From NCBI RefSeq assembly GCF_963921235.1, contig NC_086126.1, positions 12,400,001 to 12,464,000 of the forward strand: a stretch of DNA of 64,000 nt. Reading direction: 5' to 3'. The position numbers and the translations under genes were made by a program. This DNA comes from Mobula hypostoma (taxonomy: Eukaryota). This document shows positions 1 to 64,000 of the stretch, in pieces. The first letter of the stretch is position 1. The number at the start of each line of letters is the position of its first letter. Below the pieces are notes generated by a model. That model made no database searches, was not told where the DNA came from, and saw only the letters and a program-made list of their open reading frames with translations.

Positions 1-760
1 TCGCGGCACTGACGACAGCATCGGCGCCGTTTCATCCACCCACGCTGAGCTCGTCAATTTTATCAACCTTGGCTCTAACTTCCACCCTGCCCTTACATTC
101 ACTTGGTTCGTCTCTAACACCCACCTCTCCTTTCTTGTTCTCTCTGTCTCCGTATACAACCAGTCAACTGATATCTTTTATAAACCTGATTCCCATGGTT
201 ATCTTGACCATAATTCTTCCCACCCCATCTCCTGGAAAAATGCTATTTGCTTTTCTCAATCTCTTCATCTTCAGGACGAGGCTTTCCATTCCAGGACATC
301 AGAGATGTCCTCCTTCTTTAAAGAACCGCTCCCCCCCCCCTCTATTGATGCTGCCCTCACCCGCATCTCCTCCATTTCCCGATCATACAAGCTCACACCA
401 TCTTCCCGCTGCCTTAATAGTGTTGGAGTCCCTTTTTTTCTTGCCTGCCCCTCCATTAACCTCCGCACCAAACACACCATCCGCCACAACTTCCACTGAC
501 CCCCCACGAACACTCCACCTTCCACAGGGATCGTTCCCTCCATAATTCCCTTGTCTATTCATCCCTCCCCACTAATCTCCTTCCAGGCACTTACCCCTGC
601 AAGTGGCCTACCCTGCCCAGTCACCTCCACTGATCACCCCAAACTGTCCTTCCAGGTGAGGCAGCACTTCACCTGCGAATCTGCTGGAGTCGTCGAATGT
701 GTTCAGTGCTCCTGACGCAGCCACCTCTCCATCGCTGAGACCTACTGTCGGCCGTGGGGG
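1..760 (+). mobile_element. Degenerate Penelope-like retroelement fragment (RT C-terminus to start of GIY-YIG region)
   Basis: Colinear with the better-preserved copy at 46394-47494 ([26 protein letters not shown] and [15 protein letters not shown] blocks), with many frameshifts. Confidence 0.75.
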
Positions 761-1527
761 AGTGAAAATCTGAAAGAAAGTGTCAAACACGAATTGGTCA
801 GATTTAGTGGAAACAGACAAACCAATTGCCTTTGTTCTTGCCATGTGCTTGACGGAATGGAGTCCGACATTTTGTGAGGGTGCCCTGTAGCCTCCATCTT
901 GTGAACTGTTCGAGAACTGATTCTTCCTCAGGGGTAATCGAATCAGAACAATTGAACGTTGTGAGAATGGGTTTCTGCTAAACCTGAGAACATTCTCAGA
1001 TAAGTTGTGCGTTGAGTACAATGGCAGGTTTCCAGAAGTCGTCTCGTTACCTCAATCCACTGTCTAAGTGACCTGGTTTGAACCAGAATCGAAGGAAACA
1101 GTAGAAGCTGTTTAGCTGTCGGACTAGATCCAGTGGGAAGGTGTTATAGGACAGTCAGATGACGCTGACACTGAAAGCAACATTTGAACTTGAATGGAAT
1201 GAAAAGAAAGCAGAGGCTTCAAATGCATCATAGCGATAACCTCGAAGAGTCATCATCGCAAGGAAGAAATTGCATGCCAGGGGCTGGGAGAAGAAGGATC
1301 TATCTTCTGAACAATGGGAGATTCCCGATTGTGGTGATTTGAAGTGGAGGAGCGGTTTGAATGAGTATTGGTTCACAGAAAAGAGTAGAATTCATGTTTT
1401 AAGTTGTTGGCCTGTTACATTTTTGTTCGTGCAGAGGCGAAAAAGTGCAAGATTCGACTAATTTCGAGTTATGTGGCAGTTTACTGGCCTGGTTCAGTTG
1501 ACGAACAGTCAACGCCGTAGGAAATTA

Positions 1528-2150
1528 AGGGGCCACTTCCAGCACCTGCACCACCACCACCCCCGTCTGCCACAAGCGAAACTTTTAATTCCGATTTCCA
1601 TTCCCGTTTCCGTTCTGGCGTGTCGGTGCAAGGCCAAAATGTGGTTACCCTCAGGGTGGAGAAACAACACCTTATATTCCGTCTGGGAAGCCTTCACCAC
1701 AATGTCATGAATATTAATTTTCTCCTTGTGGTATAAAAACGTTCCCCACCCCCTTCTTCCTGTTCCCAACTCTGACCTTTCACTTCTTATTACCTCCATC
1801 AGGGTCCCCTCCTCCTTCCCTTTCCCCTATGGTCCACTCTCCTCTCCCCTCTGGTTCCTTCCTCTCTCCCACTCACCCGGCTTCACCTATCACCTTCCAG
1901 CTAGCGTCCTTCCCCTCCCTCCAGCTGCTTGTCCAGACGTCTTTCCCCTTTCCTCTCAGTCCTGAAGAAAAGATCTTGGCCCAAAACCTCTCTTTTCCAT
2001 CGTCCAGCCGAAGGGTCTCGGCCCGAAACGTCGATTGTACTTTCTTTTCCCACATAGATGCTGCCTGGCCTGCTGAGTTCCTTCATAATTTTGTGTTTGT
2101 GTACGCGTTGCTTTGGATTTCCAGCATCTGCTCCTTTCTCGTGTTTGCAA
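1528..2150 (+). mobile_element. 3' continuation of the Penelope-like element (GIY-YIG tail and pLTR with degenerate hammerhead)
   Basis: Matches the [13 protein letters not shown]-coding region and the terminal gatgctgcctggcctgctgagttc...ttccagcatctg motif seen in other copies. Confidence 0.7.
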
Positions 2151-2203
2151 TGTCACAAAAAGAAGTGGGGGGTTGGCGGATTTGGGGGCGGCAGCCCCGC
2201 AGA

Positions 2204-2233
2204 AAGATGGCGTGGCCAGAGCGGGGCGGAAGT
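2204..2233 (+). promoter_or_regulatory. Putative cystatin copy 1 promoter motifs (YY1-like AAGATGGCG; GC-box/ETS GGGGCGGAAGT)
   Basis: Motifs at 2204-2212 and 2223-2233, conserved at the same offset before copy 2. Confidence 0.5.
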
Positions 2234-2294
2234 AACGAGTGAAAAGCGGAGGAAGAGACGCCAACACCTGTTATTTGCTTTACTGCGGAGGAAG

Positions 2295-5200
2295 ATCGGT
2301 GCGGTTCTGGTGGTGTTGGTGTTGATGTTGGGGGCGGCGGATGTGGGGGCGACCTCCATGCCGGGCGGCCTCAGCCCCGTGCCCACAGATGACCCCGGGG
2401 TGGTGAACGCGATGCGGGCAGCGGAGGAGTATTTCAATCGCAGATCCAACGACGAGTTTTACTCCATGGTGTCGAATGTGACATCGGCCGAAACAGAGGT
2501 GATGGGGAGGGAAATAGGAGGGGGAGGGGCGGGAGGAGGGCGGTGGGGGGGAGAGGGAGGGAGGAGAGGGGAAGGCAGGGAGGAGGGGTGGGAAGTGGGG
2601 AGTAGCGAGGAGTGAAAGAGGCAATGGAGAGGGGCAGGGAGGGGGGTAAGTGGGGAATAGACTGGGTGGGCAGAGGAGGGGAAGTGGGGAGGAGAGTGGG
2701 AAGGGGAAGGGTGGGAAGAGGGGGAGGGGAGGTGAGGATGGGGAGCTGAGATGGGATAAAAGGGGAGGAGGAGACGGAAGGAGGGGAGGTGAGGGAGGAG
2801 GAAGATATTGAGGGAGAGGGGGAGACGTAGAGGGAGGGAGAGTGGGAGGAGGGGTGGGAGCGGGGGAAGATCGGGTGGAGGTGTAAGGGAGGGGCAAGAG
2901 GAGGGGAGAGTGGGGAGAAGGGTGTGGGGGAGAGGGCGAGGGAGGATACGGAGAATCTGCACAGAGATATGTATAGGTTAAGTCAGTGGGCAAATGTCTG
3001 TCAGATGGAGTACAATGTTGGTAAATACGAGGTCATCCAGTTTGGAAGGAAAAAAGGACGAGCAGATTATTATTTAAATGGTAAAAGATTGCAGCATTCT
3101 GCTGTACAGAGGGACTCGGGAGTGCTTGCGCATGAATCACGAAAGGTTGGTTTGCATGTACAGCAGGCTATCAAGCAAATGATGTTAGCCTTTATTGCTG
3201 GAGGGATTGAATTCAAGAGCAGGGAGGTTATGCTGCAACTGTACTGGGTACTGGTGAGGCTGCACCTGGAGTACTGCGTGCAGTTCTGGTCTGCTTGCTT
3301 CAGGAAGGATATACTGGCTTTGGAGGTTCACCATGTTGAGACTAGAGAGGAGGGTGTGAGACTATAAGCAGAGATTGAAATGCCTGGGACTGTACTTGCT
3401 GGAAATCAGAAAAATGAGAAGAAATCTTAGAGAAAAATACAATTATGAAAGAGATAGAGCCAGGAACGTTCTTTGCACTGGTAGGTGAGACTAGAACTAG
3501 GGGACATAGCCTCAAGATTCAGGGCAGTAGATTTAATTGGGGAAAGGCAAATTACGATGCTATAAGGCTGGAACTTGCTAGTGTGAATTGGGATGATGTT
3601 TTTGCAGGGAAATGTACTATGGACATGAGGTCGATGTTTAGAGATCTCTTGCGAGATGTAAGGGATAAATTTGTCCCGGTGAGGAAGATAAAGAGTGGTA
3701 GCGTGAAGGAACCATGGGTGACAAGTGAGGTGGAAAATCTAGTCAGGTGGAAGAAGGCAGCATACATGAGGTTTAGGAAGCAAGGATCAGATGGGTCTAT
3801 TGAGGAATATAGGGAAGCAAGAAAGGAGCTTAAGAAGGGGCTGAGAAGAGCAAGAAGGGGGCATGAGAAGGCCTTGGCGAGTAGGGTAAAGGAAAACCTC
3901 AAGGCATTCTTCAATTATGTGAAGAAAAAAAGGATGACAGGAGTGAAGGTAGGACCGATTAGAGATAAAGGTGGGAAGATGTGCCTGGAGGCTGTGGAAG
4001 TGAGCGAGGTCCTCAATGAATACTTTTCTTCGGTATTCACCAATGAGTGGGAACTTGATGATGGTGAGGACAATATGAGTGAGGTTGATGTTCTGGAGCA
4101 TGTTGATATTAAGGGAGAGGAGGTGTTGGAGTTGTTAAAATACATTAGGACGGATAAGTCCCCGGGGCCTGACGGAATATTCCCCAGGCTGCTCCACGAG
4201 GCGAGAGAATAGATTGCTGAGCCTCTGGCTAGGATCTTTATGTCCTCGTTGTCCACGGGAATGGTACCGGAGGATTGGAGGGAGGCGAATGTTGTTCCCT
4301 TGTTCAAAAAAGGTAGTAGGGATAGTCCGAGTAATTATAGACCAGTGAGCCTTACATCTGTGGTGGGAAAGCTGTTGGAAAAGATTCTTAGAGATAGGAT
4401 CTCTGGGCATTTACAGAATCATGGTCTGATCAGGGACAGTCAGCATGGCTTTGCAAACGGCAGATCGTGTCTAACAAGCCTGATAGAGTTCTTTGAGGAG
4501 GTGACCAGGCATATAGATGAGGGTAGTGCAGTTGATGTGATCTACATGGATTTTAGTAAGGCATTTGACAAGGTTCCACACGGTAGGCTTATTCAGAAAG
4601 TCAGAAGGCATGGGATCCAGGGAGGTTTGGCCAGGTGGATTCAGAATTGGCTTGCCTGCAGAAGGCAGAGGGTCGTGGTGGAGGGAGTCCATTCAGATTG
4701 GAGGTTTGTGACTAGTGGTGTCCCACAAGGATCTGTTCTGGGACCTCCACTTTTCGTGATTTTTATTAACGACCTGGATTTGGGATAGAAGGGTGGGTTG
4801 GCAAGTTTGCAGACGACACAAAGGTTGGTGGTGTTGTAGATAGTGTAGAGGATTGTCAAAGATTGCAGAGAGACATTGATAGGATGCAGAAGTGGGCTGA
4901 GAAGTGGCAGATGGAGTTCAACCCGGAGAAGTGTGAGGTGGTACACTTTGGAAGGACAAACTCCAAGGCAGAGTACAAAGTAAATGGCAGGATACTTGGT
5001 AGTGTGGAGCAGCAGAGGGATCTCGGGGTACATGTCCACAGATCCCTGAAAGTTGCCTGACAGGAGGATAGGGTAGTTAAGAAAGCTTATGGGGTGTTAG
5101 CTTTCATAAGTCGAGGGATAGAGTTTAAGAGTCGCGATGTAATGATGCAGCTCTATAAAACTCTGGTTAGGCCACACTTGGAGTACTGTGTCCAGTTCTG

Positions 5201-6427
5201 GTCACCTCACTATAGGAAGGATGTGGAAGCATTGGAAAGGGTACAGAAGAGATTTACCAGGATGCTGCCTGGTTTTGAAAGTATGCATTATGATCAGAGA
5301 TTAAGGGAGCTAGGGCTTTACTCTTTGGAGAGAAGGAGGATGAGAGGAGACATGATAGAGGTGTACAAGATAATAAGAGGAATAGATAGAGTGGATAGCC
5401 AGCGCCTCTTCCCCAGGGCACCACTGCTCAATACAAGAGGACATGGCTTTAAGGTAAGGGGTGGGAAGTTCAAGGGGGATATTAGAGGAAGGTTTTTTAC
5501 TCAGAGAGTGGTTGGTGCGTGGAATGCACTGCCTGAGTCAGTGGTGGAGGCAGATACACTCGTGAAGTTTAAGAGACTACTGGACAGGTATATGGAGGAA
5601 TCTAAGGTGGGGGCTTATATAGGAGGCAGGGTTTGAGGGTCGGCACAATATTGTGGGCCGAAGGGCCTGTACTGTGCTGTTATATTCTATGTTCTATGTT
5701 CTATTAAGACAGAGATGAGGAGGAACTGCTTTTCCCAGAGAGTGGTGAATCTGTGGAATTCTCTGCCCAATGAAGCAGTGGAGGCTGCCTCAGTAAATAT
5801 ATTTAAGACAAGGTTGGATAGATTTTTGCATAGTAGGGGAATTAAGGGTTATTGGGAAAAGGCAGGTGGGTGGAGATGAGTCCAAGGTCAGATCAGTCAT
5901 GATCTTATTGAGTGGCGGAGCGGGCTCGACGGGCCGGATGGCCGACTCCTGCTCCTATTTCTTATGACCAGCAGAGTAAAGGTGGTGGGTGTGTGCAGAT
6001 GGGTGACCACTCCTGGCTCGATACACACAGACACCCTGTAGAGATGTTTTGAGGCCTTTCTGACTGTAATGTGCTCTTGCAGGTGGTGGCGGGGTTCCTG
6101 TACTATCTCACCCTGGAGCTGAGAACCACCGTCTGCAGGAAGAGTTCTCTTTCCCAGGACTGTCCCTTCCACGAGGATCCTCAATATGCCAAGGTGAGCG
6201 ATCAGTGCACTGGTGGTCTCGGGAGTGAGGGGCGGGGGTCCTGTCCCCAGGGACACTGGAACCTGGTGGGGATTCATGAATCTGCTGGGGTACCGGCGGG
6301 AAACTCTTTTAATACTGGCCTCTGCTTTTCCCCGGAGACAATGACCTGTAAATTTCAAGTCCTGCAGCAACTGTGGGTCGGGCCCACGCAGGTGACTGAA
6401 TCTTCTTGCTCCAGGACGGCCAAGTGA
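2295..6427 (+). CDS. Type-2 cystatin, copy 1 (divergent; start codon position is ATC, possibly an incipient pseudogene)
   Basis: Exons 2295-2498, 6083-6193 and 6338-6427 with GT-AG phase-0 introns. Signal-peptide-like N-terminus, [11 protein letters not shown]|VVAG, four Cys, LW in place of PW. First in-frame ATGs at 2325 and 2358. AATAAA at 6842-6847. Confidence 0.8.
2505..2945. repeat. G/A-rich low-complexity tract in cystatin copy 1 intron 1
   Basis: Nearly pure purine with G runs on the + strand. Confidence 0.85.
2946..3536 (+). mobile_element. Older CR1 LINE ORF2 3' fragment, interrupted by a younger CR1 and resuming at 5704-5966
   Basis: LEYCVQFWS-type RT C-terminal motif; the sequence joins up across the inner insertion. 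Confidence 0.8.
3537..5703 (+). mobile_element. 5'-truncated CR1 LINE ORF2 (reverse transcriptase) with stops and a frameshift
   Basis: [43 protein letters not shown] and FADDT motifs; 3' (TTCTATG)n-type tail; TTAA at both junctions. Confidence 0.95.
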
Positions 6428-7512
6428 CCGGTCTGTAGGACCCCGGCGGCACACAGCGTGGCGCGCACCGCTCAGCTAAAGCAATAATTCTGATCACCAG
6501 GTCAAATGGATACGAATACAGCACTTTACCACGGCCCGGGGCGCCTCGTAATGCAATCTCCACAACGCATACAGACAAACGCGAGTGTGTATACACTCGC
6601 TCAGTAATATACATTCCCCAGGCTACTATCTCTCTCTCTCTCTTTCACACGCCATCTTTGAGTTGGAACCCTTGAAAGATGGCTCGTCATAGACATCGAG
6701 GGGCCAAATAACCCGCTCCTGTGCCAGACCGCTGTACGTTCTGTGCTCAGTAGTATTTGGGCTCCAACTCGCGGGCTGACCAGTTATTACCATAATTGTA
6801 TACTGTAATTAATCTGCAAATGTATATTTTTATACTTGCGCAATAAAGTTTTTGCATTCTTAGTCTGCCTGTGTTTGCAATGTTAACAGGGTAACTGACT
6901 GCATGAGGTTAACACAGTACTGACCGCCACGGACTATAGTGAGCCCAGCGATCGTGGTTAGACCCAGCATCTCGATAGGAGCGACCAGTCTCAGTCAGTG
7001 CTGTAATTTCAAACATGGCGGGAGTGTGTGAGACCAGAGGACTCGGCCTCCGAAAAGAAGGTCGTCCTTTTAGGAGGGAGAGGAGTAATTTCTTCAGCCA
7101 GAGTGTGGTGAATCTGTGGAATTGGTTGCCACAAGCAAGCCTTTACGTTTAAGACAGATTGACAGAATCTTGATTGGTCAGGGCATAAAGTGACACGGGA
7201 AGAAGGCAGGAGATCGGGGGCTGGGAGGGAAAATGATGAAATGGCGGAGGAGATTCGACGGGCCAAATGGCCTAATTCTGCCTTCATATCTCACGGCCTT
7301 ATAAAGTGTATTCATCATGGAGAATGTACCGTTTCCCGTTCTCATGCAGGTTTTCTCGTTTCTTTTCCATAGATGTTGAGTTCCTCCAGCATTTTGTGTT
7401 TCTGTGCGCGTTGCTTTGGATTTCCAGCATCTACTCCTTTCTCGTGTTTGCAATGTCACAAAAAGACCAAGACGTAGGGAGATTGCGAATTTGGGGGCGG
7501 AAGCCCCGCAGA

Positions 7513-7543
7513 AAGATGGCGTGGCCAGTGCGGGGCGGAAGTG
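7513..7543 (+). promoter_or_regulatory. Putative cystatin copy 2 promoter motifs (YY1-like; GC-box/ETS)
   Basis: AAGATGGCG at 7513-7521 and GGGGCGGAAGTG at 7532-7543; duplicate of 2204-2233. Confidence 0.5.
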
Positions 7544-7603
7544 ACGAGCGAAGGGCGGAGGAAATGACGCCAACGCCTGTTATTTTCTTTACTGCGTAGT
7601 AAG

Positions 7604-10243
7604 ATGGGTCCGATTCTGGTGGTGGTTTTGGTGTTGATGTTGGCGGCGGCGAAGGTGGGGGCGACCTCCATGCCGGGCGGCCTCAGCCCCGTGGCTACAG
7701 ATGACCCCGGGGTTCTGAACGCAATCGGGGTGGTGGAGGAGGACTTCAACCGCAGGTCCAACAACGAGCTTCACACCGCGGTGTCGAATGTGATATCTGC
7801 CCAAAAACAGGTGATGGGGAGGGAAATAGGGGGAGGGGGAGGGTAGGGAGGGATGGGGAAGGCTGGGTAGGGAGGGAGGCGGAAGGGGTAGGTGGGGAGG
7901 GGAGGGAAAAGGGGTGGGTGGGGAGGCGAGGGGGAAGGGGTGGGGAGGGGAGGCGAGGGGGCGGTGGGGAGGGAGGGGGCGGTGGGGAGGGATGGGGAAG
8001 GCTGGGTAGGGAGGGAGGCGGAAGGGGTGGGTGGGGAGGCAAGGGGGAAGGGTGGGTGGGGAGGCGAGGGGGAAGGGTGGAGAGGGAGCGGGAAGGGTGG
8101 GTGGGGAGCGGAGTGAGGGGGAAGGCTGGGTAGGGAGGGAGGCGGAAGGGGTAGGTGGGGAGGGGAGGAAGAAGGGGTAGGTGGGGAGGGAGCTGGAAGG
8201 GTGGGTGGGGAAGGGAGGGAGGGGGAAGGCTGGGTAGGGAGGGAGGCGGAAGGGGTAGGTGGGGAGGGGAGGGAAAAGGGGTGGGTGGGGAGGCGAGGGG
8301 GAAGTGGGGAGGGGAGGCGAGGGGGCGGGTGGGTGGGGAGGGATGGGGAAGGCTGGGTAGGGAGGGAGGCGGAAGGGGTGGGTGGGGAGGGGAGGGGGAA
8401 GGGTGGGGAGGGGAGGCAAGGGGGCGGTGGGGAGGGAGGGGGCGGAGGGGAGGGATGGGGAAGGCTGGGTAGGGAGGGAGGCGGAAGGGGTGGGTGGGGA
8501 GGCGAGGGGGAAGGGGTGGGTGGGGAGGGGGAAGGGTGGAGAGGGAGCGGGAAGGGTGGGTGGGGAGGGGAGTGAGGGGGAAGGCTGGGTAGGGAGGGAG
8601 GCGGAAGGGGTAGGTGGGGAGGGGAGGGAGAAGGGGTAGGTGGGGAGGGAGCGGGAAGGGTGGGTGGGGAGGGAGGGGGAAAGCTGGGTAGGGAGGGAGG
8701 CGGAAGGGGTAGGTGGGGAGGAGAGGGAAAAGGGGTGGGTGGGGAGGTGAGGGGGAAGTGGGGAGGGGAGGCGAGGGGGCGGGTGGGTGGGGCGAGATGG
8801 GGAAGGCTGGGTAGGGAGGGAGGCGGAAGGGGTGGGTGGGGAGGGGAGGGGGAAGGGTGGGGAGGGGAGGCGAGGGGGCGGTGGGGAGGGAGGGGGGGTG
8901 GGGAGGGATGGGGAAGGCTGGGTAGGGAGGGAGTCTGAAGGGGTGGGTGGGGAGGCGAGGGGGAAGGGGTGGGTGGGGAGGGGGGAAGGGTGGAGAGGGA
9001 GCGGGAAGGGTGGGTGGGGAGGGGAGTGAGGGGGAAGGCTGGGTAGGGAGGGAGGCGGAAGGGGTAGGTGGGGAGGGAGAAGGGGTGGGTGGGGAGGCGA
9101 GGGGGCTGTGGGGAGGGAGGGGGCGGGGTGGGTGGGGAGGGATGGGGAAGGCTGGGTAGGGAGGGAGGCAGATGGGGTGGGTGGGGAGGTGAGGGAGAAG
9201 GGGTGGGTGGGGAGGGGAGAGGGAAGGGTGGGGAGGGAGCGGGAAGGGTGGGTGGGGAGGGGGAAGGGTGGGGAGGGAGCAGGAAGGGTGGGTGGGGAGG
9301 GGAGGGAGTGGGAAGGGTGGGTAGGGAGGGAGGGGGAAGGGATAGGTGGGTGGGGAGGGCGTGGGAAGGGGTGGGGAGGTGAGGGGGCGGTGGGGAGGGA
9401 TGGGGCGGGGTGGGTGGGGAGGGAGGGGGAAGGGGAGGGAAGGATGTGAGGGTGGATGAATACAGAGCTCTGGTGGGGGACTGTCTTATTGATACTGAGC
9501 TCCAGATGATTCGTATCGCATCATTGAACAAAGGGGATGGCGATGGACTTTAGGATGGGGAGGGTGAGGAGAGTAGGGTAGGGTGGGGAGAGGAGGTGAT
9601 AATGTGGGCAGGGGAGGAGGGGGTCGAGAGGGGAGCGGGGTTAGGGTGGGGAGGGGAAGTGGGGGAGGAGAGGGAGAGAATACGGAGAGGGGGCTTGTGG
9701 AGTGTGAGGTGAGGAAGGGATGGGAAGGAAGGGGAAGTGCTGAGGAGTGGAGAGTCGAGTAGGGGCGAGGGAGGGGAAGTTTGCAGGAGGTGGGGAGCAG
9801 AGCGCCAGTGTGGGGGAATTCCCCGAGGCCCAGTGAAAGTAGTTTGTCAGTCGCTGCGCTTCTGACTCTTGCAGGTGGTGTCGGGGTTAATGTACCACCT
9901 CTCCCTGGCGCTGAGAACCACCGTCTGCAGGAAGGTTGAACCTCGTTCAGAGAACTGCCCCTTTCACCAGGACCCTCAATATGCCAAGGTGAGTGATCAG
10001 TGCGCTGGTGGTCTCGGACGAGAGGTGGGGGAGGCGAGTGGGGGGGGGGGTCCCGTCCCCGTTGCAGACTGGAACATGGTGGGGATTCATGTATCTGCCG
10101 GGGTACCAGCGGGGAGCTGAATTTTAATACTGGCCTCTTGTTTCTCCCCGCAGAGAACGACCTGTAGATATAAAGTCTGGTACCGCCCGTGGATCGGGCA
10201 CATGGAGGTGAACAGTGCTGAATGCCACGAGGTGTTACCATGA
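7604..10243 (+). CDS. Type-2 secreted cystatin, copy 2 (136 aa, canonical motifs; at the CST6-syntenic position)
   Basis: Exons 7604-7810, 9875-9988 and 10154-10243. ATG, hydrophobic signal peptide, PGG, Q|VVSG (QxVxG), two Cys pairs, PW. AATAAA at 10477-10482. Confidence 0.92.
7820..9450. repeat. G-rich compound tandem repeat in cystatin copy 2 intron 1
   Basis: Recurring unit ggggaaggctgggtagggagggaggcggaagggg; it produces the spurious Pro- and Gly-rich ORFs. Confidence 0.9.
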
Positions 10244-10644
10244 CCGGACTGTAGGACCCTGGGGCGCACACAGCTCTGCGAAAGCAATAATACTGATCAG
10301 CACTTTACCACAGCCCCGGGCGCCTACGTAACCGAGGGCCAGATCGCCCCACAGCCTCTGCTCGACCTTTATCCGTTCTATGCTCAGCAGTATTTGCGTT
10401 TCAACTCACGGGCTGACCAGTTATTACCATAATTGTATAATTAAGCTGCAAATGTACATGTTTTTTAATCTTGCACAATAAAGCTTTTGCATTCTGAGTC
10501 TGCCCGTGTTTGCAAAGTTAACGGGGTAACTCGGTGAATGAGGTCGGCCCAGCACTGGCCACCACGGACTGTGGTGAGCTCGGCGGTCAGTCAAGAATTC
10601 TTTTAATTTCAAGCATAATAGAATATCTGACACCTTGTACGGTC

Positions 10645-11217
10645 AGTGGGCACTTTTATCGATACCTCCTGCTCCTAATATAGCCACTGGGTGTACGTTT
10701 GTGGTCTTCTGTCGCTGTAGCCACTGTTCGAATTGAAAACATTCACTTCAATCTTCGAAGGTGCTGTGCGCTCAGAGATGTTGTTCCGCACACCACCGGT
10801 GTAACGGGTGGTTATTTGAGTTACTGCCGCCTTCCCGTCAGCTTGAACCAGGCTGGCCGTTCTCCTCTCCCATTAAACAAGGCGATTTTGCCCACTGAAC
10901 TGCCACTCGCTGGATTTTTTTTTTAAATTATCACACCATTGTCCAAACTCTGTGAAAATCCCAGGAGATCAGCCGTTTCTGAGATCCTCAAACCACCCAG
11001 TCTGTGACTTGGCTCAAAGGGCCGACTCGTTCCTGTATCTCAATAAATAAAATTTTTTTTAAAGTCTCTTAGATCATCTTTCTCCCCGACTCTAGTGTGC
11101 AGCCTGAGCGATGACAGAACCTCTGGACCGTGCCTGCGTGCTTTTGGGCATTGAGTTGGCGCCGGGTGAGTTAGCGAGCAGATGTACTGGTGTATCTGAT
11201 AAATCGGACACTGAATG
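10645..11217 (-). mobile_element. Non-autonomous Tc1/mariner-like element
   Basis: cagtgg-cacttt terminus; internally colinear with 56490-57030, which carries a Tc1 N-terminal HTH remnant. Confidence 0.65.
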
Positions 11218-11469
11218 TATAAAGGGTTAGATGTGCCACATTCACCAAATCAAAACACACAATTTTTACACCAAAATGTCCATATTAGGGCCATTCTGAG
11301 CTACTGACACAAATGGCCTCTCATTCATTCATGCATTTATTAATAAATCAGCTTTTTACAGCGTAAAATCTGAAAGACCCCGGTGATTTCGGGTCACTAT
11401 GATCCATAAAGAGCGATTAAGGATTAGTGGGAGGGTTTTCGGGAAGGTTTTGTCTCCGGGCCGCTGCCT

Positions 11470-13609
11470 TCAGAGGAACGCGTCGCACCACTCCTTCAGG
11501 CAACGGTAGCAGTCCTCCGACTGTCTGTTGCCCGCGTAGCATACCTGTCTCATCCAGGTCTTGAAGACGGCCTTGTCCTGCTTCAGCAGCAAGAATTGGC
11601 CCAGCACGTCCTTGGCCTGCATCGGGAGGGAGCGGAGAACAGGAAAAGGCGTTAAACACGCGCGCACGCACACACAAAAACTCAGGAACTCAGCAGGTCA
11701 AGCAACATCTATCCACAAACTTCAGCTCGTTTCCAGGAGAACGGGGTTGAGATGGAAAATGAATCGGCCATCATTCAATGGCAGGCAGACTCGATGGGCC
11801 TAATTCTGCTCCTAAATCGTATGGTTGTGTACACTGGAATTTAGAAGGATGAGAGGGGATCTGATTGAAACATAGAAGATTATTAGGGAATTGGACCAGA
11901 GGCAGGAAACATGTTCCCGATGTTGGGGGAGTCCAGAACCAGAGGCCACAGTTTAAGAATAAGGGGTAGACCATTTAGAACGGAGTTGAGGAAAAACTTT
12001 TTCACACAGAGGGTTGTGGATCTGTGGAACGCTCTGCCTCAGAAGGCAGTGGAGGCCAATTCTCTGGATTCTTTCCAGAAAGAGTTAGATAGAGCTCTTA
12101 AAGATAACGGAGTGAAGGGAGATGGGGAGAAGGCAGGAAAAGGGTACTGATTGTGGATGATCAGCCATGATCACAGTGAATGGTGGTGCTGGCTCGAAGG
12201 GCCGAATGGCCTACTCCTGCACCTATTGTCTATTGTCATTTACTACATTTATCCCATTTTCCCCCTCAACTCTACCCCCACTCCCCCCCCCACCACCACC
12301 TACATAATTGGGGCAGCTTAGAATTTGCTCACCAGCTGTGGTCCAGTGTCCACGGACCGTAAGACCACCGATCGTCAGCACACTATCAGACCCTAGGGCT
12401 TGTGAGTAGCTCTCTTTCAGACCAGTGAAGTTCGGCGTGTTCCCTTCGACTGGTTTTTACTGAAAGCATCCTATCCGTATGGATCGTGGCTTGGCCTGGC
12501 AGCTGCCCGACCCGAGACCGAGACACCACAGAGAGTTGGGCACATCGCCACCCTTCACCCCCCCCCCACCCTCCACGGACTCTGTCTACGGTTCTCGCTG
12601 CCTCGGTAAAGCAGCCGGAATAATCAAAGAGCCCACCTCGGGACATTCTCCCTGCTCCCCCTAGGCAGAACAGGGTAGCATAGTACGGGCTGTTCAGGTC
12701 ACGATGTTAGCCCTTTCCTGCCCGCCACGCCGCCGGCGTTTCGGGCAGCGATGAAAGTCCTCCGACTCTGGCAACGTTCAGGGCTTCCTTCATCGTGTCA
12801 GTGGCTTCCCCTCGGTTTTCACTCCAGTCAGTCCCGGGTGGAGGCTCGGGAATACTGTCGCACTCAGATGGAGAATGATTCTTCACTGCTGTGTCCGTAA
12901 CAGTTTCGTCTGACCAGTCAGCGTTGTTGGCCCCGAACCTGGAGGACCGGCGGACCTCTCTCAGTCTGACCTCTCCCCTTTGACCTGGCATGGGTCAAGA
13001 GCCAAAGAGTCCGGCCAACGTAGCTCTCTGGTTCACTGAAGCAGGCAAGCCTCCAAACCTTACGACACAGTTGTAGTCCTCTCAGAGGCCATGATGTTCT
13101 ACAAACATTTTAACCTACTCTAGGATGAATCTAAGCCTTCCCTCCATTTCTCTGTCATCCATGGCGCTTCAAAGTCTCTTACAAGCGTGCACCGTGCTCC
13201 CACCACTCTGCGTAAGAAAAATCAACTTCCCTCCCGCCCCATATACTTGCCTCCAGTCACCTTAAAATTATTCCCTCTCATATTAGCCATTTCTGCCCTA
13301 GGGAAGGGTCACTGACCCTCCACTGTGTCTCTGCCTCTCCTCGCCCTATACACTCCTGCAACTACAAAAGCATCAGAGCGCGTCCCAGCAGGGGCAAGGA
13401 CAGCTTCCGTCCTGCTGTTAAATGACATGGTCCCCGACTGCGACAAAACTGATTCTCGTCCTTACGATCTACCTCCGCGTGGGATGGCTCCCTGATTGAC
13501 TGCCAACACAGCGCTTTCGGAATCGGTTTAATATCACCGGCATATGTTGTGAAATTTGTTAAATTTGCGGCAGCAGCACAATGCAAGACATGATCATAGA
13601 GTAAGTACG

Positions 13610-13652
<43 letters not shown>

Positions 13653-16600
13653 AATAAACAGAGCAAAAAATAGGAAATAAAAAAGTAGTGAGGTAGTGTT
13701 CATGGGTTCAATGTCCATTCAGAAATCGGATGGCAGAGGGGAATAACCTGTTCCTGAATCCTGGGTGTGTGCCTTCAGGCTCCTGTACCTCCTCCCTGAT
13801 GGTAACATCAGCCCATAAAACACAGGAGCAGAATTAGGCCATTTGGCCCATCGAGTCTGCTCCAACATTCAATCATGGCTGATCCTTCTTTCCCCTCCTC
13901 AGCCCCAGTTCCCGGCCTTCTCCCCGTAACCTTTGATGCCGTGTCCAATCAAGAACCTATCAAGCTCTGCCTTAAATACACCCAATAACCTGGCCTCCAC
14001 AGCTGCCTGTGGCAAGAAATTCCACAAATTCACCTCCCCCTGGTGAAAGAAATTTCTCCCCATCTCTGTTTTAAATGGACGCCCCTCTATCCTGAGGTTG
14101 TGCCCTCTTGTCCTAGACTCCCCCACCATGGGAAACATCCTTTCCACATTTACTCTGTCTAGGCCTTTCAACATTTGAAAGGTTTCAATGAGATCCCCCC
14201 TCATCCTTCTGAATTCCAGCGAGTACAGACCCAGAGCTTCCAAATGTTCCTTGTATAATAACCCTTTCATTCCTGGAATCATCCTTGTGAACCTCCTCTG
14301 GGCCCTCTCCAATGCCAGCACATCTTTTCTAGGATGAGGGGCCCAAAACTGTTCACAATACTCCAGGTGAGGCCTCACCAGTGCCTTATAAAGCCCCAGT
14401 TTCACATCCCTGCTCTTGTATTCTCGACCTCTTGAAATGAATTCTAACATTGCATTTGCCTTCCTCACCACTGACTCAACAATGAGAAGAGGGCATGTCC
14501 TGGGTGGTGGGGGTCCTTAATGACGGACGCCGCCTTTCTGAGGCATCGCTCCTTGAAGATGTCCTGGATACGACGGAGGCTGGTGTCCATGATGGAACTG
14601 ACTGAGTTTACAACTCTCTGCAGCTTGTTTCGATCCTGTGCAGTAGCCCCCCCCCCCTCCCCAATGTCAGATGGTGATATGGCTGGACGGCAGTCTCTGT
14701 AACTGTAACACTTTGTGGTGATTTTCCCTCCCTGTAGCTCGATGTACTGCTGTTACGCGATCATCAGCATGGTCGGCAGGTAAAATAAAGCCTTTCACTG
14801 TGCCGCAGAAATGGAGCCGTAGAGAACTCTAGCTCTGAAATGGGCCCTGCCCAGCCGATCTTCTGCCCCGGCCCCTTGACCTGCAACCCGGGCCATAGCC
14901 CTCCATCCCCCTCCCATCCATCGACCTATCCGAACTTCTCCTTAAGTAAAAAGGTTACATTCCCCACTTGCCCTGGCAGCGCGCCCCCGCCCTCTGAGCG
15001 AAGCATTTTCCCCTCAGGTTCCCCCTTAAATATCTCACCCGGCACCCTCAAACCACGAGCTGTAAGTTCTTGTCTGACCTGACCCCAGTCGGAAGCGCCT
15101 GCTTGCATTGACCATTGTGTGAACGTTTCGGTAACATTTGAGTGGTCTTGGATATATGCTGTTTGAGTAAGCATTCTTGTTCGTTTAAATAATTTATTAC
15201 GGGTAATATGTATAAACAGGCGGATTGCGTACGTCATCACGCTACCACGTGGTACGTGCGCGCCTCGCTTGAAGTCAACACAAAAGTTAGACCCCCGTTA
15301 CCGGACACCCGTGTCTTCCTGTGAATTAGTTTAATGTTACAAAGCGTTACACCCTCTGGATACCTCGATCGAATCTCCCCTCATCCTGTGTCCCAGGAAA
15401 TAAGATCCACCTTTCCCGGTAGCTCAGGTCTCACGTCCCGGCAACATCCTTGTAAAATTTCTCTGCGCCCTTTCAATCTCATTGACATCTTTGCTGTCGG
15501 TCGGTGACCGGAACTACACACAATACTCCAAATTAGGTCCCGTCCACGTCTTGTGGAACGTCAACATCACACCTCATTATTTAGTTCATCACAATAATAA
15601 ATCAGTTCTCTAATTTAACTCATTATTGCTCAGCCCCCACAACAAGGTTTGGTTTTTGTGAAGGATTTTAGGGTTTCTCAGATGGGAGACGAGAGGGCGT
15701 ACAGGAGCGGGATGTACCAGCTGGTGGAGCGGTGCCCCAGCAACAACCTGGCACTCAACTTCAGTAAGACCAAAGAGCTGATTGTGGACTTCAGGAAGGG
15801 TAAGATGCGGGGACACGTACCAATCCTCACAGAGGGATCAGAGGTGGAGAGAGTGAGCAGCTTCAAGTTCCTGGGGTTCAACATCTCTGAGGATCTAACC
15901 TGGTCCCAACATATCGATGCAACTACAAGGAAGGCACGACAGCAGCTATATTTCATTAGGAGTTTGAGGAGATTTGCTTTGTCACCTAAAACACTCGCCA
16001 ATTTCTACAGATGTACCGTGGAGAGCATTCTGACCATTTGGTATGGGGGTGCGGTGGGGGCTACTGCACAGGATTGGAAGAAGCTACAGAGAGTTGTAAA
16101 CTCAGTCAGCTCCATCATGGGTACCAGCCTCCATGGTATCCGGGACATCTTCAAGGAGCGGTACCTTATTAAGGACCCCCACCACCCAGGACATGCCTTG
16201 TTCTCATTGTCACCATCAGGGAGGAGGTACAGAAGCCGGAAAGCACACACTCAACGATTCAGGAACAGCTTCTTCCCCTCTGCCATCCGGTTTCTCAATA
16301 TACATTGAACACATGAACACTACTTCACTTTTTAAAAAAAATTCTACTTATTTAATTTAACTATTGAATTTACATGTACTTACTGTAATTCACAATTATT
16401 TTCTATATTATTATTTTCTTCTATTGTGCTGCTGCCACAAAGACAACAAATTTCACAACATGTGCCGGTGATATTAACCTGCTTCTGATTCTAATGTCGT
16501 CCTTGCCAATCCCGGCCCCTTGGATCAGAGGGAGGAGCCATTCCCCAACCACCGCCACCCCCCCCCTCCCGTCTCCACCCCTCTCACCTTGCAGAAGCCC

Positions 16601-18902
16601 TTCTCCTCCAGGCGGCCCCCGAGGACCAGTCCGATTCCAGCCAGCTCCCTGACGGACTTCTCCTTCATCGGTTCCAGCACAAAGTTCTTGTGCTTCTGCG
16701 ACGTCGTGGCGACGGGGTGGAGAAGAGTTTTCTCTGGGAGGAAACACGAAGATGTCATTATCAGCGGGGTGTAAGGACCCCGGGGCCTGACTGGCTGCAT
16801 CACAACCTGGTATGGGAACACCAGCGCCTTTGAACAGAAAATCCTACAAAAGGGCGGTGGGTTCGGCCCAGTACATCACCGGTTACCATTGAGCACATCT
16901 ACGTGAAACGCTGTCATAGGAAAGCAGCGTCCATCAACAGAGATCCCCACAACCCAGGCCGTGCTCTCTTCTCGCTGCTGCCATCAGGTAGAAGGTACAA
17001 GAGCCTCAGGACTCGCACCACCAGGTTCAGGAACAGTTACTACCCCTCAACCATCAGGCTCCTGAACAAAAGAGGGTAACTACACTCACTTGCCCATCCA
17101 TTGAGATGTTCCCTCAACCAATGATCTCACTTTACGGACTCTTTATCTCATGTTCTCGTTATTTATTGCAATTTCTTTATATTTGCATTTGCACAGTTAG
17201 TTGTCTTCTGCACTCTGGTTGATCTTTCATTGATCCTGTTTACAGTTACTATTCTATAGATTTGCTGAGTATGCCCGCAGGAAAATGGATCTCGGGGGTG
17301 TACGTATATGATGAGGTATATCTACTTTGAGAAGACACAGCACAGCCCCTGCTTCATTAGGAGTATGAGGAGATTCGGAGTGACTCCAAAGACTCCTTGT
17401 AAGTTTCTGCAGATGTTCCACGGAGAGTATCCTGTCTGGTTTGGACCCACCTCCCTTAGAGAACAGGGTCAGAAAAAGCTGCAGAGAGCTGTAAATTCAC
17501 CCTGTTCATGCCCCCCCCCCACCATCGAGGACATCTTCAAGTGGCGATTTCTCCATCGTTAAGGACCCCCACCACCCAGGACATGCCCTCTTCTCATTGC
17601 TACCATCAGGGAGGAGGCGCAGGAGTCTCAACATTTTAGGTACAGCTTCTTCCCCTCCGCCACCAGATTTCTAAACAGTCCATGGGCTGGCCACATACTT
17701 TGCACAGCCGACATTGATCTACGCATAATTAGCCAGTCGGCAAAGTCCAATAAGAAGAAGTTAGGATTAAACAGAGTGGCCATTGTGTGAGTGGGGAGTT
17801 GAGGCTTTGGCGAGAAGAGCAGTTTTTTTCTTTCTTATTACACATTTAGTGCAGTGGAGATGCCAGACGGGATAGCGGAATGCTTGGGGGATGTGGGAAG
17901 GCAGGGAGACCTCCAGTGTCCCTGATATCTACAGCTGCAAGAGGTTCATCCAGCTGCAGCTTCTAACAGTCCGTGTCAAGGAGTTGGAGCTGGAAATGGA
18001 TGAACTCCGGATCGGTCGGGAGGCTGAGGAGGTAGCTACACCCAAGGTGCAGGACACAGGGCAAAGAGTGGAACTTTCGCTCTGCATTTCTCACTGGACA
18101 GGTCAGAAGGAGTTTTACCCTGAATCTTATCCCAGGAGTGTGTGATGGGATAGTGTAAGAGAGCGCCATCTAGTGTCCGACCCTGGGAGTGTGTGATGGG
18201 ACAGTGTAGAGAGATCGCCATCTAGTGTCCGGCCCTGGGAGTGTGTGATGGGACAGTGTAGAGAGATCGCCATCTAGTGTCCTTTCCTGAGAGTGTGTAA
18301 TGGGATTGTGTATAAAGGGAGCTTCAGTCTGTGTCTGACCCCAGGTGTGTGTGATGGGACGGTGTAGATGGAGCTTCACTCTGTATCTGACCCCGGGAGT
18401 GTGTGATGGGACGGTGTGGAGGGATCTTCACTCTGTGTCTGACCCCGGGGGTGTGTGATGGGACGGTGTAGAGGGAGCTTCACTCTGTGTCTGACCCCGG
18501 GAGTGTGTGATGGGACGGTGTAGAGGGAGCTTCACTCTGTGTCTGACCCCGGGAGTGTGTGATGAGACGGTGTAGAGGGAGCTTCACTCTGTGTCTGACC
18601 CCGGGAGTGTGTGATGGGACGGTGTAGAGGGTGTTTCACTCTGTGTCTGACCCCGGGAGTGTGTGATGAGACGGTGTAGAGGGAGCTTCACTCTGTGTCT
18701 GACCCCGGGAGTGAGTGATGGGACGGTGTAGAGGGAGTTTCACTCTGTGCCTGACCCCCGGGAGTGTGGCAGACACTCCGGACGGTGCGGAGCGAGCGCC
18801 ATCTAGTGTCCAAGGAGCAAACAGAAGTGACAAACTCCTCCCGAACACTCACTCACCTTTATCCAAGTTTTCATGATTGATAATAGAAGTTCGCAATTCC
18901 AT
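11470..18902 (-). CDS. Barrier-to-autointegration factor-like paralog, 112 aa with a 23-aa N-terminal extension
   Basis: Exons 18902-18857 (gag[19 protein letters not shown], phase-1 AAG|gtgagt donor), 16733-16588 (after cccag; [14 protein letters not shown]...AGIG...GFCK|gtgaga) and 11616-11470 ([12 protein letters not shown]...EWCDAFL*). AATAAA on the - strand at 11341-11336. 55 of 89 core residues identical to the neighbouring BANF1 by manual alignment. Confidence 0.85.
11830..12237 (+). mobile_element. CR1 3' end fragment
   Basis: [10 protein letters not shown]...FFTQRVV.LWN.LP motif and a (TATTGTC) tail. Confidence 0.85.
13617..13650. repeat. (GT)n microsatellite
   Basis: Visible directly in the sequence. 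Confidence 0.95.
13810..14480 (-). mobile_element. CR1 3' fragment
   Basis: ORF 13899-14471 contains [12 protein letters not shown] and RFTRMIPG. Confidence 0.9.
15660..16500 (+). mobile_element. Rex1/Babar-like LINE RT C-terminal fragment
   Basis: [37 protein letters not shown] and [12 protein letters not shown]; related pieces at about 14480-14650, 16785-17300 and 17330-17680. Confidence 0.8.
17720..18060 (+). mobile_element. CR1 ORF1 fragment (zinc finger/coiled coil)
   Basis: MWE...[24 protein letters not shown] resembles the ORF1 at 29489-29926. Confidence 0.65.
18131..18811. repeat. 52-bp minisatellite array in intron 1 of the BAF paralog
   Basis: Unit gggagcttcactctgtgtctgaccccgggagtgtgtgatgggacggtgtaga; period of 52 verified (18481 to 18533). 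Confidence 0.95.
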
Positions 18903-19299
18903 CTCGGGCTGCTAGCGAACTGCGCTTGTCTCCGCTTCCTTCGTCTCTGCTGCTTTGAAGCGGGACGCGTCGAGGGGAAGGCAGCCCAGACTGTCACAAA
19001 GGTGAGCCTTTGTGACCTGACCAACAGCTGCTGGGGGACCAGGCCCACTGTGACGTCCCGCGTCTGTCAGTGGAGGACGGGGGAGGGGAGGCGGGGGGTT
19101 GTGTCAGACTGCCAGGGCTCGTCTCCCCCGCTCTCCGGGGACAGATTTTCTGCGCTGGTGGGCCCGGAATTTATTCGCACAAGGGGCGATGAATCTCCGG
19201 AGTCCTCAACACAAGTCGGAACTGTGATCGTTGGAGCACAGGAGACCAGGCTCGATGGGCTGAATGGCCGAATTCTGCTCCAGCGGTCTTGTAGAAAGT

Positions 19300-19520
19300 A
19301 GAGGGTGGGGCGTTACCATGGCGGTCAGCGTAACGCTTCACAGCGCCAGCAATCGGGGTTCAAATCCTGTCTCCGTCAGTAAAGAGACGGCAACCCCTCC
19401 CTCCCCCGACTGCATTGAGTTCCTCCGGGCGCCCGGGTTTCCTCCCAATTTGCAAGCGCATACGGGTTAGGCTTAGTGAGTTGCGGGCACGCTATGGTAG
19501 CGCCAGAAGTGCGACGGCAC
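19300..19520 (+). mobile_element. tRNA-derived SINE (V-SINE/HE1-like), degenerate
   Basis: B-box-like GGTTCAAATCC followed by a V-domain-like ttcctccgggcg...ggtttcctccc segment. Confidence 0.55.
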
Positions 19521-19584
19521 TCGATCTCGGGCCTGAAACGTCGACTGTTTACTCCTTTCCGCAGACGCTGCGGGTGAACAAACA

Positions 19585-20135
19585 TAACATAGAACATAGA
19601 ATAGCACAGCACAGTACAGGCCCTTCGGCCCACAATGTTGTGCCGACCCTTAAACCCTGCCTCCCATATAAGCCCCCACCTTAGATTCCTCCATATACCT
19701 GTCTAGTAGTCTCTTAAACTTCACGAGTGTATCTGCCTCCACCACGGACTCAGGCAGTGCATTCCACGCACCAACCACTCTCTGAGTAAAAAACCTTCCT
19801 CTAATATCCCCCTTGAACTTCCCAGCCCTTACCTTAAAGCCATGTCCCCTTGTATTGAGCAGTGGTGCCCTGGGGAAGAGGCGCTGGCTATCCACTCTAT
19901 CTATTCCTCTTAATATCGTGTACACCTCTATCATGTCTCCTCTCATCCTCCTTCTCTCCAAAGAGTAAAGCCCTAGCTCCCTTAATCTCTGATCATAATG
20001 CATACTCTCTAAACCAGGCAGCATCCTGGTAAATCTCCTCTGTACCCTTTCCAATGCTTCCACATCCTTCCCATAGTGAGGTGACCAGAACTGAGCACAG
20101 TACTCCCAAGTGTGGCCTAACCAGAGTTTTATAGA
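19585..20135 (-). mobile_element. Young CR1 3' fragment, near-identical to 5150-5703
   Basis: ORF 19650-20063 is almost identical to ORF 5094-5636 and has the same tail. Confidence 0.92.
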
Positions 20136-20324
20136 GTTGTCTCCTCATCTGCTCCTCGATGTCCCTGTTACTATTGCGTGGTCTATAAAAAGCACCCAGT
20201 AGAGTTATTGACCCCTTCCTGATCCTAACTTCCAACCACAGAGACTCTGGAGACAATCCTGCCATGACTTCCTCCTTCTCTGCAGCCGTGACACTATCTC
20301 TGAGCAGCACGAGACGCTAGACAC

Positions 20325-21015
20325 TAGAATACTACAGCACAGTACAGGCTCTTCGGCCCTCGATGTCGTGCCGACCCATATATTCCTTTTAAAAAAGTAC
20401 TAAACCCACACTTCCCCGTAACCCTCTATTTTTCTTTCATCCATGTGCCTGTCCAAGAAGCTCTTAAATACCCCTAATGTTTTAGTCTCCACCACCATCC
20501 CTGGCAAGTCATTCCAGGCACCCACAACCCTCTGTGTAAAAAACATACCCCTGATGTCTCCCCTAAACTTCTCTCCCTTAACTTTGTACATATGCCCTCT
20601 GGTGTTTGCTATTCGTGCCCTAGGAAACAGGTACTGGCTATCCACACTACCTATGCCTCTCATAATCTTGTAGCCCTCTGTCAAGTCTCCTCTCATCCTT
20701 CTACGCTCCAAAGAGAAAAGTCCCAGCTCTGCTAACCTTGCCTCATACGACTTGTTTTCCAATCCAGGCAACGTCCTGGTAAATCTCCTCTGCACCCTCT
20801 CCATAGCTTCCACATCCTTCCTATAATGAGGTGACCAGAACTGAACACAATACTCTAAGTGTGGTCTCACCAGAGATTTGTCGAGTTGCAACATGACCTC
20901 TCTTCTCTTGAACTCAATCCCCCTATTAATGAAACCTAGCATCCCATAGGCCTTCTTAACTTTCCTATCAAACTGCGCAGTGACCTTGAGGGATGTATGA
21001 ATTTGAACCCCAAGG
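20325..21015 (-). mobile_element. CR1 3' fragment
   Basis: ORF 20400-21032 carries RT C-terminal motifs. Confidence 0.9.
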
Positions 21016-21359
21016 TCCCCCTGCTCATCCACACTCTTAACAGTGCCACATCCTCACCTCTTTTGCCTCCCTGCCTATCCTTTCTGAAACACCTAAAGCT
21101 TGGTACTCGAAGTAACCATTCCTGCCCCCGAGCCATCCAAGTCTCTGTAATGGCCACAACATCATGGCTCCACGCTCTAAGCCCGTCTGCTTTGTTCATG
21201 GGGCCTCCAGCATTGTGTGTGTTTGGCCTTGGATTTCCAGCATCTGCAGATTTTCTCTTGTTTCTGACAGTCTCCACCCAGGTGGCATGAACATCAATTT
21301 CTCTAAATCCCAGTAACGACTCAATTCAATCTAATTCAAGTCTGGTTGTCATTCAATCA

Positions 21360-22740
21360 TAGATGAATACGTTAGCATCCATTTCAAGAGATCTGGAATA
21401 CAAGACGGATGTGGTGCTGACGCTTCGAAAGGCACTGGTGAGGCCTCATCTTGAGTATTATGAACAGTTTTGGTCTCCTCATCTAAGAAAAGATGTGCTG
21501 GCATTGGAGAGGGTTCAGAGCAGGTTCACAAGGGTGATTCCAGGAATATTTAATGGTTATCATACTAGGAACGTTTGATAGCTTTGGGTCGGTACTCACT
21601 GGAATTTAGAAGGATGAGGGGGGGATCTCATTGAAATGTTTCAAATGTTTAAAGGCCTAGGCAAAGTAGATGTGGAAAGGATGTTTCCCATGGTGGGGGA
21701 GTCTTGGACAAGAGGGCACAGCCTCAGGATAGAGGGGCGCCCTTTCAAAACAGAGATGCAGAAAAATTTTTCGCCAGAGGCTGGTGTACTTGTGGAATGT
21801 ATTACCAAACGTGCTGTGAAAGCCATGTTGTTGGGCAGAGATTGACAGGTTCTTGATTGGACACAGCCTCAAAAGTTATGGGGAGAAGGCTGGGGAGTGG
21901 GGCTGTGGAGGGGGAGGAAAGGATCAGTCATGATTAAATGGCAAAGCAGACTCGATGGGCCAAATGGCCTAATTCTGCTCCTATGTTTTATGGTCTTATG
22001 AATTCTGACACACACAGCCAGACAAGCAAACAGTGTTACTCCAGGGTCAAAATGCAAAATGCAGTACCAACAGTCTCACACACACACACACACACACACA
22101 CGCAAGAGAACAAGCACTTGTACGATATCAGTAAAATAGAGCCACACATGAAAAAAAATAGTCCAGACCCTGAGCCCATGAATGCAGCAGAAATTGGTGA
22201 GGCCGAATCTGGAGTATTATGCTAAATTTTGGTCACCAAATTACAGGAAGGATATAAATAAGGTTGAAGGAGTGCAGAGAAGGTTTACAAGGATGTTGCC
22301 GGGACTTGAGAAACTCAGTTACAGAGAAAGGTTGAATAGGTTAGGACTTTATTCCCTGGAGCGTAGAAGAACGAGGGGAGATTTGATAGAGGTATATAAA
22401 ATTATGATGGGTATAGATAGAGTGAATGCAAACAGGCTATTTCCACTGAGGCAAGGGGAGAAAAAAAACAGAGGACATGGGTTGGGGTGAAGGGGGAAAA
22501 ATTTAAAGGGAACATTGGGGGGGGCTTCTTCACACAGAGAGTGGTGGGAGTGTGGAATGAGCTGCCAGACGAGGTGGTAAATGCGGGTTCTTTTTTAACA
22601 TTGAAGTATAAATTGGACAGATACATGGATGGGAGGTGTATGGAGGGATATGGTCAATGGCACTAGGCTGAGAATAGTTCGGAACAGCCAAGAAGGGCCA
22701 AAAGGCCTGTTTCTGTGCTGTAGTTTTTCTATGGTTTCTA
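21360..22740 (+). mobile_element. Two CR1 3' fragments separated by a (CA)n tract
   Basis: VRPHLEYY and VRPNLEYY motifs with 3' UTRs at about 21360-21980 and 22190-22740. Confidence 0.8.
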
Positions 22741-22756
22741 AATCGGTAGTGAACCA

Positions 22757-22988
22757 CAAACAACAGGAATTCTGCAGATGCTGGAAATTCAAGCAACACA
22801 CATCAAAGTTGCTGGTGAACGCAGCGGGCCAGGCAGCATCTCTAGGAAGAGGTACAGTCGGCGAAGGGTCTCGGCCTGAAACGTCGACTGTACATCTTCC
22901 TACAGGTGCTGCCTGGCCTGCTGCGTTCACCAGCAACTTTGATGTGTGTTGCTTGAATTTCCAGCATCTGCAGAATTCCTGTTGTTTG
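22757..22988. mobile_element. 232-bp fold-back mini-element made of two inverted Penelope pLTR ends
   Basis: 104-bp arms (22757-22860 and 22885-22988) around a 24-nt loop; flanking direct repeat TGAACCACAA. Confidence 0.85.
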
Positions 22989-23020
22989 AACCACAATACA
23001 TCTTGTTTTCTGCTGAGCAA

Positions 23021-23079
23021 ACACTAGGGGGCAGCACCGACTCCAGCCCGGGTGCCGTGCCACACCGCCCCCTAGTGGA
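23021..23079. promoter_or_regulatory. Pair of oppositely oriented CTCF-like motifs
   Basis: ACACTAGGGGGCAGCA (+, 23021-23036) and TCCACTAGGGGGCGG (-, 23079-23065). Confidence 0.55.
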
Positions 23080-24799
23080 GCGCACTGGCTCCTACGCCTC
23101 TCTCCTGGCGGATGTAACCAGGAGACAGGCAACAACATAGACGCCACAGAAATCTGCAGACGTCCACAATACGACCACTCTTTACAACTCTTTTACTCAG
23201 TAGAAATTTTTTTTGTCTTTTTTCGTGCACATTGGTTATTTGTCAATTCCTGTCTGTTCAGTGCATTTATTTGCAAATACCTGCAAGTCAATGAATGTCA
23301 GGATAGTATATGGTAAAGTATACAGTAGGTACCTTTGGTAATAAATTTACTTTGAAATTTGATCCACTCCTCTCTGTTCGGGTTTTTGATATTCCAGCTG
23401 CCCTTTTCCATGGGGAGGGCGCAGAATCTGTTAGGTTTTTGTGCAGGGGAGGAGTGAGGTGGTTTTGGGGTTTGAGAGTTTTTTTTTTCTGTGCCATGGG
23501 GCAGTGGGGGAGGGGGAAAGAATTGATGTATTTTCTTTCATCAACTCCCATGGTCTTTCTGTATTCCATGGCCATCTGGAGAAGATGAATATCAGAGTTG
23601 TACTGTACATGGATATTTTGACAACAAAACGGATTTGGGGGGGCCGGGGGTGACCGAGAACTCCAGGTGAGAGTTAATTTAAATTACAGCATGCCATCCC
23701 ATCTATGGGACTGAATTGGGTTTAGTATTACTGACACATGCTGTGAAATTTGTTGATACGCAAAAGCAGCACGGGGCAATACATAAAAAAACACTATTAA
23801 TTACAAGAAGAAACGCAGCGGATTCCAGTTGATTAGGACACGTCAGGACCGGGATACTTTGGCCCAGTTAGCCGACGTTTCGTGGAAGTAGTAAAAAGGT
23901 ATAAAGAAGACAAACTACCATTAAACTGAGTAACAAATTATGTATTTAAATAAAATTCAGAACACTACCAATACTACTACAGTACTATAAAACTGTTCCT
24001 AATAGTTATCGACAGAGGAATCTATCTGGTGTACGCTAAATGTTACTGAACAAAATCCGCAGACTCCAAGTGGAGTCTCCTCAGCAGGCCAGGCAGCGAC
24101 TATGGAAAAATCAAACAGGCGAAGTTTCGGGCTGAGACCCTTCAATGAGACTCTTTTGATCACTCTTCTCCATAGATGCTGCCTGACCTGCTGAGCTCCT
24201 CGAACATCCTGTGTGCGCGCGAGGCCTTGGGTTTCCAGCATCCGCAGAGTTTCTCCTATTGGCAGCAGTCTCCTGTCCCGAGTAAGCAAAAGGTGTCCTA
24301 TCTAGTATGTACTCTTTAAGAGTTATTCCAAATAAAGACTGTCACCATAAACCACAATGTTTTATATATGTGTGTAGAAAAAACAGACCAAAAATATTGT
24401 GGTAGTATTCAGATTGTCAGTTCAGAAATCTGATGACAGAAGTGTTTTGGGGCAAATTTGATTGATGCGGTTTGTGGATTTATAGTTCATGTTATGACCT
24501 GTTCCTGGTTTCAGGTCACACTTTTTTTTTGTCGTTGCTGTCTTGGGCGACTGTGAATCGGGGCGGCCTGCAGATAACGGACACTGAGCTGAACTGAATT
24601 GTTCGATTTTGCGTTTTATACCCTGTATCGTTTTTCGCTCGTTGTTAATGCTGTTTTCATATTTGGGGTGGGGGGGGGGCCACGGAAGAAGAGGATTTTT
24701 CCATGGCGTTTCGTTGTTTGGTGGCTGTCTGTGGACTGTATAATAAATGTACTTTCATAAACGTGCCTGCACTTTGACTCTTTGAAGCTGCTCCTGAAA

Positions 24800-24972
24800 C
24801 ATTGCCCCAGATAGGTTTGTTGTCCCTTTCCACGCATCAGGCGGCATTTTACGAGGCCAAGCTGCTAGCTCGACACTCACGAATGAGAAAGCATGCAAGG
24901 AGCCGGCCGGATTCGAACCCGGGCCGACTCGCCTCGAAGTCCGGTGCTGATGCCCCTACACCACCGGCTGGC
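24800..24972 (-). mobile_element. tRNA-derived SINE head just downstream of the BANF1 polyA signal
   Basis: A-box-like TGGTGTAGGGG and B-box GGTTCGAATCC on the - strand; imperfect cloverleaf. Confidence 0.55.
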
Positions 24973-25553
24973 TGATAGGAGTAATGAGAAAATTCCAGAG
25001 GAAATACTCGGCAACCGAACACAGAATTATTTATTCATATAAAATTTAGTAACAATTTCTACAGTGAAGTCGAGTCTCAACACTCAGCACAAAGTTATGG
25101 GAACGGGAAGGAGGATAGTGGGCAGGAAATAGTGAGTCCCAGCTCAGAACTGTGGCCTCTGGCATGGATCCAGAGAGAGAGAGAGAGAGAGAACGAACTG
25201 GTTTGTGGCACGATTGAACCCGTCACAGGACAGATTAGTCATTTTCAGGAGTACAGGGGTGTACAGTGGAGGGAAGGGAAGGGGAAGGTTTTCAAAAAAA
25301 CCTCACGCTAAGAATATCCAACGTCTTGGCTCAGGAGAGTGTGATGAGTTAGCGGCGCAGAAAGAGGGCAACCCTTCCAATGCTCTCCGGTTCCCAGCCC
25401 GGCCCTCTTAGTGGTTTCAGTAGTTAAGGGAGCACAAAGATGGAACCAAAGGAGCTCCAGAGAAAGCTGGGTGGGCCGATTTCACTCTGAAAGGGAGGGG
25501 GTTTTGCGGGGAGGGAACGCTGCTGCTGCGGGGGGGGGGGTCAGGGGGAAAGA

Positions 25554-28500
25554 TTACAGGAAGGCGTCGCACCACTCCCGCAGACAGGTGTGGCAGTCGT
25601 TGCTTTGCTTGGAGTTGGCCTGGCAGGTGTCCTTCAGCCACTCCTTGAACAGTTCCTCGTCCTTCTTCAGGACCAGGAATTGGCCCAGCACCACGTACGC
25701 CTGGGGGTGAGGGAGGGAGGGAGAGAGAGAGAGGTCAGCACACAGCTCCCGCAAACAAGCCGGCGTACAAAGCAGAGATCTCAACTATACCGAGCCCTTC
25801 AGCCAGTTTGGAACAGCGCAATTCAGCTGGCTTAGGCTTGTTGGCAAAGCAAACCGTAAAAGAGACAATAATCCTACAAACCCCACATGCCTTCTCCCCC
25901 AACCCCCATAACATTAGTGCAAGATTTCTAATCAGCCAATCAGGTGACAGCATTTCATAGCAACATAGAAAATAGGTGCAGGAGTAGGCCATTCAGCCCT
26001 TCAAGCCTGCACCGCCATTCAGTATGATCATGGCTGATCATCCAACTCAGAACCCTGTACCTGCCTTCCCTCCATACCCCCTGATCCCTTTAGCCACAAG
26101 GGCCACATCTAACTCCCTCTTAAATATAGCCAATGAACCGGCCTCAACAGTTTCCTGTGGCAGAGAATTCCACAGATTCACCACTCTCTGTGTGAAGAAG
26201 TTTTTCCTAATCTCAGTCCTAAAAGGCTTCCCCTTTATCCTCAAACTGTGGCCCCTCGTTCTGGACTTCCCCAACATCGGGAACAATCTTCCTGCATCTA
26301 GCCTGTCCAATCCCTTTAGGATTTTATACGTTTCAATCCGATGCCCCCTCAATCTTCTAAATTCCAACAAGTACAAGCCCAGTTCATCCAGTCTTTCTTC
26401 ATATGAAAGTCCTGCCATCCCAGGAATCAATCTGGTGAACCTTCTTTGTACTCCCTCTATGGCAAGGATGTCTTTCCTCAGATTAGGGGACCAAAACTGC
26501 ACACAATACTCCAGGTGTGGTCTCACCAAGGCCTTGTACAACTGCAGTAGTACGTCCCTGCTCCTGTACTCGAATCCTCTCGCTACAAATACCAGCATAC
26601 CATTCGCCTTTTTCACCGCCTGCTGTACCTGCATGCCCACTTTCAATGACTGGTGTATAATGACACCCAGGTCTCATTGCACCTCCCCTTTTCCTAATCG
26701 GCCACCATTCAGATAATAATCTATTTTCCTATTTTTGCCACCAAAGTGGATAACTTCACATTTATCCACATTAAATTGCATCTGCCATGAATTTGCCCAC
26801 TCACCCAACCTATCCAAGTCACCCTGCATCCTCTTAGCATCCTCCTCACAGCTAACACTGCCACCCAGCTTCGTGTCATCCGCAAACTTGGAGATGCTGC
26901 ATTTAATTCCCTCATCCAAGTCATTAATATATATTGTAAACAACTGGGGTCCCAGCACTGAGCCTTGTGGTACCCCACTAGTCACCACCTGCCATTCTGA
27001 AAAGGTCCCGTTTATTCCCACTCTTTGCTTCCTGTCTGCTAACCAATTCTCCACCCACACCAATACCTTACCCCCAATACCGTGTGCTTTAAGTTTGCAC
27101 ACTAATCTCCTGTGTGGGACCTTGTCAAAAGCCTTTGAAAATCCAAATATACCACATCCACTGGTTCTCCCCTATCCACTCTACTAGTTACATCCTCAAA
27201 AAATTCTATGAGATTCATCAGACATGATTTTCCTTTCACAAATCCATGCTGACTTTGTCCTATGATTTCACCACTTTCCAAATGTGCTGTTATCACATCC
27301 TTGATAACTGAGTCCAGCAGTTTCCCCACCACTGACGTTAGGCTAACTGGTCTATAATTCCCCGGTTTCTCTCTCCCTCCTTTTTTAAAAAGTGGGGTTA
27401 CATTAGCCACCCTCCAATCCTCAGGAACTAGTCCAGAATCTAACGAGTTTTGAAAAATTATCACTAATGCATCCACTATTTCTTGGGCTACTTCCTTAAG
27501 CACTCTAGGATGCAGACCATCTGGCCCTGGGGATTTATCTGCCTTCAATCCCTTCAATTTACCCAACACCACTTCCCTACTAACATGTATTTCGCTCAGT
27601 TCCTCCATCTCACTGGACCCTCTGTCCCCTACTATTTCTGGAAGATTATTTATGTCCTCCTTAGTAAAGACAGAACCAAAGTAATTATTCAATTGGTCTG
27701 CCATGTCCTTGCTCCCCATAATCAATTCACCTGTTTCTGTCTGCAGGGGACCTACATTTGTCTTTACCAGTCTTTTCCTTTATACATATCTATAAAAGCT
27801 TTTACAGTCCGTTTTTATGTTCCCTGCCAGTTTTCTCTCATAATCTTTTTTCCCCTTCCTAATTAAGCCCTTTGTCCTCCTCTGCTGAACTCTGAATTTC
27901 TCCCAGTCCTCAGGTGAGCCACTTTCTCTGGCTAATTTGTATGCTTCTTCTTTGGAATTGATCCTATCCCTAATTTCTCTTGTCAGCCACGGGTGCACTA
28001 CCTTCCTTGATTTATTCTTTTGCCAAACTGGGATGAACAATTGTTGTAGTTCATCCATGCGATCTTTAAATGCTTGCCATTGCATATCCACCGTCAATCC
28101 TTTAAGTGTCATTTGCCAGTCTATCTTAGCTAATTCATGTCTCATACCTTCAAAGTTACACCTCTTTAAGTTCAGAACCTTCGTTTCTGAATTAACTATG
28201 TCACTCTCCATCTTAATGAAGAATTCCACCATATTATGGTCACTCTTACCCAAGGGGCCTCTCACAACAAGATCGCTAATTAACCCTTCCTCATTGCTCA
28301 AAACCCAGTCCAGAATAGCCTGCTCTCCAGTTGGTTCCTCGACATGTTGGTTCAAAAAACCATCCCGCATACATTCCAAGAAATCCTCTTCCTCAGCACC
28401 TTTACCAATTTGGTTCACCCAATCTACATGTAGATTGAAGTCACCCATTATAACTGCTGTTCCTTTATTGCACACATTTCTAATTTCCTGTTTAATACCA

Positions 28501-31500
28501 TCTCCGACCTCACTACTACTGTTAGGTGGCCTGTACACAACTCCCACCAGCGTCTTCTGCCCCTTAGTGTTACGCAGCTCTACCCATATCGATTCCACAT
28601 CTTCCCGGCTTATGTCCTTCCTTTCTATTGCGTTAATCTCTTCTTTAACCAGCAACGCCACCCCACCTCCCCTTCCTTCATGTCTATCCCTCCTGAATAT
28701 TGAATATCCCTGAACGTTGAGCTCCTATCCCTGGTCACCCTGGAGCTATGTCTCTGTGATCCCAACTATATCATAATCATTAATAACAATCTGCACTTTC
28801 AATTCATCCACCTTATTACGAATGCTCCTTGCATTGACACACAAAGCCTTCAGGCGCTCTTTTACAACTCTCTTAGCCCTTATACAATTATGTTGAAAAG
28901 TGGCCCTTTTTAATGCTTGCCCTGGATTTGTCGGCCTGCCACTTTCACTTTTCTCCTTAGTACTTTTTGCTTCTACCCTCACTTTACACCCCTCTGTCTC
29001 TCTGCACTGGTTCCCATCCCTCTGTTGTGAACTAACCTCCTCACGCCTAGCCTCTTTAATTTGATTCCCACCCCCCAACCATTCTAGTTTCCAAAAACTT
29101 GAATCCCTGCCCCCTGCTCCAATCCCTCAGCCACGCATTTATCCTCCACCTCATCGCATTCCTACTCTCACTGTCGCGTGGCACAGGCAGTAATCCCGAG
29201 ATTACTACCTTTGCGGTCCTTTTTCTCAACTCCCTTCCTAGCTCCCTATATTCTCCTTTCAGGACCTCATCCCTTTTCCGACCTATGTCATTGGTACCTA
29301 TATGTACCACGACCTCTGGCTCCTCACCCTCCCACTTCAGGATATCTTGGACAAGATCAGAAATATCCCGGACCCTGGCACCAGGGAGGCAAACTATCAT
29401 CCGGGTCTCTGGACTGCGTCCACAGAATCGCCTATCTGACCCCCTTATTATCGAGTCCCCTATCACAACTGACCTCCTCTTCCTTGCCCTACCCTTCTGA
29501 GCTACAGGGCCAGACTCTGTGCCGGAGGCACGGCCACTGTCGCTTCCCCCGGGTAAGCTGTCCCCCCCCAACAGTACTCAAACAGGAGTACCTGTTGTTA
29601 AGGGGCACAGCCACCGGGGTACTCCCCATCACCTGACTTTTCCCCTTCCCCCTCCTAACCGTGACCCACTTGTCTGCCTCCCGTGGCCCCGGCGTGACCA
29701 CCTGCCTGCAACTCCTCTCCATCAACTCCTCACTCTCCCTGACCAGAGGAAGGTCATCGAACTGCAGCTCCAGTTCTGTAACGCGGACCCTTAGGAGCTG
29801 CATCTTGATGCACTTGGCGCAGATGTAGACGTCCGGGAGGCTTGGAGACTCCAGGGCCTCCCACATCCGACACCGAGAACAGCAAACTGCCCTCACACTC
29901 ATACTGCCCCTCTCCTCAAATAACAACAGAAAATGAATGCCAAACCTTCCTCGCCTCGCCCGTTTCCGCCTAAGCCCGTTGAGCCGAAGCCCTTAAGTCT
30001 TCACTCTGCTCCCGGCTCACTCCGCCGCCCGCAAACTATGCTGCCCACTCTATGAGGCTCTGTTCCTTTTAAATCTGCCGCGCTGCACAGCCCGACGTCA
30101 CACGCCTGCGCAGTCCCGCCTCTCAGAACGCCGTTGGAGAAAAAAAAAATGAAAATTTCAAAAATGTCTTTCTCGGCACTCCCGCTCAGACTCTCAGACT
30201 CCTCCTTCGAATTTCAAGGCATAAAAGCATGCAGACATGGTCAAGAGGTTCGGTTGTGGTTCAGAATGGGGAAGAAATATGATCTAAGTGACTCTGGCCG
30301 TGGAATGATTGTTGGTGCAGGATGGGGTGGTTTGAGTATCTGAGAAATAGCTGATTCCTTGCGACTTTCATGCAAAAGGGGCAGGAGTTGGCCACCTGAT
30401 CAGTCAAACCTGCTCCATGACTCAGTAAGATCATGTTGATGGGTCATCTACTGTACACGGTTGGCCTCTGGTATATCGGCAAGACCCGACATCAATCGGG
30501 AACTGCTTTGTCGAGCACTTACGCTCCGCCCGCCGGAAAAAGTGGGCCACCTATTTCAATTCTACTTCCCATCCCGTCACGCCAGTCCGTGGCCTCCACT
30601 ACTGCCCCGATGTGGCCACACTCAGTTTGCAGGAGCAACACCTCATATTCCGACTGGGTAGCCTCCAACCTGATGGCATGAACATCGATTTCTTGAACTT
30701 CCAGTAATGCCCCCCCATTTCTCTGTGACCTCATCTTCTTACCTGCCCATCACCTCCTTCTGGTGCCCCCCCCCCCCATTTCCACAGTCTTCCACCCTCT
30801 ATCAGATTCCCTCTTCAGCCTTTCATCTCTTTCAACTTCCCATCTTTACTTCACCCCCCCCAGTTTCACCTTTCACCCACCACCTCGTACTTCTTCCACC
30901 CCTACCCCCAACTTCTTATCCTGACCTCTCATCTTTCTTCTCCCCCCAGTCCTGAGGAAGGGTCTTAGCCCGAAACATCGGCCGCTTCCCCCTTTACTGC
31001 CCGGCCCGCTGAGACACACACCAGGCGGACAGGATGTCAGCATTGTGTGCGTGCTGCTAAGATCATGGCTGACCTGGGCACGCCTTTTCCCCATAACCCT
31101 CAATTCCCTTGCTGTACAAAGCAATCTTACTCTGTCGTAAATATATTTGATGGGGGTACCTCTACTGGGCAGAGAATTCCAGATTCACTTCTCCAAGAAA
31201 AGCTGATTCTCCTCACCTCCGTCCTAAATCTACTCCCCTGGAATTTGAAGTTTGATTAGCCGGGGCATCAAAGGTTACGGGGAGAAGGCAGAGGAGTGGG
31301 GACGACTGGAAGAATTGGATCAGCCCATGATTGAATGGCGCAGACTCGATGGGCTGAATGGCCTGCTTCTGCGCCTTTATCTTATGGTCTAAGCTATGGT
31401 GGCACCACAGCACAGACACAAAACGTGTGCCCAACCATTACCCAGTCCAGCCCCGTCGAACGGCAGCTGGACCCCCCACCCTCCCCATCCACGCACTGAC

Positions 31501-32936
31501 CCCGAACGCCTCTAAAATGGTGAAATCGAACCCGTCTCCACCACTTCCACTAGCGGCTCGCTCCACAGACTCACCACCCTCTTAAATATTTCACCTTCCA
31601 CCCCTAACCCTTGACCTCTAGCTCCAGCCTCACCCGACCCAATTTGAGAATTCCACAGATTCAACTCCTCTCGGGGGCAGGTGGGGTGAGGGGGAGTCTT
31701 TCCTCCTCATCTCCAATCTTATTGTCGAACAGGAGGGATCTTCCTAATCCCTGACGTATGGCGTGAAGTTTGTTGTTTTGTGGCAGCAGTATATCTCGCC
31801 AAAGTTCTGCACCCCCAGGCTCAATAGAACATGTCCAATTCGTTCTGCTGTCACTTACCAGCGAAAACAACTTTCCTGACCAGCTTGCCCGACAAGTTAT
31901 AACTTTGCACGGTCCCTTCTCATTCTTCTGAATACCACACTCGCCAGCAGTTCGTCCCACAACCTCACCACTCTCCGAACGAAGCTCCCCCTCGGGTTCC
32001 CCTCAAACATTTCACCTTTCACCCTTAACCCACGACCTCTGGTTGCAGTCCCAACTTCAAAGGCAAAAGCCCGCTGGCATTTACCCAGGTTGGCTGTCTT
32101 GTTGCCGATTGGCGGGTTGGGGGGTTTGGAAGAGTGTGGAGATTTGGGGCTTGTTGTTGAACTTTCTCCACACGGGCGATGTTAGGTTTTTTTGTGTGCA
32201 GTGGAGGGGGGTTTGGGGTTTGACGTTATCGCCCCTGTTTTTTTCTCCCCCTTGCGGCCGATATGTTAAGATTTTTTTGCGAGGGAGGAGTTTAGGGATT
32301 GACGTTCAAGCTGCTGTTTTCAGGGTGGGCGATCTGTTAGTTCTTGTGTGAGTGGGGGGGTGCAGTTTGCGAGGTTTCTTTCTCGTGATGCCTTCTCTTT
32401 CAACGATTTCCACGGTCTTTCTCTATTTCGTGGCTATCTGGAGAAGTTGAATCTCAGAGTTGTATCGTACGTGCTTACTTTGAAAATGAAATGAACCTTC
32501 TGAACCATCAAAGATTCGTACACCTCTGTCCATATCATTCGGTACTGGTGACAATAGACAATAGGTGCAGGAGCAGGCCATTTGACCCTTTGAGCCAGCA
32601 CCAGATCCAACAAGCTACCGATCGCTAATGTCCTGCTGTTAGTCTCGGTGTACTTTAGAGTTTAGGGAGATTTGACCGAGGACAAGACAGGCAACGGCTC
32701 TCCCACTTCCACCGAGTGAACACTCAGAGTACCCTCAGTTCTGCAGGAGGATCCGGTGGGTAACGAGTGAGGGAGGTAGGGGATTGGGGGGTGGGGGAGG
32801 TTTGACTGCTCACCTTGTCAAATCCTTGATCTTCCAACCTCTGGCCGAGGGTCTCGCCAATCCCCGCCAGGCACTTCACGGACTTCTCGCCCATGGGCTC
32901 GGCCACGAAGTCGCGGTGCTTCTGTGACGTCGACAT
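25554..32936 (-). CDS. BANF1: Barrier-to-autointegration factor (89 aa)
   Basis: Exons 32936-32814 ([18 protein letters not shown]...GFDK|gtgag) and 25700-25554 (cag|[14 protein letters not shown]...EWCDAFL*). Acceptor 1 nt upstream of the ATG. AATAAA on the - strand at 25035-25030. Confidence 0.97.
25956..30170 (-). mobile_element. Near full-length CR1 LINE in the BANF1 intron: CpG-rich 5' UTR, ORF1 (zinc finger plus SGNH esterase), ORF2 (APE endonuclease plus RT), disrupted
   Basis: [14 protein letters not shown]; IGDS and HIGTND esterase blocks; NARS, ITET, GDFN and SDH endonuclease motifs; [10 protein letters not shown] and FADDT; frameshifts near 29530, 27125 and 27780; 3' microsatellite tail. 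Confidence 0.95.
30440..30985 (+). mobile_element. Penelope-like fragment (GIY-YIG remnant and pLTR)
   Basis: GLWYIGKT motif, [17 protein letters not shown]-coding region, and a hammerhead-like core at 30947-30980. Confidence 0.75.
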
Positions 32937-33809
32937 CCTGTCCGCAGGTGTGTGTCTGCGCCGTAACGAAAGCGATCATCGCCAGACAGCACCGAGACAG
33001 GCCCGCGGTGCCCACTCCAAGCCAGGTATAGTAATCTCCCCACCCCGAATCCCTCCAAACCACTACCCACTGGCCTCCAACTCCGCTGCAGGGAAAAGTT
33101 CCTCCCTCTCTTCACCTCAAGTGATTTTGTACTCCATTCCGACTGATGGCACAGCCGTACCTTCACTAAGATGGATGTACGGGGGACCCAGGGAGGGGCT
33201 GCACTCTGGCATAGGGGCTCCTTGTGTCCGCTCTGGGGCAGCTCGCCCAACCTTGGGCCCCGCCAGACACTCGGCTCTCACCTGTGGAGCCACAGCGGCC
33301 GCTCCCCGGTACACCGCCCTAGCAGGCGATGGCCTCGTACCCCGGTGTGTTCGAGGCACGCCAGCCAGCTCCAGCGGACCCAGCAGATGAGACCTAATGC
33401 CTAGGAACACGGCTCTGCAGTGCTCCGTGGAGAGCGAGGGGTATGAGAGGAGATAGAGAGCCCTCCACAGCAAACGACGGAGACCCCAGTTTGCGACGAC
33501 CACTCCTCCCACCGGATCCGGACTTCCGAGATTGTCCCCAGTTCCAGTTTAAAAACTCTCCCACACGGGCCTGCTGTCATCCGACAACCAGAGGCAGAAC
33601 GGGTCTGCGGCTGTCCAAACCCCAGCTCGACCCAAGGCAGAAGGAACCAAACACCGTCCGAAAACTGCACGAAGGAAGAAAAGCCGTCCCACAGGGGGCT
33701 CAAGACGCTCGGGTAATTTGGCAAAGACAGACACTGAACCGAAATAAAAAGGCATTTTTTTTCCAGAAAGAGCATTGGAATTCCTTTAGAAACCGGCAAA
33801 AAGAGGGTG

Positions 33810-34045
33810 GGTGCTAACGACGGTTTACAAGGCCGGCGACCCGGGTTCAATTCCCGCCGCTGCCCGTAAGGGGCTTGTACGTTCTCCCCGTGACCGCGGG
33901 GGTTTCCTCCGGTTTCCTCCTGCAGACCAAAGACTGACCGATTAATGGGTCATTGTAAATTGCCCCGTGATTAGGCTCGGGTTAAATCCGGGGTTGCTGG
34001 GTGGTGAGGCTCGAAAGGCCCATTCTGCACCGTATCTCAATAAAA
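33810..34045 (+). mobile_element. V-SINE-like tRNA-derived SINE
   Basis: GGTTCAATTCC B-box, then gtacgttctccccgtgaccgcgggggtttcctccgg, ending ctcaataaa. Confidence 0.65.
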
Positions 34046-34569
34046 CAAAAGATATTTACAGGAAGGGAGATATGAAAATAAAACTAGCGTAATACAACAG
34101 CACACAGTAAAATGCCCCGTTAACACCACCAAAGTAAATGGTAGATGACAGGATTCGGGAGAAGGAGAAAGGATTTGTTGAAGATGCAGAAACCACGAGA
34201 TTATCAGCAAAGCAGTGGGGGCAAGGATAAGATCCCCGGACCCAGCAGCCTGCAGACCTAGGGGGTCAAAGGGAAGTGGGAACAGGTATTGGGGAAGCGG
34301 TGGCTGGAATCCACCTAAACTCTCTGCATTCCCGGGGTTGCGAGGCAAAAGCAGAAACGGGAGATGGAGGGTGGACAGAGCAGGAAACCAGTGGCTGAGA
34401 GTCTCAAGTCTGGGGGGGGGCACGAGGAAGGTAGGGGGAAAGAGGGAGGGATTGAGGGAAAGGCAGGTAGGGTGAGGGGGACAAGAGAATGGAAGGGGTG
34501 TGAGAAGGTGTTGTGTGGGGTGGGGGGAGGGAATGGTTTACGGTGGGGAAGGATGTGAGAAAGTGTCAT

Positions 34570-36340
34570 GTGGGGGAGGGGCAGGGAGAGGTGTACGGGG
34601 CGAGGAGGGGAAGGGGAAGGTGTATGAGGCAGCGAGGGGGAAGGTGCAGGGAGGGAGGAGGGGGAGGGGAAGGTGCAGGGAGCGAGGGGGAGGGGAAGGT
34701 GTGGGGAGGGAGGAGGGGGTGGGGAGGGAGGAGGGGGGTGGGGAAGGTGTAGGGAGGGAGAAGGGGGAAGGTGTAGGGATGGAGGAGGGGGGAAGGTGTA
34801 GGGATGGAGGAGGGGGGAAGGTGTAGGGTGCGAGGGGGAGGGGAAGGTGTGGGGAGGGAGGAGGGGTGGGGAAGGGGTAGGGAGGGAGGAGGAGGTGGGG
34901 AAGGGGTAGGGAGGGAGGAGGGGGGGAGGTGTAGGGAGGGAGGGGGAGGGGGAAGGTGTAGGGAGGGAGGGGGAGGGGGAAGGTGTAGGGAGGGAGGGGG
35001 AGGGGAAGGTGTAGGGAGGGAGGGAGGAGGGGGAAGGTGTAGGGAGGGAGGAGGGGGGTGGGGAAGGTGTAGGGAGGGAGGAGGGGGTGGGGAAGGTGTA
35101 GGGAGGGAGGAGGGGGTGGGGAAGGTGCAGGGAGCGAGGGGGAGGGGAAGGTGTGGGGAGGGGGGAGGGGAAGGTGTGGGGAGGGAGGAGGGGGTGGGGA
35201 GGGAGGAGGGGGGTGGGGAAGGTGTCGGGAGGGAGAAGGGGGAAGGTGTAGGGATGGAGGAGGGGGGAAGGTGTAGGGATGGAGGAGGGGGGAAGGTGTA
35301 GGGTGCGAGGGGGAGGGGAAGGTGTGGGGAGGGAGGAGGGGTGGGGAAGGGGTAGGGAGGGAGGAGGGGGTGGGGAAGGGGTAGGGAGGGAGGAGGGGGG
35401 GGAGGTGTAGGGAGGGAGGGGGAGGGGGAAGGTGTAGGGAGGGAGGGGGAGGGGAAGGTGTAGGGAGGGAGGGGGAGGGGAAGGTGTAGGGAGGGAGGGA
35501 GGAGGGGGAAGGTGTAGGGAGGGAGGAGGGGGGTGGGGAAGGTGTAGGGAGGGAGGAGGGGGTGGGGAAGGTGTAGGGAGGGAGGAGGGGGTGGGGAAGG
35601 TGTAGGGAGGGAGGAGGGGGGTGGGGAAGGTGTAGGGAGGGAGGAGGGGGGTGGGGAAGGTGTAGGGAGGGAGGAGGGGGGTGGGGAAGGTGTAGGGAGG
35701 GAGGAGGGGGGTGGGGAAGGTGTAGGGAGGGAGGAGGGGGGTGGTGTAGGGAGGGAGGAGGGGAAGGTGTAGGGAGGGAGGAGGGGGAAGGTGTAGGGAG
35801 GGAGGAGGGGGAAGGTGTAGGGAGGGAGGAGGGGGAAGGTGTAGGGAGGGAGGAGGGGGAAGGTGTAGGGAGGGAGGAGGGGGAAGGTGTAGGGAGGGAG
35901 GAGGGGGAAGGTGTAGGGAGGGAGGAGGGGGAAGGTGTAGGGAGGGAGGAGGGGGAAGGTGTAGGGAGGGAGGAGGGGGAAGGTGTAGGGAGGGAGGAGG
36001 GGGAAGGTGTAGGGAGGGAGGAGGGGGAAGGTGTAGGGAGGGAGGAGGGGGAAGGTGTAGGGAGGGAGGAGGGGGAAGGTGTAGGGAGGGAGGAGGGGTG
36101 GGGAAGGGGTAGGGAGGGAGGAGGGGGTGGGGAAGGGGTAGGGAGGGAGGAGGGGATGTGGAAGGGGTAGGGAGGGAGGAGGGGGTGGGGAAGGTGTAGG
36201 GAGGGAGGAGGGGGTGGGGAAGGTGTAGGGAGGGAGGAGGGGGGTGGGGAAGGTGTAGGGAGGGAGGAGGGGGAAGGTGTAGGGAGGGAGGGGGAGGGGA
36301 AGGTGTAGGGCGGGAGGAGAGCGAGGAGAAGATGTAGGGA
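34570..36340. repeat. G-rich tandem repeat (core 24-bp unit ggaaggtgtagggagggaggaggg)
   Basis: Homogeneous 24-bp period at about 35760-36090 (PPPPSLHL repeats in the reverse ORF), with degenerate flanks. Confidence 0.92.
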
Positions 36341-36399
36341 GGGAAGCCTCTCAGCCCAGGTCTACGAACACCCACCCGCAAGACCTACCCCTCCTAATC

Positions 36400-37100
36400 T
36401 ACGACTATCACCGATGCAACCAAACTTCCCCCACCCCGCCAGGCGCTCCCCCGAATCCCGCGACCCCGGGCGCTCCTTCGCGCTCCCTCCTCACCCACCT
36501 CCAATCCCGCCAAACGACTGCTTCTGGGTCACGATCGCCGGCCGTCCGCCGCTTTATAGTTCCCCAGTCCCCGCCTCCCTGTGCCTTCCAGTCGTTCCGG
36601 ACGGGGAAACTTCCAGCACCACCCCTCCCGACACACCTTCCTTTTCTTTTCCTCCATCCACTCCTCCTGCCCCGCTCCCTCTCTCACCCTTCCCGATAAT
36701 TACTCGGGTCTGAGGTAGAAAACCGCAGCCCCCTTCCCCTCTTCCCTGCCCCGAAAGGGTTTAGAAGTGGAGGCGGAGGTAGGTGGGAAGACGATTGAGG
36801 ACGGACCGGAAGCGCTGCTGAAGGAACATGGCGGAAGGGGGCAGGTGAGGGATGAGGCGGCAGCGAGGGGTTGGGGGTTTATTTCCCTTCGGCCCTCCGG
36901 GCCCCACAATCCCAGCCCGGCCTAATAGACGGGACCATCCTCGACCTCAGCTTCCCTCATCCACGGATCTCGGACCCTCTCGCTCTCGCCGGGTTCCTTC
37001 TCCACTTCCCACCCCCTCCCGTTCGCTCCCTGTCAAAGGGACTGTGCCGTCTCCCTGCGATCTCAGCCCTGCCGGCCGCCTTCACTCTGCTCCCTTCTCC
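36400..37100. promoter_or_regulatory. CpG-rich putative bidirectional BANF1/EIF1AD promoter with a non-coding EIF1AD exon 1 ending at 36844
   Basis: High CpG density; ETS motif CCGGAAG at 36806-36812; YY1-like AACATGGCGG at 36825-36834; CAG|gtgagg donor. The genes are also head-to-head in mammals. Confidence 0.7.
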
Positions 37101-37519
37101 GCCAACGCTCCTCATCCCCACCTGCAAATCCCTCCGAGCTTTTCCCACATCTTCCTCGCCCCATTAACCCTCCGTGCTGCTGAAGTCCCGGTCGCTTGTG
37201 CCTCCTTCTTTTCCCCGAATTGTTCCTGCTGTGCCGCGGGTGCAACTCGTGAATTCCCTCCCCAAACTTGTATCATCCAGAGAGATCCAGCGTCGAAGCA
37301 GGTTTCTCGGTTCGCCGAGCCTGTGCTGACCGTCAGCCATCTGTTTACACTAAACCTGCATTTAGCCAGAGGGCGGTGAATCCGTGCGATTCATTCGCTT
37401 TGTGCCCTGTCATTTGACATGTCCAATGTGGTCTTTCCGTGACCATGAGTGTTCTTGGCAAATTTGTCTACAGAAATGGCTTGCCATAGCCTTCTGCTGG
37501 ACAGATGGGTGACCCCCAG

Positions 37520-38072
37520 CCATTGTCCGCAGTTTTGGTCCCCTAATCTGAGGAAAGACTTTCTAGCCATAGAGGGAGTACAAGGAAGGTTCACCAGATT
37601 GATTCCTCAGATGGCAGGACTTTCATATGATGAAAGACTGGATCAACTAGGCTTATACTCTCTGGAATTTAGAAGATTGAGGGGGGATCTTATTGAAACG
37701 TGTAAAATCCTAAAGGGATTGGACAGGGTAGATGCAGGAAGATTGTTCCCGATGTTGGGAAAGTCCAGAACGAGGGGTCACAGTTTAAGGATAAAAGAGA
37801 AGCCTTTTAGGACTGAGATGAAGAAAAACTTCTTCACACAGAGAGTGGTGAATCTGTGGAATTCTCTGCCACAGGAAACAGTTGAGGCCAGTTCACTGGC
37901 TATATTTAAGAGGGAGTTAGATATGGCCCTTGTGGCTAAAGGGATCAGGGGGTATGGAGAAAGGGCAGGTACAGGGTTCTGAGTTGGATGATCAGCCATG
38001 ATCATACTGAATGGCAGTTCAGGCTCGAAGGGCCGAATGGCCTACTCCTGCACCTATTTTCTATGTTTCTAT
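37520..38072 (+). mobile_element. CR1 3' fragment, same subfamily as 25956-30170
   Basis: ORF 37449-37982 is nearly identical to the C-terminus of ORF 26047-26646. Confidence 0.9.
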
Positions 38073-38524
38073 GTCAATACTCTTCAGAGATTGTCTGCCT
38101 GGCGTCAGTGGTTGCATAATCAGGACTTGCAGTCCATAATGGCTACTCATATGATCACTCACCACTTAATCCGGTGGTTTCATGTGCCCCTGATCTTGGG
38201 GGGGGAGGGGGTTGCTAAACAGGTGCTACACCTTGCCCAAGGGTGACCTGCAGTCTAGCAAAGGGAAGGAGTGCCTCACACCTCCTTTGGTGGGGCCACC
38301 CAAAAGAATCATTGGGTATATTTAAAGAAGAGATTGAAAGGTTCTCGATTGGTAAGTGTGTCAGAGGTTATGGGGAGAAGTGGATTGAGGGGGACAGTAT
38401 TTCAGCCATGACAGGATGGTGGAGCAGCTCTTAGGGTCTTAAGACTCATTTCAATCTCCCCACCTTCCCAAAATTACCCCCCCCCCCAAAAATTTGACCC
38501 CTCACCCACACAGTTAACCCACTG

Positions 38525-39083
38525 ACCTAGTCACAGTCATAGTCATACTTTATTAATCCCGGGGGAAATTGGTTTTCGTTACAGTTGCTCCATAAATAAT
38601 AACTAGTAATAGAACCATAAATAGTTAAATAGTAATATGTAAATTATGCCAGGAAATTATGAAATACGTCCAGAACCAGCCTATCGACTCAGGATGTCTG
38701 ACCCTCCAAGGGAGGAGTTGTAAGGTTTGATGGCCACAGGCAGGAATGACTCCCTATGATGCTCTGTGCTGCATCTCGGTGGAATGAGTCTCTGGCTGAA
38801 TGTACTCCTGTGCCCACCCAGTACATTATGTAGTGGATGGGAGACATTGTCCAAGATGGCATGCAACTTGGACAGCATCCTCTTTTCAGACACCACCGTC
38901 AGAGAGTCCAGTTCTATCCCCACAACATCACTGGCCTTACGAATGAGTTTGTTGATTCTGTTGGTGTCTGCTGCCCTCAGCCTGCTGCCCCAGCACACAA
39001 CAGCAAACATGATCGCACTGGCCACCACAGACTCGTAGAACATCCTCAGCATCGTCCGGCAGATGGGAAAGGACCTCAGCCTC
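38525..39083 (-). mobile_element. Rex1/Babar-like LINE 3' fragment
   Basis: FYESVVASAIMFAVVCWG...SFLPVAIK motif; AATAAA followed by an (ATGACT)n tail. Confidence 0.75.
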
Positions 39084-39830
39084 CTGACCTGCGTGTCTTT
39101 CAGACGCGGGACGTGTCTCCACAGTCAACAGGGGGAACACACAAACTCCACATAGGCAGCTCCTGAGATTGGACCCGGGTCTCTGGGCGCTGAGGGGGAG
39201 CGGGTCCAGTGGATGCCCCACTCCATCCTCCTCAGTCCCTCGAACGAGGAGGACGGAGGAAACAGCTGAACAGCACCCTCCCTGGGCATTGCCTGTCTTT
39301 GAGGCGCTTGGCTCTGAGTTCTGCTCCCTCCTCTAAAGTCCGGGCTCAAAACCGCGTTTTGAGAGGTATTGTTGGGACTGGCACAAGATACTCAACCAAG
39401 TCATTAGAAAGTCGTTGTTATTTATTTATTTGGAGATACAGTGCAGAACCGACCCTTGCATTCCAACGAGCCACACTGCCCAGCGACCCACCTACTCAGA
39501 GGACAATTTAAACCCTACGTCTTTGGAATGTGGGAAGAAACTGGATCACCCTCGGGACCCCCGTGCACCCGTAGGAAAGGCGTGCAGACTCCCAATAGAG
39601 GACGCCCCACAATTGAACTCTGAACCCTGAGCTCACCGCCACGCTACTCCCCAGTCATTCTCCCTGGCGCCTGCGTCTTTCCCTTCACGTGGGGCTAGGG
39701 GTTGAGACCACCCGAACGTGCGAGGCTGCTGGTCCCCGGGCCGGACCCGCCACCGCTCACTTTGCGCTGCCCCCCCCCCCCCAGCCACAGGTTCGTCCAC
39801 GCTCTGAGCTGAGCTCAGCCGGCGCCCGAG

Positions 39831-42800
39831 ATGTCGCAGGCCACCAAGAGGAAGCACGTGGTGAAGGAGGTGTTGGGCGATTACCCGCCCCCCTCGGAGA
39901 AGCAGCAGATCGTGCGGGTAAGAAGGCCAGATCTTGGCACAGCTGTTTATACACACACACACACACATATCCCTCAACACACATCATCAAAGTTGCTGGT
40001 GAACGCAGCAGGCCAGGCAGCATCTCTAGGAAGAGGTACAGTCGACGTTTCGGGCCAAGACCCTTCGTCAGGACTGACTGAAAGAAGACCCAGTAGGAGA
40101 TTTGAAAGTGGGAGGGGGAGGGGGAGACCCGAAATGATAGGAGAAGACAGGAGGGGGAGGGATGGAGCCAAGAGCTGGACAGGTGATTGGCAAAAGGGAT
40201 ATGAGAGAATCATGGGACAGGGGGCCCAGGGAGAAGGAAAAGGGGGAGGGGGGGAAAAACCCAGAGGATGGGCAAGGGGTATAGTCAGAGGGACAGAGGG
40301 AGAAAAAGGAGAGAGAGAAAGAATGTGTGTATATAAATAAATAATGGATGGGGTACAAGGGGGAGGTGGGGCATTAGTGGAAGTTAGAGAAGTCGATGTT
40401 CGTGCCATCAGTTTGGAGGCTACCCAGACGGAATATAAGGTGTTGTTCCTCCAACCTGAGTGTGGCTTCATCTTGACAGTAGAGGAGGCCGTGGATAGAC
40501 ATGTCAGAATGGGAATGGGATGTGGAATTAAAATGTGTGGCCACTGGGAGATCCTGCTTTCTCTGGCGGACAGAGCGTAAATGTTCAGCAAAGCAGTCTC
40601 CCAGTCTGCGTCGGGTCTCAGCCAATATATAGAAGGCCACATCAGGAGCACCGGACGCAGTATATCACCCCAGCCGACTCACAGGTGAAGTGATGCCTCA
40701 CCTGGAAGGACTGTTTCGGGCCCTGAATGGTGGTAAGGGAGGAAGTGTAAGGGCATGTGTAGCACTTGTTGCGCTTACACGGATAAGTGCCAGGAGGGAG
40801 ATCAGTGGGGAGGGATGGGGGGGACGAATGGACAAGGGAGTTGTGTAGGGAGCGATCCCTGCGGAATGCAGAGAGAGGGGGGGAGGGAAAGATGTGCTTA
40901 GTGGTGGGATCCCGTTGGAGGTGGCGGAAGTTACGGAGAATAATATGTTGGACCCGGAGGCTGTTGGGGTGGTAGGTGAGGACCAGGGGAACCCTATTCC
41001 TAGTGTGGGGTGACGGAAGGATGGAGTGAGAGCAGATGTGCTGGTGGGGTGGTAGGTGAGGACCAGGGGATCGTGCGTCTGCTAGCAGTTTGCACCTTCT
41101 CCCCGTGACCACCTTTCCAGTTTCCTCCTGCATACCAACAACGTGCGAGGTGTGTGGACTAAGTCCCCTCCCCAGCGTGTGAGTGAGGGGGTGGAACCCC
41201 GGGGGGGAGTCGAGGTGCAGGAGGGGAGAATGGAATGGGATTTGTGTAAATGGGTCATCACGGATTCAGTGGACCAAATGGCCTGTTTCCTTCTATATGA
41301 CTGCCGATTTTGGGAGTATTTAACAGTCAGCCCCACAACCCGAATGGAGATTTCTCGCTCTCTGGGATATTAGTTAAACAGGCGGGCTTGTCCAGTTGCC
41401 GTGGTTGCTATTGCAAACCATTCAGCGGATTAGGTGAATCACGTTGCCTTTAATTTATCACACGTACGTCAAAGCAGACAGTGAATTGCGTCGTCTTGCA
41501 TCAAATCGAATCAGCGAGGATTCTGCCGGGCGTAGCGTTGCCCACGACTCACCACCCCTGACCCGGACGCCTTTGGAGTGTGTGTGTCTGTGTGTCTGTC
41601 TTTAATTTCCCCGAAGGTGTCTGTCGGTGTGCATGAGCCCTGTCCCTTCCCAAGCCGGGCAGAGGCTTGTCGCTCTCGGCCGTGACCGAGGCCGGATTAA
41701 CGCTGAGTCCTGTCCTGTCTCCTCTCCTTCCAGGTGGTGGGAACGCCGGGGAACAACCTGCACGAGGTGGAGACGGCACGGGGAGAGCGCTTCCTCGCCA
41801 GCATGCCCACCAAGTTCCGCAAGAACATCTGGATCAAGCGAGGTGAGGGAAGGGCAGTTCCCCTGCTGTATGTACTGTGTCCTCCTTGCTCGTTAGGCAG
41901 GAGATGTCCCAGGCAGGAATACCAGGGCTGGCTTGAGGGTTTTGGAAGGATTGGATTGATAGGGATGTGGAGAGAGGGAAATAATTCAGCGACTTCACTC
42001 TGTGTCTGACCCCGGGAGTGTGTGATAGGACGGTGTGGAGGGAGCTTCACTCTGTGTCTGACCCCAGGAGTGTGTGATGGGACGGTGTGGAGGGAGCTTC
42101 ACTCTGTGTCTGACCCCGGTAGTGTGTGATAGGACGGTGTAGAGGGAGCTTCACTCTGTGTCTGACCCCAGGAGTGTGTGATGGGACGGTGTGGAGGGAG
42201 CTTCACGCTGTGTCTGACCCGGGAATGTGTGATGGGACGGTGTGGACGGAGCTTCACTCTGCGTCTGACCCCGGGAGTGTGTGATGGGACGGTGTGGAGG
42301 GAGCTTCACTCTGTGTCTGACCCCGGGAGTGTGTGATGGGACGGTGTGGAGGGAGCTTCACTCTGTGTCTGACCCCGGGAGCGTATTGATGGACTGTGCG
42401 CGGAGCTTCACTCTGTGTCTGACCCCGGGAGCGTGTGATGGGACGGTGCGAGGGAGCTTCACTCTGTGTCTGACCCCGGGAGCGTGTGATGGGACGGTGT
42501 GGAGGGAGCTTCACTCTGTGTCTGACCCCGGGAGCGTGTGATGGGACGGTGTGGAGGGAGCTTCACTCTGTGTCTGACCCCGGGAGCGTGTGATGGGACG
42601 GTGTAGAGGGAGCTTCACTCTGTGTCTGACCCCAGGAGTGTGTGATGGGACGGTGTGGAGGGAGCTTCACGCTGTGTCTGACCCGGAAATGTGTGATGGG
42701 ACGGTGTGGAGGGAGCTTCACTCTGTGTCTGACCCCAGGAGTGTGTGATGGGACGGTGTGGAGGGAGCTTCACGCTGTGTCTGACCCCGAGAGTGTGCGA

Positions 42801-45800
42801 TGGGACGGTGTGGAGGGAGCTTCACTCTGTGTCTGACCCCGGGAGCGTGTGATGGGACGGTGTGGAGGGAGCTTCACGCTGTGTCTGACCCCGGGAGTGT
42901 GTGATGGGACAGTGTAGATGGAAATTCACTCCCACACAGCTCTTAAATGTCCCTGAAGTATCCGCCTCTGCCACCCACTCCTAGCAACGTGTTTCACGTA
43001 CATAACACTCTGTGTAGAAAGCTCTGACATTCCCTCTATACTTCCCTCCAAAGTGATGCTGCCTCTTATTAGCCAGTGCCACCCCGAGGAAAAAATCTCT
43101 GGCTGTTCACTCTTCATCTTCTCCAGATGCCTCCCATCCTCCAAAAACTCCAAAGAGAGAAGCGCTAGCTTGTTCGACCTCTCCTCATAAAACATTCCTC
43201 TCTAATGTAGCCTGGTAAATCTCCTCTGCACCCTCTCTGAAGTTTCCACATCCTTCTTGTAACGAGGCGACCAGAACTGAACCCAATACAGTCGGCCCTC
43301 TGTATCCACAGAGGATTGGTTCCGGGACCCCCGCAGATACCAAGATTCGCGGATGCTCAAATCCCTTATATAAAAGCCTAAGAGAGCTCGCAAGGGTGTT
43401 ACGCTTAGAGTAAAACTGGACGTAATTAAGCGTTTCGATCGTGGTGAACGAAATAAAGGCGTTGTGCGTCCGTTGAATTTGCCTCCCTCCACCATTCATA
43501 CTATTTACACGCAGAGAGAAAGAATCTTGAAAGCTGCCGATGTTACTATTGGTTCTGCTTGTAAATATCGTTCCTGCTTTTACTATATGTTAATGTTATT
43601 TTAGGTTTTTTTTTATTTGGTCGGTTATTTTTGGGTTCGGCTGACCAAAGGTTTCATAGGAACGCTCTACTTTCTGATAGCGGGGGATACTTGTAGAGTA
43701 TTTTCGATCTGTGGAAACAGAGGACCGACTGTACTCTCAGTGTGGTCGAGCCAGGGATTTATAGAGCTGCAACATTACCTTGAGGCTCTTCAACTCAATC
43801 CTCCGACTTATGAAGGCCAACACACCGTACGCCTTCTTAACCACCTCGTGTAGCAACTTTGAGGATGTGATCCCCAAGATTCCTGCACTCCGTTAAGAAT
43901 CTTCCATTCACCCTGTGCTCTGCCTTCCAGTTCGACCTTCCGGAGTGAATCGCTTCATATTTCCCCCTCACTAAACTCCATCTGCCACGTCTCGGCCCAG
44001 CTCTGCATCCTGTCAACGTCCCGTCGTAGCCGACAGTGCAGCGGGGTGTGCGTATCGAGGGGCCCACTGCCCCGTGAAGAGCGCTGGGCTGCTGAAACGG
44101 GGGAGTGAAGGGGCAAGGGTGGGGTCACGGGGAGATGGTGGGGTCACCGACCTGAATCAGCCCTCCCTCCACCCCCTGGAGGTACCGAAGTGACCCCTCT
44201 CCTCGGTGTGGGCTGTATGCCTCTTGTTTCTAACTCTGGGGTGGGAAAGAGCTCTCGTCGTAGTACCTGCCCCCTCGCTCTGCCAGGGGGTGCGGGCCGG
44301 CGTGTGCCTGGTGTCTGACTGCCTGCTTCGAACTCTCTGCTCAGGCGACTTCCTGATCGTCGACCCGATCGAGGAGGGGGAGAAGGTGAAGGCGGAGATC
44401 GCCTCCATCCTGTACAAGGAACACATCAAAGAGCTGCAGCAGCAAGGAGCCTGGTAGGAAGTTACCCGCCGCCCGGCGGAGGGTCAGGGTCGCTGCCGGG
44501 GCCACGCGGGGCGGGGTTCGGGGTTCAGGGCTCTCGTCCCCAAAGGCTGGGGATCACCAAGAATCGGGATTGTGCAGAGGGAGGGAGTCAGTGTTTGGGG
44601 GTCATGCCAAGGAGCCGGGGAGGGGGGGGGATTATGGGGTCCTTTAGCGTTCACAGAGTTGTTCGGGGGTCAGAGCTGGGTCCAGTGTGAGGAGATGGAG
44701 GATTGAGAGTTGTTACCTGATCAGGACTGTGGGACGTTGTTCAGAGGTGGGGGGTTGGACAGATGTTGCTACCGGGACAGTGGGAGGCAACAGTCGCCAG
44801 GATTCAGAAGCAGGTTTATTATGACTGACGTCTGCCGTGCGAGATGTTAAAACTTGCCCTATACAAGATCATAAGATACAGGAGCAGAATTAGGCCATTT
44901 GGCCTGTCGAGTCTGCTCTATCATTTCATCATGGCTGATCCGTTTTCCCTCTCAGCTCTAATCTCCTGCCTTCCCCCTGTATCCCTTCATGCCCTGACTA
45001 ATCAAGAATGACTTGGCCTCCACAGCCGTCTGTGGCTTCGAATTCACTCTCTGACTGAAGAAGTCCTCGTCATCTCCATCATAAAAAGACACCCCTGTAT
45101 TCTGAGGCCGTGTCCTCTGGCCCAGGCTCTGCCATCGTGGGAAACATCCTCTCCACATCCACTCTATTTGAGGCCTTTCACCATTCGATAGGTTTCAATG
45201 GGCTCACTGTTCAGTTTTTGAAATTCCAGAGCCGTCAATCGGATGAGGGGATATCTCACTGAAACCTGTCTGGTGTTGGAAGGCCTCATCAGAGTGGATT
45301 TCCTATGGTGGGGGCCCGGAGGGAGGGTGTCTAGAACCAGAGACTACAGGCTTAGAATAGAGATGAGGGATTTCTTCAGCCAGAGAGGGGTGAATCTGTG
45401 GAATTTGTTGCCATAGGCGGCTCTGGAGGCCAAGTCATTGGGTATATTTAAGGCAGAGGTTGATGGATTTGTGGTTAGTCAGGGCATGAAGGGATACGGG
45501 GGGAGGAGGCAGCAGATTGGGGGCTGAGAGGGAAAATAGATCAGTCATGTTGAAACCACGGAGCAGACTCAATGGGCCGAATGGCCTAACCCTGCTCCTG
45601 TATCTGAGGGTAATAGCCGCTCTCCTGCACATCGTGTGCTGAAGAAATACAATTAGCTACCTTGAATCAGGCAGTCTGCTGGATTCAGTGATGGGTCGGG
45701 TCCGACAGTCTGCACCATCCTCACCTCTGATCATTTCTCTCCACCTCCCCCCCTCCCCACCAAGGCCTGCCAGCTTCTCAGAACCAGCGAGCCACGAAAG

Positions 45801-48800
45801 GTGAGTGTCCCGCCTGCCTCGCTGACCGTCCAGCAGCAGGAGAAACTTTCTGGAAAGGGATAAACCAGCTCCCAGCAGTGGGCAGGGTGGTGACAGGAAC
45901 ATTTCCCCATCTCTTTGGGAGTGACTGTGCGTGTTATGTGTATAAGTAATATATATGTGTGTGTGTATGTGTATAAAAAAAATACACACACACACCCAAG
46001 CAACACACATAAAAGTTGCTGGTGAACGCAGCAGGCCAGGCAGCATCTCTAGGAAGACGTGCAGTCGACGTTTCAGGCCGAGAGCCTTCGTCAGGACTAA
46101 CTGAAAGAAGAGCTAGTAAGAGATTTGAAAGTGGGAGGGGGAGGGGGAGATGGGAAATGATAGGAGAAGACAGGAGGGGGAGGGATGCAGCCAAGAGCTG
46201 GACAGGTGATTGGCAAAGGGGATATGACAGGATCATGGGACAGGAGGTCCAGCAAGAAAGACAGGGCGGGGGGGGGACCCAGAGGATGGGCAAGGGGTAT
46301 AGTCAGAGGGACAGAGGGAGAAAAAGGAGAGAGAGAAAGAATGTGTGTGTATATAAATAGATAACGGATGGGGTACGAGGGGGAGGTGGGGCATTAGCGG
46401 AAGTAAGAGAAGTCGATATTCATGCCATCAGGTTGGAGGCTACCCAGACGGAATATAAGGTGTTGTTCTTCCAACCTGAGTGTGGCTTCATCTTTACAGT
46501 AGAGGAGGCCATGGACAGACATGTCAGAATGGGAATGGGATGTGGAATTAAAATGTGCAGCCACTGGGAGATCCTGCTTTCTCTGGCGGACAGAGCGTAC
46601 GTGTTCAGCAAAGCGGTCTCCCAGTCTGCGTCGGGTCTCACCAATGTATAAAAGGCCACATCGGGAGCACCAGACGCAGTATATCACCCCAGTCGACTCA
46701 CAGGTGAAGTGTTGCCTCACCTGGAAGGACTGTTTGGGGCCCTGAATGGTGGTAAGGGAGGAAGTGTAAGGGCATGTGTAGCACTTGTTCCGCTTACAAG
46801 GATAAGTGCCAGGAGGGAGATCAGTGGGGAGGGATGGGGGGGATGAATGGACAAGGGAGTTGCGGAAGGGAGCAATCCCTGTGGAATGCGGGGGGGGCCG
46901 GGAGGGAAAGCTGTGCTTAGTGGTGGGATCCCGTTGGAGGTGGGGGAAGTTACGGAGAATAATATGTTGGACCCAGAGGCTGGTGGGGTGGTAGGTGAGG
47001 ACCAGGGGAACCCTATTCCTAGTGGGGTGGCGGGAGGATGGAGTGACAGCAGATGTACGTGAAATGGGGGAGATGCGTTTAAGAGCAGAGTTGATAGTGG
47101 AGGAAGGGAAGCCCCTTTCTTTAAAAAAGGAAGACATCTCCCTCGTCCTAGAATGAAAAGCCTCATCCTGAGAGCAGATGCGGTGGAGACGGAGGAATTG
47201 CGAGAAGGGGATGGCGTTTTTGCAAGAGACAGGGTGAGAAGGGGAATAGTCCAGATAGCTGTGAGAGTCAGTAGGCTTATAGTAGACATCAGTGGATAAG
47301 CTGTCTCCAGAGACAGAGACAGAAAGATCTAGAAAGGGGAGGGAGGTGTCGGAAATGGACCAGGTAAACTTGAGGGCAGGGTGAAAGTTAGAGGCAAAGT
47401 TAATAAAGTCAACGAGCTCTGCATGCGTGCAGGAAGCAGCATCAATGCAGTCGTCGATGTAGCGAAGGAAAAGTGGGGGACAGATACCAGACACACATCG
47501 ATGACTGCATTGGCTGTTACACTTCCTCCCTCACCACCATTCAGGGCCCCAAACAGTCCTTCCAGGTGAGGCGACACTTCACCTGTGAGTCGGCTGGGGT
47601 GATATATTGCATCCGGTGCTCCCGATGTGGCCTTTTATATATTGGTGAGACCCTACGCAGACTGGGAGACCGCTTTGCTGAACATCTACGCTCTGTCCGC
47701 CAGGGAAAGCAGAATCTCCCAGTGGCCACACATTTTAATTCCACATCCCATTCCCATTCTGACATGTCTATCCAAGGCCTCCTCTACTGTAAAGATGAAA
47801 CCACACTCAGGTTGGAGGAACAACACCTTATATTCCATCTGGGTAGCCTCCAACCTGATGGCATGAACATCGACTTCTCTAACTTCCGCTAATGCCCACC
47901 TCCCCCTCGTACCCCATCTGTTACTTATTTTTATACACACATTCTTTCTCTCACTCTCCTTTTTCTCCGTTTGCCCCTCTGAATATACCCCTTGCCCATC
48001 CTCTGGGTTCCCCCCCACCCCCCCGGTCTTTCTTCCCGGACCTCCTGTCCCATGATCCTCTCGTATCCCCTTTGCCAATCAGCTGTCCAGCTCTTGGCTC
48101 CATCCCTCCCCCTCCTGTCTTCTCCTATCATTTTGGATCTCCCCCTCCAACTTTCAAATCCCTTACTCACTCTTCCTTCAGTTAGTCCTGACGAAGGGTC
48201 TCGGCCTGAAACGTCAACTGTACCTCTTCCAAGAGATGCTGCCTGGCCTGCTGCGTTCACCAGCAACTTTGATGTGTGTTGCTTGAATTTCCAGCATCTG
48301 CAGAATTCCTGTTGTTTGCGTTTTTTACACACACACCCATCTCTCCTTTTGTACTCCTCTCGCCTCTGGCAGAGAAGTTCCCTTATCCCCAGCCAGAGAC
48401 CTCTCACGCTTCCGAAAGATTGAATTATTTTTATTTATTGATTGATATACGGCACAGAATCGGCCCGCCGAGCTGTGCTGCCCAGAAACCCCCGATTTAA
48501 CCCTACTCACAGGATAATCTACAGTGACTGATTCACCTACTGACCAGTACGTCTTTGGACTGTGGGTGGAAACCGCGGGTTTTGGTCACAGGGACAGCGT
48601 ACAAACTCCCCATGGATCTCCCAGTGGCCGCCCATTTTAATTCCACTTCCCATTCCCATCGGTCCATCCATGGCCTCCTCTACTGTCGTGATGAGGCCAC
48701 ACTCAGGTTGGAGGAGCAACACCTTATATTCTGTTTGGATAGCCTCCAACCTGATGGCATGAACATTAAGTCTTTGAATTTCCGGTCATGTTCCCCCTTC

Positions 48801-49544
48801 CTCACCATTTCCCCGTCCCCTCTTCCCTCTCTCCTTGGCTGCTCATCACCGCCCTCTGATGCTCCTTCCCCCCCTTTTCTTTCTTCCGTGGCCTTCTGTC
48901 TCTTTCACCAATCAACTTCCCAGCTCTTTACTTCATCATTCCCCTTCCAGGTTTCACCTGTCACCTTGTGCTTCTCACTCCCCTCCCCACCCCATCCTTT
49001 TAAATCTACTCCTCAGCATTTTTTCTCCAGTCCTGCCGAGGGGTCTCGGCCCGAAAGGTCAACTGGCCTGCTGAGTTCCTCCCGCCGTTTGCGCATATTG
49101 TACAAACTCCTTCCAAGCAGTGTCGGGAATTGAACCCTGGTGACCCCCATGCTACGCTGAAGGTGTTCTGCACCCAGTGGAATCCATCACGAAAACACAA
49201 GCGTTTGAGATTCTGCCGCAGACTTTGAGCTGTCCTGACGGAGAAAGCAGTCCCTCTCCACGCGCTCTGACCCCACCTGGACATGCACGGGGTGGTTTTG
49301 GGGTGTCTTTAGCACGGATCTCTGATGCTGTGTCTTCACCTTTCCCCCATTCTCCAGTAGCACCCAGAGAGAGCTCAGCACTCGGGGATCGGAGGAGGAG
49401 ACGGAGGGCAAGTCAGAGGACGACGACGACGACTCTGAAGACGACGGGGACCTGTTTGTGAACACGAACCGCAGGAACTACGAGTACTGGGAGAGCGAAG
49501 AGGACAGCGAGGGGGAAGAGGAGAGCGAGGGGGAGAAGGTGTGA
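39831..49544 (+). CDS. EIF1AD: Probable RNA-binding protein EIF1AD (eIF1A OB-fold, 175 aa)
   Basis: Exons 39831-39917, 41734-41842, 44345-44453, 45765-45800 and 49358-49544 with consistent phases. [61 protein letters not shown] and an acidic tail. AATAAA at 50047-50052. Confidence 0.95.
39975..41065 (-). mobile_element. Penelope-like element 3' part (GIY-YIG and pLTR)
   Basis: [15 protein letters not shown] and [13 protein letters not shown] in ORFs 40642-41133 and 40374-40640. Confidence 0.9.
40039..40076 (-). ncRNA. Minimal type-I hammerhead ribozyme motif
   Basis: cagtc-CUGACGA-a-ggg(ucuugg)ccc-GAAA-CG-UC-gacug: intact core, 5-bp stem I, palindromic stem III. Confidence 0.75.
41993..42925. 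repeat. 52-bp minisatellite array (about 18 units) in an EIF1AD intron
   Basis: Same unit as 18131-18811. Confidence 0.95.
43289..43731 (+). mobile_element. Tigger/pogo-like non-autonomous DNA transposon nested in a CR1 fragment (about 42950-44020, -)
   Basis: TIRs cagtcggccctctgtatccacaga and tctgtggaaacagaggaccgactg with TA on both sides; CENP-B-type HTH remnant [13 protein letters not shown]...LPPSTIHTI. Confidence 0.85.
45997..47490 (-). mobile_element. Penelope-like retroelement (RT C-half, GIY-YIG endonuclease and pLTR)
   Basis: 366-aa ORF 46394-47494 with RYIDD, FLDL, YKPT and [29 protein letters not shown]. Confidence 0.95.
46062..46099 (-). ncRNA. Minimal type-I hammerhead ribozyme motif
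   Basis: uagtc-CUGACGA-aggc(ucucg)gccu-GAAA-CG-UC-gacug: perfect 4-bp stem II and intact core. Confidence 0.8.
47494..48319 (+). mobile_element. Inverted, internally deleted Penelope-like copy (GIY-YIG and pLTR, hammerhead motif at 48183-48220)
   Basis: 47517-48290 is the reverse complement of about 45997-46769. Confidence 0.92.
48615..49080 (+). mobile_element. Older Penelope-like 3' fragment
   Basis: [10 protein letters not shown]...[10 protein letters not shown] motif; degenerate hammerhead near 49028-49065. Confidence 0.8.
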
Positions 49545-50499
49545 GTGGGTGGTGCCTGATTGTGGGGTGTGGGGGGGGGCAGATGTTTTTGCATGAAGCT
49601 CGAGCTCCAGTTGAGACGACCAAGGATGGTTCTTCCCAAATGAGCGCCCTTCACACCTTCCCTTCAGCTGGGACGTACCATCAGGGTCCAATGCTACACA
49701 GGGCAGAGAGCTGGCATGACCACAGTGCACTCCCCTGGCCGCGGGTAAATTATTTCCTAGCCCACCCTATCTATTGAATCCTGTAACATTGTGGGGGCGG
49801 GGGGAGAGGAGACAGGATTTAGACTGACTGGCTTTAACTCTTGAGCAGGGGGGCCTGCTGAGGAACGAGGGACTGGAACACGCGTTCCTCACCCCAACTG
49901 ACAATGGGTATCGGTCATCTTTTTCGCCTCAGCTCCCACCAGCCAAGAAGAAAATCAGCCGGCAGATAATTTTGCTGATCTAATGTATTCTCTACCACAC
50001 CGCCCCACGGTGATGGGGGAGAAAATGTTTTGTTTTTGTATAAAAAAATAAAAAGTTACAGAGACGAGTAGTGTCCCGTGTTGTTCCTCGAGGGCTACCT
50101 TGTCCTCACACCTTCAGTAGTGGGATGTATATTGTCTCAGATACACTCAGAATATGGTACACAGGAAAATGGTTTTAGAATGTCACCCTCACCCTCCTTG
50201 GTTCAACATTATGGGATCCTCCTGTATGCAGGAAGAGAAAGGGTTAATATTTTAGGGCACAGTTCTGATGGCGTGCATTTCTCTTCCCACAGAAGCTGCC
50301 TGACCCACAGAGTTCTTATTGATTTTAAATTTTCAGCCACAGCAGCTTTGGATCAATAGTTCGGGGCAAGAGTGGTAATGTTGCAGCTCTACAAAACCCT
50401 GGTTAGAACACCCTTGGAGAATTATTGATATAGTGTCTCAGAAAAGTATATTGCAGAAACTGGCCCATTTGGTCTATGCTGAACCACTCAGACTGCCTA

Positions 50500-52400
50500 C
50501 CTGCACCGGGATCTCCACACCCCTACCATCCATGTCCCTATCTGTACTTCTCTTAAATGTTGAAATCCAGCTCGCATGCACCACTTGTGCTGGAAGCTCG
50601 TTCCACACTCTTCATGCAGTTTCCCTTCATGATCCCCTTAAACTTTTCACCCTTAACCCATGACCTCTAGTAGTCCCACCCAACCTCAGTGGAAAAAGCC
50701 TGCTCGCACGTACCCTCTCTGTACCCCACAGAATTTTATTGTATCGTCGTCAGTTCTGGTCACGTTATTATAGGAAGGATAGAAACCCTGCAGTACAATA
50801 CAGGCCCTTTGGCCCACAAAGCTGTGCCCAACATGTCCCTACCTTAGAACTGCCTTGGCTTCACCCATAGCCCTCTATATTTCTAACCTCCATGTACCTA
50901 TCCAGGAGTCTCTTAAAAGACCCTATCGTATCCACCTCCACCACCGTCGCCGGCAGCCCGTTCCACGCACCTGTCTCTCTGCGTAAAAAAACTTAACCCT
51001 GACATGTCCTCTGTACCTACTTCCAAGCGCCTTAAAGCTATGCCTTCTCGTGCTAGCCATTTCAGCCTCTGACTATCCACATGATCAATGCCTCTCATCA
51101 TCTTATACACCTCTATCAGGTTACCTCTCATCCTCTGTTGCTCCAAGGAGAAAAGGCCGAGTTCACTCAACCTATTCTCATAAGGCATGCTCCCCAATCC
51201 AGGCAACATCCTTGTAAATCTCCTCTGCACCCTTTCTACGGTTTCCACGACCTTCTTGTAGTGAGGCGAGCAGAACTGAGCACAGTACTCCAAGTGGCCC
51301 TAACCAGGGTCCTATATAGCTGCAACATTACCTCTCGGCTCTTAAACTCAATCCCATGATTGATGAAAGCCAATGCACCATATGCTTTCTTAACCACAGA
51401 GTCAACCTGTGTAGCAGCTTTGAGTGTCCTATGGAATCGGACCCAAAGATCCCTCTGATCCTCCAGACTGCCAAGTGTCTTACCATTAATACTGTATTCT
51501 ACCATCATATTTGACCTACCAAAATGAACCACCTCACACGTATCTGGGTCGAACTCTATCTGCCACTTCTCAGCCCAGTTTTTCCATCCTATCAATGTCC
51601 TGCTGTAACCTCTGACAGCCCTCCACACTATCCACAACACCCCCAACCTTTGTGTCATCAGCAAATTTACTAACCCATCCCTCCATTTCCTCATCCAGGT
51701 CATTTATGAAAATCACAAACAGTAGGGGTCCCAGAACAGATCCCTGAGGCACACCACTGGTCACCAACCTCCATGCAGAATATGACTCGTCTACAGCCAC
51801 TCTTTGCCTTCTGTGGGCAAGCCAGTTCTAGATCCACAAAACAAGGTCCCCTTGGATCCCATGCTAAAGTCCATATACACTGCATCTACGGCTCTATCTT
51901 CATCAATGTGTTTTGACGTGGACGCTTTATAGAGGGTGTCGAGGAGGTTTACCAGGACGTTGCCTGGACTAGAGAGTACATCTAATGAGGATAGTTTGAG
52001 CGAGCAAGGGCTTTTCCCTGGCAAGGAGTATGAGAGGTGAACAAGATGATTAGAGGCATAGATCAAGTGGACGGCCAGAGACTTTTCTCCAGGGCAGAAA
52101 TGGCTGATCCGAGGGAGCATAATTTTAAGGTGACTGGAGGAAAATATAGTGGGGGGGTGTCAGAGGCAAGTTTATTTTAAAAGAATGGTGGGTGCATGGA
52201 ATTCTTCGCCAGAGAAAGGCACATAGATGATTGAAAAATGGAGAACTATGTAGGAGGGGAAAGGTTAGATCAGGGGTTGCCAATCTTTTTTTATGCTGTA
52301 GAGCCTGTCCATTAACTGAGGGGTCTGGGTACCGCAGGTTAGGAGCTCTTAACTGTTTGAGTAGGTTAAAAAGTTGACGGTATGATGGAGTGAAGGGCCT
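50500..52400. mobile_element. Cluster of CR1 fragments (main piece about 50780-51910 on -)
   Basis: [15 protein letters not shown] and EYCAQFCSPHY motifs in the - strand ORFs. Confidence 0.85.
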
Positions 52401-53249
52401 GTTAAGTTGATGACCCTGTGGTTGCTTCTCTGTGGCGTGACAGCCTGGATGAGCAAGTTTCAGCTGTTGGCAGAGGGAACAGTTGGCCACAGTTTCTTCC
52501 ATGCCTCCCGCACCCCTCAACAGCCAGTGTCGGCGCTCTTTTACTGTTACCCCCCTCCCCCTCGCTGCCGTGTCGCAGCGTTGGACCAGACGCCCGTGCT
52601 CAGTTGTAAATGAGCCGGGACCGTGGCCGAAACCGCCCCGTGCTCTCTGGAGGGATGCGCGGTCAGCGTAGCGCCCAGCCACCCAGGTTCAATTCCTGCT
52701 GCTGTCAGTCAGGAGTTCGCACGTCCTGTCCTCACTGTGTCCGCGAGGGCTTCCCCCCAGCATTCCAAAGACGCACGGAGCAGCAGTTTAATTCGTTGGG
52801 CTGGAGCTGTGCTGAATCTCTAAATAAGCTGCTCGGATTCTGCATCCAAACCAGTTCCACCAGGAGGCAACGAGAAAGCCCCGAGCAAGTCCCGGCCTCG
52901 AGTTTCGGCACAGCTGAGAAAAGCTTAAAGCTCCACCTTATTGCTCGGAATATCTGCCCTGGGAGAACTGGTCACAGAGCAACACACACACACACACACA
53001 CACAAAATGCTGGAGGAACTCAACAGGTCAGGCAGCATTCCTGGAGGGGCAATAATGTTTGTGGCGACACCCTTCAAGATTTCATCAGGTCAGAGACACT
53101 CCTCAAACACACAGCCGTTTAGGAAAAAGAAAGCTGCTTTTATTAATGTACACAGTAAAAGGATAGAGAGAGAAAGAGAGAGGGAGACCAGGTCACACAA
53201 AGACAAATCCAAATCCTCGCCAGCCCCAATTCTGACGCTCGCTGGAGAT

Positions 53250-56200
53250 TCATTTGGTGATCGTGTTTCTGTAAAAGGAGGAAAAGTCATGAAACGGGGA
53301 CTCGGAGAACACCGGACGCAACGCACGCTCACCCAGAACAGCTGCCAAGCATTGCCCTCCACCCGCCTGTTGGCTAAGCCGCCAGTGCCCTGATCTAGGT
53401 CCTGGTCACAGGCACAGCAGCCCCCACCCCACCCAGACAGGGCCATGCATGCAGTTCCGCCCCCCCCCGGCTCACTATAATGGGAGAGAATCACCGGAAT
53501 TGTCACCTCTGGAGAATTTATCCAACAGATAAACCATTGAAAGCTCGTGAGGGGGATCTTCTCACCCAGAGGGTGGTGCGGGTGTGGAACGAGCTGCCAG
53601 CGGCAACAGTTAGATGTCTGGGTCAGTATATGGACAGGAGGTGTATGGCCCGGGTGTGGATTGGCGGGACTAGGCAGACTAACAGTTTGGCGTGGAGCAG
53701 ATGGACTGACTGAGCCATTTCTGTGTTGTCGAGCTGTCTGAGGGCCGTGGGGAACTGACACCTCTCATTTTATTACTGGCCCCTGGCCCCATAAGAGCAA
53801 AGGTCACAGAAGTAGAATTAGGCCATCTGACCCAATGACTCATTCAGAGTTGACTTATTTTCCCTCTTAACCCTTTCTTCTCCCCGTAACCTTGGCTGCT
53901 CTTCCTAATCAAGAGCCTCCGCTTTAGGTACACCCAACGACTTGGCTGGCCACAGCCAATGAATTCCACAGATTCACCACCCTCGGGCTAAAGAAATTCC
54001 TCCTCGTCTCCGTTCCAACCGGACACCCAGGATCTCCACTACCCCCCGACAAAACCAGGCCTGGACGGGATCATGGGCAGCCCTGGGGCCAGCTCGGGTG
54101 AAGAGCGCACCCCGCCCCGATTGAGGACCACCAGTCCCGCCCCGCCTACGCTCCCACGCCCCGGCCCGAGCTCACGTACACGTTCATGCTCTTGCCGCTC
54201 CCGCTGAGGACGATGTACGGCGTCTTCTGCGCTTTCTGCTTCTCCTGCAGGAGGGCCACCGTGCCGAGAGGCGTGTCACTGGAGCTCATCTTCCTCAGCA
54301 GCTGCATGGTGAGGGCGGGGGGGGGGTAACCAAAGAGGAGGTGAGGTGGGTCAGCGATCCTCTCCCATCCACCCCACACACCAGAGAGGGTCCCCGACAG
54401 TCTCCCCGCGGCGGGCGGACGCCTCGATTAACGGGACGCGAGAAGCTGGCAGGGACAGACACAAAGGGACTCTGCAGGTGCTGGAAATCCAGAGCAACAC
54501 GCACAAAATGCTGGAGGAACTTGGCAGGTGGAAGGAGGGGTGGGAATAAACAGTCAACGTTTCAAGCCAAGGGACTTCTTCAGGACTGGAGAGGGAAAAA
54601 GCCAGAATAAGGTGGGGGGGTGGGGAAGAGAAGGAGTACAAGCTGGCAGGTGAGGGGGAAGGTGGGAGGGTGGGGGATCTGGGAGAAAGTAAGAAGCTGG
54701 GAGGCCTGATGGGTGGGGTAGGGTGGGGATTGGACCATGGGAAAAAGGGAAGGAGGAGGGGCACCAGATGGGCAGGTGAGAAGGGGAGAAGAAGGGATGG
54801 AAAAAGAAGGGTGGAGGAGGGAGAAATAACTAAAAGTTAGAGAAATTGATGTTCACACATCAGGTTGGAGTCTACCGAGCTGGAATGCGAGGCATTGCTC
54901 CTCCAGCCAGAGTTTGGCCTCGACACGGAAGCAGAGGAGGATGAATTGAGAAGGGTGGCGGCCGGGAGAGATGCCGGGCTTCGAGGCGGAGAGGGGGCTG
55001 AGGAAGCAGCGTGGGACAAACACATCACGACACTCACGTGTTCCTCCTCGAGCTTCTTCATCCGCTTTTCCGTCTTCATTTTCCCCGAGCCCTTCCCGTG
55101 GAAGCGGTGGGAGAGCTGCCGGAACGCCTGAAGTATTTATTTTTTCGGGGCAAGATGGCAGACAGTCAGTTTACGTCTCACAATAGATTTGCAGACGACA
55201 CAAACACAGGTGGAGGGGCAGGTAGTGTTGAGGAAGCAGAAGCACTCAGATGGCAGCGTAGGGAAGTGTGTGGTCATGCTCTTTGGTAGAAGGAATAAAG
55301 GTGTGGATAGTTTTCTAAACGGGAACCAAATTCAGAAATCAGAGGTGCAGAGGGACTTGAGAGTCGTTGTGTAGGATTCCCTTAAAAGATCATTTTCAGG
55401 TTAAGTTAGTAGTAAGGAAGGCCAATTCTATGTTAGCATTCGTTGAGGGACTAAAATATAAACGCAAGGGTGTAATGTTGAGGCTTTGGTCAAATCACAT
55501 TAACAGATTTGGACCCCCTACTCCAAGAAAAGATATGGCAAGGGTCCATAGGAGGTTCCAAGTTGAAAAGGTTCATGCGTGAGGAGTTTAATGGCTCTGG
55601 GGTGGGAGTTTTAAACAATTGGGGGATTGGGGAGAAACCTTCACAAGTCCCACTGAAGATCTGAAGGCCTAAATAGAGTGGATGTAGAGAGGATGTTTCC
55701 GATCGTGGGGGAGTCCAGGATGAGAGGAAACAACCTCAGGATGGACAGAGGTCTCTTCAGAACAGAGACGAGGAGGAATTTCTTCAGCCAGAGGGAGGTG
55801 AATCTGTGGAATTCATTGCCACAGACGCTGTGGATGCCAAGTCATTGAGTATATTTAAACAGGAGGTGGGTGCCAAAGGTTACGGGGAGAAGGAAGGGTT
55901 GAGAGGGATGATACATCAGCCATGATGGAATGGTGGAACAGGCACGATGGGCCAAATGGCCAAATGCCGACCCTTTGGCTTATGAGTTTATTTCAGCCCA
56001 AGTTGTGGGGGCGAAGTGAGCAGAACAGGAAGCATTGGTGAGCGGTTTTCCCCTCCGGTTCCTTCAAACCCCCTCCAGCAGAAAACAGAATACCAAACGC
56101 CTTCATAGAAGTCCATTCTGCCCTCTGCTCCATGCTAGCTACCCCCATCAGTAAAATCACCCCCTCCATCTCTGAAAATTATCCCCGCCCCCACCCCACC

Positions 56201-59145
56201 CTCGAAGCTGCCCATCGACCCCACTTTCACCCGTGCTCCAGTTAACGTTGAGTAGTTCACGCAGTCCATCGATTGCAAGGACCTCGCTGTGGGAGGGGAC
56301 CAGAGCACCTGGGAGAAATTGCAGCGGTCGCAGGGAGAATGTGCAAAGCCCAGACAGCACGGGAGCGGAGAGACAGCAACACGACCCACAGCTCTCAGGA
56401 CATTCGCCCTCTCCACCATGAGCACCGCAGTTAATGGCCAGACAGCACATCCGAAATTCACAGCAAGCCCCTCGCTAATATATTGGAAATACACTCAGTG
56501 GCCACTTTGAGGTCCCTCCTGGACCCAATAAAGTGGCCGCTGAGTGTATGTTCGTGGTCTTCTGCTGCTGTAGCCCGTCCACTTCAAGGTTCAACGTGTT
56601 GTGCGCTCAGAGATGCCCCTCTGCACACCGTTATTGTAACGAGTGGTTATTTGAGTTACTGTCACCTTCCTGTCAGCTTGAACCAGTCTGGCCGTTCTCC
56701 TCTGAGCTCTCTCATTGACAAGGTGTTTTCGCCCACAGAACTGCCACTGACTGGATGTTTCTGTTTCTCGCACCGTTCTCTGTGAACTCCAGAGACTGTT
56801 GCGCATGAAAATCCCTGGAGATCAGCAGATTCTGAAATACTCAAACCACCCCATCTGGCACCGACAATCATTGCATGGGTCAGAGTCACCTCGATTATAT
56901 TTCTCCCCCATTCTGATGTTTGTTCTGAACAAGAACTGAACCTCTTGAAGGTGTCAGCGTGCTTTGATGCACCGAGTTGCTGCCACGTGATTGGCTGATT
57001 AGAAATTTGCATTAACGAGATGTACTGAGTGGAGATCGCTGGGTCTAATTGCTGGAACTCTTTCCCGACAGCAGAAAGGGAACAGCTTCCCCAGATGTGT
57101 TTCAGGGAGACAGCTCACACCCCCCCACCCACCCATCCCACCACAACCCTGACCCTCTCCAGACCACCAAATGCCCAGGTCACCATCATTTTCTTTCCAA
57201 GAGCTGTCACTGGCTAGAGAGGCAACACCAGAAAAAGAGAACGGATACCAGTAACGGTGACGTGAACCGAACGCAGAGCTTGTTCCGAGTCCCGATTCTG
57301 CGTGGACCACAGTCACAGGAAGAACATGGCCTTTCAAAATCCAAATGTAAGTCAGCCCAAATAAATCTTTGGGAGGGAAAAAGAGTTTTTGCAGATTTGC
57401 AAATCTTGAGCAACACACACGAGATGCTGGGAGAACTCTGTAGGTCAGGCAGCACCTACAGAGGTAAGTGACAGTGAAAGTTTTGGGCCGAGACCCTCCC
57501 ATCGGGACTGGAAAGGAAGGGTCTTGGCCCGAAACGTCGAGAGTTTACTCTTTTCCATCGGTACAGCCTCATCTGCTGAGTTCTTCCAGCATTTTGTGTG
57601 TTATTTGTGCCTGAGGATGTGCTGGGAGCAGCTAAGAGTCAGTGTAGCATGCACACAACTCACTAAGCCTGATGAGTTCTTCTTTGGAACGAGGGCGAAA
57701 ACCAGAGGAAACCCACGCGGTCCCAGGGAGGACGTGCAAACTCCTCGCGGGGACGTGCAAACTCGTCACAGAGAGTAGCGGGACCTGCTCCTGTCAAGTG
57801 CTCTGTTAAGATATACCGGCCACAGAATCTCTGGGCCGTGGCCGTGGACTACGTCACACTGTGGGGCGAGCAGCGGTGGGGTCTCCTGACACAAGGCCAG
57901 TGCCTGTGACACTCTCTGTGGAGCATCCAACACCCAGACCAACCCTCTACTTTTACAGGAATTCCTTACTGCAAATTACATTCCACAATCCTATAAAATG
58001 CGGCACCAAATACATCGACAATATCCGTGACCAACACAAGCCAGTCACAGAGAAGTACAGCACACACAGGCCCTTCAGCCCATCTAGTCCATGCTGAAAC
58101 CTTTTAAACTGCCTACTCCCACACCCCTACCATCCATGTCCCTATCCAAACTTCTCTTAAATGTTGAAATCGAGCTCCCACGCACCACTTGTGTTGGCAG
58201 CCCGTTCCACACTCTCATGACCTTCTGAGTGAAGAAATTTCCCCTCATGATCCCCTTAAACTTTTCACTTTTCACCCTTAACCCATGACCTCTGCTAGTA
58301 GTCTCACCCACTCTCAGTGGAAAAAGCCTGCTTGCATCTACCCTATCTATACCCCTCATAATTTTGTATACCCCTATCAAATCTCCCCTCAATCTTCTAC
58401 ATTCTAAGGAATCAAGTCCTAACCTACTCAACCTTTCCTTATAACTCAGGTCCTCCAGACCCGGCAACATCCTTGTAAATTTTCTCTGTACTCCCTCAAC
58501 CTTATTTACATCTTTCCTGTAGGTAGGTGACCAAAATTGCACACAATACTTCAAATTAGGCCTCGCCAACATCTTCTACAACCTCAACATAACATCCTAT
58601 TGCCTGTACTCAATGCTTTGATTTATGAAGGCCAATATGCCAAAAGCTTTCTTGACGGTCCTATCTCCCTGTGACGCCACTTTCAATGAATTAAGGACCT
58701 GTATTCCCAGATCCCTTTGTTCTACCGCACTCCTCAGTGCCCGACCGTTCACACACCGACCCTCGTCGATCATACTGAACTGCAACACCACACACTTCTC
58801 TGCATTAAACTAAACTAAAACGTTCCCATCCCTGTCAAGAATGGCATTTATCCCCCGTAGCGCCCAACGGTCCCGGCACACCTCCCTGCACGTTTCCTCT
58901 TCAAGAATACTCCAGAATGGAACATTGGCATGCAGTGCCCGGGCAGAGTCCTGGGGCATTGCCTGTGGAACCACCTCCCTCCCCAGCCACTCCCAGGACC
59001 CTTTCCTACCTCTTTAGGAGTCAGTCTCCTCCCCGATTCGTCGACGTAGTCGATCTTCACGTCGGGCCGGTACCCCTCTTTCTCCTTGAACTCCTGCGTG
59101 AAGCCGCGATACTCCTCCCGCCTGCTGTATTTGTCGTCTATTAAC
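53250..59145 (-). CDS. SART1: U4/U6.U5 tri-snRNP-associated protein 1, last four coding exons (upstream exons not found in the window)
   Basis: Exons 59145-59010 ([15 protein letters not shown]...LTPKE), 55127-55038 ([20 protein letters not shown]...), 54301-54180 ([14 protein letters not shown]...KSMN) and 53268-53250 (NTITK*). AATAAA on the - strand at 53144-53139. Confidence 0.96.
54465..54910 (-). mobile_element. Penelope-like pLTR fragment with a hammerhead-like motif (54551-54588)
   Basis: cagtc-CUGAAGA...GAAA-CG-UU-gacug and the shared terminal motif. Confidence 0.65.
55185..55985 (+). mobile_element. Degenerate CR1 3' fragment
   Basis: RFADDT and VQRDL remnants plus a CR1 3' UTR. 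Confidence 0.75.
56490..57030 (-). mobile_element. Non-autonomous Tc1/mariner-like element
   Basis: [30 protein letters not shown] remnant; cactcagt...actgagtg ends; a related piece lies at about 30215-30370. Confidence 0.7.
58040..58800 (-). mobile_element. CR1 3' fragment
   Basis: ORFs 58084-58572 and 58597-58791. Confidence 0.88.
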
Positions 59146-59369
59146 CTGCACCAAAGCGCCAAGGTTAGTGTCCACAGCTGGGCTGGATAGACCCCCACCG
59201 TGTGGAGAATATCACCATGGGGGGGGGGGGAACATGGCTCGGACTGTGGCCGTTCAACCCCACCTTCAGCAGGGCCAGCCTCCAGCAGGCACCGACCGAG
59301 CATCCTCTGTGGGGGGTCTCACACCCGTGACTCTCTCAACGTCACCGGGCAAGATATCTGGGTGGTTTA

Positions 59370-60780
59370 TGAAAATTATGGAAGGGGTAGAAAAGATAGA
59401 GGCAGGAAAGTAGTTTCCACTGGCAGGTGAGACTACAACTAGGGGCATATCCTCAAGATTCAGGGCAGTAGAGTTAGGACGGAGATGAGGAGGAACTGCT
59501 TTTCCCAGAGAGTGGTGAATCTGTGGAATTCTCTGCCCAATGAAGCAGTGGAGGCTGCCTCAGTAAATATATTGAAGACAAGGTTGGATAGATTTTTGCA
59601 TAGTAGGGGAATTAAGGGTTATGGGGAAAAGGCAGGTGGGTGGAGATGAGTCCATGGTCAGATCAGCCATGATCTTATTGGGTGGCGGAACAGCAGGCTC
59701 GACGGGCCAGATGGCCAACCCCTCTCCCTGTTTCATATTACCTGTGTTCTTATAGTTGAGAAGGTGTTGGTGCGTTGGCCTTCTATAATCGTGGGCCTAA
59801 GTTCAAGAGCCACAAGGTAATGTTGCAGCTCTATAAAACTCTAATTAATCCACACTGAGAGGATTGTGCTCAGTTCTGGTCACCTCATTATAGAAAGGGC
59901 GTGGAAGCTTTAGAGAGGGTGCAGAGGAGATTCACCAGGATGCTGCCTGGATTGCAGAGCGAGTCTTATGGGGGAAGGTTGAGCGAGCTAAGGCTTTGTC
60001 TTTGGAGCGAAGGAGGATGAGAGGTGAAATATTGCTATATTTATACTCCATTCGTGGTCGGTGCAACTGTAACGAAGCCCAATTTCCCTCGGGATCAATA
60101 AAGTACGACTATGACTAACTGACAGAGGTGTGTAAGATAAGGGGCATAGACCGAGTGGATAGCCAGAGGCCTTTCTCCCCAGGGCAGAAATGGCTAATAC
60201 AAGGGGGTATTAAGATGTCCAGAGGAAAATACTGGAGACTGGCGGAGGTAGTTTTTTTTAAAAACACAAGTATGTATTATGCCGTGCCAGGGGTGGTGGT
60301 AGAGGAATGTAAGGACCTCATGGACAGGCATATGGATGAAAGAAAACTGGATGGCTCTGCGGCAACGTTCCCTCTAATTTGCAATGATCAGTGTGCGCAA
60401 AACATTTTTTTTTTGCCCAGTGACAGCAACGTGAGCGCAATGAATAATTTCCTAGAGAAGAACAGGACAAATAAGCCAGTTTTGAGATCGGCTGACAGAT
60501 CATCTCAAACCCCACGTCGTCAGCAGCGCCCGCATCAGAAACCGGAAGTGGAAATGTGATTGTGGAGGGTTGTGAAATAAGCTGAGCGCGCCAACAAGGT
60601 AGAGGGTGACAATCTTCTGTGTGCAGTTTAAATTGCTTTGTGCGCTAGTAGCAGAAAATGCGAGCGCAGGCACACCTGAGAGGGAACGTGACCCCATGGC
60701 AGGGAAGTTAGACTGATCGTGTAGGTTAAAGGGTCAGTACGACAGCATGGCCAAATGGCCTGTACCGTTCTGTGTGTTGT
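59370..60780 (+). mobile_element. CR1 3' fragments with a nested MITE-like insert (about 60364-60689)
   Basis: CR1 3' motifs; short inverted ends acgttccctc and gagggaacgt bound the insert. Confidence 0.65.
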
Positions 60781-62224
60781 ACTCAGGCTGCAATTTAACA
60801 TCTCAGCCTCCTGGCTGACTTCACCTCATGTGTAACTACCCTCTCTTCACATTCAGAATACAAGAGATTCTGCAGATGCTGGAAATCCAGAGCAACACAC
60901 ACACACACACACAAAATGCTGGAAGAACTCAGCAGGTCAGGCAGCATCTATGGAGAGGAATAAACACTCGACGGTTCGGGGTGATCTCCTTCTTCAGGAT
61001 CCAAGACCTGCCTGCTTCCCGCTGCATCAGGAGCACGGCACAGGTTGTTGGAGGTCCCTTGACCACGGCCCAGGTTAAATGCAACCTCGGCTCCACAGGA
61101 GAGATGGCAGATGCCGGAAGTCTGGAGCAACGCACACACACACAGAATTCCAGAGAAACTCCCAGAAAGTCAGGAAGCATCCACGGAGGGGAATGAACAG
61201 TCGACGTTCTGGGTCGAGAAGCTACGGTTACGACTGCTGGAGGAACTTGGCAGGTCAAGCAGCACTTGTGGAGGGGGGACCCTGCCCAAGACTTTGACTG
61301 TTTATTCCCCCTCCACAGATGCTGCCTGCCCTGCTGAGTTCCTCCAGCATTTTGTGTGTTGCCTTCTTCACATTCACTGGCTCCTTCACTGGTGAGAGCC
61401 TCTCTACCGGCAGAGAGCACTGAACAAAGTTCATCTGCGGCAGCCAGAGGAGTGGGGCTTGAGGTCCTCCTGACACCCCAAGACCCTTCCCCCATCAGCA
61501 GTGCGACGGAATACTTCACACTCGCCCAGGTGAATATGGCTCCAACGACTCAAAAGTGTTCGACACCATCCAGGTCAAATAGCCCGCTCGATCGGCACCC
61601 CATCTGTCCTTCTAAACGCTCCCTCCCTCTACCGCCAGCGCACAGTGGCTGCAGTGTGCACCGTCCACAAAATGCACCGCACGCGGGCTGCCCCTCCCAA
61701 ACCCAGGGGCAGCCGGCACAGGGGAGCACCACCACCCACTCTTTCCCCCTCTCAATCACACACCGGCCGAACTCGGAAATGTATCGCCCTTCCTTCACTG
61801 TGACTGGGTCGAAACCCAGAAGCCCCATTTCTAACATTCCAAGGCGGGACCCATCGCTTGCAATGGCAGACAATATTCCGTCTGGGCAGACTCCAACATG
61901 ACAGCATGAACATTGCTTTCTCTCGGCAATTTCTCATCCCTCCCCCTCCTCTCTTTTCCCATTCCCCATTCTGGCTCTCCTCTTACCCCTTCTCTTCTCC
62001 TCACCCCACTAATCATTTCCCTCTGGTACCCCTCTTTCCCTTTCTTCCATGGTCCACACTCAGAAACATAGAAAACCTACAGCACAATGCAAGCCCTTCG
62101 GCCCACAAAGTTGTGCCAAACATGCCCCTACCTTAGAAATTACTAGGGTTACCCATAGCCCTCTGTTTTTCTATACTTCTTTGTCAACTTTCTTTTTCTT
62201 CAGTCCTTTCCCTCTTCTACCTAT

Positions 62225-62990
62225 CACCTCGCAGCTTCTTACTTCATCCATCCCCCCCACCTGCTCCACCTATCATCTGCCAGCTTCATCCATCCTCCCC
62301 AACCTGCTCCACCTATCATCTGCCAGCTTCCTCCATCCTCCCCAACAGCTCCACCTATCACCTGCCAGCTTCCTCCATCCCCAACCTGCTCCACCTCACA
62401 GCTTCTTACTTCATCCATCCCCCCCCACCTGTTCCACCTATCATCTGCCAGCTTCATCCATCCCCCCCAACCTGCTCCACCTATCATCTGCCAGCTTCCT
62501 CCATCCCCAACCTGCTCCACCTATCACCTGCCAGCTTCCTCCATCCCCCAACCTGCTCCACCTATCACCCTGCCAGCTTCCTCCATCCCCCACCTGCTCC
62601 GCCTATCATCTGCCAGCTTCATCCATCCCCCCCAACCTGCTCCACCTATCATCTGCCAGCTTCCTCCATCCCCAACCTGCTCCACCTATCACCTGCCAGC
62701 TTCCTCCATCCCCCAACCTGCTCCACCTATCACCCTGCCAGCTTCCTCCATCCCCCACCTGCTCCGCCTATCATCTGCCAGCTTCATCCATCCCCCCCAA
62801 CCTGCTCCACCTATCATCTGCCAGCTTCCTCCATCCCCAACCTGCTCCACCTATCACCTGCCAGCTTCCTCCATCCCCCAACCTGCTCCACCTATCACCC
62901 TGCCAGCTTCCTCCATCCCCCACCTGCTCCGCCTATCATCTGCCAGCTTCATCCATCCCCCCCACCTGCTCCACCTATCACCTGCCAGCT
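62225..62990. repeat. C-rich tandem repeat expanded from a Penelope pLTR segment
   Basis: Repeated acctgctccacctatca(t/c)ctgccagcttc units inside a PLE tail (61860-63160) that ends in a degenerate hammerhead at about 63029-63066. Confidence 0.85.
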
Positions 62991-63629
62991 TGTACTCCTC
63001 CCCTCCTGGCTTCCATCCCCTTCCTTTCCAGTCCTGCTGAAGGCTCTTGGCCTGAAACGTTGACAGGCCTACTCCTCTCCACAGACACTGCCTGACCTGC
63101 TGAGTTCCTCCGGCATTTTGTGCGTGTGTTGCTCCGGATTTCCGGCATCTGCAGGTTCTCTTATGATTACAGGCCCCACCACTTTCAATAGCTGGCAATA
63201 GTTTGTTGCTGGGATTCCCTTTGCCCCCTCTTGGAGCCAGTGACATACACTTGCAAGGAAAAGCTCGTGAACCCTTTGCAATTGCCTGGTTTGCTGCATT
63301 AATTACTCGTAAAATGTGGTCTGATCTTCATCTAACTCATAATAACACAATCTGCCTAAACTAATAACACACAAACAATTGCACTTCGTCTCATCAATAC
63401 TGAGTACAACATTTAAACAATCACAGTCTAGGTTCAAAAAGTACGTGAACCTCTGCAGTAATAGATAGACAGATTCCATTTTTCTTTCATCCCTGTGCCC
63501 GTCTAAGAGTTCCTTACATGACTCTACCACCAACCCTGGCATGTGTTTAAAAAATAACTACCTCCGCCATTCTCCTATATTTACCCCCAGACACCTTAAA
63601 AGCCCCTCGTATTAGCCATTTTGTGCCCC

Positions 63630-64000
63630 ATGCCTCGATCTAAACAATTTTCAGAGGACCTTAGAAGAATTGCAGAGATATATGAAGCTGGAAAAGGCTA
63701 GAAAAGCATTTCTAAAGACCAGAGTGTTCATCAGTCCGCAGTAGGAGAAATTACCTACAAATGGAGGAAACTCAGTACTGTTGCTACTCTCCCTAGGAGT
63801 GGGAATCCTGCAAAGGTCACACCAAGAGCACAATGTGCAGTGCTGAGGGAGGTGAAAGAGAACCCAAAGGTAACAGTAAAGGACCTGCAGAAATCTCTAC
63901 AGCTTGCTAAAGTCTGTTCAATGTGTTCATTATAAGAAAAACACTGAACAAGAATGGAAGGACACCACGGAGGAAACCACTGCTCTCTGTAAAAAAAAAG
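63630..64000 (+). mobile_element. Tc1-family transposase pseudogene, N-terminal part
   Basis: MPRSKQFSEDLRRI...EAGKG*KSISK, NPKVTVKDLQ and GRTPRRKPLL, with stops and frameshifts. Confidence 0.8.

Follow-up and report, generated by a model that had tools for sequence, protein, structure and literature searches.

Excess of replacement changes in the terminal hairpin exon of two tandem type-2 cystatin genes of a devil ray

Two neighbouring cystatin genes of the lesser devil ray, Mobula hypostoma, differ in their last coding exon far more than in any other part that can be aligned, and the excess is found at replacement sites. We consider it fairly probable that this contrast stems from an old adaptive diversification of the hairpin exon within an array of secreted type-2 cystatins, in which the downstream copy (gene B) works and the upstream copy (gene A) is decaying or silent. 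Both genes, with all their features given below, lie on the forward strand of the window, the stretch of 64,000 nucleotides that was analysed, and when it was searched from end to end, no cystatin copies besides A and B were returned. They are two members of a tandem array of at least ten type-2 cystatin genes that adjoins the genes for BAF and EIF1AD; in M. birostris the SAM_BAF gene adjoins P0001, the orthologue of gene B. The human locus with adjacent BANF1 and CST6 has been named 'BANF1-CST6' (PMC9333104), and the ray array, with BANF1 and EIF1AD kept nearby, has a CST6-like neighbourhood. In RefSeq the Mobula and Hypanus genes are called cystatin-2-like. A protein search at E <= 1e-10 gave matches from Mobula and Hypanus only, and more distant elasmobranch cystatins were taken from a representative-sequence search.

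Gene B is a working gene, with canonical motifs, a RefSeq protein (XP_062892616.1) and a high RNA depth. Its first exon (7604..7810) begins with ATG and encodes a putative signal peptide, a GG and an SNN site, ending in QKQ; exon 2 (9875..9988) opens with VVSG, which completes the motif QVVSG. After an intron of 165 nt (9989..10153; GT...CAG) follows exon 3 (10154..10243), with 29 codons and a stop, encoding a hairpin of the B type with the canonical PW. The 3'UTR (10244..10500) has an AATAAA at 10477 and the RNA contigs reach to about 10483. In RNA-like runs of the same species, exact contigs and splice joints of gene B occur at a depth of 8.6k-12k: one contig matches positions 7608-7798 with no other letters, the joint 7810/9875 is present, and the joint 9988/10154 was found in X5, X7 and X13. 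A contig in X9, which is DNA of a second species, covers 9414-10434 at 5.1% divergence.

Gene A looks like a decaying or silent copy, the A-type hairpin of which is almost unchanged. Exon 1 (2295..2498) contains the signal peptide region, the N-terminal Gly and a legumain-type site (SND), and ends in ETE. ATC occupies the codon that is ATG in gene B; an in-frame ATG first occurs at 2325, where the RefSeq model P0010 starts, and from there about 10 residues are left ahead of the mature N-terminus. An E at the exon end replaces the Q of QxVxG, so that the motif reads EVVAG together with exon 2 (6083..6193), which encodes VVAG, the first disulfide and the appending loop. Intron 2 (6194..6337; 144 nt, GT...AG) has the unusual acceptor GAG. 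Exon 3 (6338..6427), again with 29 codons and a stop, encodes an A-type beta4-L2-beta5 hairpin in which LW replaces PW; 27 of the 29 residues agree with P0007 and P0009, two intact A-type paralogs. The 3'UTR (6428..6870; AATAAA at 6842) includes about 200 nt absent from gene B. By chance, intron 2 of gene A is open and in frame.

No exact match to gene A was present among the RNA contigs examined. Over exon 2 the contig depth is zero in X5, and X7 has only paralog-like contigs with other letters. A contig over 6415-6801 has four letters unlike gene A and probably comes from a paralog. The RNA runs contain a fraction of only 0.06 of the sequence words of 6083-6427, from exon 2 to exon 3. The RefSeq model XP_062892617.1 splices exon 2 of gene A to a cryptic exon upstream of gene B (7373..7477, within a repeat), thereby skipping exon 3. 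Gene A thus looks non-functional because of the ATC start, the E for Q, the LW, the GAG acceptor, the lack of exact RNA and the RefSeq model without exon 3.

The Pfam Cystatin profile (PF00031) scores 50.3 bits on gene B and 64.0 bits on gene A, at a gathering cut-off of 22.2. A structure was predicted with AF2 for the gene B protein, and the gene A protein was judged by sequence. The model (pLDDT 79) has the cystatin fold, a helix wrapped by a five-stranded sheet, and in a Foldseek search it matched cystatin C (8v57_D; E = 2.5e-10, TM 0.77/0.91, rmsd 1.2); over the cystatin C matches the target TM is 0.91-0.94 and the rmsd 1.2-1.3. Exon 3 of gene B corresponds in the model to residues 108-136, comprising two strands (108-118 and 123-134) plus the loop. 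In 17 aligned sequences C97, C111 and C131 are invariant and C87 is nearly so; A and B have all four. The putative signal peptide of gene B, judged by eye, consists of a hydrophobic stretch behind the ATG, whereas gene A has its ATC at the start codon. The motifs of the inhibitory wedge (GG, QVVSG and PW) are all present in gene B, but not in gene A, which has EVVAG and LW. By these motifs, gene B would qualify as a papain-type inhibitory cystatin.

In a profile search of solved structures, cystatin C and chicken cystatin were found with E = 3e-25 and cystatin M with 1.8e-17. Human cystatin C (PDB 3GAX, 8V57) and chicken egg-white cystatin (1CEW, 1YVB) are the best matches of the ray genes in sequence and in fold, and have in common with them the four Cys, the N-terminal Gly and, for gene B, QxVxG, PW and a putative signal peptide. 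The division into three exons, in which intron 1 interrupts QxVxG and the third exon opens three residues before the third Cys, is presumably that of the human CST genes. Unlike these inhibitors, the ray cystatins occur in at least ten tandem copies in one genome, have a C-terminal hairpin that is rewritten from copy to copy, and have lost Q, G or PW in several copies. The likeness to cystatin E/M (CST6) consists of the genomic position and the Ser-Asn-Asp/Asn legumain-type site in A and B. Human CST6, however, is single-copy, and the profile E-values do not group the ray genes with CST6 rather than CST3, the CST3-type being nearer (cystatin C, E = 3e-25 vs 2e-17). A search against Rfam (1900-10800, E <= 1) gave no match, and at that threshold the UTRs and introns of A and B contain no hammerhead or other known RNA.

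The third exons of the two genes (6338-6424 and 10154-10240) align without a gap, in equal phase and at equal length. In agreement with the earlier note, 22 of the 29 codons differ, all of them nonsynonymously, and the seven conserved residues (T, C, V, W, G, V, C) keep identical codons; the 37 substitutions in 87 bases are distributed 13/17/7 over the codon positions, which places 30 of the 37 at positions 1 and 2. The similarity that the note had described for the intron end and the 3'UTR is equally real. Intron 2 differs at 18/143 positions (12.6%) and the 3'UTR by 12-13% in its first 53-60 nt and 14.8% in its distal part; the corresponding values are 11.2% for the upstream region, 15.2% for exon 1 and 13.6% for exon 2. 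All alignable parts outside exon 3 are thus 11-15% different, and exon 3 has 3.4 times the flank divergence. When 1076 aligned positions were scanned, the peak 87-nt window opened exactly where exon 3 does, at 6338, and none of 5000 permutations reached 37 mismatches (mean of the maximum 22.5). Against its immediate flanks, exon 3 differs at 37/87 vs 25/203 positions (Fisher p = 4e-8), and the block of high divergence runs from the first coding base of the exon to the stop. Compositional bias was considered as a source of the excess and rejected because the GC content is equal in the two copies (0.54 and 0.53).

The excess concerns replacement changes. At codon positions 1 and 2, exon 3 differs at 30/58 sites vs 32/210 in exons 1 and 2 (p = 7e-8), whereas third positions show no elevation (7/29 vs 18/105, or 24% vs 17%; p = 0.42), and dS is 0.28 in exon 3 vs 0.19-0.29 elsewhere (Fisher p = 0.73). 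For the single A-B nucleotide pair of 29 codons, the NG86 method gave dN 0.76, dS 0.28 and omega 2.7 (p = 0.06 within exon 3 alone), vs an omega of 0.89 for exons 1 and 2. A pairwise maximum-likelihood codon model gave an omega of 7-8 for exon 3 alone (p = 0.015-0.004), and of 5.0-5.6 under the assumption of one synonymous rate across all exons, on which the strongest likelihood-ratio test depends (p = 2e-5 to 9e-7). The dN/dS above 1 of exon 3 is thus the result of a pairwise A-B test. The positive selection proposed earlier is borne out in part: the replacement excess (ML omega 5-8) speaks for it, but the NG86 test falls short, the divergence is old and copy A looks non-functional. Since replacement sites carry the excess and third positions show no rise, selection acting on the protein is the better account, with an older exon or an artefact of gene conversion less probable, though conversion keeps some probability.

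Within the family, too, variability is highest in exon 3. Among 16 members the mean pairwise identity is 0.51 in exon 3 vs 0.77 and 0.70 in the other parts, and the mean column entropy is 1.20 bits vs 0.57 in exon 2 and 0.74 in exon 1. Both exon 3 types occur in M. birostris, and Hypanus sabinus has B-like and A-like forms; the A/B divergence is therefore old and, judging from these sequences, seems to predate the Mobula-Hypanus split. In trees, gene B groups with Hypanus P0004 in exon 3 (support 97/93) as well as in exon 2 (85/76). The 22 A/B differences were polarised with third-party paralogs and shark outgroups, which assigned 10 to the B lineage, 5 to the A lineage and 4 to both, with 3 ambiguous. 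Four Mobula-Mobula pairs compared at the protein level show no exon 3 excess over exon 1 (13.8% vs 13.3% of residues changed).

The family is at the same time a mosaic: P0002 joins exons 2-3 of the B type to a first exon of a different type, and the tree of exon 1 is discordant, with gene A falling outside the A-type genes. Recombination therefore exists in the family and can inflate omega. Such exon shuffling or conversion would suit a history in which the exon 3 types are older than the rest, the remainder was homogenised by conversion or unequal crossing-over, and selection purged converted copies of exon 3, so that the contrast would reflect a protected old divergence and not a faster rate. 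This history would also account for the presence of A-like and B-like exon 3 forms in Hypanus, for the lineage-by-lineage sharing across genera at 5/22 differing sites, and for flanks that are merely 11-15% different although the exon 3 lineages seem older than the Mobula-Hypanus split. We nevertheless regard it as unlikely. An older exon 3 should have raised silent divergence, which is not seen, and conversion tracts would ignore the borders of a block that extends exactly from the first coding base to the stop. Divergence is uniform over the 989 flank positions scanned, without a low-divergence tract, even though the exon-1 tree is mosaic. Moreover, the second intron of a Hypanus paralog, which is read through in P0018, agrees with the gene A intron at 36/48 translated positions; as the Hypanus intron is equally similar, and conversion does not reach between genera, the intron 2 similarity is probably not a product of A/B conversion. 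Selection would in any case still be required to hold the hairpins apart.

The state of gene A, which has neither an ATG nor a good acceptor, lacks Q in QxVxG and P in PW and is not seen in RNA, together with the omega near 0.9 in exons 1 and 2, could also mean that it is a pseudogene whose exon 3 replacements were fixed by drift, with nothing adaptive about them. This is improbable to a high degree. Drift would give an omega of at most 1 at the intron rate, but here omega is 2.7-8 and the divergence several times that of the flanks; decay should strike the three exons alike, and the gene A hairpin differs from those of P0007 and P0009 at only 2/29 residues. Most of the polarised changes fall on the lineage of the expressed gene B, and P0007, an intact A-type gene, has only 8/29 exon 3 residues in common with gene B (by eye, from the protein alignment). 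That the two stretches are misaligned, frame-shifted or not homologous exons at all is next to inconceivable: a gapped nucleotide alignment does cut the mismatch share to 28%, but length and phase are equal, the pair of Cys, Trp, Gly and two Val occupy matching positions, the flanks are homologous right to the exon borders, RNA joints confirm exon 3 of gene B, and both types are found in RefSeq proteins of three species.

Under the favoured adaptive diversification, A and B would be two old members of the secreted type-2 cystatin array near BAF and EIF1AD. The 29-codon last exon codes for a self-contained module, the C-terminal beta-hairpin, consisting of strand 4, loop L2 with its Pro-Trp and strand 5 and held together by the second disulfide. 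Three parts make up the wedge that a cystatin inserts into the active-site cleft of papain-like cysteine proteases, and L2 is one of them. After the duplication, hairpin replacements would have been fixed several times faster than silent changes in both lineages, more so in B, with the remaining gene and the short intron changing no faster than silent sites. The outcome would probably be inhibitors that differ in their target spectra. After the separation of the two Mobula species, the whole protein has evolved at roughly the neutral rate, and exon 3 does not stand out.

More tentatively, the cystatin repertoire of the Myliobatiformes at the CST6/BANF1 locus might use the hairpin exon as a specificity cassette, in which the scaffold hardly varies and the short intron 2 is strikingly conserved, whereas each gene has a hairpin of its own and some genes also a rewritten loop 1. 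Such a repertoire could form an innate-defence-like panel against foreign or conflict-driven cysteine proteases, with parasites, pathogens, sting tissue and uterine secretions as possible sources, and intron 2 might be held by a role in the inclusion of the tiny terminal exon.

In the venom tissue of rays, 'cystatin-2'-like transcripts rank with the most abundant ones (PMC6315956). The venom-tissue cystatins of stingrays, known from the Potamotrygon motoro transcriptome and the Neotrygon kuhlii barb proteome, come from the same order as Mobula, the Myliobatiformes, but from other genera, and the Mobula RNA runs carry no tissue label. Our literature search returned nothing relevant on Mobula cystatins, nor on a tail spine in M. 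hypostoma. To our knowledge, this devil ray has no working sting.

Contact regions are known to evolve fast in serpins (reactive centres) and ovomucoids (third domains), and likewise in the PLA2 and three-finger toxins of snakes, whose introns and UTRs are conserved. The ray cystatins resemble these families in that a coding block for target contact outpaces introns and UTRs with dN > dS, and in their tandem genes with birth and death. They are unlike them in fold and target class, in a burst that is old and not ongoing, and in a link to venom that is only hypothetical. The ray pattern is a fresh example of a known phenomenon and no new principle. An inhibitor contact surface that outpaces silent DNA usually signals either an arms race or a division of labour between paralogs, and we know of few documented cases of such inhibitor evolution in cartilaginous fishes. 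As the fast part is one exon and one structural module, swapping hairpins between copies would make an easy test. The position beside BANF1, where mammals carry a single CST6, offers a concrete place to ask why the relatives of stingrays expanded this family.

Within the window, two three-exon cystatin genes lie in tandem on the + strand: gene A (exons 2295-2498, 6083-6193 and 6338-6427) and gene B (7604-7810, 9875-9988 and 10154-10243), with GT-AG introns throughout. Both products match the Pfam Cystatin family far over its curated cut-off, and the 136-residue gene B protein equals RefSeq XP_062892616.1 of Mobula hypostoma exactly. No third copy was found when the whole window was searched by tblastn with the two proteins; at least eight other cystatin proteins are located on the 21.85-Mb contig carrying it. 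The locus adjoins BANF1, the position of CST6 in mammals. In domain, fold, cysteines and exon layout, A and B are ordinary type-2 cystatins; their closest sequence matches are cystatin C and chicken cystatin.

The earlier note had described an alignment of exon 3 in which 22 of 29 codons differ, all changing the residue, while the seven common residues use identical codons. This description is exact, as is the count of 37 substitutions; 13 of them fall at first, 17 at second and 7 at third codon positions, and the alignment needs no gaps. The neighbouring non-coding DNA indeed stays similar (12.6% different in intron 2, 13-15% in the 3'UTR), and divergence is 11.2% upstream, 15.2% in exon 1 and 13.6% in exon 2. 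When all 1076 aligned positions were scanned in 87-nt windows, divergence peaked in the one that begins exactly where exon 3 does, at 6338, and its 37 mismatches were reached in 0 of 5000 permutations; the limits of the divergent block are the acceptor and the stop codon. Once exon 3 is excluded, only the G-rich repeat that opens intron 1 still shows heterogeneity.

The structure that AlphaFold predicts for B (pLDDT 79) shows a cystatin fold and is matched best by cystatin C structures (target TM 0.91-0.94, rmsd 1.2-1.3). Exon 3 corresponds exactly to residues 108-136, a hairpin of two strands (108-118 and 123-134) joined by a short loop with P119-W120, and encodes both cysteines of the second disulfide. 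In cystatin-papain complexes this loop, L2 with its PW motif, forms the inhibitory wedge together with two other elements. The residues that stay constant (T, C, V, W, G, V and C) are the structural frame of the hairpin, in which almost all other residues have been replaced.

The excess lies in replacement changes. Nei-Gojobori estimates are dN 0.76, dS 0.28 and omega 2.7 for exon 3, and dN 0.17, dS 0.19 and omega 0.89 for exons 1 and 2. Replacement in exon 3 exceeds silent change pooled over the whole gene (p = 8e-5), replacement in exons 1 and 2 (p = 1e-7) and change in non-coding DNA (p = 5e-11). Codon positions 1 and 2 are elevated (30/58 vs 32/210, p = 7e-8); third positions are not (7/29 vs 18/105, p = 0.42). 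Using a pairwise maximum likelihood codon model written for the A-B comparison, with a common silent rate across exons, we obtained omega values of 0.7-1.1 for exons 1 and 2 and 5.0-5.6 for exon 3 (likelihood ratio test against omega = 1, p = 2e-5 to 9e-7); exon 3 by itself gave 7-8 (p = 0.015-0.004). The claim of positive selection on exon 3 finds partial support in pairwise dN > dS and the likelihood estimates (5.0-8), but within exon 3 the Nei-Gojobori excess over its own silent changes is marginal (p = 0.06).

The best reading, and in our view a reasonably probable one, is that the hairpin exon, a modular unit, underwent diversifying selection in the past, in an array evolving by birth and death. 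Its main rival, which we judge rather unlikely, holds that old exon-3 lineages were shielded from a conversion that homogenised the remaining parts of the gene. The array does recombine upstream of exon 2, as shown by a discordant exon 1 tree and by the paralog P0002, which carries B-type exons 2 and 3 on a different exon-1 type. In the A-B alignment outside exon 3, however, no stretch stands out for low divergence, and none of the identical runs is exceptionally long. Silent divergence does not differ between exon 3 and the other exons (p = 0.73); since age would show first at silent sites, exon 3 is probably not just older than homogenised flanks, although with 19 silent sites this speaks against the rival only weakly. 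Selection on the protein accounts for the acceptor-to-stop bounds of the block, whereas conversion tracts do not, and even under the rival selection on the hairpin would be needed. Moreover, the Hypanus sabinus isoform P0018 is a read-through of its own intron 2, the translation of which matches A intron 2 at 36/48 positions (25/37 in the adjacent exon 2); intron 2 is therefore conserved between genera, beyond the reach of A/B conversion. It may itself be constrained, which would make it an imperfect, conservative-looking neutral yardstick. Pseudogene drift is rejected because the A hairpin is only two residues off intact A-type genes, and an artefact was likewise rejected.

Intron 2 (6194-6337 in A, 9989-10153 in B) is conserved above its neighbouring exons. 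The A copy is open and in frame throughout its 48 codons; the B copy, interrupted by indels and a stop, is not coding. The pattern suggests an element under constraint, with a role in splicing or regulation.

Gene B has canonical motifs (ATG, GG, QVVSG, PW), and its exons are matched by difference-free contigs in two RNA-like M. hypostoma runs, including the joints 7810/9875 and 9988/10154, at depths of 8.6k-12k. Gene A has ATC as start codon with no upstream in-frame ATG, QxVxG with E instead of Q, LW instead of PW, and GAG as the acceptor ahead of exon 3. One RNA run gives zero depth over its exon 2 and the other solely paralog-like contigs, its 3'UTR contig shows four differences, and the fraction of words of 6083-6427 found in the RNA runs is 0.06. 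Decay of gene A is probable, although a lack of assembled contigs counts as weak evidence; given its A-type hairpin, decay does not explain the divergence of exon 3. In the RefSeq model of A, XP_062892617.1, translation begins at an internal ATG and exon 3 is left out. Identical at every residue to 2325-2498 + 6083-6193 + 7373-7477, the model joins exon 2 to a cryptic exon in a repeat just upstream of B, which adds a non-cystatin tail of 34 residues; it probably reflects faulty annotation of a decaying gene or else transcriptional read-through.

A sense-strand G-rich minisatellite (7828-9434; unit ~24 nt, higher-order period 454 nt at 91% identity) makes up nearly all of intron 1 in B, and intron 1 of A opens with a shorter G-rich block (2500-2950); neither repeat has RNA contig depth. 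Very high-copy interspersed repeats occupy 4650-5900, in A intron 1, and 7050-7450, between the genes; in DNA from a related species, the contig depth over them sums to millions. The block that precedes each gene (2071-2163 / 7374-7466) also belongs to a high-copy interspersed repeat. An upstream ORF (MAWP.RGGS.E...) is conserved before A (2207-2242) and B (7516-7599). It is read in another frame than the cystatin ORF and, ahead of B, stops a few bases 5' of the main ATG. The RefSeq models P0003, P0011, P0016, P0017 and P0018 begin in this region, giving long, odd N-termini.

Exon 3 is the most variable exon in a comparison of 16 family members (M. hypostoma, M. birostris and H. sabinus): its mean pairwise identity is 0.51 (column entropy 1.20 bits), against 0.77 (0.57 bits) in exon 2 and 0.70 (0.74 bits) in the mature portion of exon 1. 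The A-type hairpin is nearly unchanged in five further Mobula proteins (27/29 to the intact paralogs P0007 and P0009); hairpins of the B type are carried by P0002 (27/29), M. birostris P0001 (22/29) and Hypanus P0004 (19/29), the last grouping with B in the trees of exon 3 (97/93) and exon 2 (85/76). Polarised with third-party paralogs and shark outgroups (Heterodontus, Carcharodon), the 22 differences comprise 10 derived in the B lineage, 5 in the A lineage, 4 in both and 3 unclear. Between four presumed orthologous pairs of M. hypostoma and M. birostris, residue change is 13.8% in exon 3, 13.3% in exon 1 and 8.7% in exon 2, rates that do not differ significantly and approximate the expectation from 5.1% neutral divergence. 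Together with the cross-genus hairpin types, these rates indicate that the hairpin divergence is mostly old, having accumulated as the paralog lineages diverged, no later than about the time when Mobula and Hypanus separated; after paralog diversification the whole protein has evolved at a roughly neutral rate.

At other array loci (P0005, P0011, P0013) both protease-contact loops are rewritten in some intact-looking paralogs, with QVVFV or QVVWV for QxVxG and, in P0011 and P0013, TA for PW; the Asn of the legumain-type SND site is gone in several family proteins. By their motifs, non-canonical cystatins seem to be among the array members. Venom-tissue transcriptomes of other rays are rich in cystatins (PMC6315956), but nothing in our analysis ties A and B to a sting. 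A venom role for the two genes, raised earlier as a hypothesis, is a guess. Our literature search found no paper on the Mobula cystatin array. The evolutionary pattern of A and B, a contact-coding block that outpaces introns and UTRs, is a classic one, already known from inhibitor reactive sites and toxin genes.

Follow-up and report, generated by a model that had tools for sequence, protein, structure and literature searches.

A diverged BAF gene beside BANF1 in cartilaginous fishes, probably an ancient tandem duplicate and a specialised BAF-fold variant

The window (the whole stretch of 64,000 nt analysed from Mobula hypostoma) contains a true BANF1 ortholog and, downstream of it on the same strand, a second BAF gene, called here the paralog (Table 1). 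The first-pass annotation had claimed such an intact gene, and the exons do occur where it placed them: three coding exons join in frame into an ORF of 112 aa, in which a complete BAF domain comes after an N-terminal tail of 23 residues. The 46-nt coding exon postulated upstream is present and in frame, with an ATG in a strong Kozak context (G at -3, G at +4; no further ATG in the preceding ~100 nt) and a consensus donor (AAAG/GTGAGT). Exon 2 is bordered by the acceptor tttcctcccag and the donor AAG/GTGAGA. It carries the segment TTSQKH and the AGIG hairpin. The phase-0 intron after the equivalent of K41 is found, as had been read, also in the BANF1 of the window (AAG/GTGAGC at 32814). Ala replaces the Met1 of BAF, with TTS kept at residues 25-27, and 55 of 89 residues are identical to the window's own BANF1 (62%, close to the first estimate). 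The gene has, as proposed, its own polyA signal (AATAAA) and its own CpG-rich 5' region (GC 0.58 and CpG observed/expected 0.73 over 18700-19300; observed/expected 0.69-0.73 for the 5' UTR and putative promoter region). In that region, the motif GTCACAGTGGG at 19054-19044 has the counterpart GGTCAYARTGGG in skate and chimaera (three-species alignment). An in-frame intronic ATG just 5' of exon 2 (MTSSCFLP...) was rejected as a conserved start, being absent from other species.

Table 1. Features of the BANF1, paralog, and cystatin locus (positions in the window)
Feature	Position	Strand	Remarks
Two tandem cystatin genes	2058..10120	+	Convergent with the paralog; synteny anchor
Paralog 3' UTR	11325..11469	-	AATAAA at 11341-11336
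Paralog exon 3, coding part	11470..11616	-	BAF residues 42-89; TGA at 11472-11470
Paralog intron 2	11617..16587	-	Phase 0; position conserved among BAF genes
Alternative first exon 1b, unannotated	15079..15198	-	In intron 2; donor CAG/GT at 15079/15078
Paralog exon 2	16588..16733	-	146 nt; final 8 tail residues and BAF residues 1-41
Paralog intron 1	16734..18856	-	Phase 1; many repeats
Paralog exon 1	18857..18902	-	46 nt; ATG at 18902-18900; codes 15 residues and one base
Paralog 5' UTR and putative promoter region	18903..19150	-	CpG-rich
Canonical BANF1, last coding exon	25554..25700	-	
Canonical BANF1, first coding exon	32814..32936	-	Met1 to K41

The cystatin exon ORFs are at 2058-2615 and 6071-6427 in the first gene (23.1 and 26 bits for Pfam PF00031, reaching the gathering score of 22.2) and at 7604-7846 and 9869-10120 in the second (20 and 21 bits, slightly under that score). 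The order BANF1, paralog, cystatin is the same in the window and in skate. In great white and bamboo shark, the paralog likewise lies on the downstream side of BANF1; in Mustelus, it lies between a cut 48-residue BAF product (upstream) and a cystatin. In skate and Mustelus, where the flank reached it, the downstream cystatin is on the opposite strand.

The predicted protein is identical at every residue to XP_062892618.1 (P0163; RefSeq "BAF A-like", Mobula hypostoma); the gene model is therefore not new. Annotated orthologs occur in at least 17 cartilaginous fishes, one chimaera among them (its protein is named 'BAF-like protein' in UniProt), and the paralog is already listed in RefSeq and UniProt for many of these fishes under uninformative automatic names. 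As to whether the clade had already been described, database entries exist, and no publication dealing with a BAF paralog of chondrichthyans came up in the literature searches. With single exons as queries, word-indexed protein searches retrieved only four chondrichthyan orthologs. In an exhaustive profile search, no paralog signature was present outside chondrichthyans among the 150 best matches. Of the 291 proteins collected, 21 combine Y43K with V44D, and each of these is a chondrichthyan paralog entry.

The exon lengths (46, 146, and 147 nt) are the same in ray, skate, and chimaera. Exon 1 keeps its 46 nt, its phase, and its GT donor at skate L001:10001-10046 and at chimaera L002:9086-9131, and its ATG, frame, and strong start context are kept in all three species. 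At the DNA level, exon 2 is 85% identical to skate L001:15355-15513 and exon 3 is 84% identical to skate L001:22106-22257. The codon analysis covers the same three species. With NG86, dN/dS between ray and skate is 0.04 for the paralog core (dS 0.92), 0.026 for BANF1, and 0.32 for the tail; for exon 1 it is about 0.26-0.32. The paralog core is constrained to a degree similar to BANF1, and the tail is looser. A pseudogene or an assembly artefact was rejected on the strength of undisrupted ORFs in at least 17 species, a core dN/dS of 0.04, and a dS of ~1.2 between the paralog and BANF1, a value that also rules out recent gene conversion with BANF1. Strong purifying selection therefore speaks for a specialised variant distinct from BANF1, as first suggested, and not for a decaying copy.

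Residues 24-37, which are 5' of Met38, are nearly invariant over about 400 My. Residues T3-P14 of the BAF domain are invariant in 14/14 paralogs, position 12 excepted. Met1 is absent in rays and many sharks and present in chimaera and carpet sharks. With an invariant T3-P14 and yet no Met1, translation must start upstream. In chimaera and carpet sharks, where Met1 is present and the RefSeq models have 90-91 aa, the tail may be optional.

The paralog matches the SAM_BAF profile (Pfam PF02961) with 132.1 bits for a cut-off of 25, residues 25-111 covering positions 2-88 of 88, and each of its top PDB matches is a BAF (E = 1e-33). In the AlphaFold2 model, five helices of at least four residues are found at 28-35, 50-59, 65-74, 79-90, and 94-111, the pLDDT of the core is above 90 (93-98 in the block 41-110), and that of tail residues 1-24 is below 50. 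A compact all-helical BAF fold is thus predicted, with a tail predicted to be disordered. BAF is an obligate homodimer centred on G47 and binds dsDNA non-specifically through K6, the hairpin G25-G27, K33, N70, K72, and R75 (we take PDB 1CI4, 2BZF, and 6GHD as the canonical BANF1/BAF structures). The homodimer model of the paralog has an ipSAE of 0.79 (best control 0.02), a value that the predictor may owe to memorised BAF dimer structures; of proteins solved as pairs of one chain, 21 of 30 reach the ipSAE mark used, against none of 23 solved as single chains. Three runs agree at 100% in contacts, with a partner pLDDT of 95. The modelled interface includes L46-L51, K16, K43, D44, F88, and L89, with K16 contacting the C-terminal L89 of the partner. 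On this modelling, dimerisation of the BAF type has most likely been retained by the paralog.

Among the BAFs compared, G16K, E28L, D40C/T/L, Y43K, V44D, L58A, E61S/C/T, G68F/Y, and N70G occur only in the paralog. At G16, D40, Y43, V44, L58, and N70, which are near-invariant in canonical BANF1, the paralogs have no residue in common with the 36 other BAFs. Residue 16 is K or R in 14/14 paralogs and residue 75, canonically R, is E or D in 14/14. N70, invariant in the 36 other BAFs, is G in 13 of the 14 paralogs and R in one. At position 12 (A in BANF1), a lamin A/C contact, the paralogs have V, L, or G, and both of the residues that contact LEM partners, L58 and E61, are substituted. The net charge of the paralogs is +4 to +5 instead of -1 to -4. 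Conserved in the paralogs are TSQKH (the VRK1 target), K6, H7, the hairpin G25-I26-G27, and the dimer-core residues L46, G47, Q48, F49, and L50, while K33 and K72 of the DNA surface are conservatively R. At E17, S74, and D76, the paralog is the same as BANF1, and S19 is common only to the paralogs and chondrichthyan BANF1. The roles of the residues are taken from PMC10099716, PMC6212729, PMC8606531, and PMC8053085.

Reads of four RNA-like runs (presumed RNA) were mapped to 13000-18999. The joint 18857/16733 that the first-pass annotation expected in RNA is not among the 15 of 94 joints listed for these four runs; depth is zero over 18800-18999, which includes exon 1. Intron repeats dominate, and exon 2 coverage is indistinguishable from that of neighbouring repeats. 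Of the words sampled from 11325-11616 (exon 3 and 3' UTR), 100% occur in the four runs, and the lengths of the contigs point to 3' ends at about 11325-11333. Contigs from such runs show presence, not absence. At exon 1b, contig pieces without mismatches end exactly at 15078 in 4/4 runs, with an off-stretch remainder of 284-441 nt. Exon 1b seems to join exon 3 (a junction we infer), and its ATG at 15174, in frame with exon 3, gives an 80-aa ORF.

The explanation that we favour, and consider likely, takes the paralog for an ancient copy of BANF1, made in tandem and now a specialised BAF-fold variant. The duplication, shared by the cartilaginous fishes sampled, would predate the split between chimaeras and sharks/rays; the copy would have diverged fast and have been kept since then by purifying selection of roughly the strength seen for BANF1. 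Its surfaces would have been rebuilt, with a basic net charge, new charged residues (K16, K43, D44) at the dimer interface, K16 resembling the human G16R variant, and changes of N70 to G and R75 to E in helix 6. As rays and many sharks have lost Met1, their translation would begin in the conserved 46-nt upstream exon, and this would place a putatively disordered tail of ~23 residues ahead of the phospho-regulated N-terminus. The function would be that of a specialised chromatin/DNA-binding BAF, uncoupled from lamin and LEM partners, with an expression that is probably tissue-restricted. The two-gene BAF system and the germline-specific or foreign-DNA-directed role suggested in the first-pass annotation are conjectural.

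Three rival readings were weighed. Exon 1 could be a mere 5' leader, with the ray protein starting at Met38 (75 aa, without helix 1) or the locus being used mostly through exon 1b, in which case the full-length form would not be made. The four runs, with an exon 1b transcript instead of exon 1 coverage, and the 75-aa RefSeq models in Pristis and Heptranchias fit such a leader, but we hold it to be highly improbable: the near-invariance of residues 24-37 over ~400 My means that they are translated, the exon 1 features kept in ray, skate, and chimaera come with a dN/dS of about 0.26-0.32, exon 1b lacks conservation in both skate and chimaera, and the contigs behind the missing exon 1 coverage indicate presence only. 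On the origin of the gene, the paralog could be the cartilaginous-fish BANF2, moved beside BANF1, or an ohnolog, from a tandem pair that predates the vertebrate genome duplications and of which only cartilaginous fishes kept both copies here. No chondrichthyan BANF2 occurs among the 120 best matches to a teleost BANF2, and the UniProt name of the chimaera protein would suit this origin. In the ML tree, the paralogs form a clade (100/100) whose long stem measures 1.12 substitutions per site; it groups with BANF1 (87/86), apart from the BANF2 clade (100/95). A joint clade of paralog and BANF2 nevertheless withstands the AU test (delta lnL 1.7, p = 0.39), both analyses being based on 90 columns and on non-mammalian BANF2. 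The early reading of the gene as unlike BANF2 is thus backed by its position only. The paralog sits between BANF1 and cystatins wherever flanks were seen, whereas tetrapod BANF2 adjoins RRBP1, SNX5, and OVOL2, as a duplicated block (PMC3380836). Identity is 54% to coelacanth BANF2 vs. 62% to BANF1, and residues E17, S19, S74, and D76 side with BANF1 (S19 with the chondrichthyan one). A BANF2 or ohnolog origin is, to us, rather improbable.

In human BAF, R75E abolishes and N70T weakens DNA binding (PMC8606531); by analogy, the DNA binding of the paralog may therefore be lost, not kept. The paralog could then be a BAF-L-like regulator that heterodimerises with BANF1 and damps or redirects it. 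Because L46-L50 are unchanged, heterodimers with BANF1 look possible, the near-uniform loss of the otherwise invariant N70 is in line with such a role, and mammalian BANF2/BAF-L gives a precedent (PMC8268354, PMC8877947). On the other hand, K6, H7, and G25-I26-G27 are invariant, K33 and K72 are only conservatively changed, the net charge is raised to +4/+5, and normal BAFs are not uniform at position 75, where E, G, and T are each found. In addition, G16K resembles human G16R, which rigidifies the N-terminus and raises DNA affinity 7-fold (PMC10099716). We regard a regulator as unlikely. It is equally doubtful, but conceivable, that the tandem duplicate is a third vertebrate BAF kept for >400 million years as a basic chromatin cross-bridger that has shed lamin A/C and LEM docking. 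Its dimer would be locked by salt bridges (K16/K43 to the C-terminus of the partner, D44 to K53), the VRK1 switch would be hidden behind the disordered tail, and DNA would be compacted or guarded without the nuclear envelope, e.g., in sperm chromatin or in defence against cytoplasmic foreign DNA. If so, the paralog would be a natural, tolerated counterpart of the human disease change G16R.

Few small nuclear proteins are as constrained as BAF, in which single changes at A12 or G16 lead to human disease. The paralog shares with BANF1 the full-length SAM_BAF domain at 62% identity, the phase-0 intron after K41, the locus and strand, TSQKH, K6, G25-I26-G27, G47, W62, all four cysteines of the C-terminal half, and a predicted BAF-like homodimer. 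BANF1, however, has 89-90 aa, Met1, and two coding exons, whereas the paralog has 112 aa, Ala1, and three coding exons, is basic with a 23-aa tail predicted to be disordered, and differs at A12 (the progeria site, a lamin contact; V, L, or G) and at R75 (E). With BANF2/BAF-L, which is testis-enriched and found in bony vertebrates, it has in common a diverged second BAF gene, a retained dimerisation core, and a plausibly tissue-restricted expression. Unlike BANF2, which lies by SNX5/OVOL2, it is in tandem with BANF1, and the substitution sets differ. Fish and amphibian BANF2 are tailless, of 90-91 aa, and 72-80% identical to BANF1, unlike the paralog, and the ML tree separates the two, not decisively. 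The paralog would also correct the simple two-gene picture of vertebrate BAF (BANF1, BANF2). With disease positions changed, partner surfaces apparently rebuilt, and a tail before the phospho-switch, the paralog would be a natural separation-of-function variant and could reveal which BAF activities uncouple, among them the bridging of DNA, the binding of lamin and of LEM proteins, and control by VRK1. Its practical value is moderate; RefSeq already lists the gene. As in human G16R, found in a dominant motor neuronopathy (PMC10099716), residue 16 is basic in the paralog, and the modelled K16-L89 contact is the salt bridge proposed there for R16. Unlike G16R, the change in the paralog is fixed and ancient (K/R in 14/14 species) and stands amid many other substitutions.

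The three exons of the BAF paralog splice into a 112-aa ORF, with a 23-residue tail followed by a complete BAF domain in which Ala replaces Met1. The ATG of exon 1 has G at both −3 and +4, with no ATG visible upstream, and the 5′ region is rich in CpG (observed/expected 0.73). The paralog and the BANF1 of the window share a phase-0 intron following K41, and 55/89 residues are identical between their cores. All observations of the first-pass annotation are borne out: a second BAF gene downstream from BANF1 on the same strand, with no Met1, about 62% identity to BANF1, its own CpG-rich 5′ region and polyA signal, and an in-frame 46-nt upstream coding exon with a strong-context ATG and a consensus donor. 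The predicted protein has the same sequence as P0163 (XP_062892618.1, "barrier-to-autointegration factor A-like," Mobula hypostoma), and the RefSeq model is matched exactly.

Features of the BAF paralog locus (window positions unless stated)
Feature	Position	Strand	Remarks
Paralog exon 1	18902-18857	minus	ends AAAG/GTGAGT
Paralog exon 2	16733-16588	minus	preceded by polypyrimidine tract and CAG; ends AAG/GTGAGA
Paralog exon 3	11616-11470	minus	terminates in TGA
Paralog AATAAA	11341-11336	minus	
Exon 1b	15198-15079	minus	ATG at 15174
Exon 1b with promoter-like stretch	15079-15300	minus	stretch compact, CpG-rich, just upstream of exon 1b
GGTCAYARTGGG motif	19044-19054; skate locus (L001) ~9845-9860; chimaera locus (L002) ~8950-8965		
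Canonical BANF1	32936-32814 + 25700-25554	minus	89 aa, upstream of paralog
Cystatin exons	2058-10120	plus	
Retrotransposon-like ORFs	2900-5700	plus	inside first cystatin gene
G-rich tracts	7600-9600; 34000-36000		within second cystatin gene; upstream of BANF1 coding exon
Conserved non-coding block	25030-25095; L001:8184-8249		66 nt, ~500 nt past BANF1 stop

In ray, skate, and chimaera alike, the exons measure 46, 146, and 147 nt, and the GT/AG borders yield the database proteins. Conserved in the exon 1 peptide across ten species are M1, an acidic position 2, L/F3, R4, S/T6, and K15. With the exception of position 12, BAF residues 3–14 are invariant in 14/14 paralogs and, therefore, translated. 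Since Met1 is absent from the paralogs of rays, lamniform sharks, and the sawshark, the ATG of exon 1 is the sole conserved start; this indirect argument is the strongest case for a coding exon 1. Chimaera and carpet shark paralogs retain Met1, and RefSeq also models forms of 90–91 aa there, so that the tail may be optional in these fishes. In the AlphaFold prediction, the tail is disordered (pLDDT <50, residues 1–24) versus pLDDT 93–98 for the block of residues 41–110. The GGTCAYARTGGG motif, ∼130–170 bp upstream of the paralog ATG, is common to the ray, skate, and chimaera genomes; the chimaera version, TCAAGGTCA, resembles a nuclear-receptor half-site.

By the Nei–Gojobori method, the ray–skate comparison gives a dN/dS of 0.04 for the paralog core (dN 0.037, dS 0.92), 0.026 for BANF1, and 0.32 for the tail; in comparisons with the chimaera, silent sites are saturated. 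The BAF paralog is genuine and intact, under strong constraint, and carries a conserved extra coding exon. Recent gene conversion with BANF1 is ruled out by the dS of ∼1.2 between the two genes within one genome.

Every sampled word of exon 3 and the 3′ UTR is present in four runs of one study, guessed to be RNA. The first-pass annotation had proposed the junction 18857/16733 as a check; in the four RNA-like runs mapped over 13000–18999, depth is zero at 18800–18999 (the exon 1 region) and no exon 1–exon 2 joint occurs among those listed. In 4/4 runs, a zero-mismatch contig piece stops at 15078 and extends up to 15170–15198, and another 284–441 letters of the contig fall off the stretch; these remainders match ∼290 nt between 11616 and the poly(A) site. 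The genome at that edge reads CAG/GTCAGA, and the first base of exon 3 is G. We infer that 15198–15079 (exon 1b, within paralog intron 2) is an unannotated first exon that joins exon 3. Read from its ATG at 15174, the frame continues into exon 3 as an 80-aa ORF (a novel 32-residue head and the C-terminal half of BAF); just upstream are CACGTG, TGACGTA, and A/T-rich boxes. Because exon 1b shows no conservation in skate or chimaera, its promoter may be young, and possibly non-productive.

Paralog orthologs occur in at least 17 cartilaginous fishes (the 90% cluster plus its neighbors): in rays and skates (Mobula, two species; Hypanus, Narcine, Leucoraja, Pristis), in sharks (Carcharodon, Cetorhinus, Chiloscyllium, two species; Stegostoma, Rhincodon, Hemiscyllium, Mustelus, Heptranchias, Pristiophorus), and in the chimaera Callorhinchus. 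Among the proteins collected here, the paralog is limited to these fishes; it is already in databases yet uncharacterized, and literature searches found no paper describing a cartilaginous-fish BAF paralog. Two 90-aa versions in Callorhinchus milii (P0171 and P0172) differ at six residues and may come from two gene copies or from alleles that have diverged; the chimaera locus holds one paralog copy only within 10 kb, and BANF1 was not found within 10 kb of it. In several animals, predicted proteins contain two or three tandem BAF domains (P0007 of Cololabis saira, P0011, P0012, P0016, and others); these may be true fusions or merged models of tandem genes, and suggest repeated tandem BAF duplication.

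In a tree of 50 sequences and 90 columns, built with no mammalian BANF2, the paralogs form a single clade (100/100), whose stem measures 1.12 substitutions per site and whose internal branches are very short. That clade falls on the BANF1 side (87/86), apart from a BANF2 clade (100/95) of ray-finned fishes, coelacanth, and amphibians, and S at position 19 is found only in paralogs and chondrichthyan BANF1 when compared with 36 other BAFs. A joint clade of paralogs and BANF2 is not rejected by the AU test (p = 0.39), and the tree by itself is therefore not decisive. BANF1 and BANF2 flank OVOL1 and OVOL2 within a duplicated block (PMC3380836). Taking tree, S19, and BANF2 location together, the simplest reading is that BANF1 was duplicated in tandem on the stem lineage of chondrichthyans.

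At eleven positions, the paralog clade has residues absent from all 36 other BAFs compared. The main clade-only changes are G16K/R, E28L/I, D40C/T/L, Y43K, V44D, L58A, E61S/C/T/N, G68F/Y, and N70G, with A12V/L/G, K32G, K54Q, and R75E in addition; Y43K with V44D occurs in 21/291 collected proteins, all paralog entries. The net charge of the core is +4 to +5 in paralogs versus −1 to −4 in other BAFs. In BAF, the lamin A/C Ig-fold docks on A12, P14, and F88, the LEM domain on F39, Q48, V51, L52, L58, E61, and W62, and the dimer center is G47 (PMC6212729). The G16R change creates a salt bridge with the C terminus of the partner, makes helix 1 more rigid, and increases affinity for dsDNA 7-fold (PMC10099716); DNA binding is lost with R75E and weakened with N70T (PMC8606531); K72 pairs with pT3 (PMC8053085).

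The homodimer predicted from two copies of residues 24–112 reaches ipSAE 0.79 (best control 0.02), with 100% contact agreement over three runs and a partner pLDDT of 95; the ipSAE mark was reached by 21/30 proteins solved as one-chain pairs and 0/23 solved as single chains. The modeled interface comprises P14–K16, K43, D44, L46–L51, K53, C85, F88, and L89, with contacts K16–L89′, K43–L89′, and D44–K53′, and thus contains three clade-specific changes. Because the predictor may be recalling BAF dimers that have already been solved, the model indicates likeness rather than binding.

Upstream of the paralog, at a distance of 3–6 kb and in the same orientation, skate, great white, and bamboo shark carry an 89-aa BANF1; the corresponding upstream product in Mustelus is a cut BAF of 48 residues. 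Downstream, on the opposite strand, skate and Mustelus have a cystatin (only where the flank extended that far), and the window has the same layout. The mammalian neighborhood is EIF1AD–BANF1–CST6. By eye, the long ORFs in the first cystatin gene resemble the reverse transcriptase of a non-LTR retrotransposon. The introns of both BAF genes are full of related repeats, with 70%–90% identity to skate locus repeats. The two G-rich tracts are long, strongly skewed, and of low complexity (GC 0.64–0.69, GC skew ∼0.8). The non-coding block past the BANF1 stop, 85% conserved between ray and skate, is probably a 3′ UTR element.

Follow-up and report, generated by a model that had tools for sequence, protein, structure and literature searches.

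A divergent BAF paralogue beside BANF1 in Mobula hypostoma, conserved among cartilaginous fishes, with altered partner-binding sites

The small, highly conserved protein BAF serves as a hub joining DNA, LEM proteins and lamins; in humans, its variants A12T and G16R give rise to progeria and motor neuronopathy. BAF-L, the BANF2 product, is about 40% identical to BAF. The BANF2 gene lies in the OVOL2–SNX5 block, which is paralogous to the OVOL1–SNX32–BANF1 block (PMC3380836), and so arose by block duplication. In human BAF, the G16R substitution raises the affinity for dsDNA sevenfold through a salt bridge to the C-terminus of the partner subunit (PMC10099716), and the side chain at position 75 forms a hydrogen bond with DNA.

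The gene described here lies in a 64,000-nucleotide stretch of Mobula hypostoma DNA (the window), with BANF1 6.6 kb upstream of it. The two genes share an intron position between K41 and A42; unlike BANF1, the paralogue has an additional coding exon and a 24-residue N-terminal tail, and it lacks an ATG at the canonical position, where exon 2 carries GCC. The three exons form an intact open reading frame with canonical splice sites (Table 1), and the spliced translation of 112 amino acids is an exact match to P0042 (XP_062892618.1, "BAF A-like" of Mobula hypostoma in RefSeq). The gene is therefore already predicted in RefSeq; beyond such database annotation, no study of a cartilaginous-fish BAF paralogue was found in the literature searched. 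An earlier, sequence-only reading had placed the gene at 11470-16733. Both of its BAF-core exons are present on the minus strand with GT/AG splice sites; the range is too short, since the reading frame begins in the additional upstream exon. This exon encodes the first part of the tail, and its homologue in Leucoraja (L001:10001-10046) has the identical phase. Since Mobula hypostoma has lost the canonical start codon, the 5′ coding exon adds a tail of about 24 residues. Intron 1 contains a further in-frame ATG (16765-16763), from which retention of the intron would yield a shorter tail. The position of the poly(A) signal implies a 3′ UTR of about 150 nt. Of the cystatin-domain exons downstream, the first scores 26 bits against Pfam PF00031 (cut-off 22.2), and the second and third score 20 and 21 bits, slightly under the cut-off.

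Table 1. Features of the BAF paralogue and its neighbours, in window coordinates.
Feature	Position	Strand	Remarks
Coding exon 1, BAF paralogue	18857..18902	-	ATG 18902-18900, 15 codons + 1 base
Donor GT of exon 1	18856-18855	-	sequence reading
Intron 1	16734..18856	-	SINE-like repeats at about 18100-18800
Splice sites of exon 2	acceptor AG 16735-16734; donor GT 16587-16586	-	
Coding exon 2	16588..16733	-	tail remainder EKTLLHPVA, then core residues 2-41 (TTSQKH ... GFCK)
Intron 2	11617..16587	-	LINE reverse-transcriptase fragments and (CA)n run
LINE reverse-transcriptase fragment, intron 2	15649-16308	+	
LINE reverse-transcriptase fragment, intron 2	13899-14471	-	
(CA)n run, intron 2	13599-13662		
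Acceptor AG of exon 3	11618-11617	-	
Coding exon 3	11470..11616	-	core residues 42-89 (AKDVLGQ ... WCDAFL) and TGA stop 11472-11470
Poly(A) signal AATAAA	11336..11341	-	128 nt past the stop
Canonical BANF1, first coding exon	32814..32936	-	M1-K41
Canonical BANF1, last coding exon	25554..25700	-	A42-L89 and TAA
Tandem cystatin-domain exons	6071..10120 (6071-6427, 7604-7846, 9869-10120)	+	downstream of the paralogue, opposite strand

The loss of the canonical start codon raises the question of a pseudogene or an annotation artefact. In keeping with such a reading, an assembly of reads over 13100-19099, a region swamped by LINE and SINE repeats, has zero depth on exon 1, and exon 2 is represented by one contig from the sister species, unspliced across the acceptor. 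No paralogue splice junction was seen in this assembly, from which contigs resembling human genes were silently dropped, so that it is not evidence of silence. Probable RNA runs contain the last exon of the paralogue and its 3′ UTR. With the last exon of BANF1 as a control, the word share is 0.89 in the same small runs, those of study P1, and 0.83-0.94 in large DNA runs; these values suggest that the P1 runs are RNA, and word share alone cannot tell RNA from DNA. The pseudogene reading is hardly credible, as the upstream exon provides an in-frame ATG with matching splice phase in both Mobula and Leucoraja, the reading frame is intact in at least 17 species and the core evolves at a dN/dS of about 0.04. 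It was rejected because conservation contradicts it.

Orthologues of 108-116 amino acids with intact reading frames are found in at least 17 chondrichthyans, including the chimaera Callorhinchus. The order BANF1, paralogue, cystatin gene is seen in the window and in Leucoraja, and partially in Carcharodon, Hypanus and Mustelus. Between Mobula and Leucoraja the core differs at 7 of 88 residues, with a dN of 0.037 and a dS of 0.95; the tail has a dN/dS of about 0.34 and BANF1 one of about 0.03, all from a single ray–skate pair in which dS is near saturation. The BAF core of the paralogue is thus under purifying selection as strong as that on BANF1.

The paralogue is not the BANF1 orthologue, for which we looked for the BANF1 position in the conserved block and an 89-residue protein starting MTTSQ or MSTSQ; that gene is the neighbour at 32936-25554. 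Nor is it found in the OVOL2–SNX5 block, where a BANF2 orthologue would lie: it is a tandem copy within the BANF1 block, between BANF1 and the cystatin gene, and it is this synteny that argues against its being BANF2. In the phylogenetic tree the paralogues form a single clade (support 96/93 and 100/100), the stem of which is long (0.43) and the internal branches very short, and fall outside the gnathostome BANF1 clade. A BANF2-like representative (P0165) adjoins the clade on a very long branch, without support; a search for BANF2 sequences with P0165 matched only P0165 itself, and the Atlas returned only generic BAF clusters. We regard it as probable, as parts of one explanation, that the paralogue arose as an ancient tandem copy of BANF1 and is functional, and that it represents a third vertebrate BAF lineage, separate from BANF1 and BANF2. 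As such it would be an addition to the vertebrate BAF family and not a new type of system.

The paralogue has a very similar predicted fold to BAF. Pfam PF02961 (SAM_BAF) matches it with 132 bits (cut-off 25), residues 25-111 covering positions 2-88 of the 88 in the profile. In the AlphaFold2 model, the core (pLDDT >90) adopts the compact, all-helical BAF fold, and the tail is slightly acidic and predicted to be disordered (pLDDT <50). Foldseek superposes the model on human BAF (PDB ID: 1CI4; further structures 2BZF and 6GHD) with a TM-score of 0.97 and an rmsd of 1.5 Å. The identity is 62% to human BAF over 88 aligned residues and 62% (55/89) to the neighbouring Mobula BANF1. The helix-hairpin-helix elements that contact DNA, namely K6, the G25-I26-G27 hairpin, V29, L30 and the basic residues 33 and 72, are invariant in 17-19 paralogue sequences (contact residues from bioRxiv 10.1101/2023.05.21.541616), K33R and K72R being conservative changes. 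Helix-3 residues L46, G47, Q48, F49 and L50 are likewise invariant, so that the dimer core (L46, G47, L50) is retained. The N-terminal T-T-S, which in BANF1 is phosphorylated by VRK kinases, is kept, as are W62 and the WCDAFL C-terminus. With these elements in place, it is most likely that the paralogue can still dimerise and that it binds or bridges dsDNA under phospho-control.

Human BAF residues were taken from PDB alignments, and residues 42-44 from P0062. On this basis, every substitution listed in the sequence-only reading (A12L, G16K, E28L, D40C, Y43K, V44D, K54Q, L58V, N70G and E at 75) and every residue it gave as kept (K6, G25, G27, G47, F49, L50, W62 and the WCDAFL end) is correct, as are its charge counts: the core of the paralogue has 16 K/R and 11 D/E (+5), against 12 and 15 (-3) in the neighbouring BANF1. 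Its description of a divergent BAF paralogue with altered partner-binding sites is borne out by this comparison. L12 and V58 hold for Mobula hypostoma and not as clade traits, since the clade has V, L, G or S at position 12 and mostly A at position 58. E75, together with K8, N9, E22, Y78 and R79, is an ancestral state common to invertebrate BAFs rather than an innovation of the paralogue.

The net charge of the core is +4 or +5 in all 21 sequences of the clade, and nine sites carry states absent from every other sampled BAF: K/R16, a non-acidic residue 40, K43, D44, Q54, a small residue 58 (A/V), Q65, an aromatic residue 68 (F/Y) and G70. Taken together, these argue that the shift in charge and residues did not arise by chance. 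Across BAF-domain proteins the net charge ranges from -6 to +13, with 29 of the 145 other representatives at +4 or above; a value of +5 is unusual only relative to canonical BANF1. The shift falls mostly on helix 4 and on residues 37 and 40, close to the LEM-binding face, and not on the DNA-contact residues; acidic residues are absent from the clade at positions 28, 40, 57 and 61. The paralogue-only sites are not enriched at known interfaces, with 5 of 9 on any interface list compared with 45 of 89 positions overall.

The wide spread of net charge among BAF-domain proteins, and the fact that most of the published DNA, LEM and lamin contact residues are unchanged, would also fit a plain subfunctionalised duplicate, biochemically equal to BANF1 and differing only in the place or time of expression, with neutral or compensatory substitutions. 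We consider this distinctly unlikely. The nine unique states have remained fixed since the divergence of chimaeras from sharks and rays, at a dN/dS of about 0.04, which points to changed constraint and not to drift; furthermore, for one of them, the exchange of G16 for a basic residue, an effect was measured in human BAF (PMC10099716).

That effect also favours the proposal that the paralogue binds dsDNA more tightly than BANF1, since K/R16 is invariant in the clade. As judged from sequence, tighter binding is plausible, and the loss of E28, which is unfavourable for DNA, counts in the same direction. On the other side, the published DNA-contact residues carry the same net charge as in the neighbouring BANF1 (E28L contributes +1 and N75E -1), E75 takes the place of the side chain that bonds to DNA in human BAF, the pseudo-HhH loop is remodelled at positions 68, 70 and 71, and the slightly acidic, disordered tail precedes the DNA-contacting N-terminus. 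Emerging at this point, the new tail could hinder rather than help binding.

For the partners at the nuclear envelope, contacts were taken from PMC6212729. The LEM contacts F39, Q48, L52 and W62 are kept and R37K and V51L are conservative, while L58 and E61 are changed in every paralogue sequence, and the acidic stripe formed by positions 57, 61 and 65 on helix 4 is neutralised throughout the clade. Altered or weaker LEM binding is thus plausible from the sequences. In the lamin contact set only position 12 differs, and it varies inside the clade; altered lamin binding is weakly suggested.

Of the homo- and heterodimer modelling proposed in the sequence-only reading, the heterodimer was run, with BANF1 as the partner. 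The modelled heterodimer of Carcharodon BANF1 and the paralogue core scores 0.89, compared with 0.01 for the best of three controls, a mark that 51 of 78 solved complexes and 2 of 108 mismatched pairs attain; this pass may stem from solved BAF homodimers that the model had already learnt, and it does not allow homo- and heterodimers to be ranked. The pLDDT of the partner is at least 93, and the contacts agree fully (100%) between runs. Residues 14-16, 41, 43-44, 46-51, 53, 85 and 88-89 make up the interface, which is modelled as the same as that of BANF1. K16, K43 and D44 lie at the edge of the modelled dimer, next to L89 and K53 of the partner, with residue 16 set against residue 89 of the opposite chain. 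A change in dimer selectivity, which had been proposed from the substitutions, is not supported: K43 and D44 are indeed at the modelled interface, yet the heterodimer passes.

The paralogue may possibly be able to pair with BANF1 as well, which brings it closer to BAF-L, each being a second vertebrate BAF paralogue. In mammals, BAF-L is a weak DNA binder that forms heterodimers with BAF (review PMC13443024, citing Tifft 2006). By analogy, the paralogue could be mainly a regulator, and not a DNA-bridging homodimer in its own right: its heterodimer with BANF1 would change the binding of DNA or LEM domains by BANF1 in certain tissues, for example the germ line. The canonical interface of the modelled heterodimer and the adjacent genes in the same orientation are in line with this; we nevertheless hold it to be unlikely. 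In contrast to what has been reported for BAF-L, K6, the GIG hairpin, the phospho-sites and the basic residues 33, 64 and 72 are all retained in the paralogue and strongly constrained, which argues for DNA binding of its own, and the complex model does not separate homo- from heterodimer preference.

The best overall explanation, which we consider somewhat more probable than its negation on sequence grounds, is a DNA-binding BAF variant that is partly uncoupled from the canonical nuclear-envelope partners and that may in addition form pairs with BANF1. Four clade-conserved differences from BANF1 would contribute. Besides the added tail, K/R16, K/R43 and D44 at the modelled dimer rim may form extra inter-subunit salt bridges, by analogy with human G16R, in which a basic residue 16 likewise faces the C-terminal carboxylate of the partner; unlike the disease variant, K/R16 is natural and clade-wide and is accompanied on that rim by K43 and D44. 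Such bridges would stiffen the N-terminal region and may raise the affinity for DNA. The acidic face that helix 4 and D40 present next to the LEM-binding groove has become neutral or basic, and this, with the changes at contacts 58 and 61, would weaken or alter LEM-domain binding. The remodelled pseudo-HhH loop (aromatic 68, G70 and N71) would be the fourth difference. The rim residues and the de-acidified helix 4 have been kept for hundreds of millions of years and thus represent evolution-tested substitutions, with which DNA binding could be told apart from dimer dynamics and from LEM/lamin binding.

A bolder version of this explanation appears doubtful. It holds that the duplicate arose before cartilaginous and bony vertebrates diverged, was lost in the latter and acts as a 'G16R-like', salt-bridge-stapled DNA bridger uncoupled from LEM proteins and lamins, for example in the compaction of germ-line or mitotic chromatin. 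If this were true, only cartilaginous fishes would keep the third BAF lineage, and the protein would be a natural experiment that parts the DNA-bridging role of BAF from its envelope-tethering role.

The KAKDVL motif also occurs outside the clade (P0031 and P0033), in a gene that has no introns and a zf-AD gene as its neighbour, probably of arthropod origin; this likeness is attributed to convergence and not to kinship.

The window contains exactly two BAF-like genes, located by tblastn with the paralog's own exons; the canonical BANF1 lies upstream of the paralog in the same orientation, and in both genes an intron with GT/AG ends separates the codons of K41 and A42. The paralog has GCC at the codon aligned to the ATG of BANF1, and just 5′ of this codon there is a strong acceptor, with a polypyrimidine tract followed by AG. 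The 5′ coding exon, read from the sequence, consists of 15 codons and one base, and this last base is completed to a GAG codon by the two that open exon 2. The spliced coding sequence of 339 nt encodes a protein of 112 aa, identical letter for letter to RefSeq XP_062892618.1 (our P0042), "barrier-to-autointegration factor A-like" of Mobula hypostoma, an identity that places the window in this ray or a very close relative; an AATAAA is found 128 nt past the stop. The paralog is already predicted in RefSeq under this generic name; a literature search found no paper describing it. The observation made by the sequence-only reading is thereby confirmed, and extended by a third coding exon and an N-terminal tail (residues 1–23, with 3 K/R and 4 D/E). 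Both introns are filled by LINE reverse-transcriptase fragments and SINE-like copies. An in-frame ATG in intron 1 lies 28 nt 5′ of the exon 2 acceptor; intron retention, or transcription starting within the intron, would give a protein beginning MTSS with a 16-residue tail.

Features of the two BAF-like genes and their surroundings (window coordinates)
Feature	Position	Strand	Basis or detail
Paralog 5′ coding exon	ATG at 18902	minus	sequence read; GTGAGT donor at 18856
Paralog exon 2 acceptor AG	16735-16734	minus	
Paralog core exons	16733-16588; 11616-11470	minus	tblastn
In-frame ATG, intron 1	16763-16765	minus	
BANF1 exons	32936-32814; 25700-25554	minus	tblastn
Cystatin-domain exons	6071-10120	plus	
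LINE fragment	13899-14471	minus	
LINE fragments	15649-16308; 11911-12150; 16903-17079	plus	
SINE-like tandem copies	18100-18800		
Low-complexity tandem repeat	7589-9531		among cystatin exons
G-skewed block	34001-36000		upstream of BANF1

Protein searches recover the paralog, at 108–116 aa, in at least 17 cartilaginous fishes: sharks (Carcharodon, Cetorhinus, two species of Chiloscyllium, Stegostoma, Rhincodon, Hemiscyllium, Mustelus, Pristiophorus, Heptranchias), batoids (two species of Mobula, Hypanus, Narcine, Leucoraja, Pristis) and the chimaera Callorhinchus. The gene order is BANF1, paralog and then an opposite-strand cystatin in Leucoraja (DNA L001), paralog then cystatin in Hypanus and Mustelus, the latter with a BAF-domain fragment upstream, and BANF1 then paralog in Carcharodon. 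Pfam SAM_BAF matches the full domain at 132 bits, and the AlphaFold2 model has a core pLDDT above 90 and a TM score of 0.97 on human BAF (1CI4); at residues 1–20 pLDDT is under 50, which predicts a disordered tail. Between Mobula and Leucoraja (coding sequences from the window and L001), 7 of 88 core residues differ (dN 0.037, dS 0.95, dN/dS ~0.04), compared with 6 of 89 in BANF1 (dN 0.054, dS 2.06, dN/dS ~0.03) and 13 of 24 in the tail (dN 0.32, dS 0.92, dN/dS ~0.34), the ratios being rough because dS is high. By these substitution rates selection clearly constrains the paralog core as strongly as it does BANF1, which excludes a pseudogene reading; judged from its sequence record, the paralog represents a third BAF lineage, conserved and functional, in cartilaginous fishes. 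Callorhinchus milii has the paralog type in three or more distinct copies (P0004, P0050, P0051 and the more divergent P0005), which group in the tree and suggest further lineage-specific duplication. In the window, the cystatin exons are interspersed with a long tandem repeat (GC 0.69, GC skew 0.81) with its G-rich sequence on the plus strand and a 586-aa proline-rich ORF on the minus strand; the strongly G-skewed block near BANF1 is also GC-rich (GC 0.64, skew 0.85).

The paralogs form one clade of 13 sequences in maximum-likelihood trees (support 96/93 and 100/100 in two runs), with a long stem of 0.43 changes per site and very short internal branches, placed outside a clade that groups the BANF1 of sharks and teleosts with the human-type sequence. 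An AU test disfavours a single clade of paralogs and chondrichthyan BANF1 (p = 0.028), while one uniting the paralogs with all gnathostome BANF1 is not rejected (p = 0.26). The paralogs also keep K8, N9, E22, Y78 and R79, each of which occurs in at least some of the invertebrate BAFs compared, whereas the 17 vertebrate BANF1 sequences lack all five. Together these point to a duplication older than the divergence of cartilaginous from bony vertebrates, after which the latter lost the paralog; this reading is likely rather than shown because the trees use only 90 alignment columns and the paralog stem is long. The BANF2 block OVOL2–SNX5 is paralogous to the BANF1 block OVOL1–SNX32 (PMC3380836); from block position, the tandem paralog and BANF2 therefore probably arose separately. 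Duplication of BAF seems to be recurrent, with lineage-specific copies in the coelacanth (P0101 of Latimeria chalumnae, a divergent, long-branch BAF-like protein of 89 aa) and the saury (P0058 of Cololabis saira, 224 aa with two BAF domains in tandem). An intronless BAF-like gene on two metagenome-assembled eukaryotic contigs (L002:10001-10237 and L003:10001-10237), probably from an arthropod given the adjoining zf-AD gene, shares the KAKDVL motif at positions 41–46 with the shark paralog, apparently by convergence.

Compared with human BAF (PDB alignments and the human-type sequence P0062), all ten differences listed by the sequence-only reading (L12, K16, L28, C40, K43, D44, Q54, V58, G70 and E75) are correct, as are all the residues it listed as kept, and its charge counts are exact (16 K/R and 11 D/E in the paralog core, 12 and 15 in the neighbouring BANF1). 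Three of the differences need qualifying: L12 is no feature of the clade, in which position 12 is occupied by V (10 sequences), L (4), G (2) or S (1); V58 belongs to this species, the sister species having A; and E75 is no innovation of the paralog, the site being variable (N in shark BANF1 and N/E/G/R in invertebrates). Among 19 paralogs, 17 vertebrate BANF1 and 12 invertebrate or unnamed BAFs, the paralog-only states are K/R16 (G/A elsewhere), C/T/L/K40 (D/E), K/R43 (Y/F), D44 (V/L/T), Q54 (K), A/S/V/T58 (L/M), Q65 (D/E), F/Y68 and G/R70 (N); nearly exclusive are a hydrophobic residue at 28 (E/D/P), K/R56, the state at 57, S/C/N/T61 (E/D) and R/H64. The core net charge is +4 or +5 in all 21 members of the clade, in contrast with −1 to −3 in canonical BANF1 orthologues, and reaches at least +4 in 29 of 145 other BAF-domain representatives. 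The shift relative to the neighbouring BANF1 is +8, of which +6 falls on helix 4 and at sites 37 and 40, as the sum of E56K (+2), E57A, E61T, D65Q, Q37K and D40C (+1 each) and K54Q (−1).

In the 2BZF structure S4, Q5, K6, G25, G27, V29, L30 and A71 contact DNA, for the most part by backbone groups, and K6 and R75 do so by their side chains; A24, I26, N70, K72 and Q73 are nearby, and binding is helped by K33 and K64 and hindered by E28 and D76 (bioRxiv 10.1101/2023.05.21.541616). The paralog keeps S4, Q5, K6, A24–G27, V29, L30, Q73 and D76 and basic residues at 33, 64 and 72, lacks the unfavourable E28, and has G70, N71 and E75; over the DNA-contact residues its net charge equals that of the neighbouring BANF1 (E28L +1, N75E −1). 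DNA binding by a dimer has most likely been retained. LEM domains contact F39, Q48, V51, L52, L58, E61 and W62, and R37 of the second monomer (PMC6212729), of which L58 and E61 are altered in every paralog. Positions 57, 61 and 65 lie one helical turn apart, and we infer that they form an acidic stripe turned neutral in the paralog. The LEM surface opposite this helix-4 region includes K36 and K37, so that the substitutions may plausibly weaken or alter LEM binding. Of the residues that contact lamin A/C (V11, A12, P14, E83, A87 and F88), the paralog differs at position 12 alone, a site variable among the paralogs. Lamin binding is reduced about 10-fold by A12T and about 3-fold by G16R (PMC10099716); least securely of these proposals, a bulkier residue 12, K16 and the new tail may lower it too. 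The earlier interpretation is partly supported, its "tighter DNA binding" and "altered LEM/lamin binding" standing as testable hypotheses, not findings.

For Carcharodon, a complex between BANF1 and the paralog core was predicted with a score of 0.89 (best of three controls 0.01), a value attained among 78 solved complexes by 51 and among 108 mismatched pairs by 2. The score may stem from solved BAF dimers that the predictor has memorised, and it is silent on affinity. The partner pLDDT is at least 93, the contacts agree 100% over three runs, and the interface is the canonical one (residues 14–16, 41, 43–44, 46–51, 53, 85 and 88–89). The model gives no sign of the dimer selectivity that had been proposed, which is left without support. 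In this model, residue 89 of one chain lies against residues 16 and 43 of the other, and residue 44 contacts 50, 51 and 53, placing K/R16, K43 and D44, charged novelties invariant in the clade, at the rim beside the partner's C-terminal carboxylate and K53. In human BAF G16R, the new arginine makes a salt bridge with L89′, helix 1 is stiffer and the affinity for dsDNA is seven times higher (PMC10099716); the bridge joins the two positions that touch in the model here. By analogy, the paralog may have extra inter-subunit salt bridges; it combines a LEM-facing surface of altered charge with a dimer rim prone to salt bridges.

The T-T-S motif, which holds the VRK kinase sites of BANF1, is conserved in the paralogs (T/N at 2, T at 3, S at 4), as is the basic residue 72 that pairs with phospho-T3 (PMC8053085). 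In the Mobula hypostoma protein the motif is internal, behind the tail; an internal Met also permits short isoforms of 90–91 aa in Callorhinchus and the orectolobiform sharks. Small runs from one "organism A" study contain 0.80 of the sampled words from 11300-11700 (last exon and UTR) and 0.89 of the equivalent BANF1 stretch, against 0.83–0.94 in genome-sized DNA runs; they are probably RNA containing the last exon of the paralog. Over 13100-19099, where LINE/SINE-like repeats dominate the depth in all four runs, the reads gave zero depth on exon 1 and no splice junction, human-gene-like contigs being silently dropped and such holes uninformative. Exon 2 is covered by a single contig only (run X7, 16610-16768), unspliced across the acceptor; its G>A at 16719 gives H21Y, as in the Mobula birostris protein P0039, which suggests that the source, "organism B", is this species or a close relative. 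Contigs of about 400 nt from runs X3 and X4 match a unique stretch of intron 2 (15078-15198) exactly over 109–121 nt before carrying on elsewhere, and could mark an unannotated exon or a repeat boundary.
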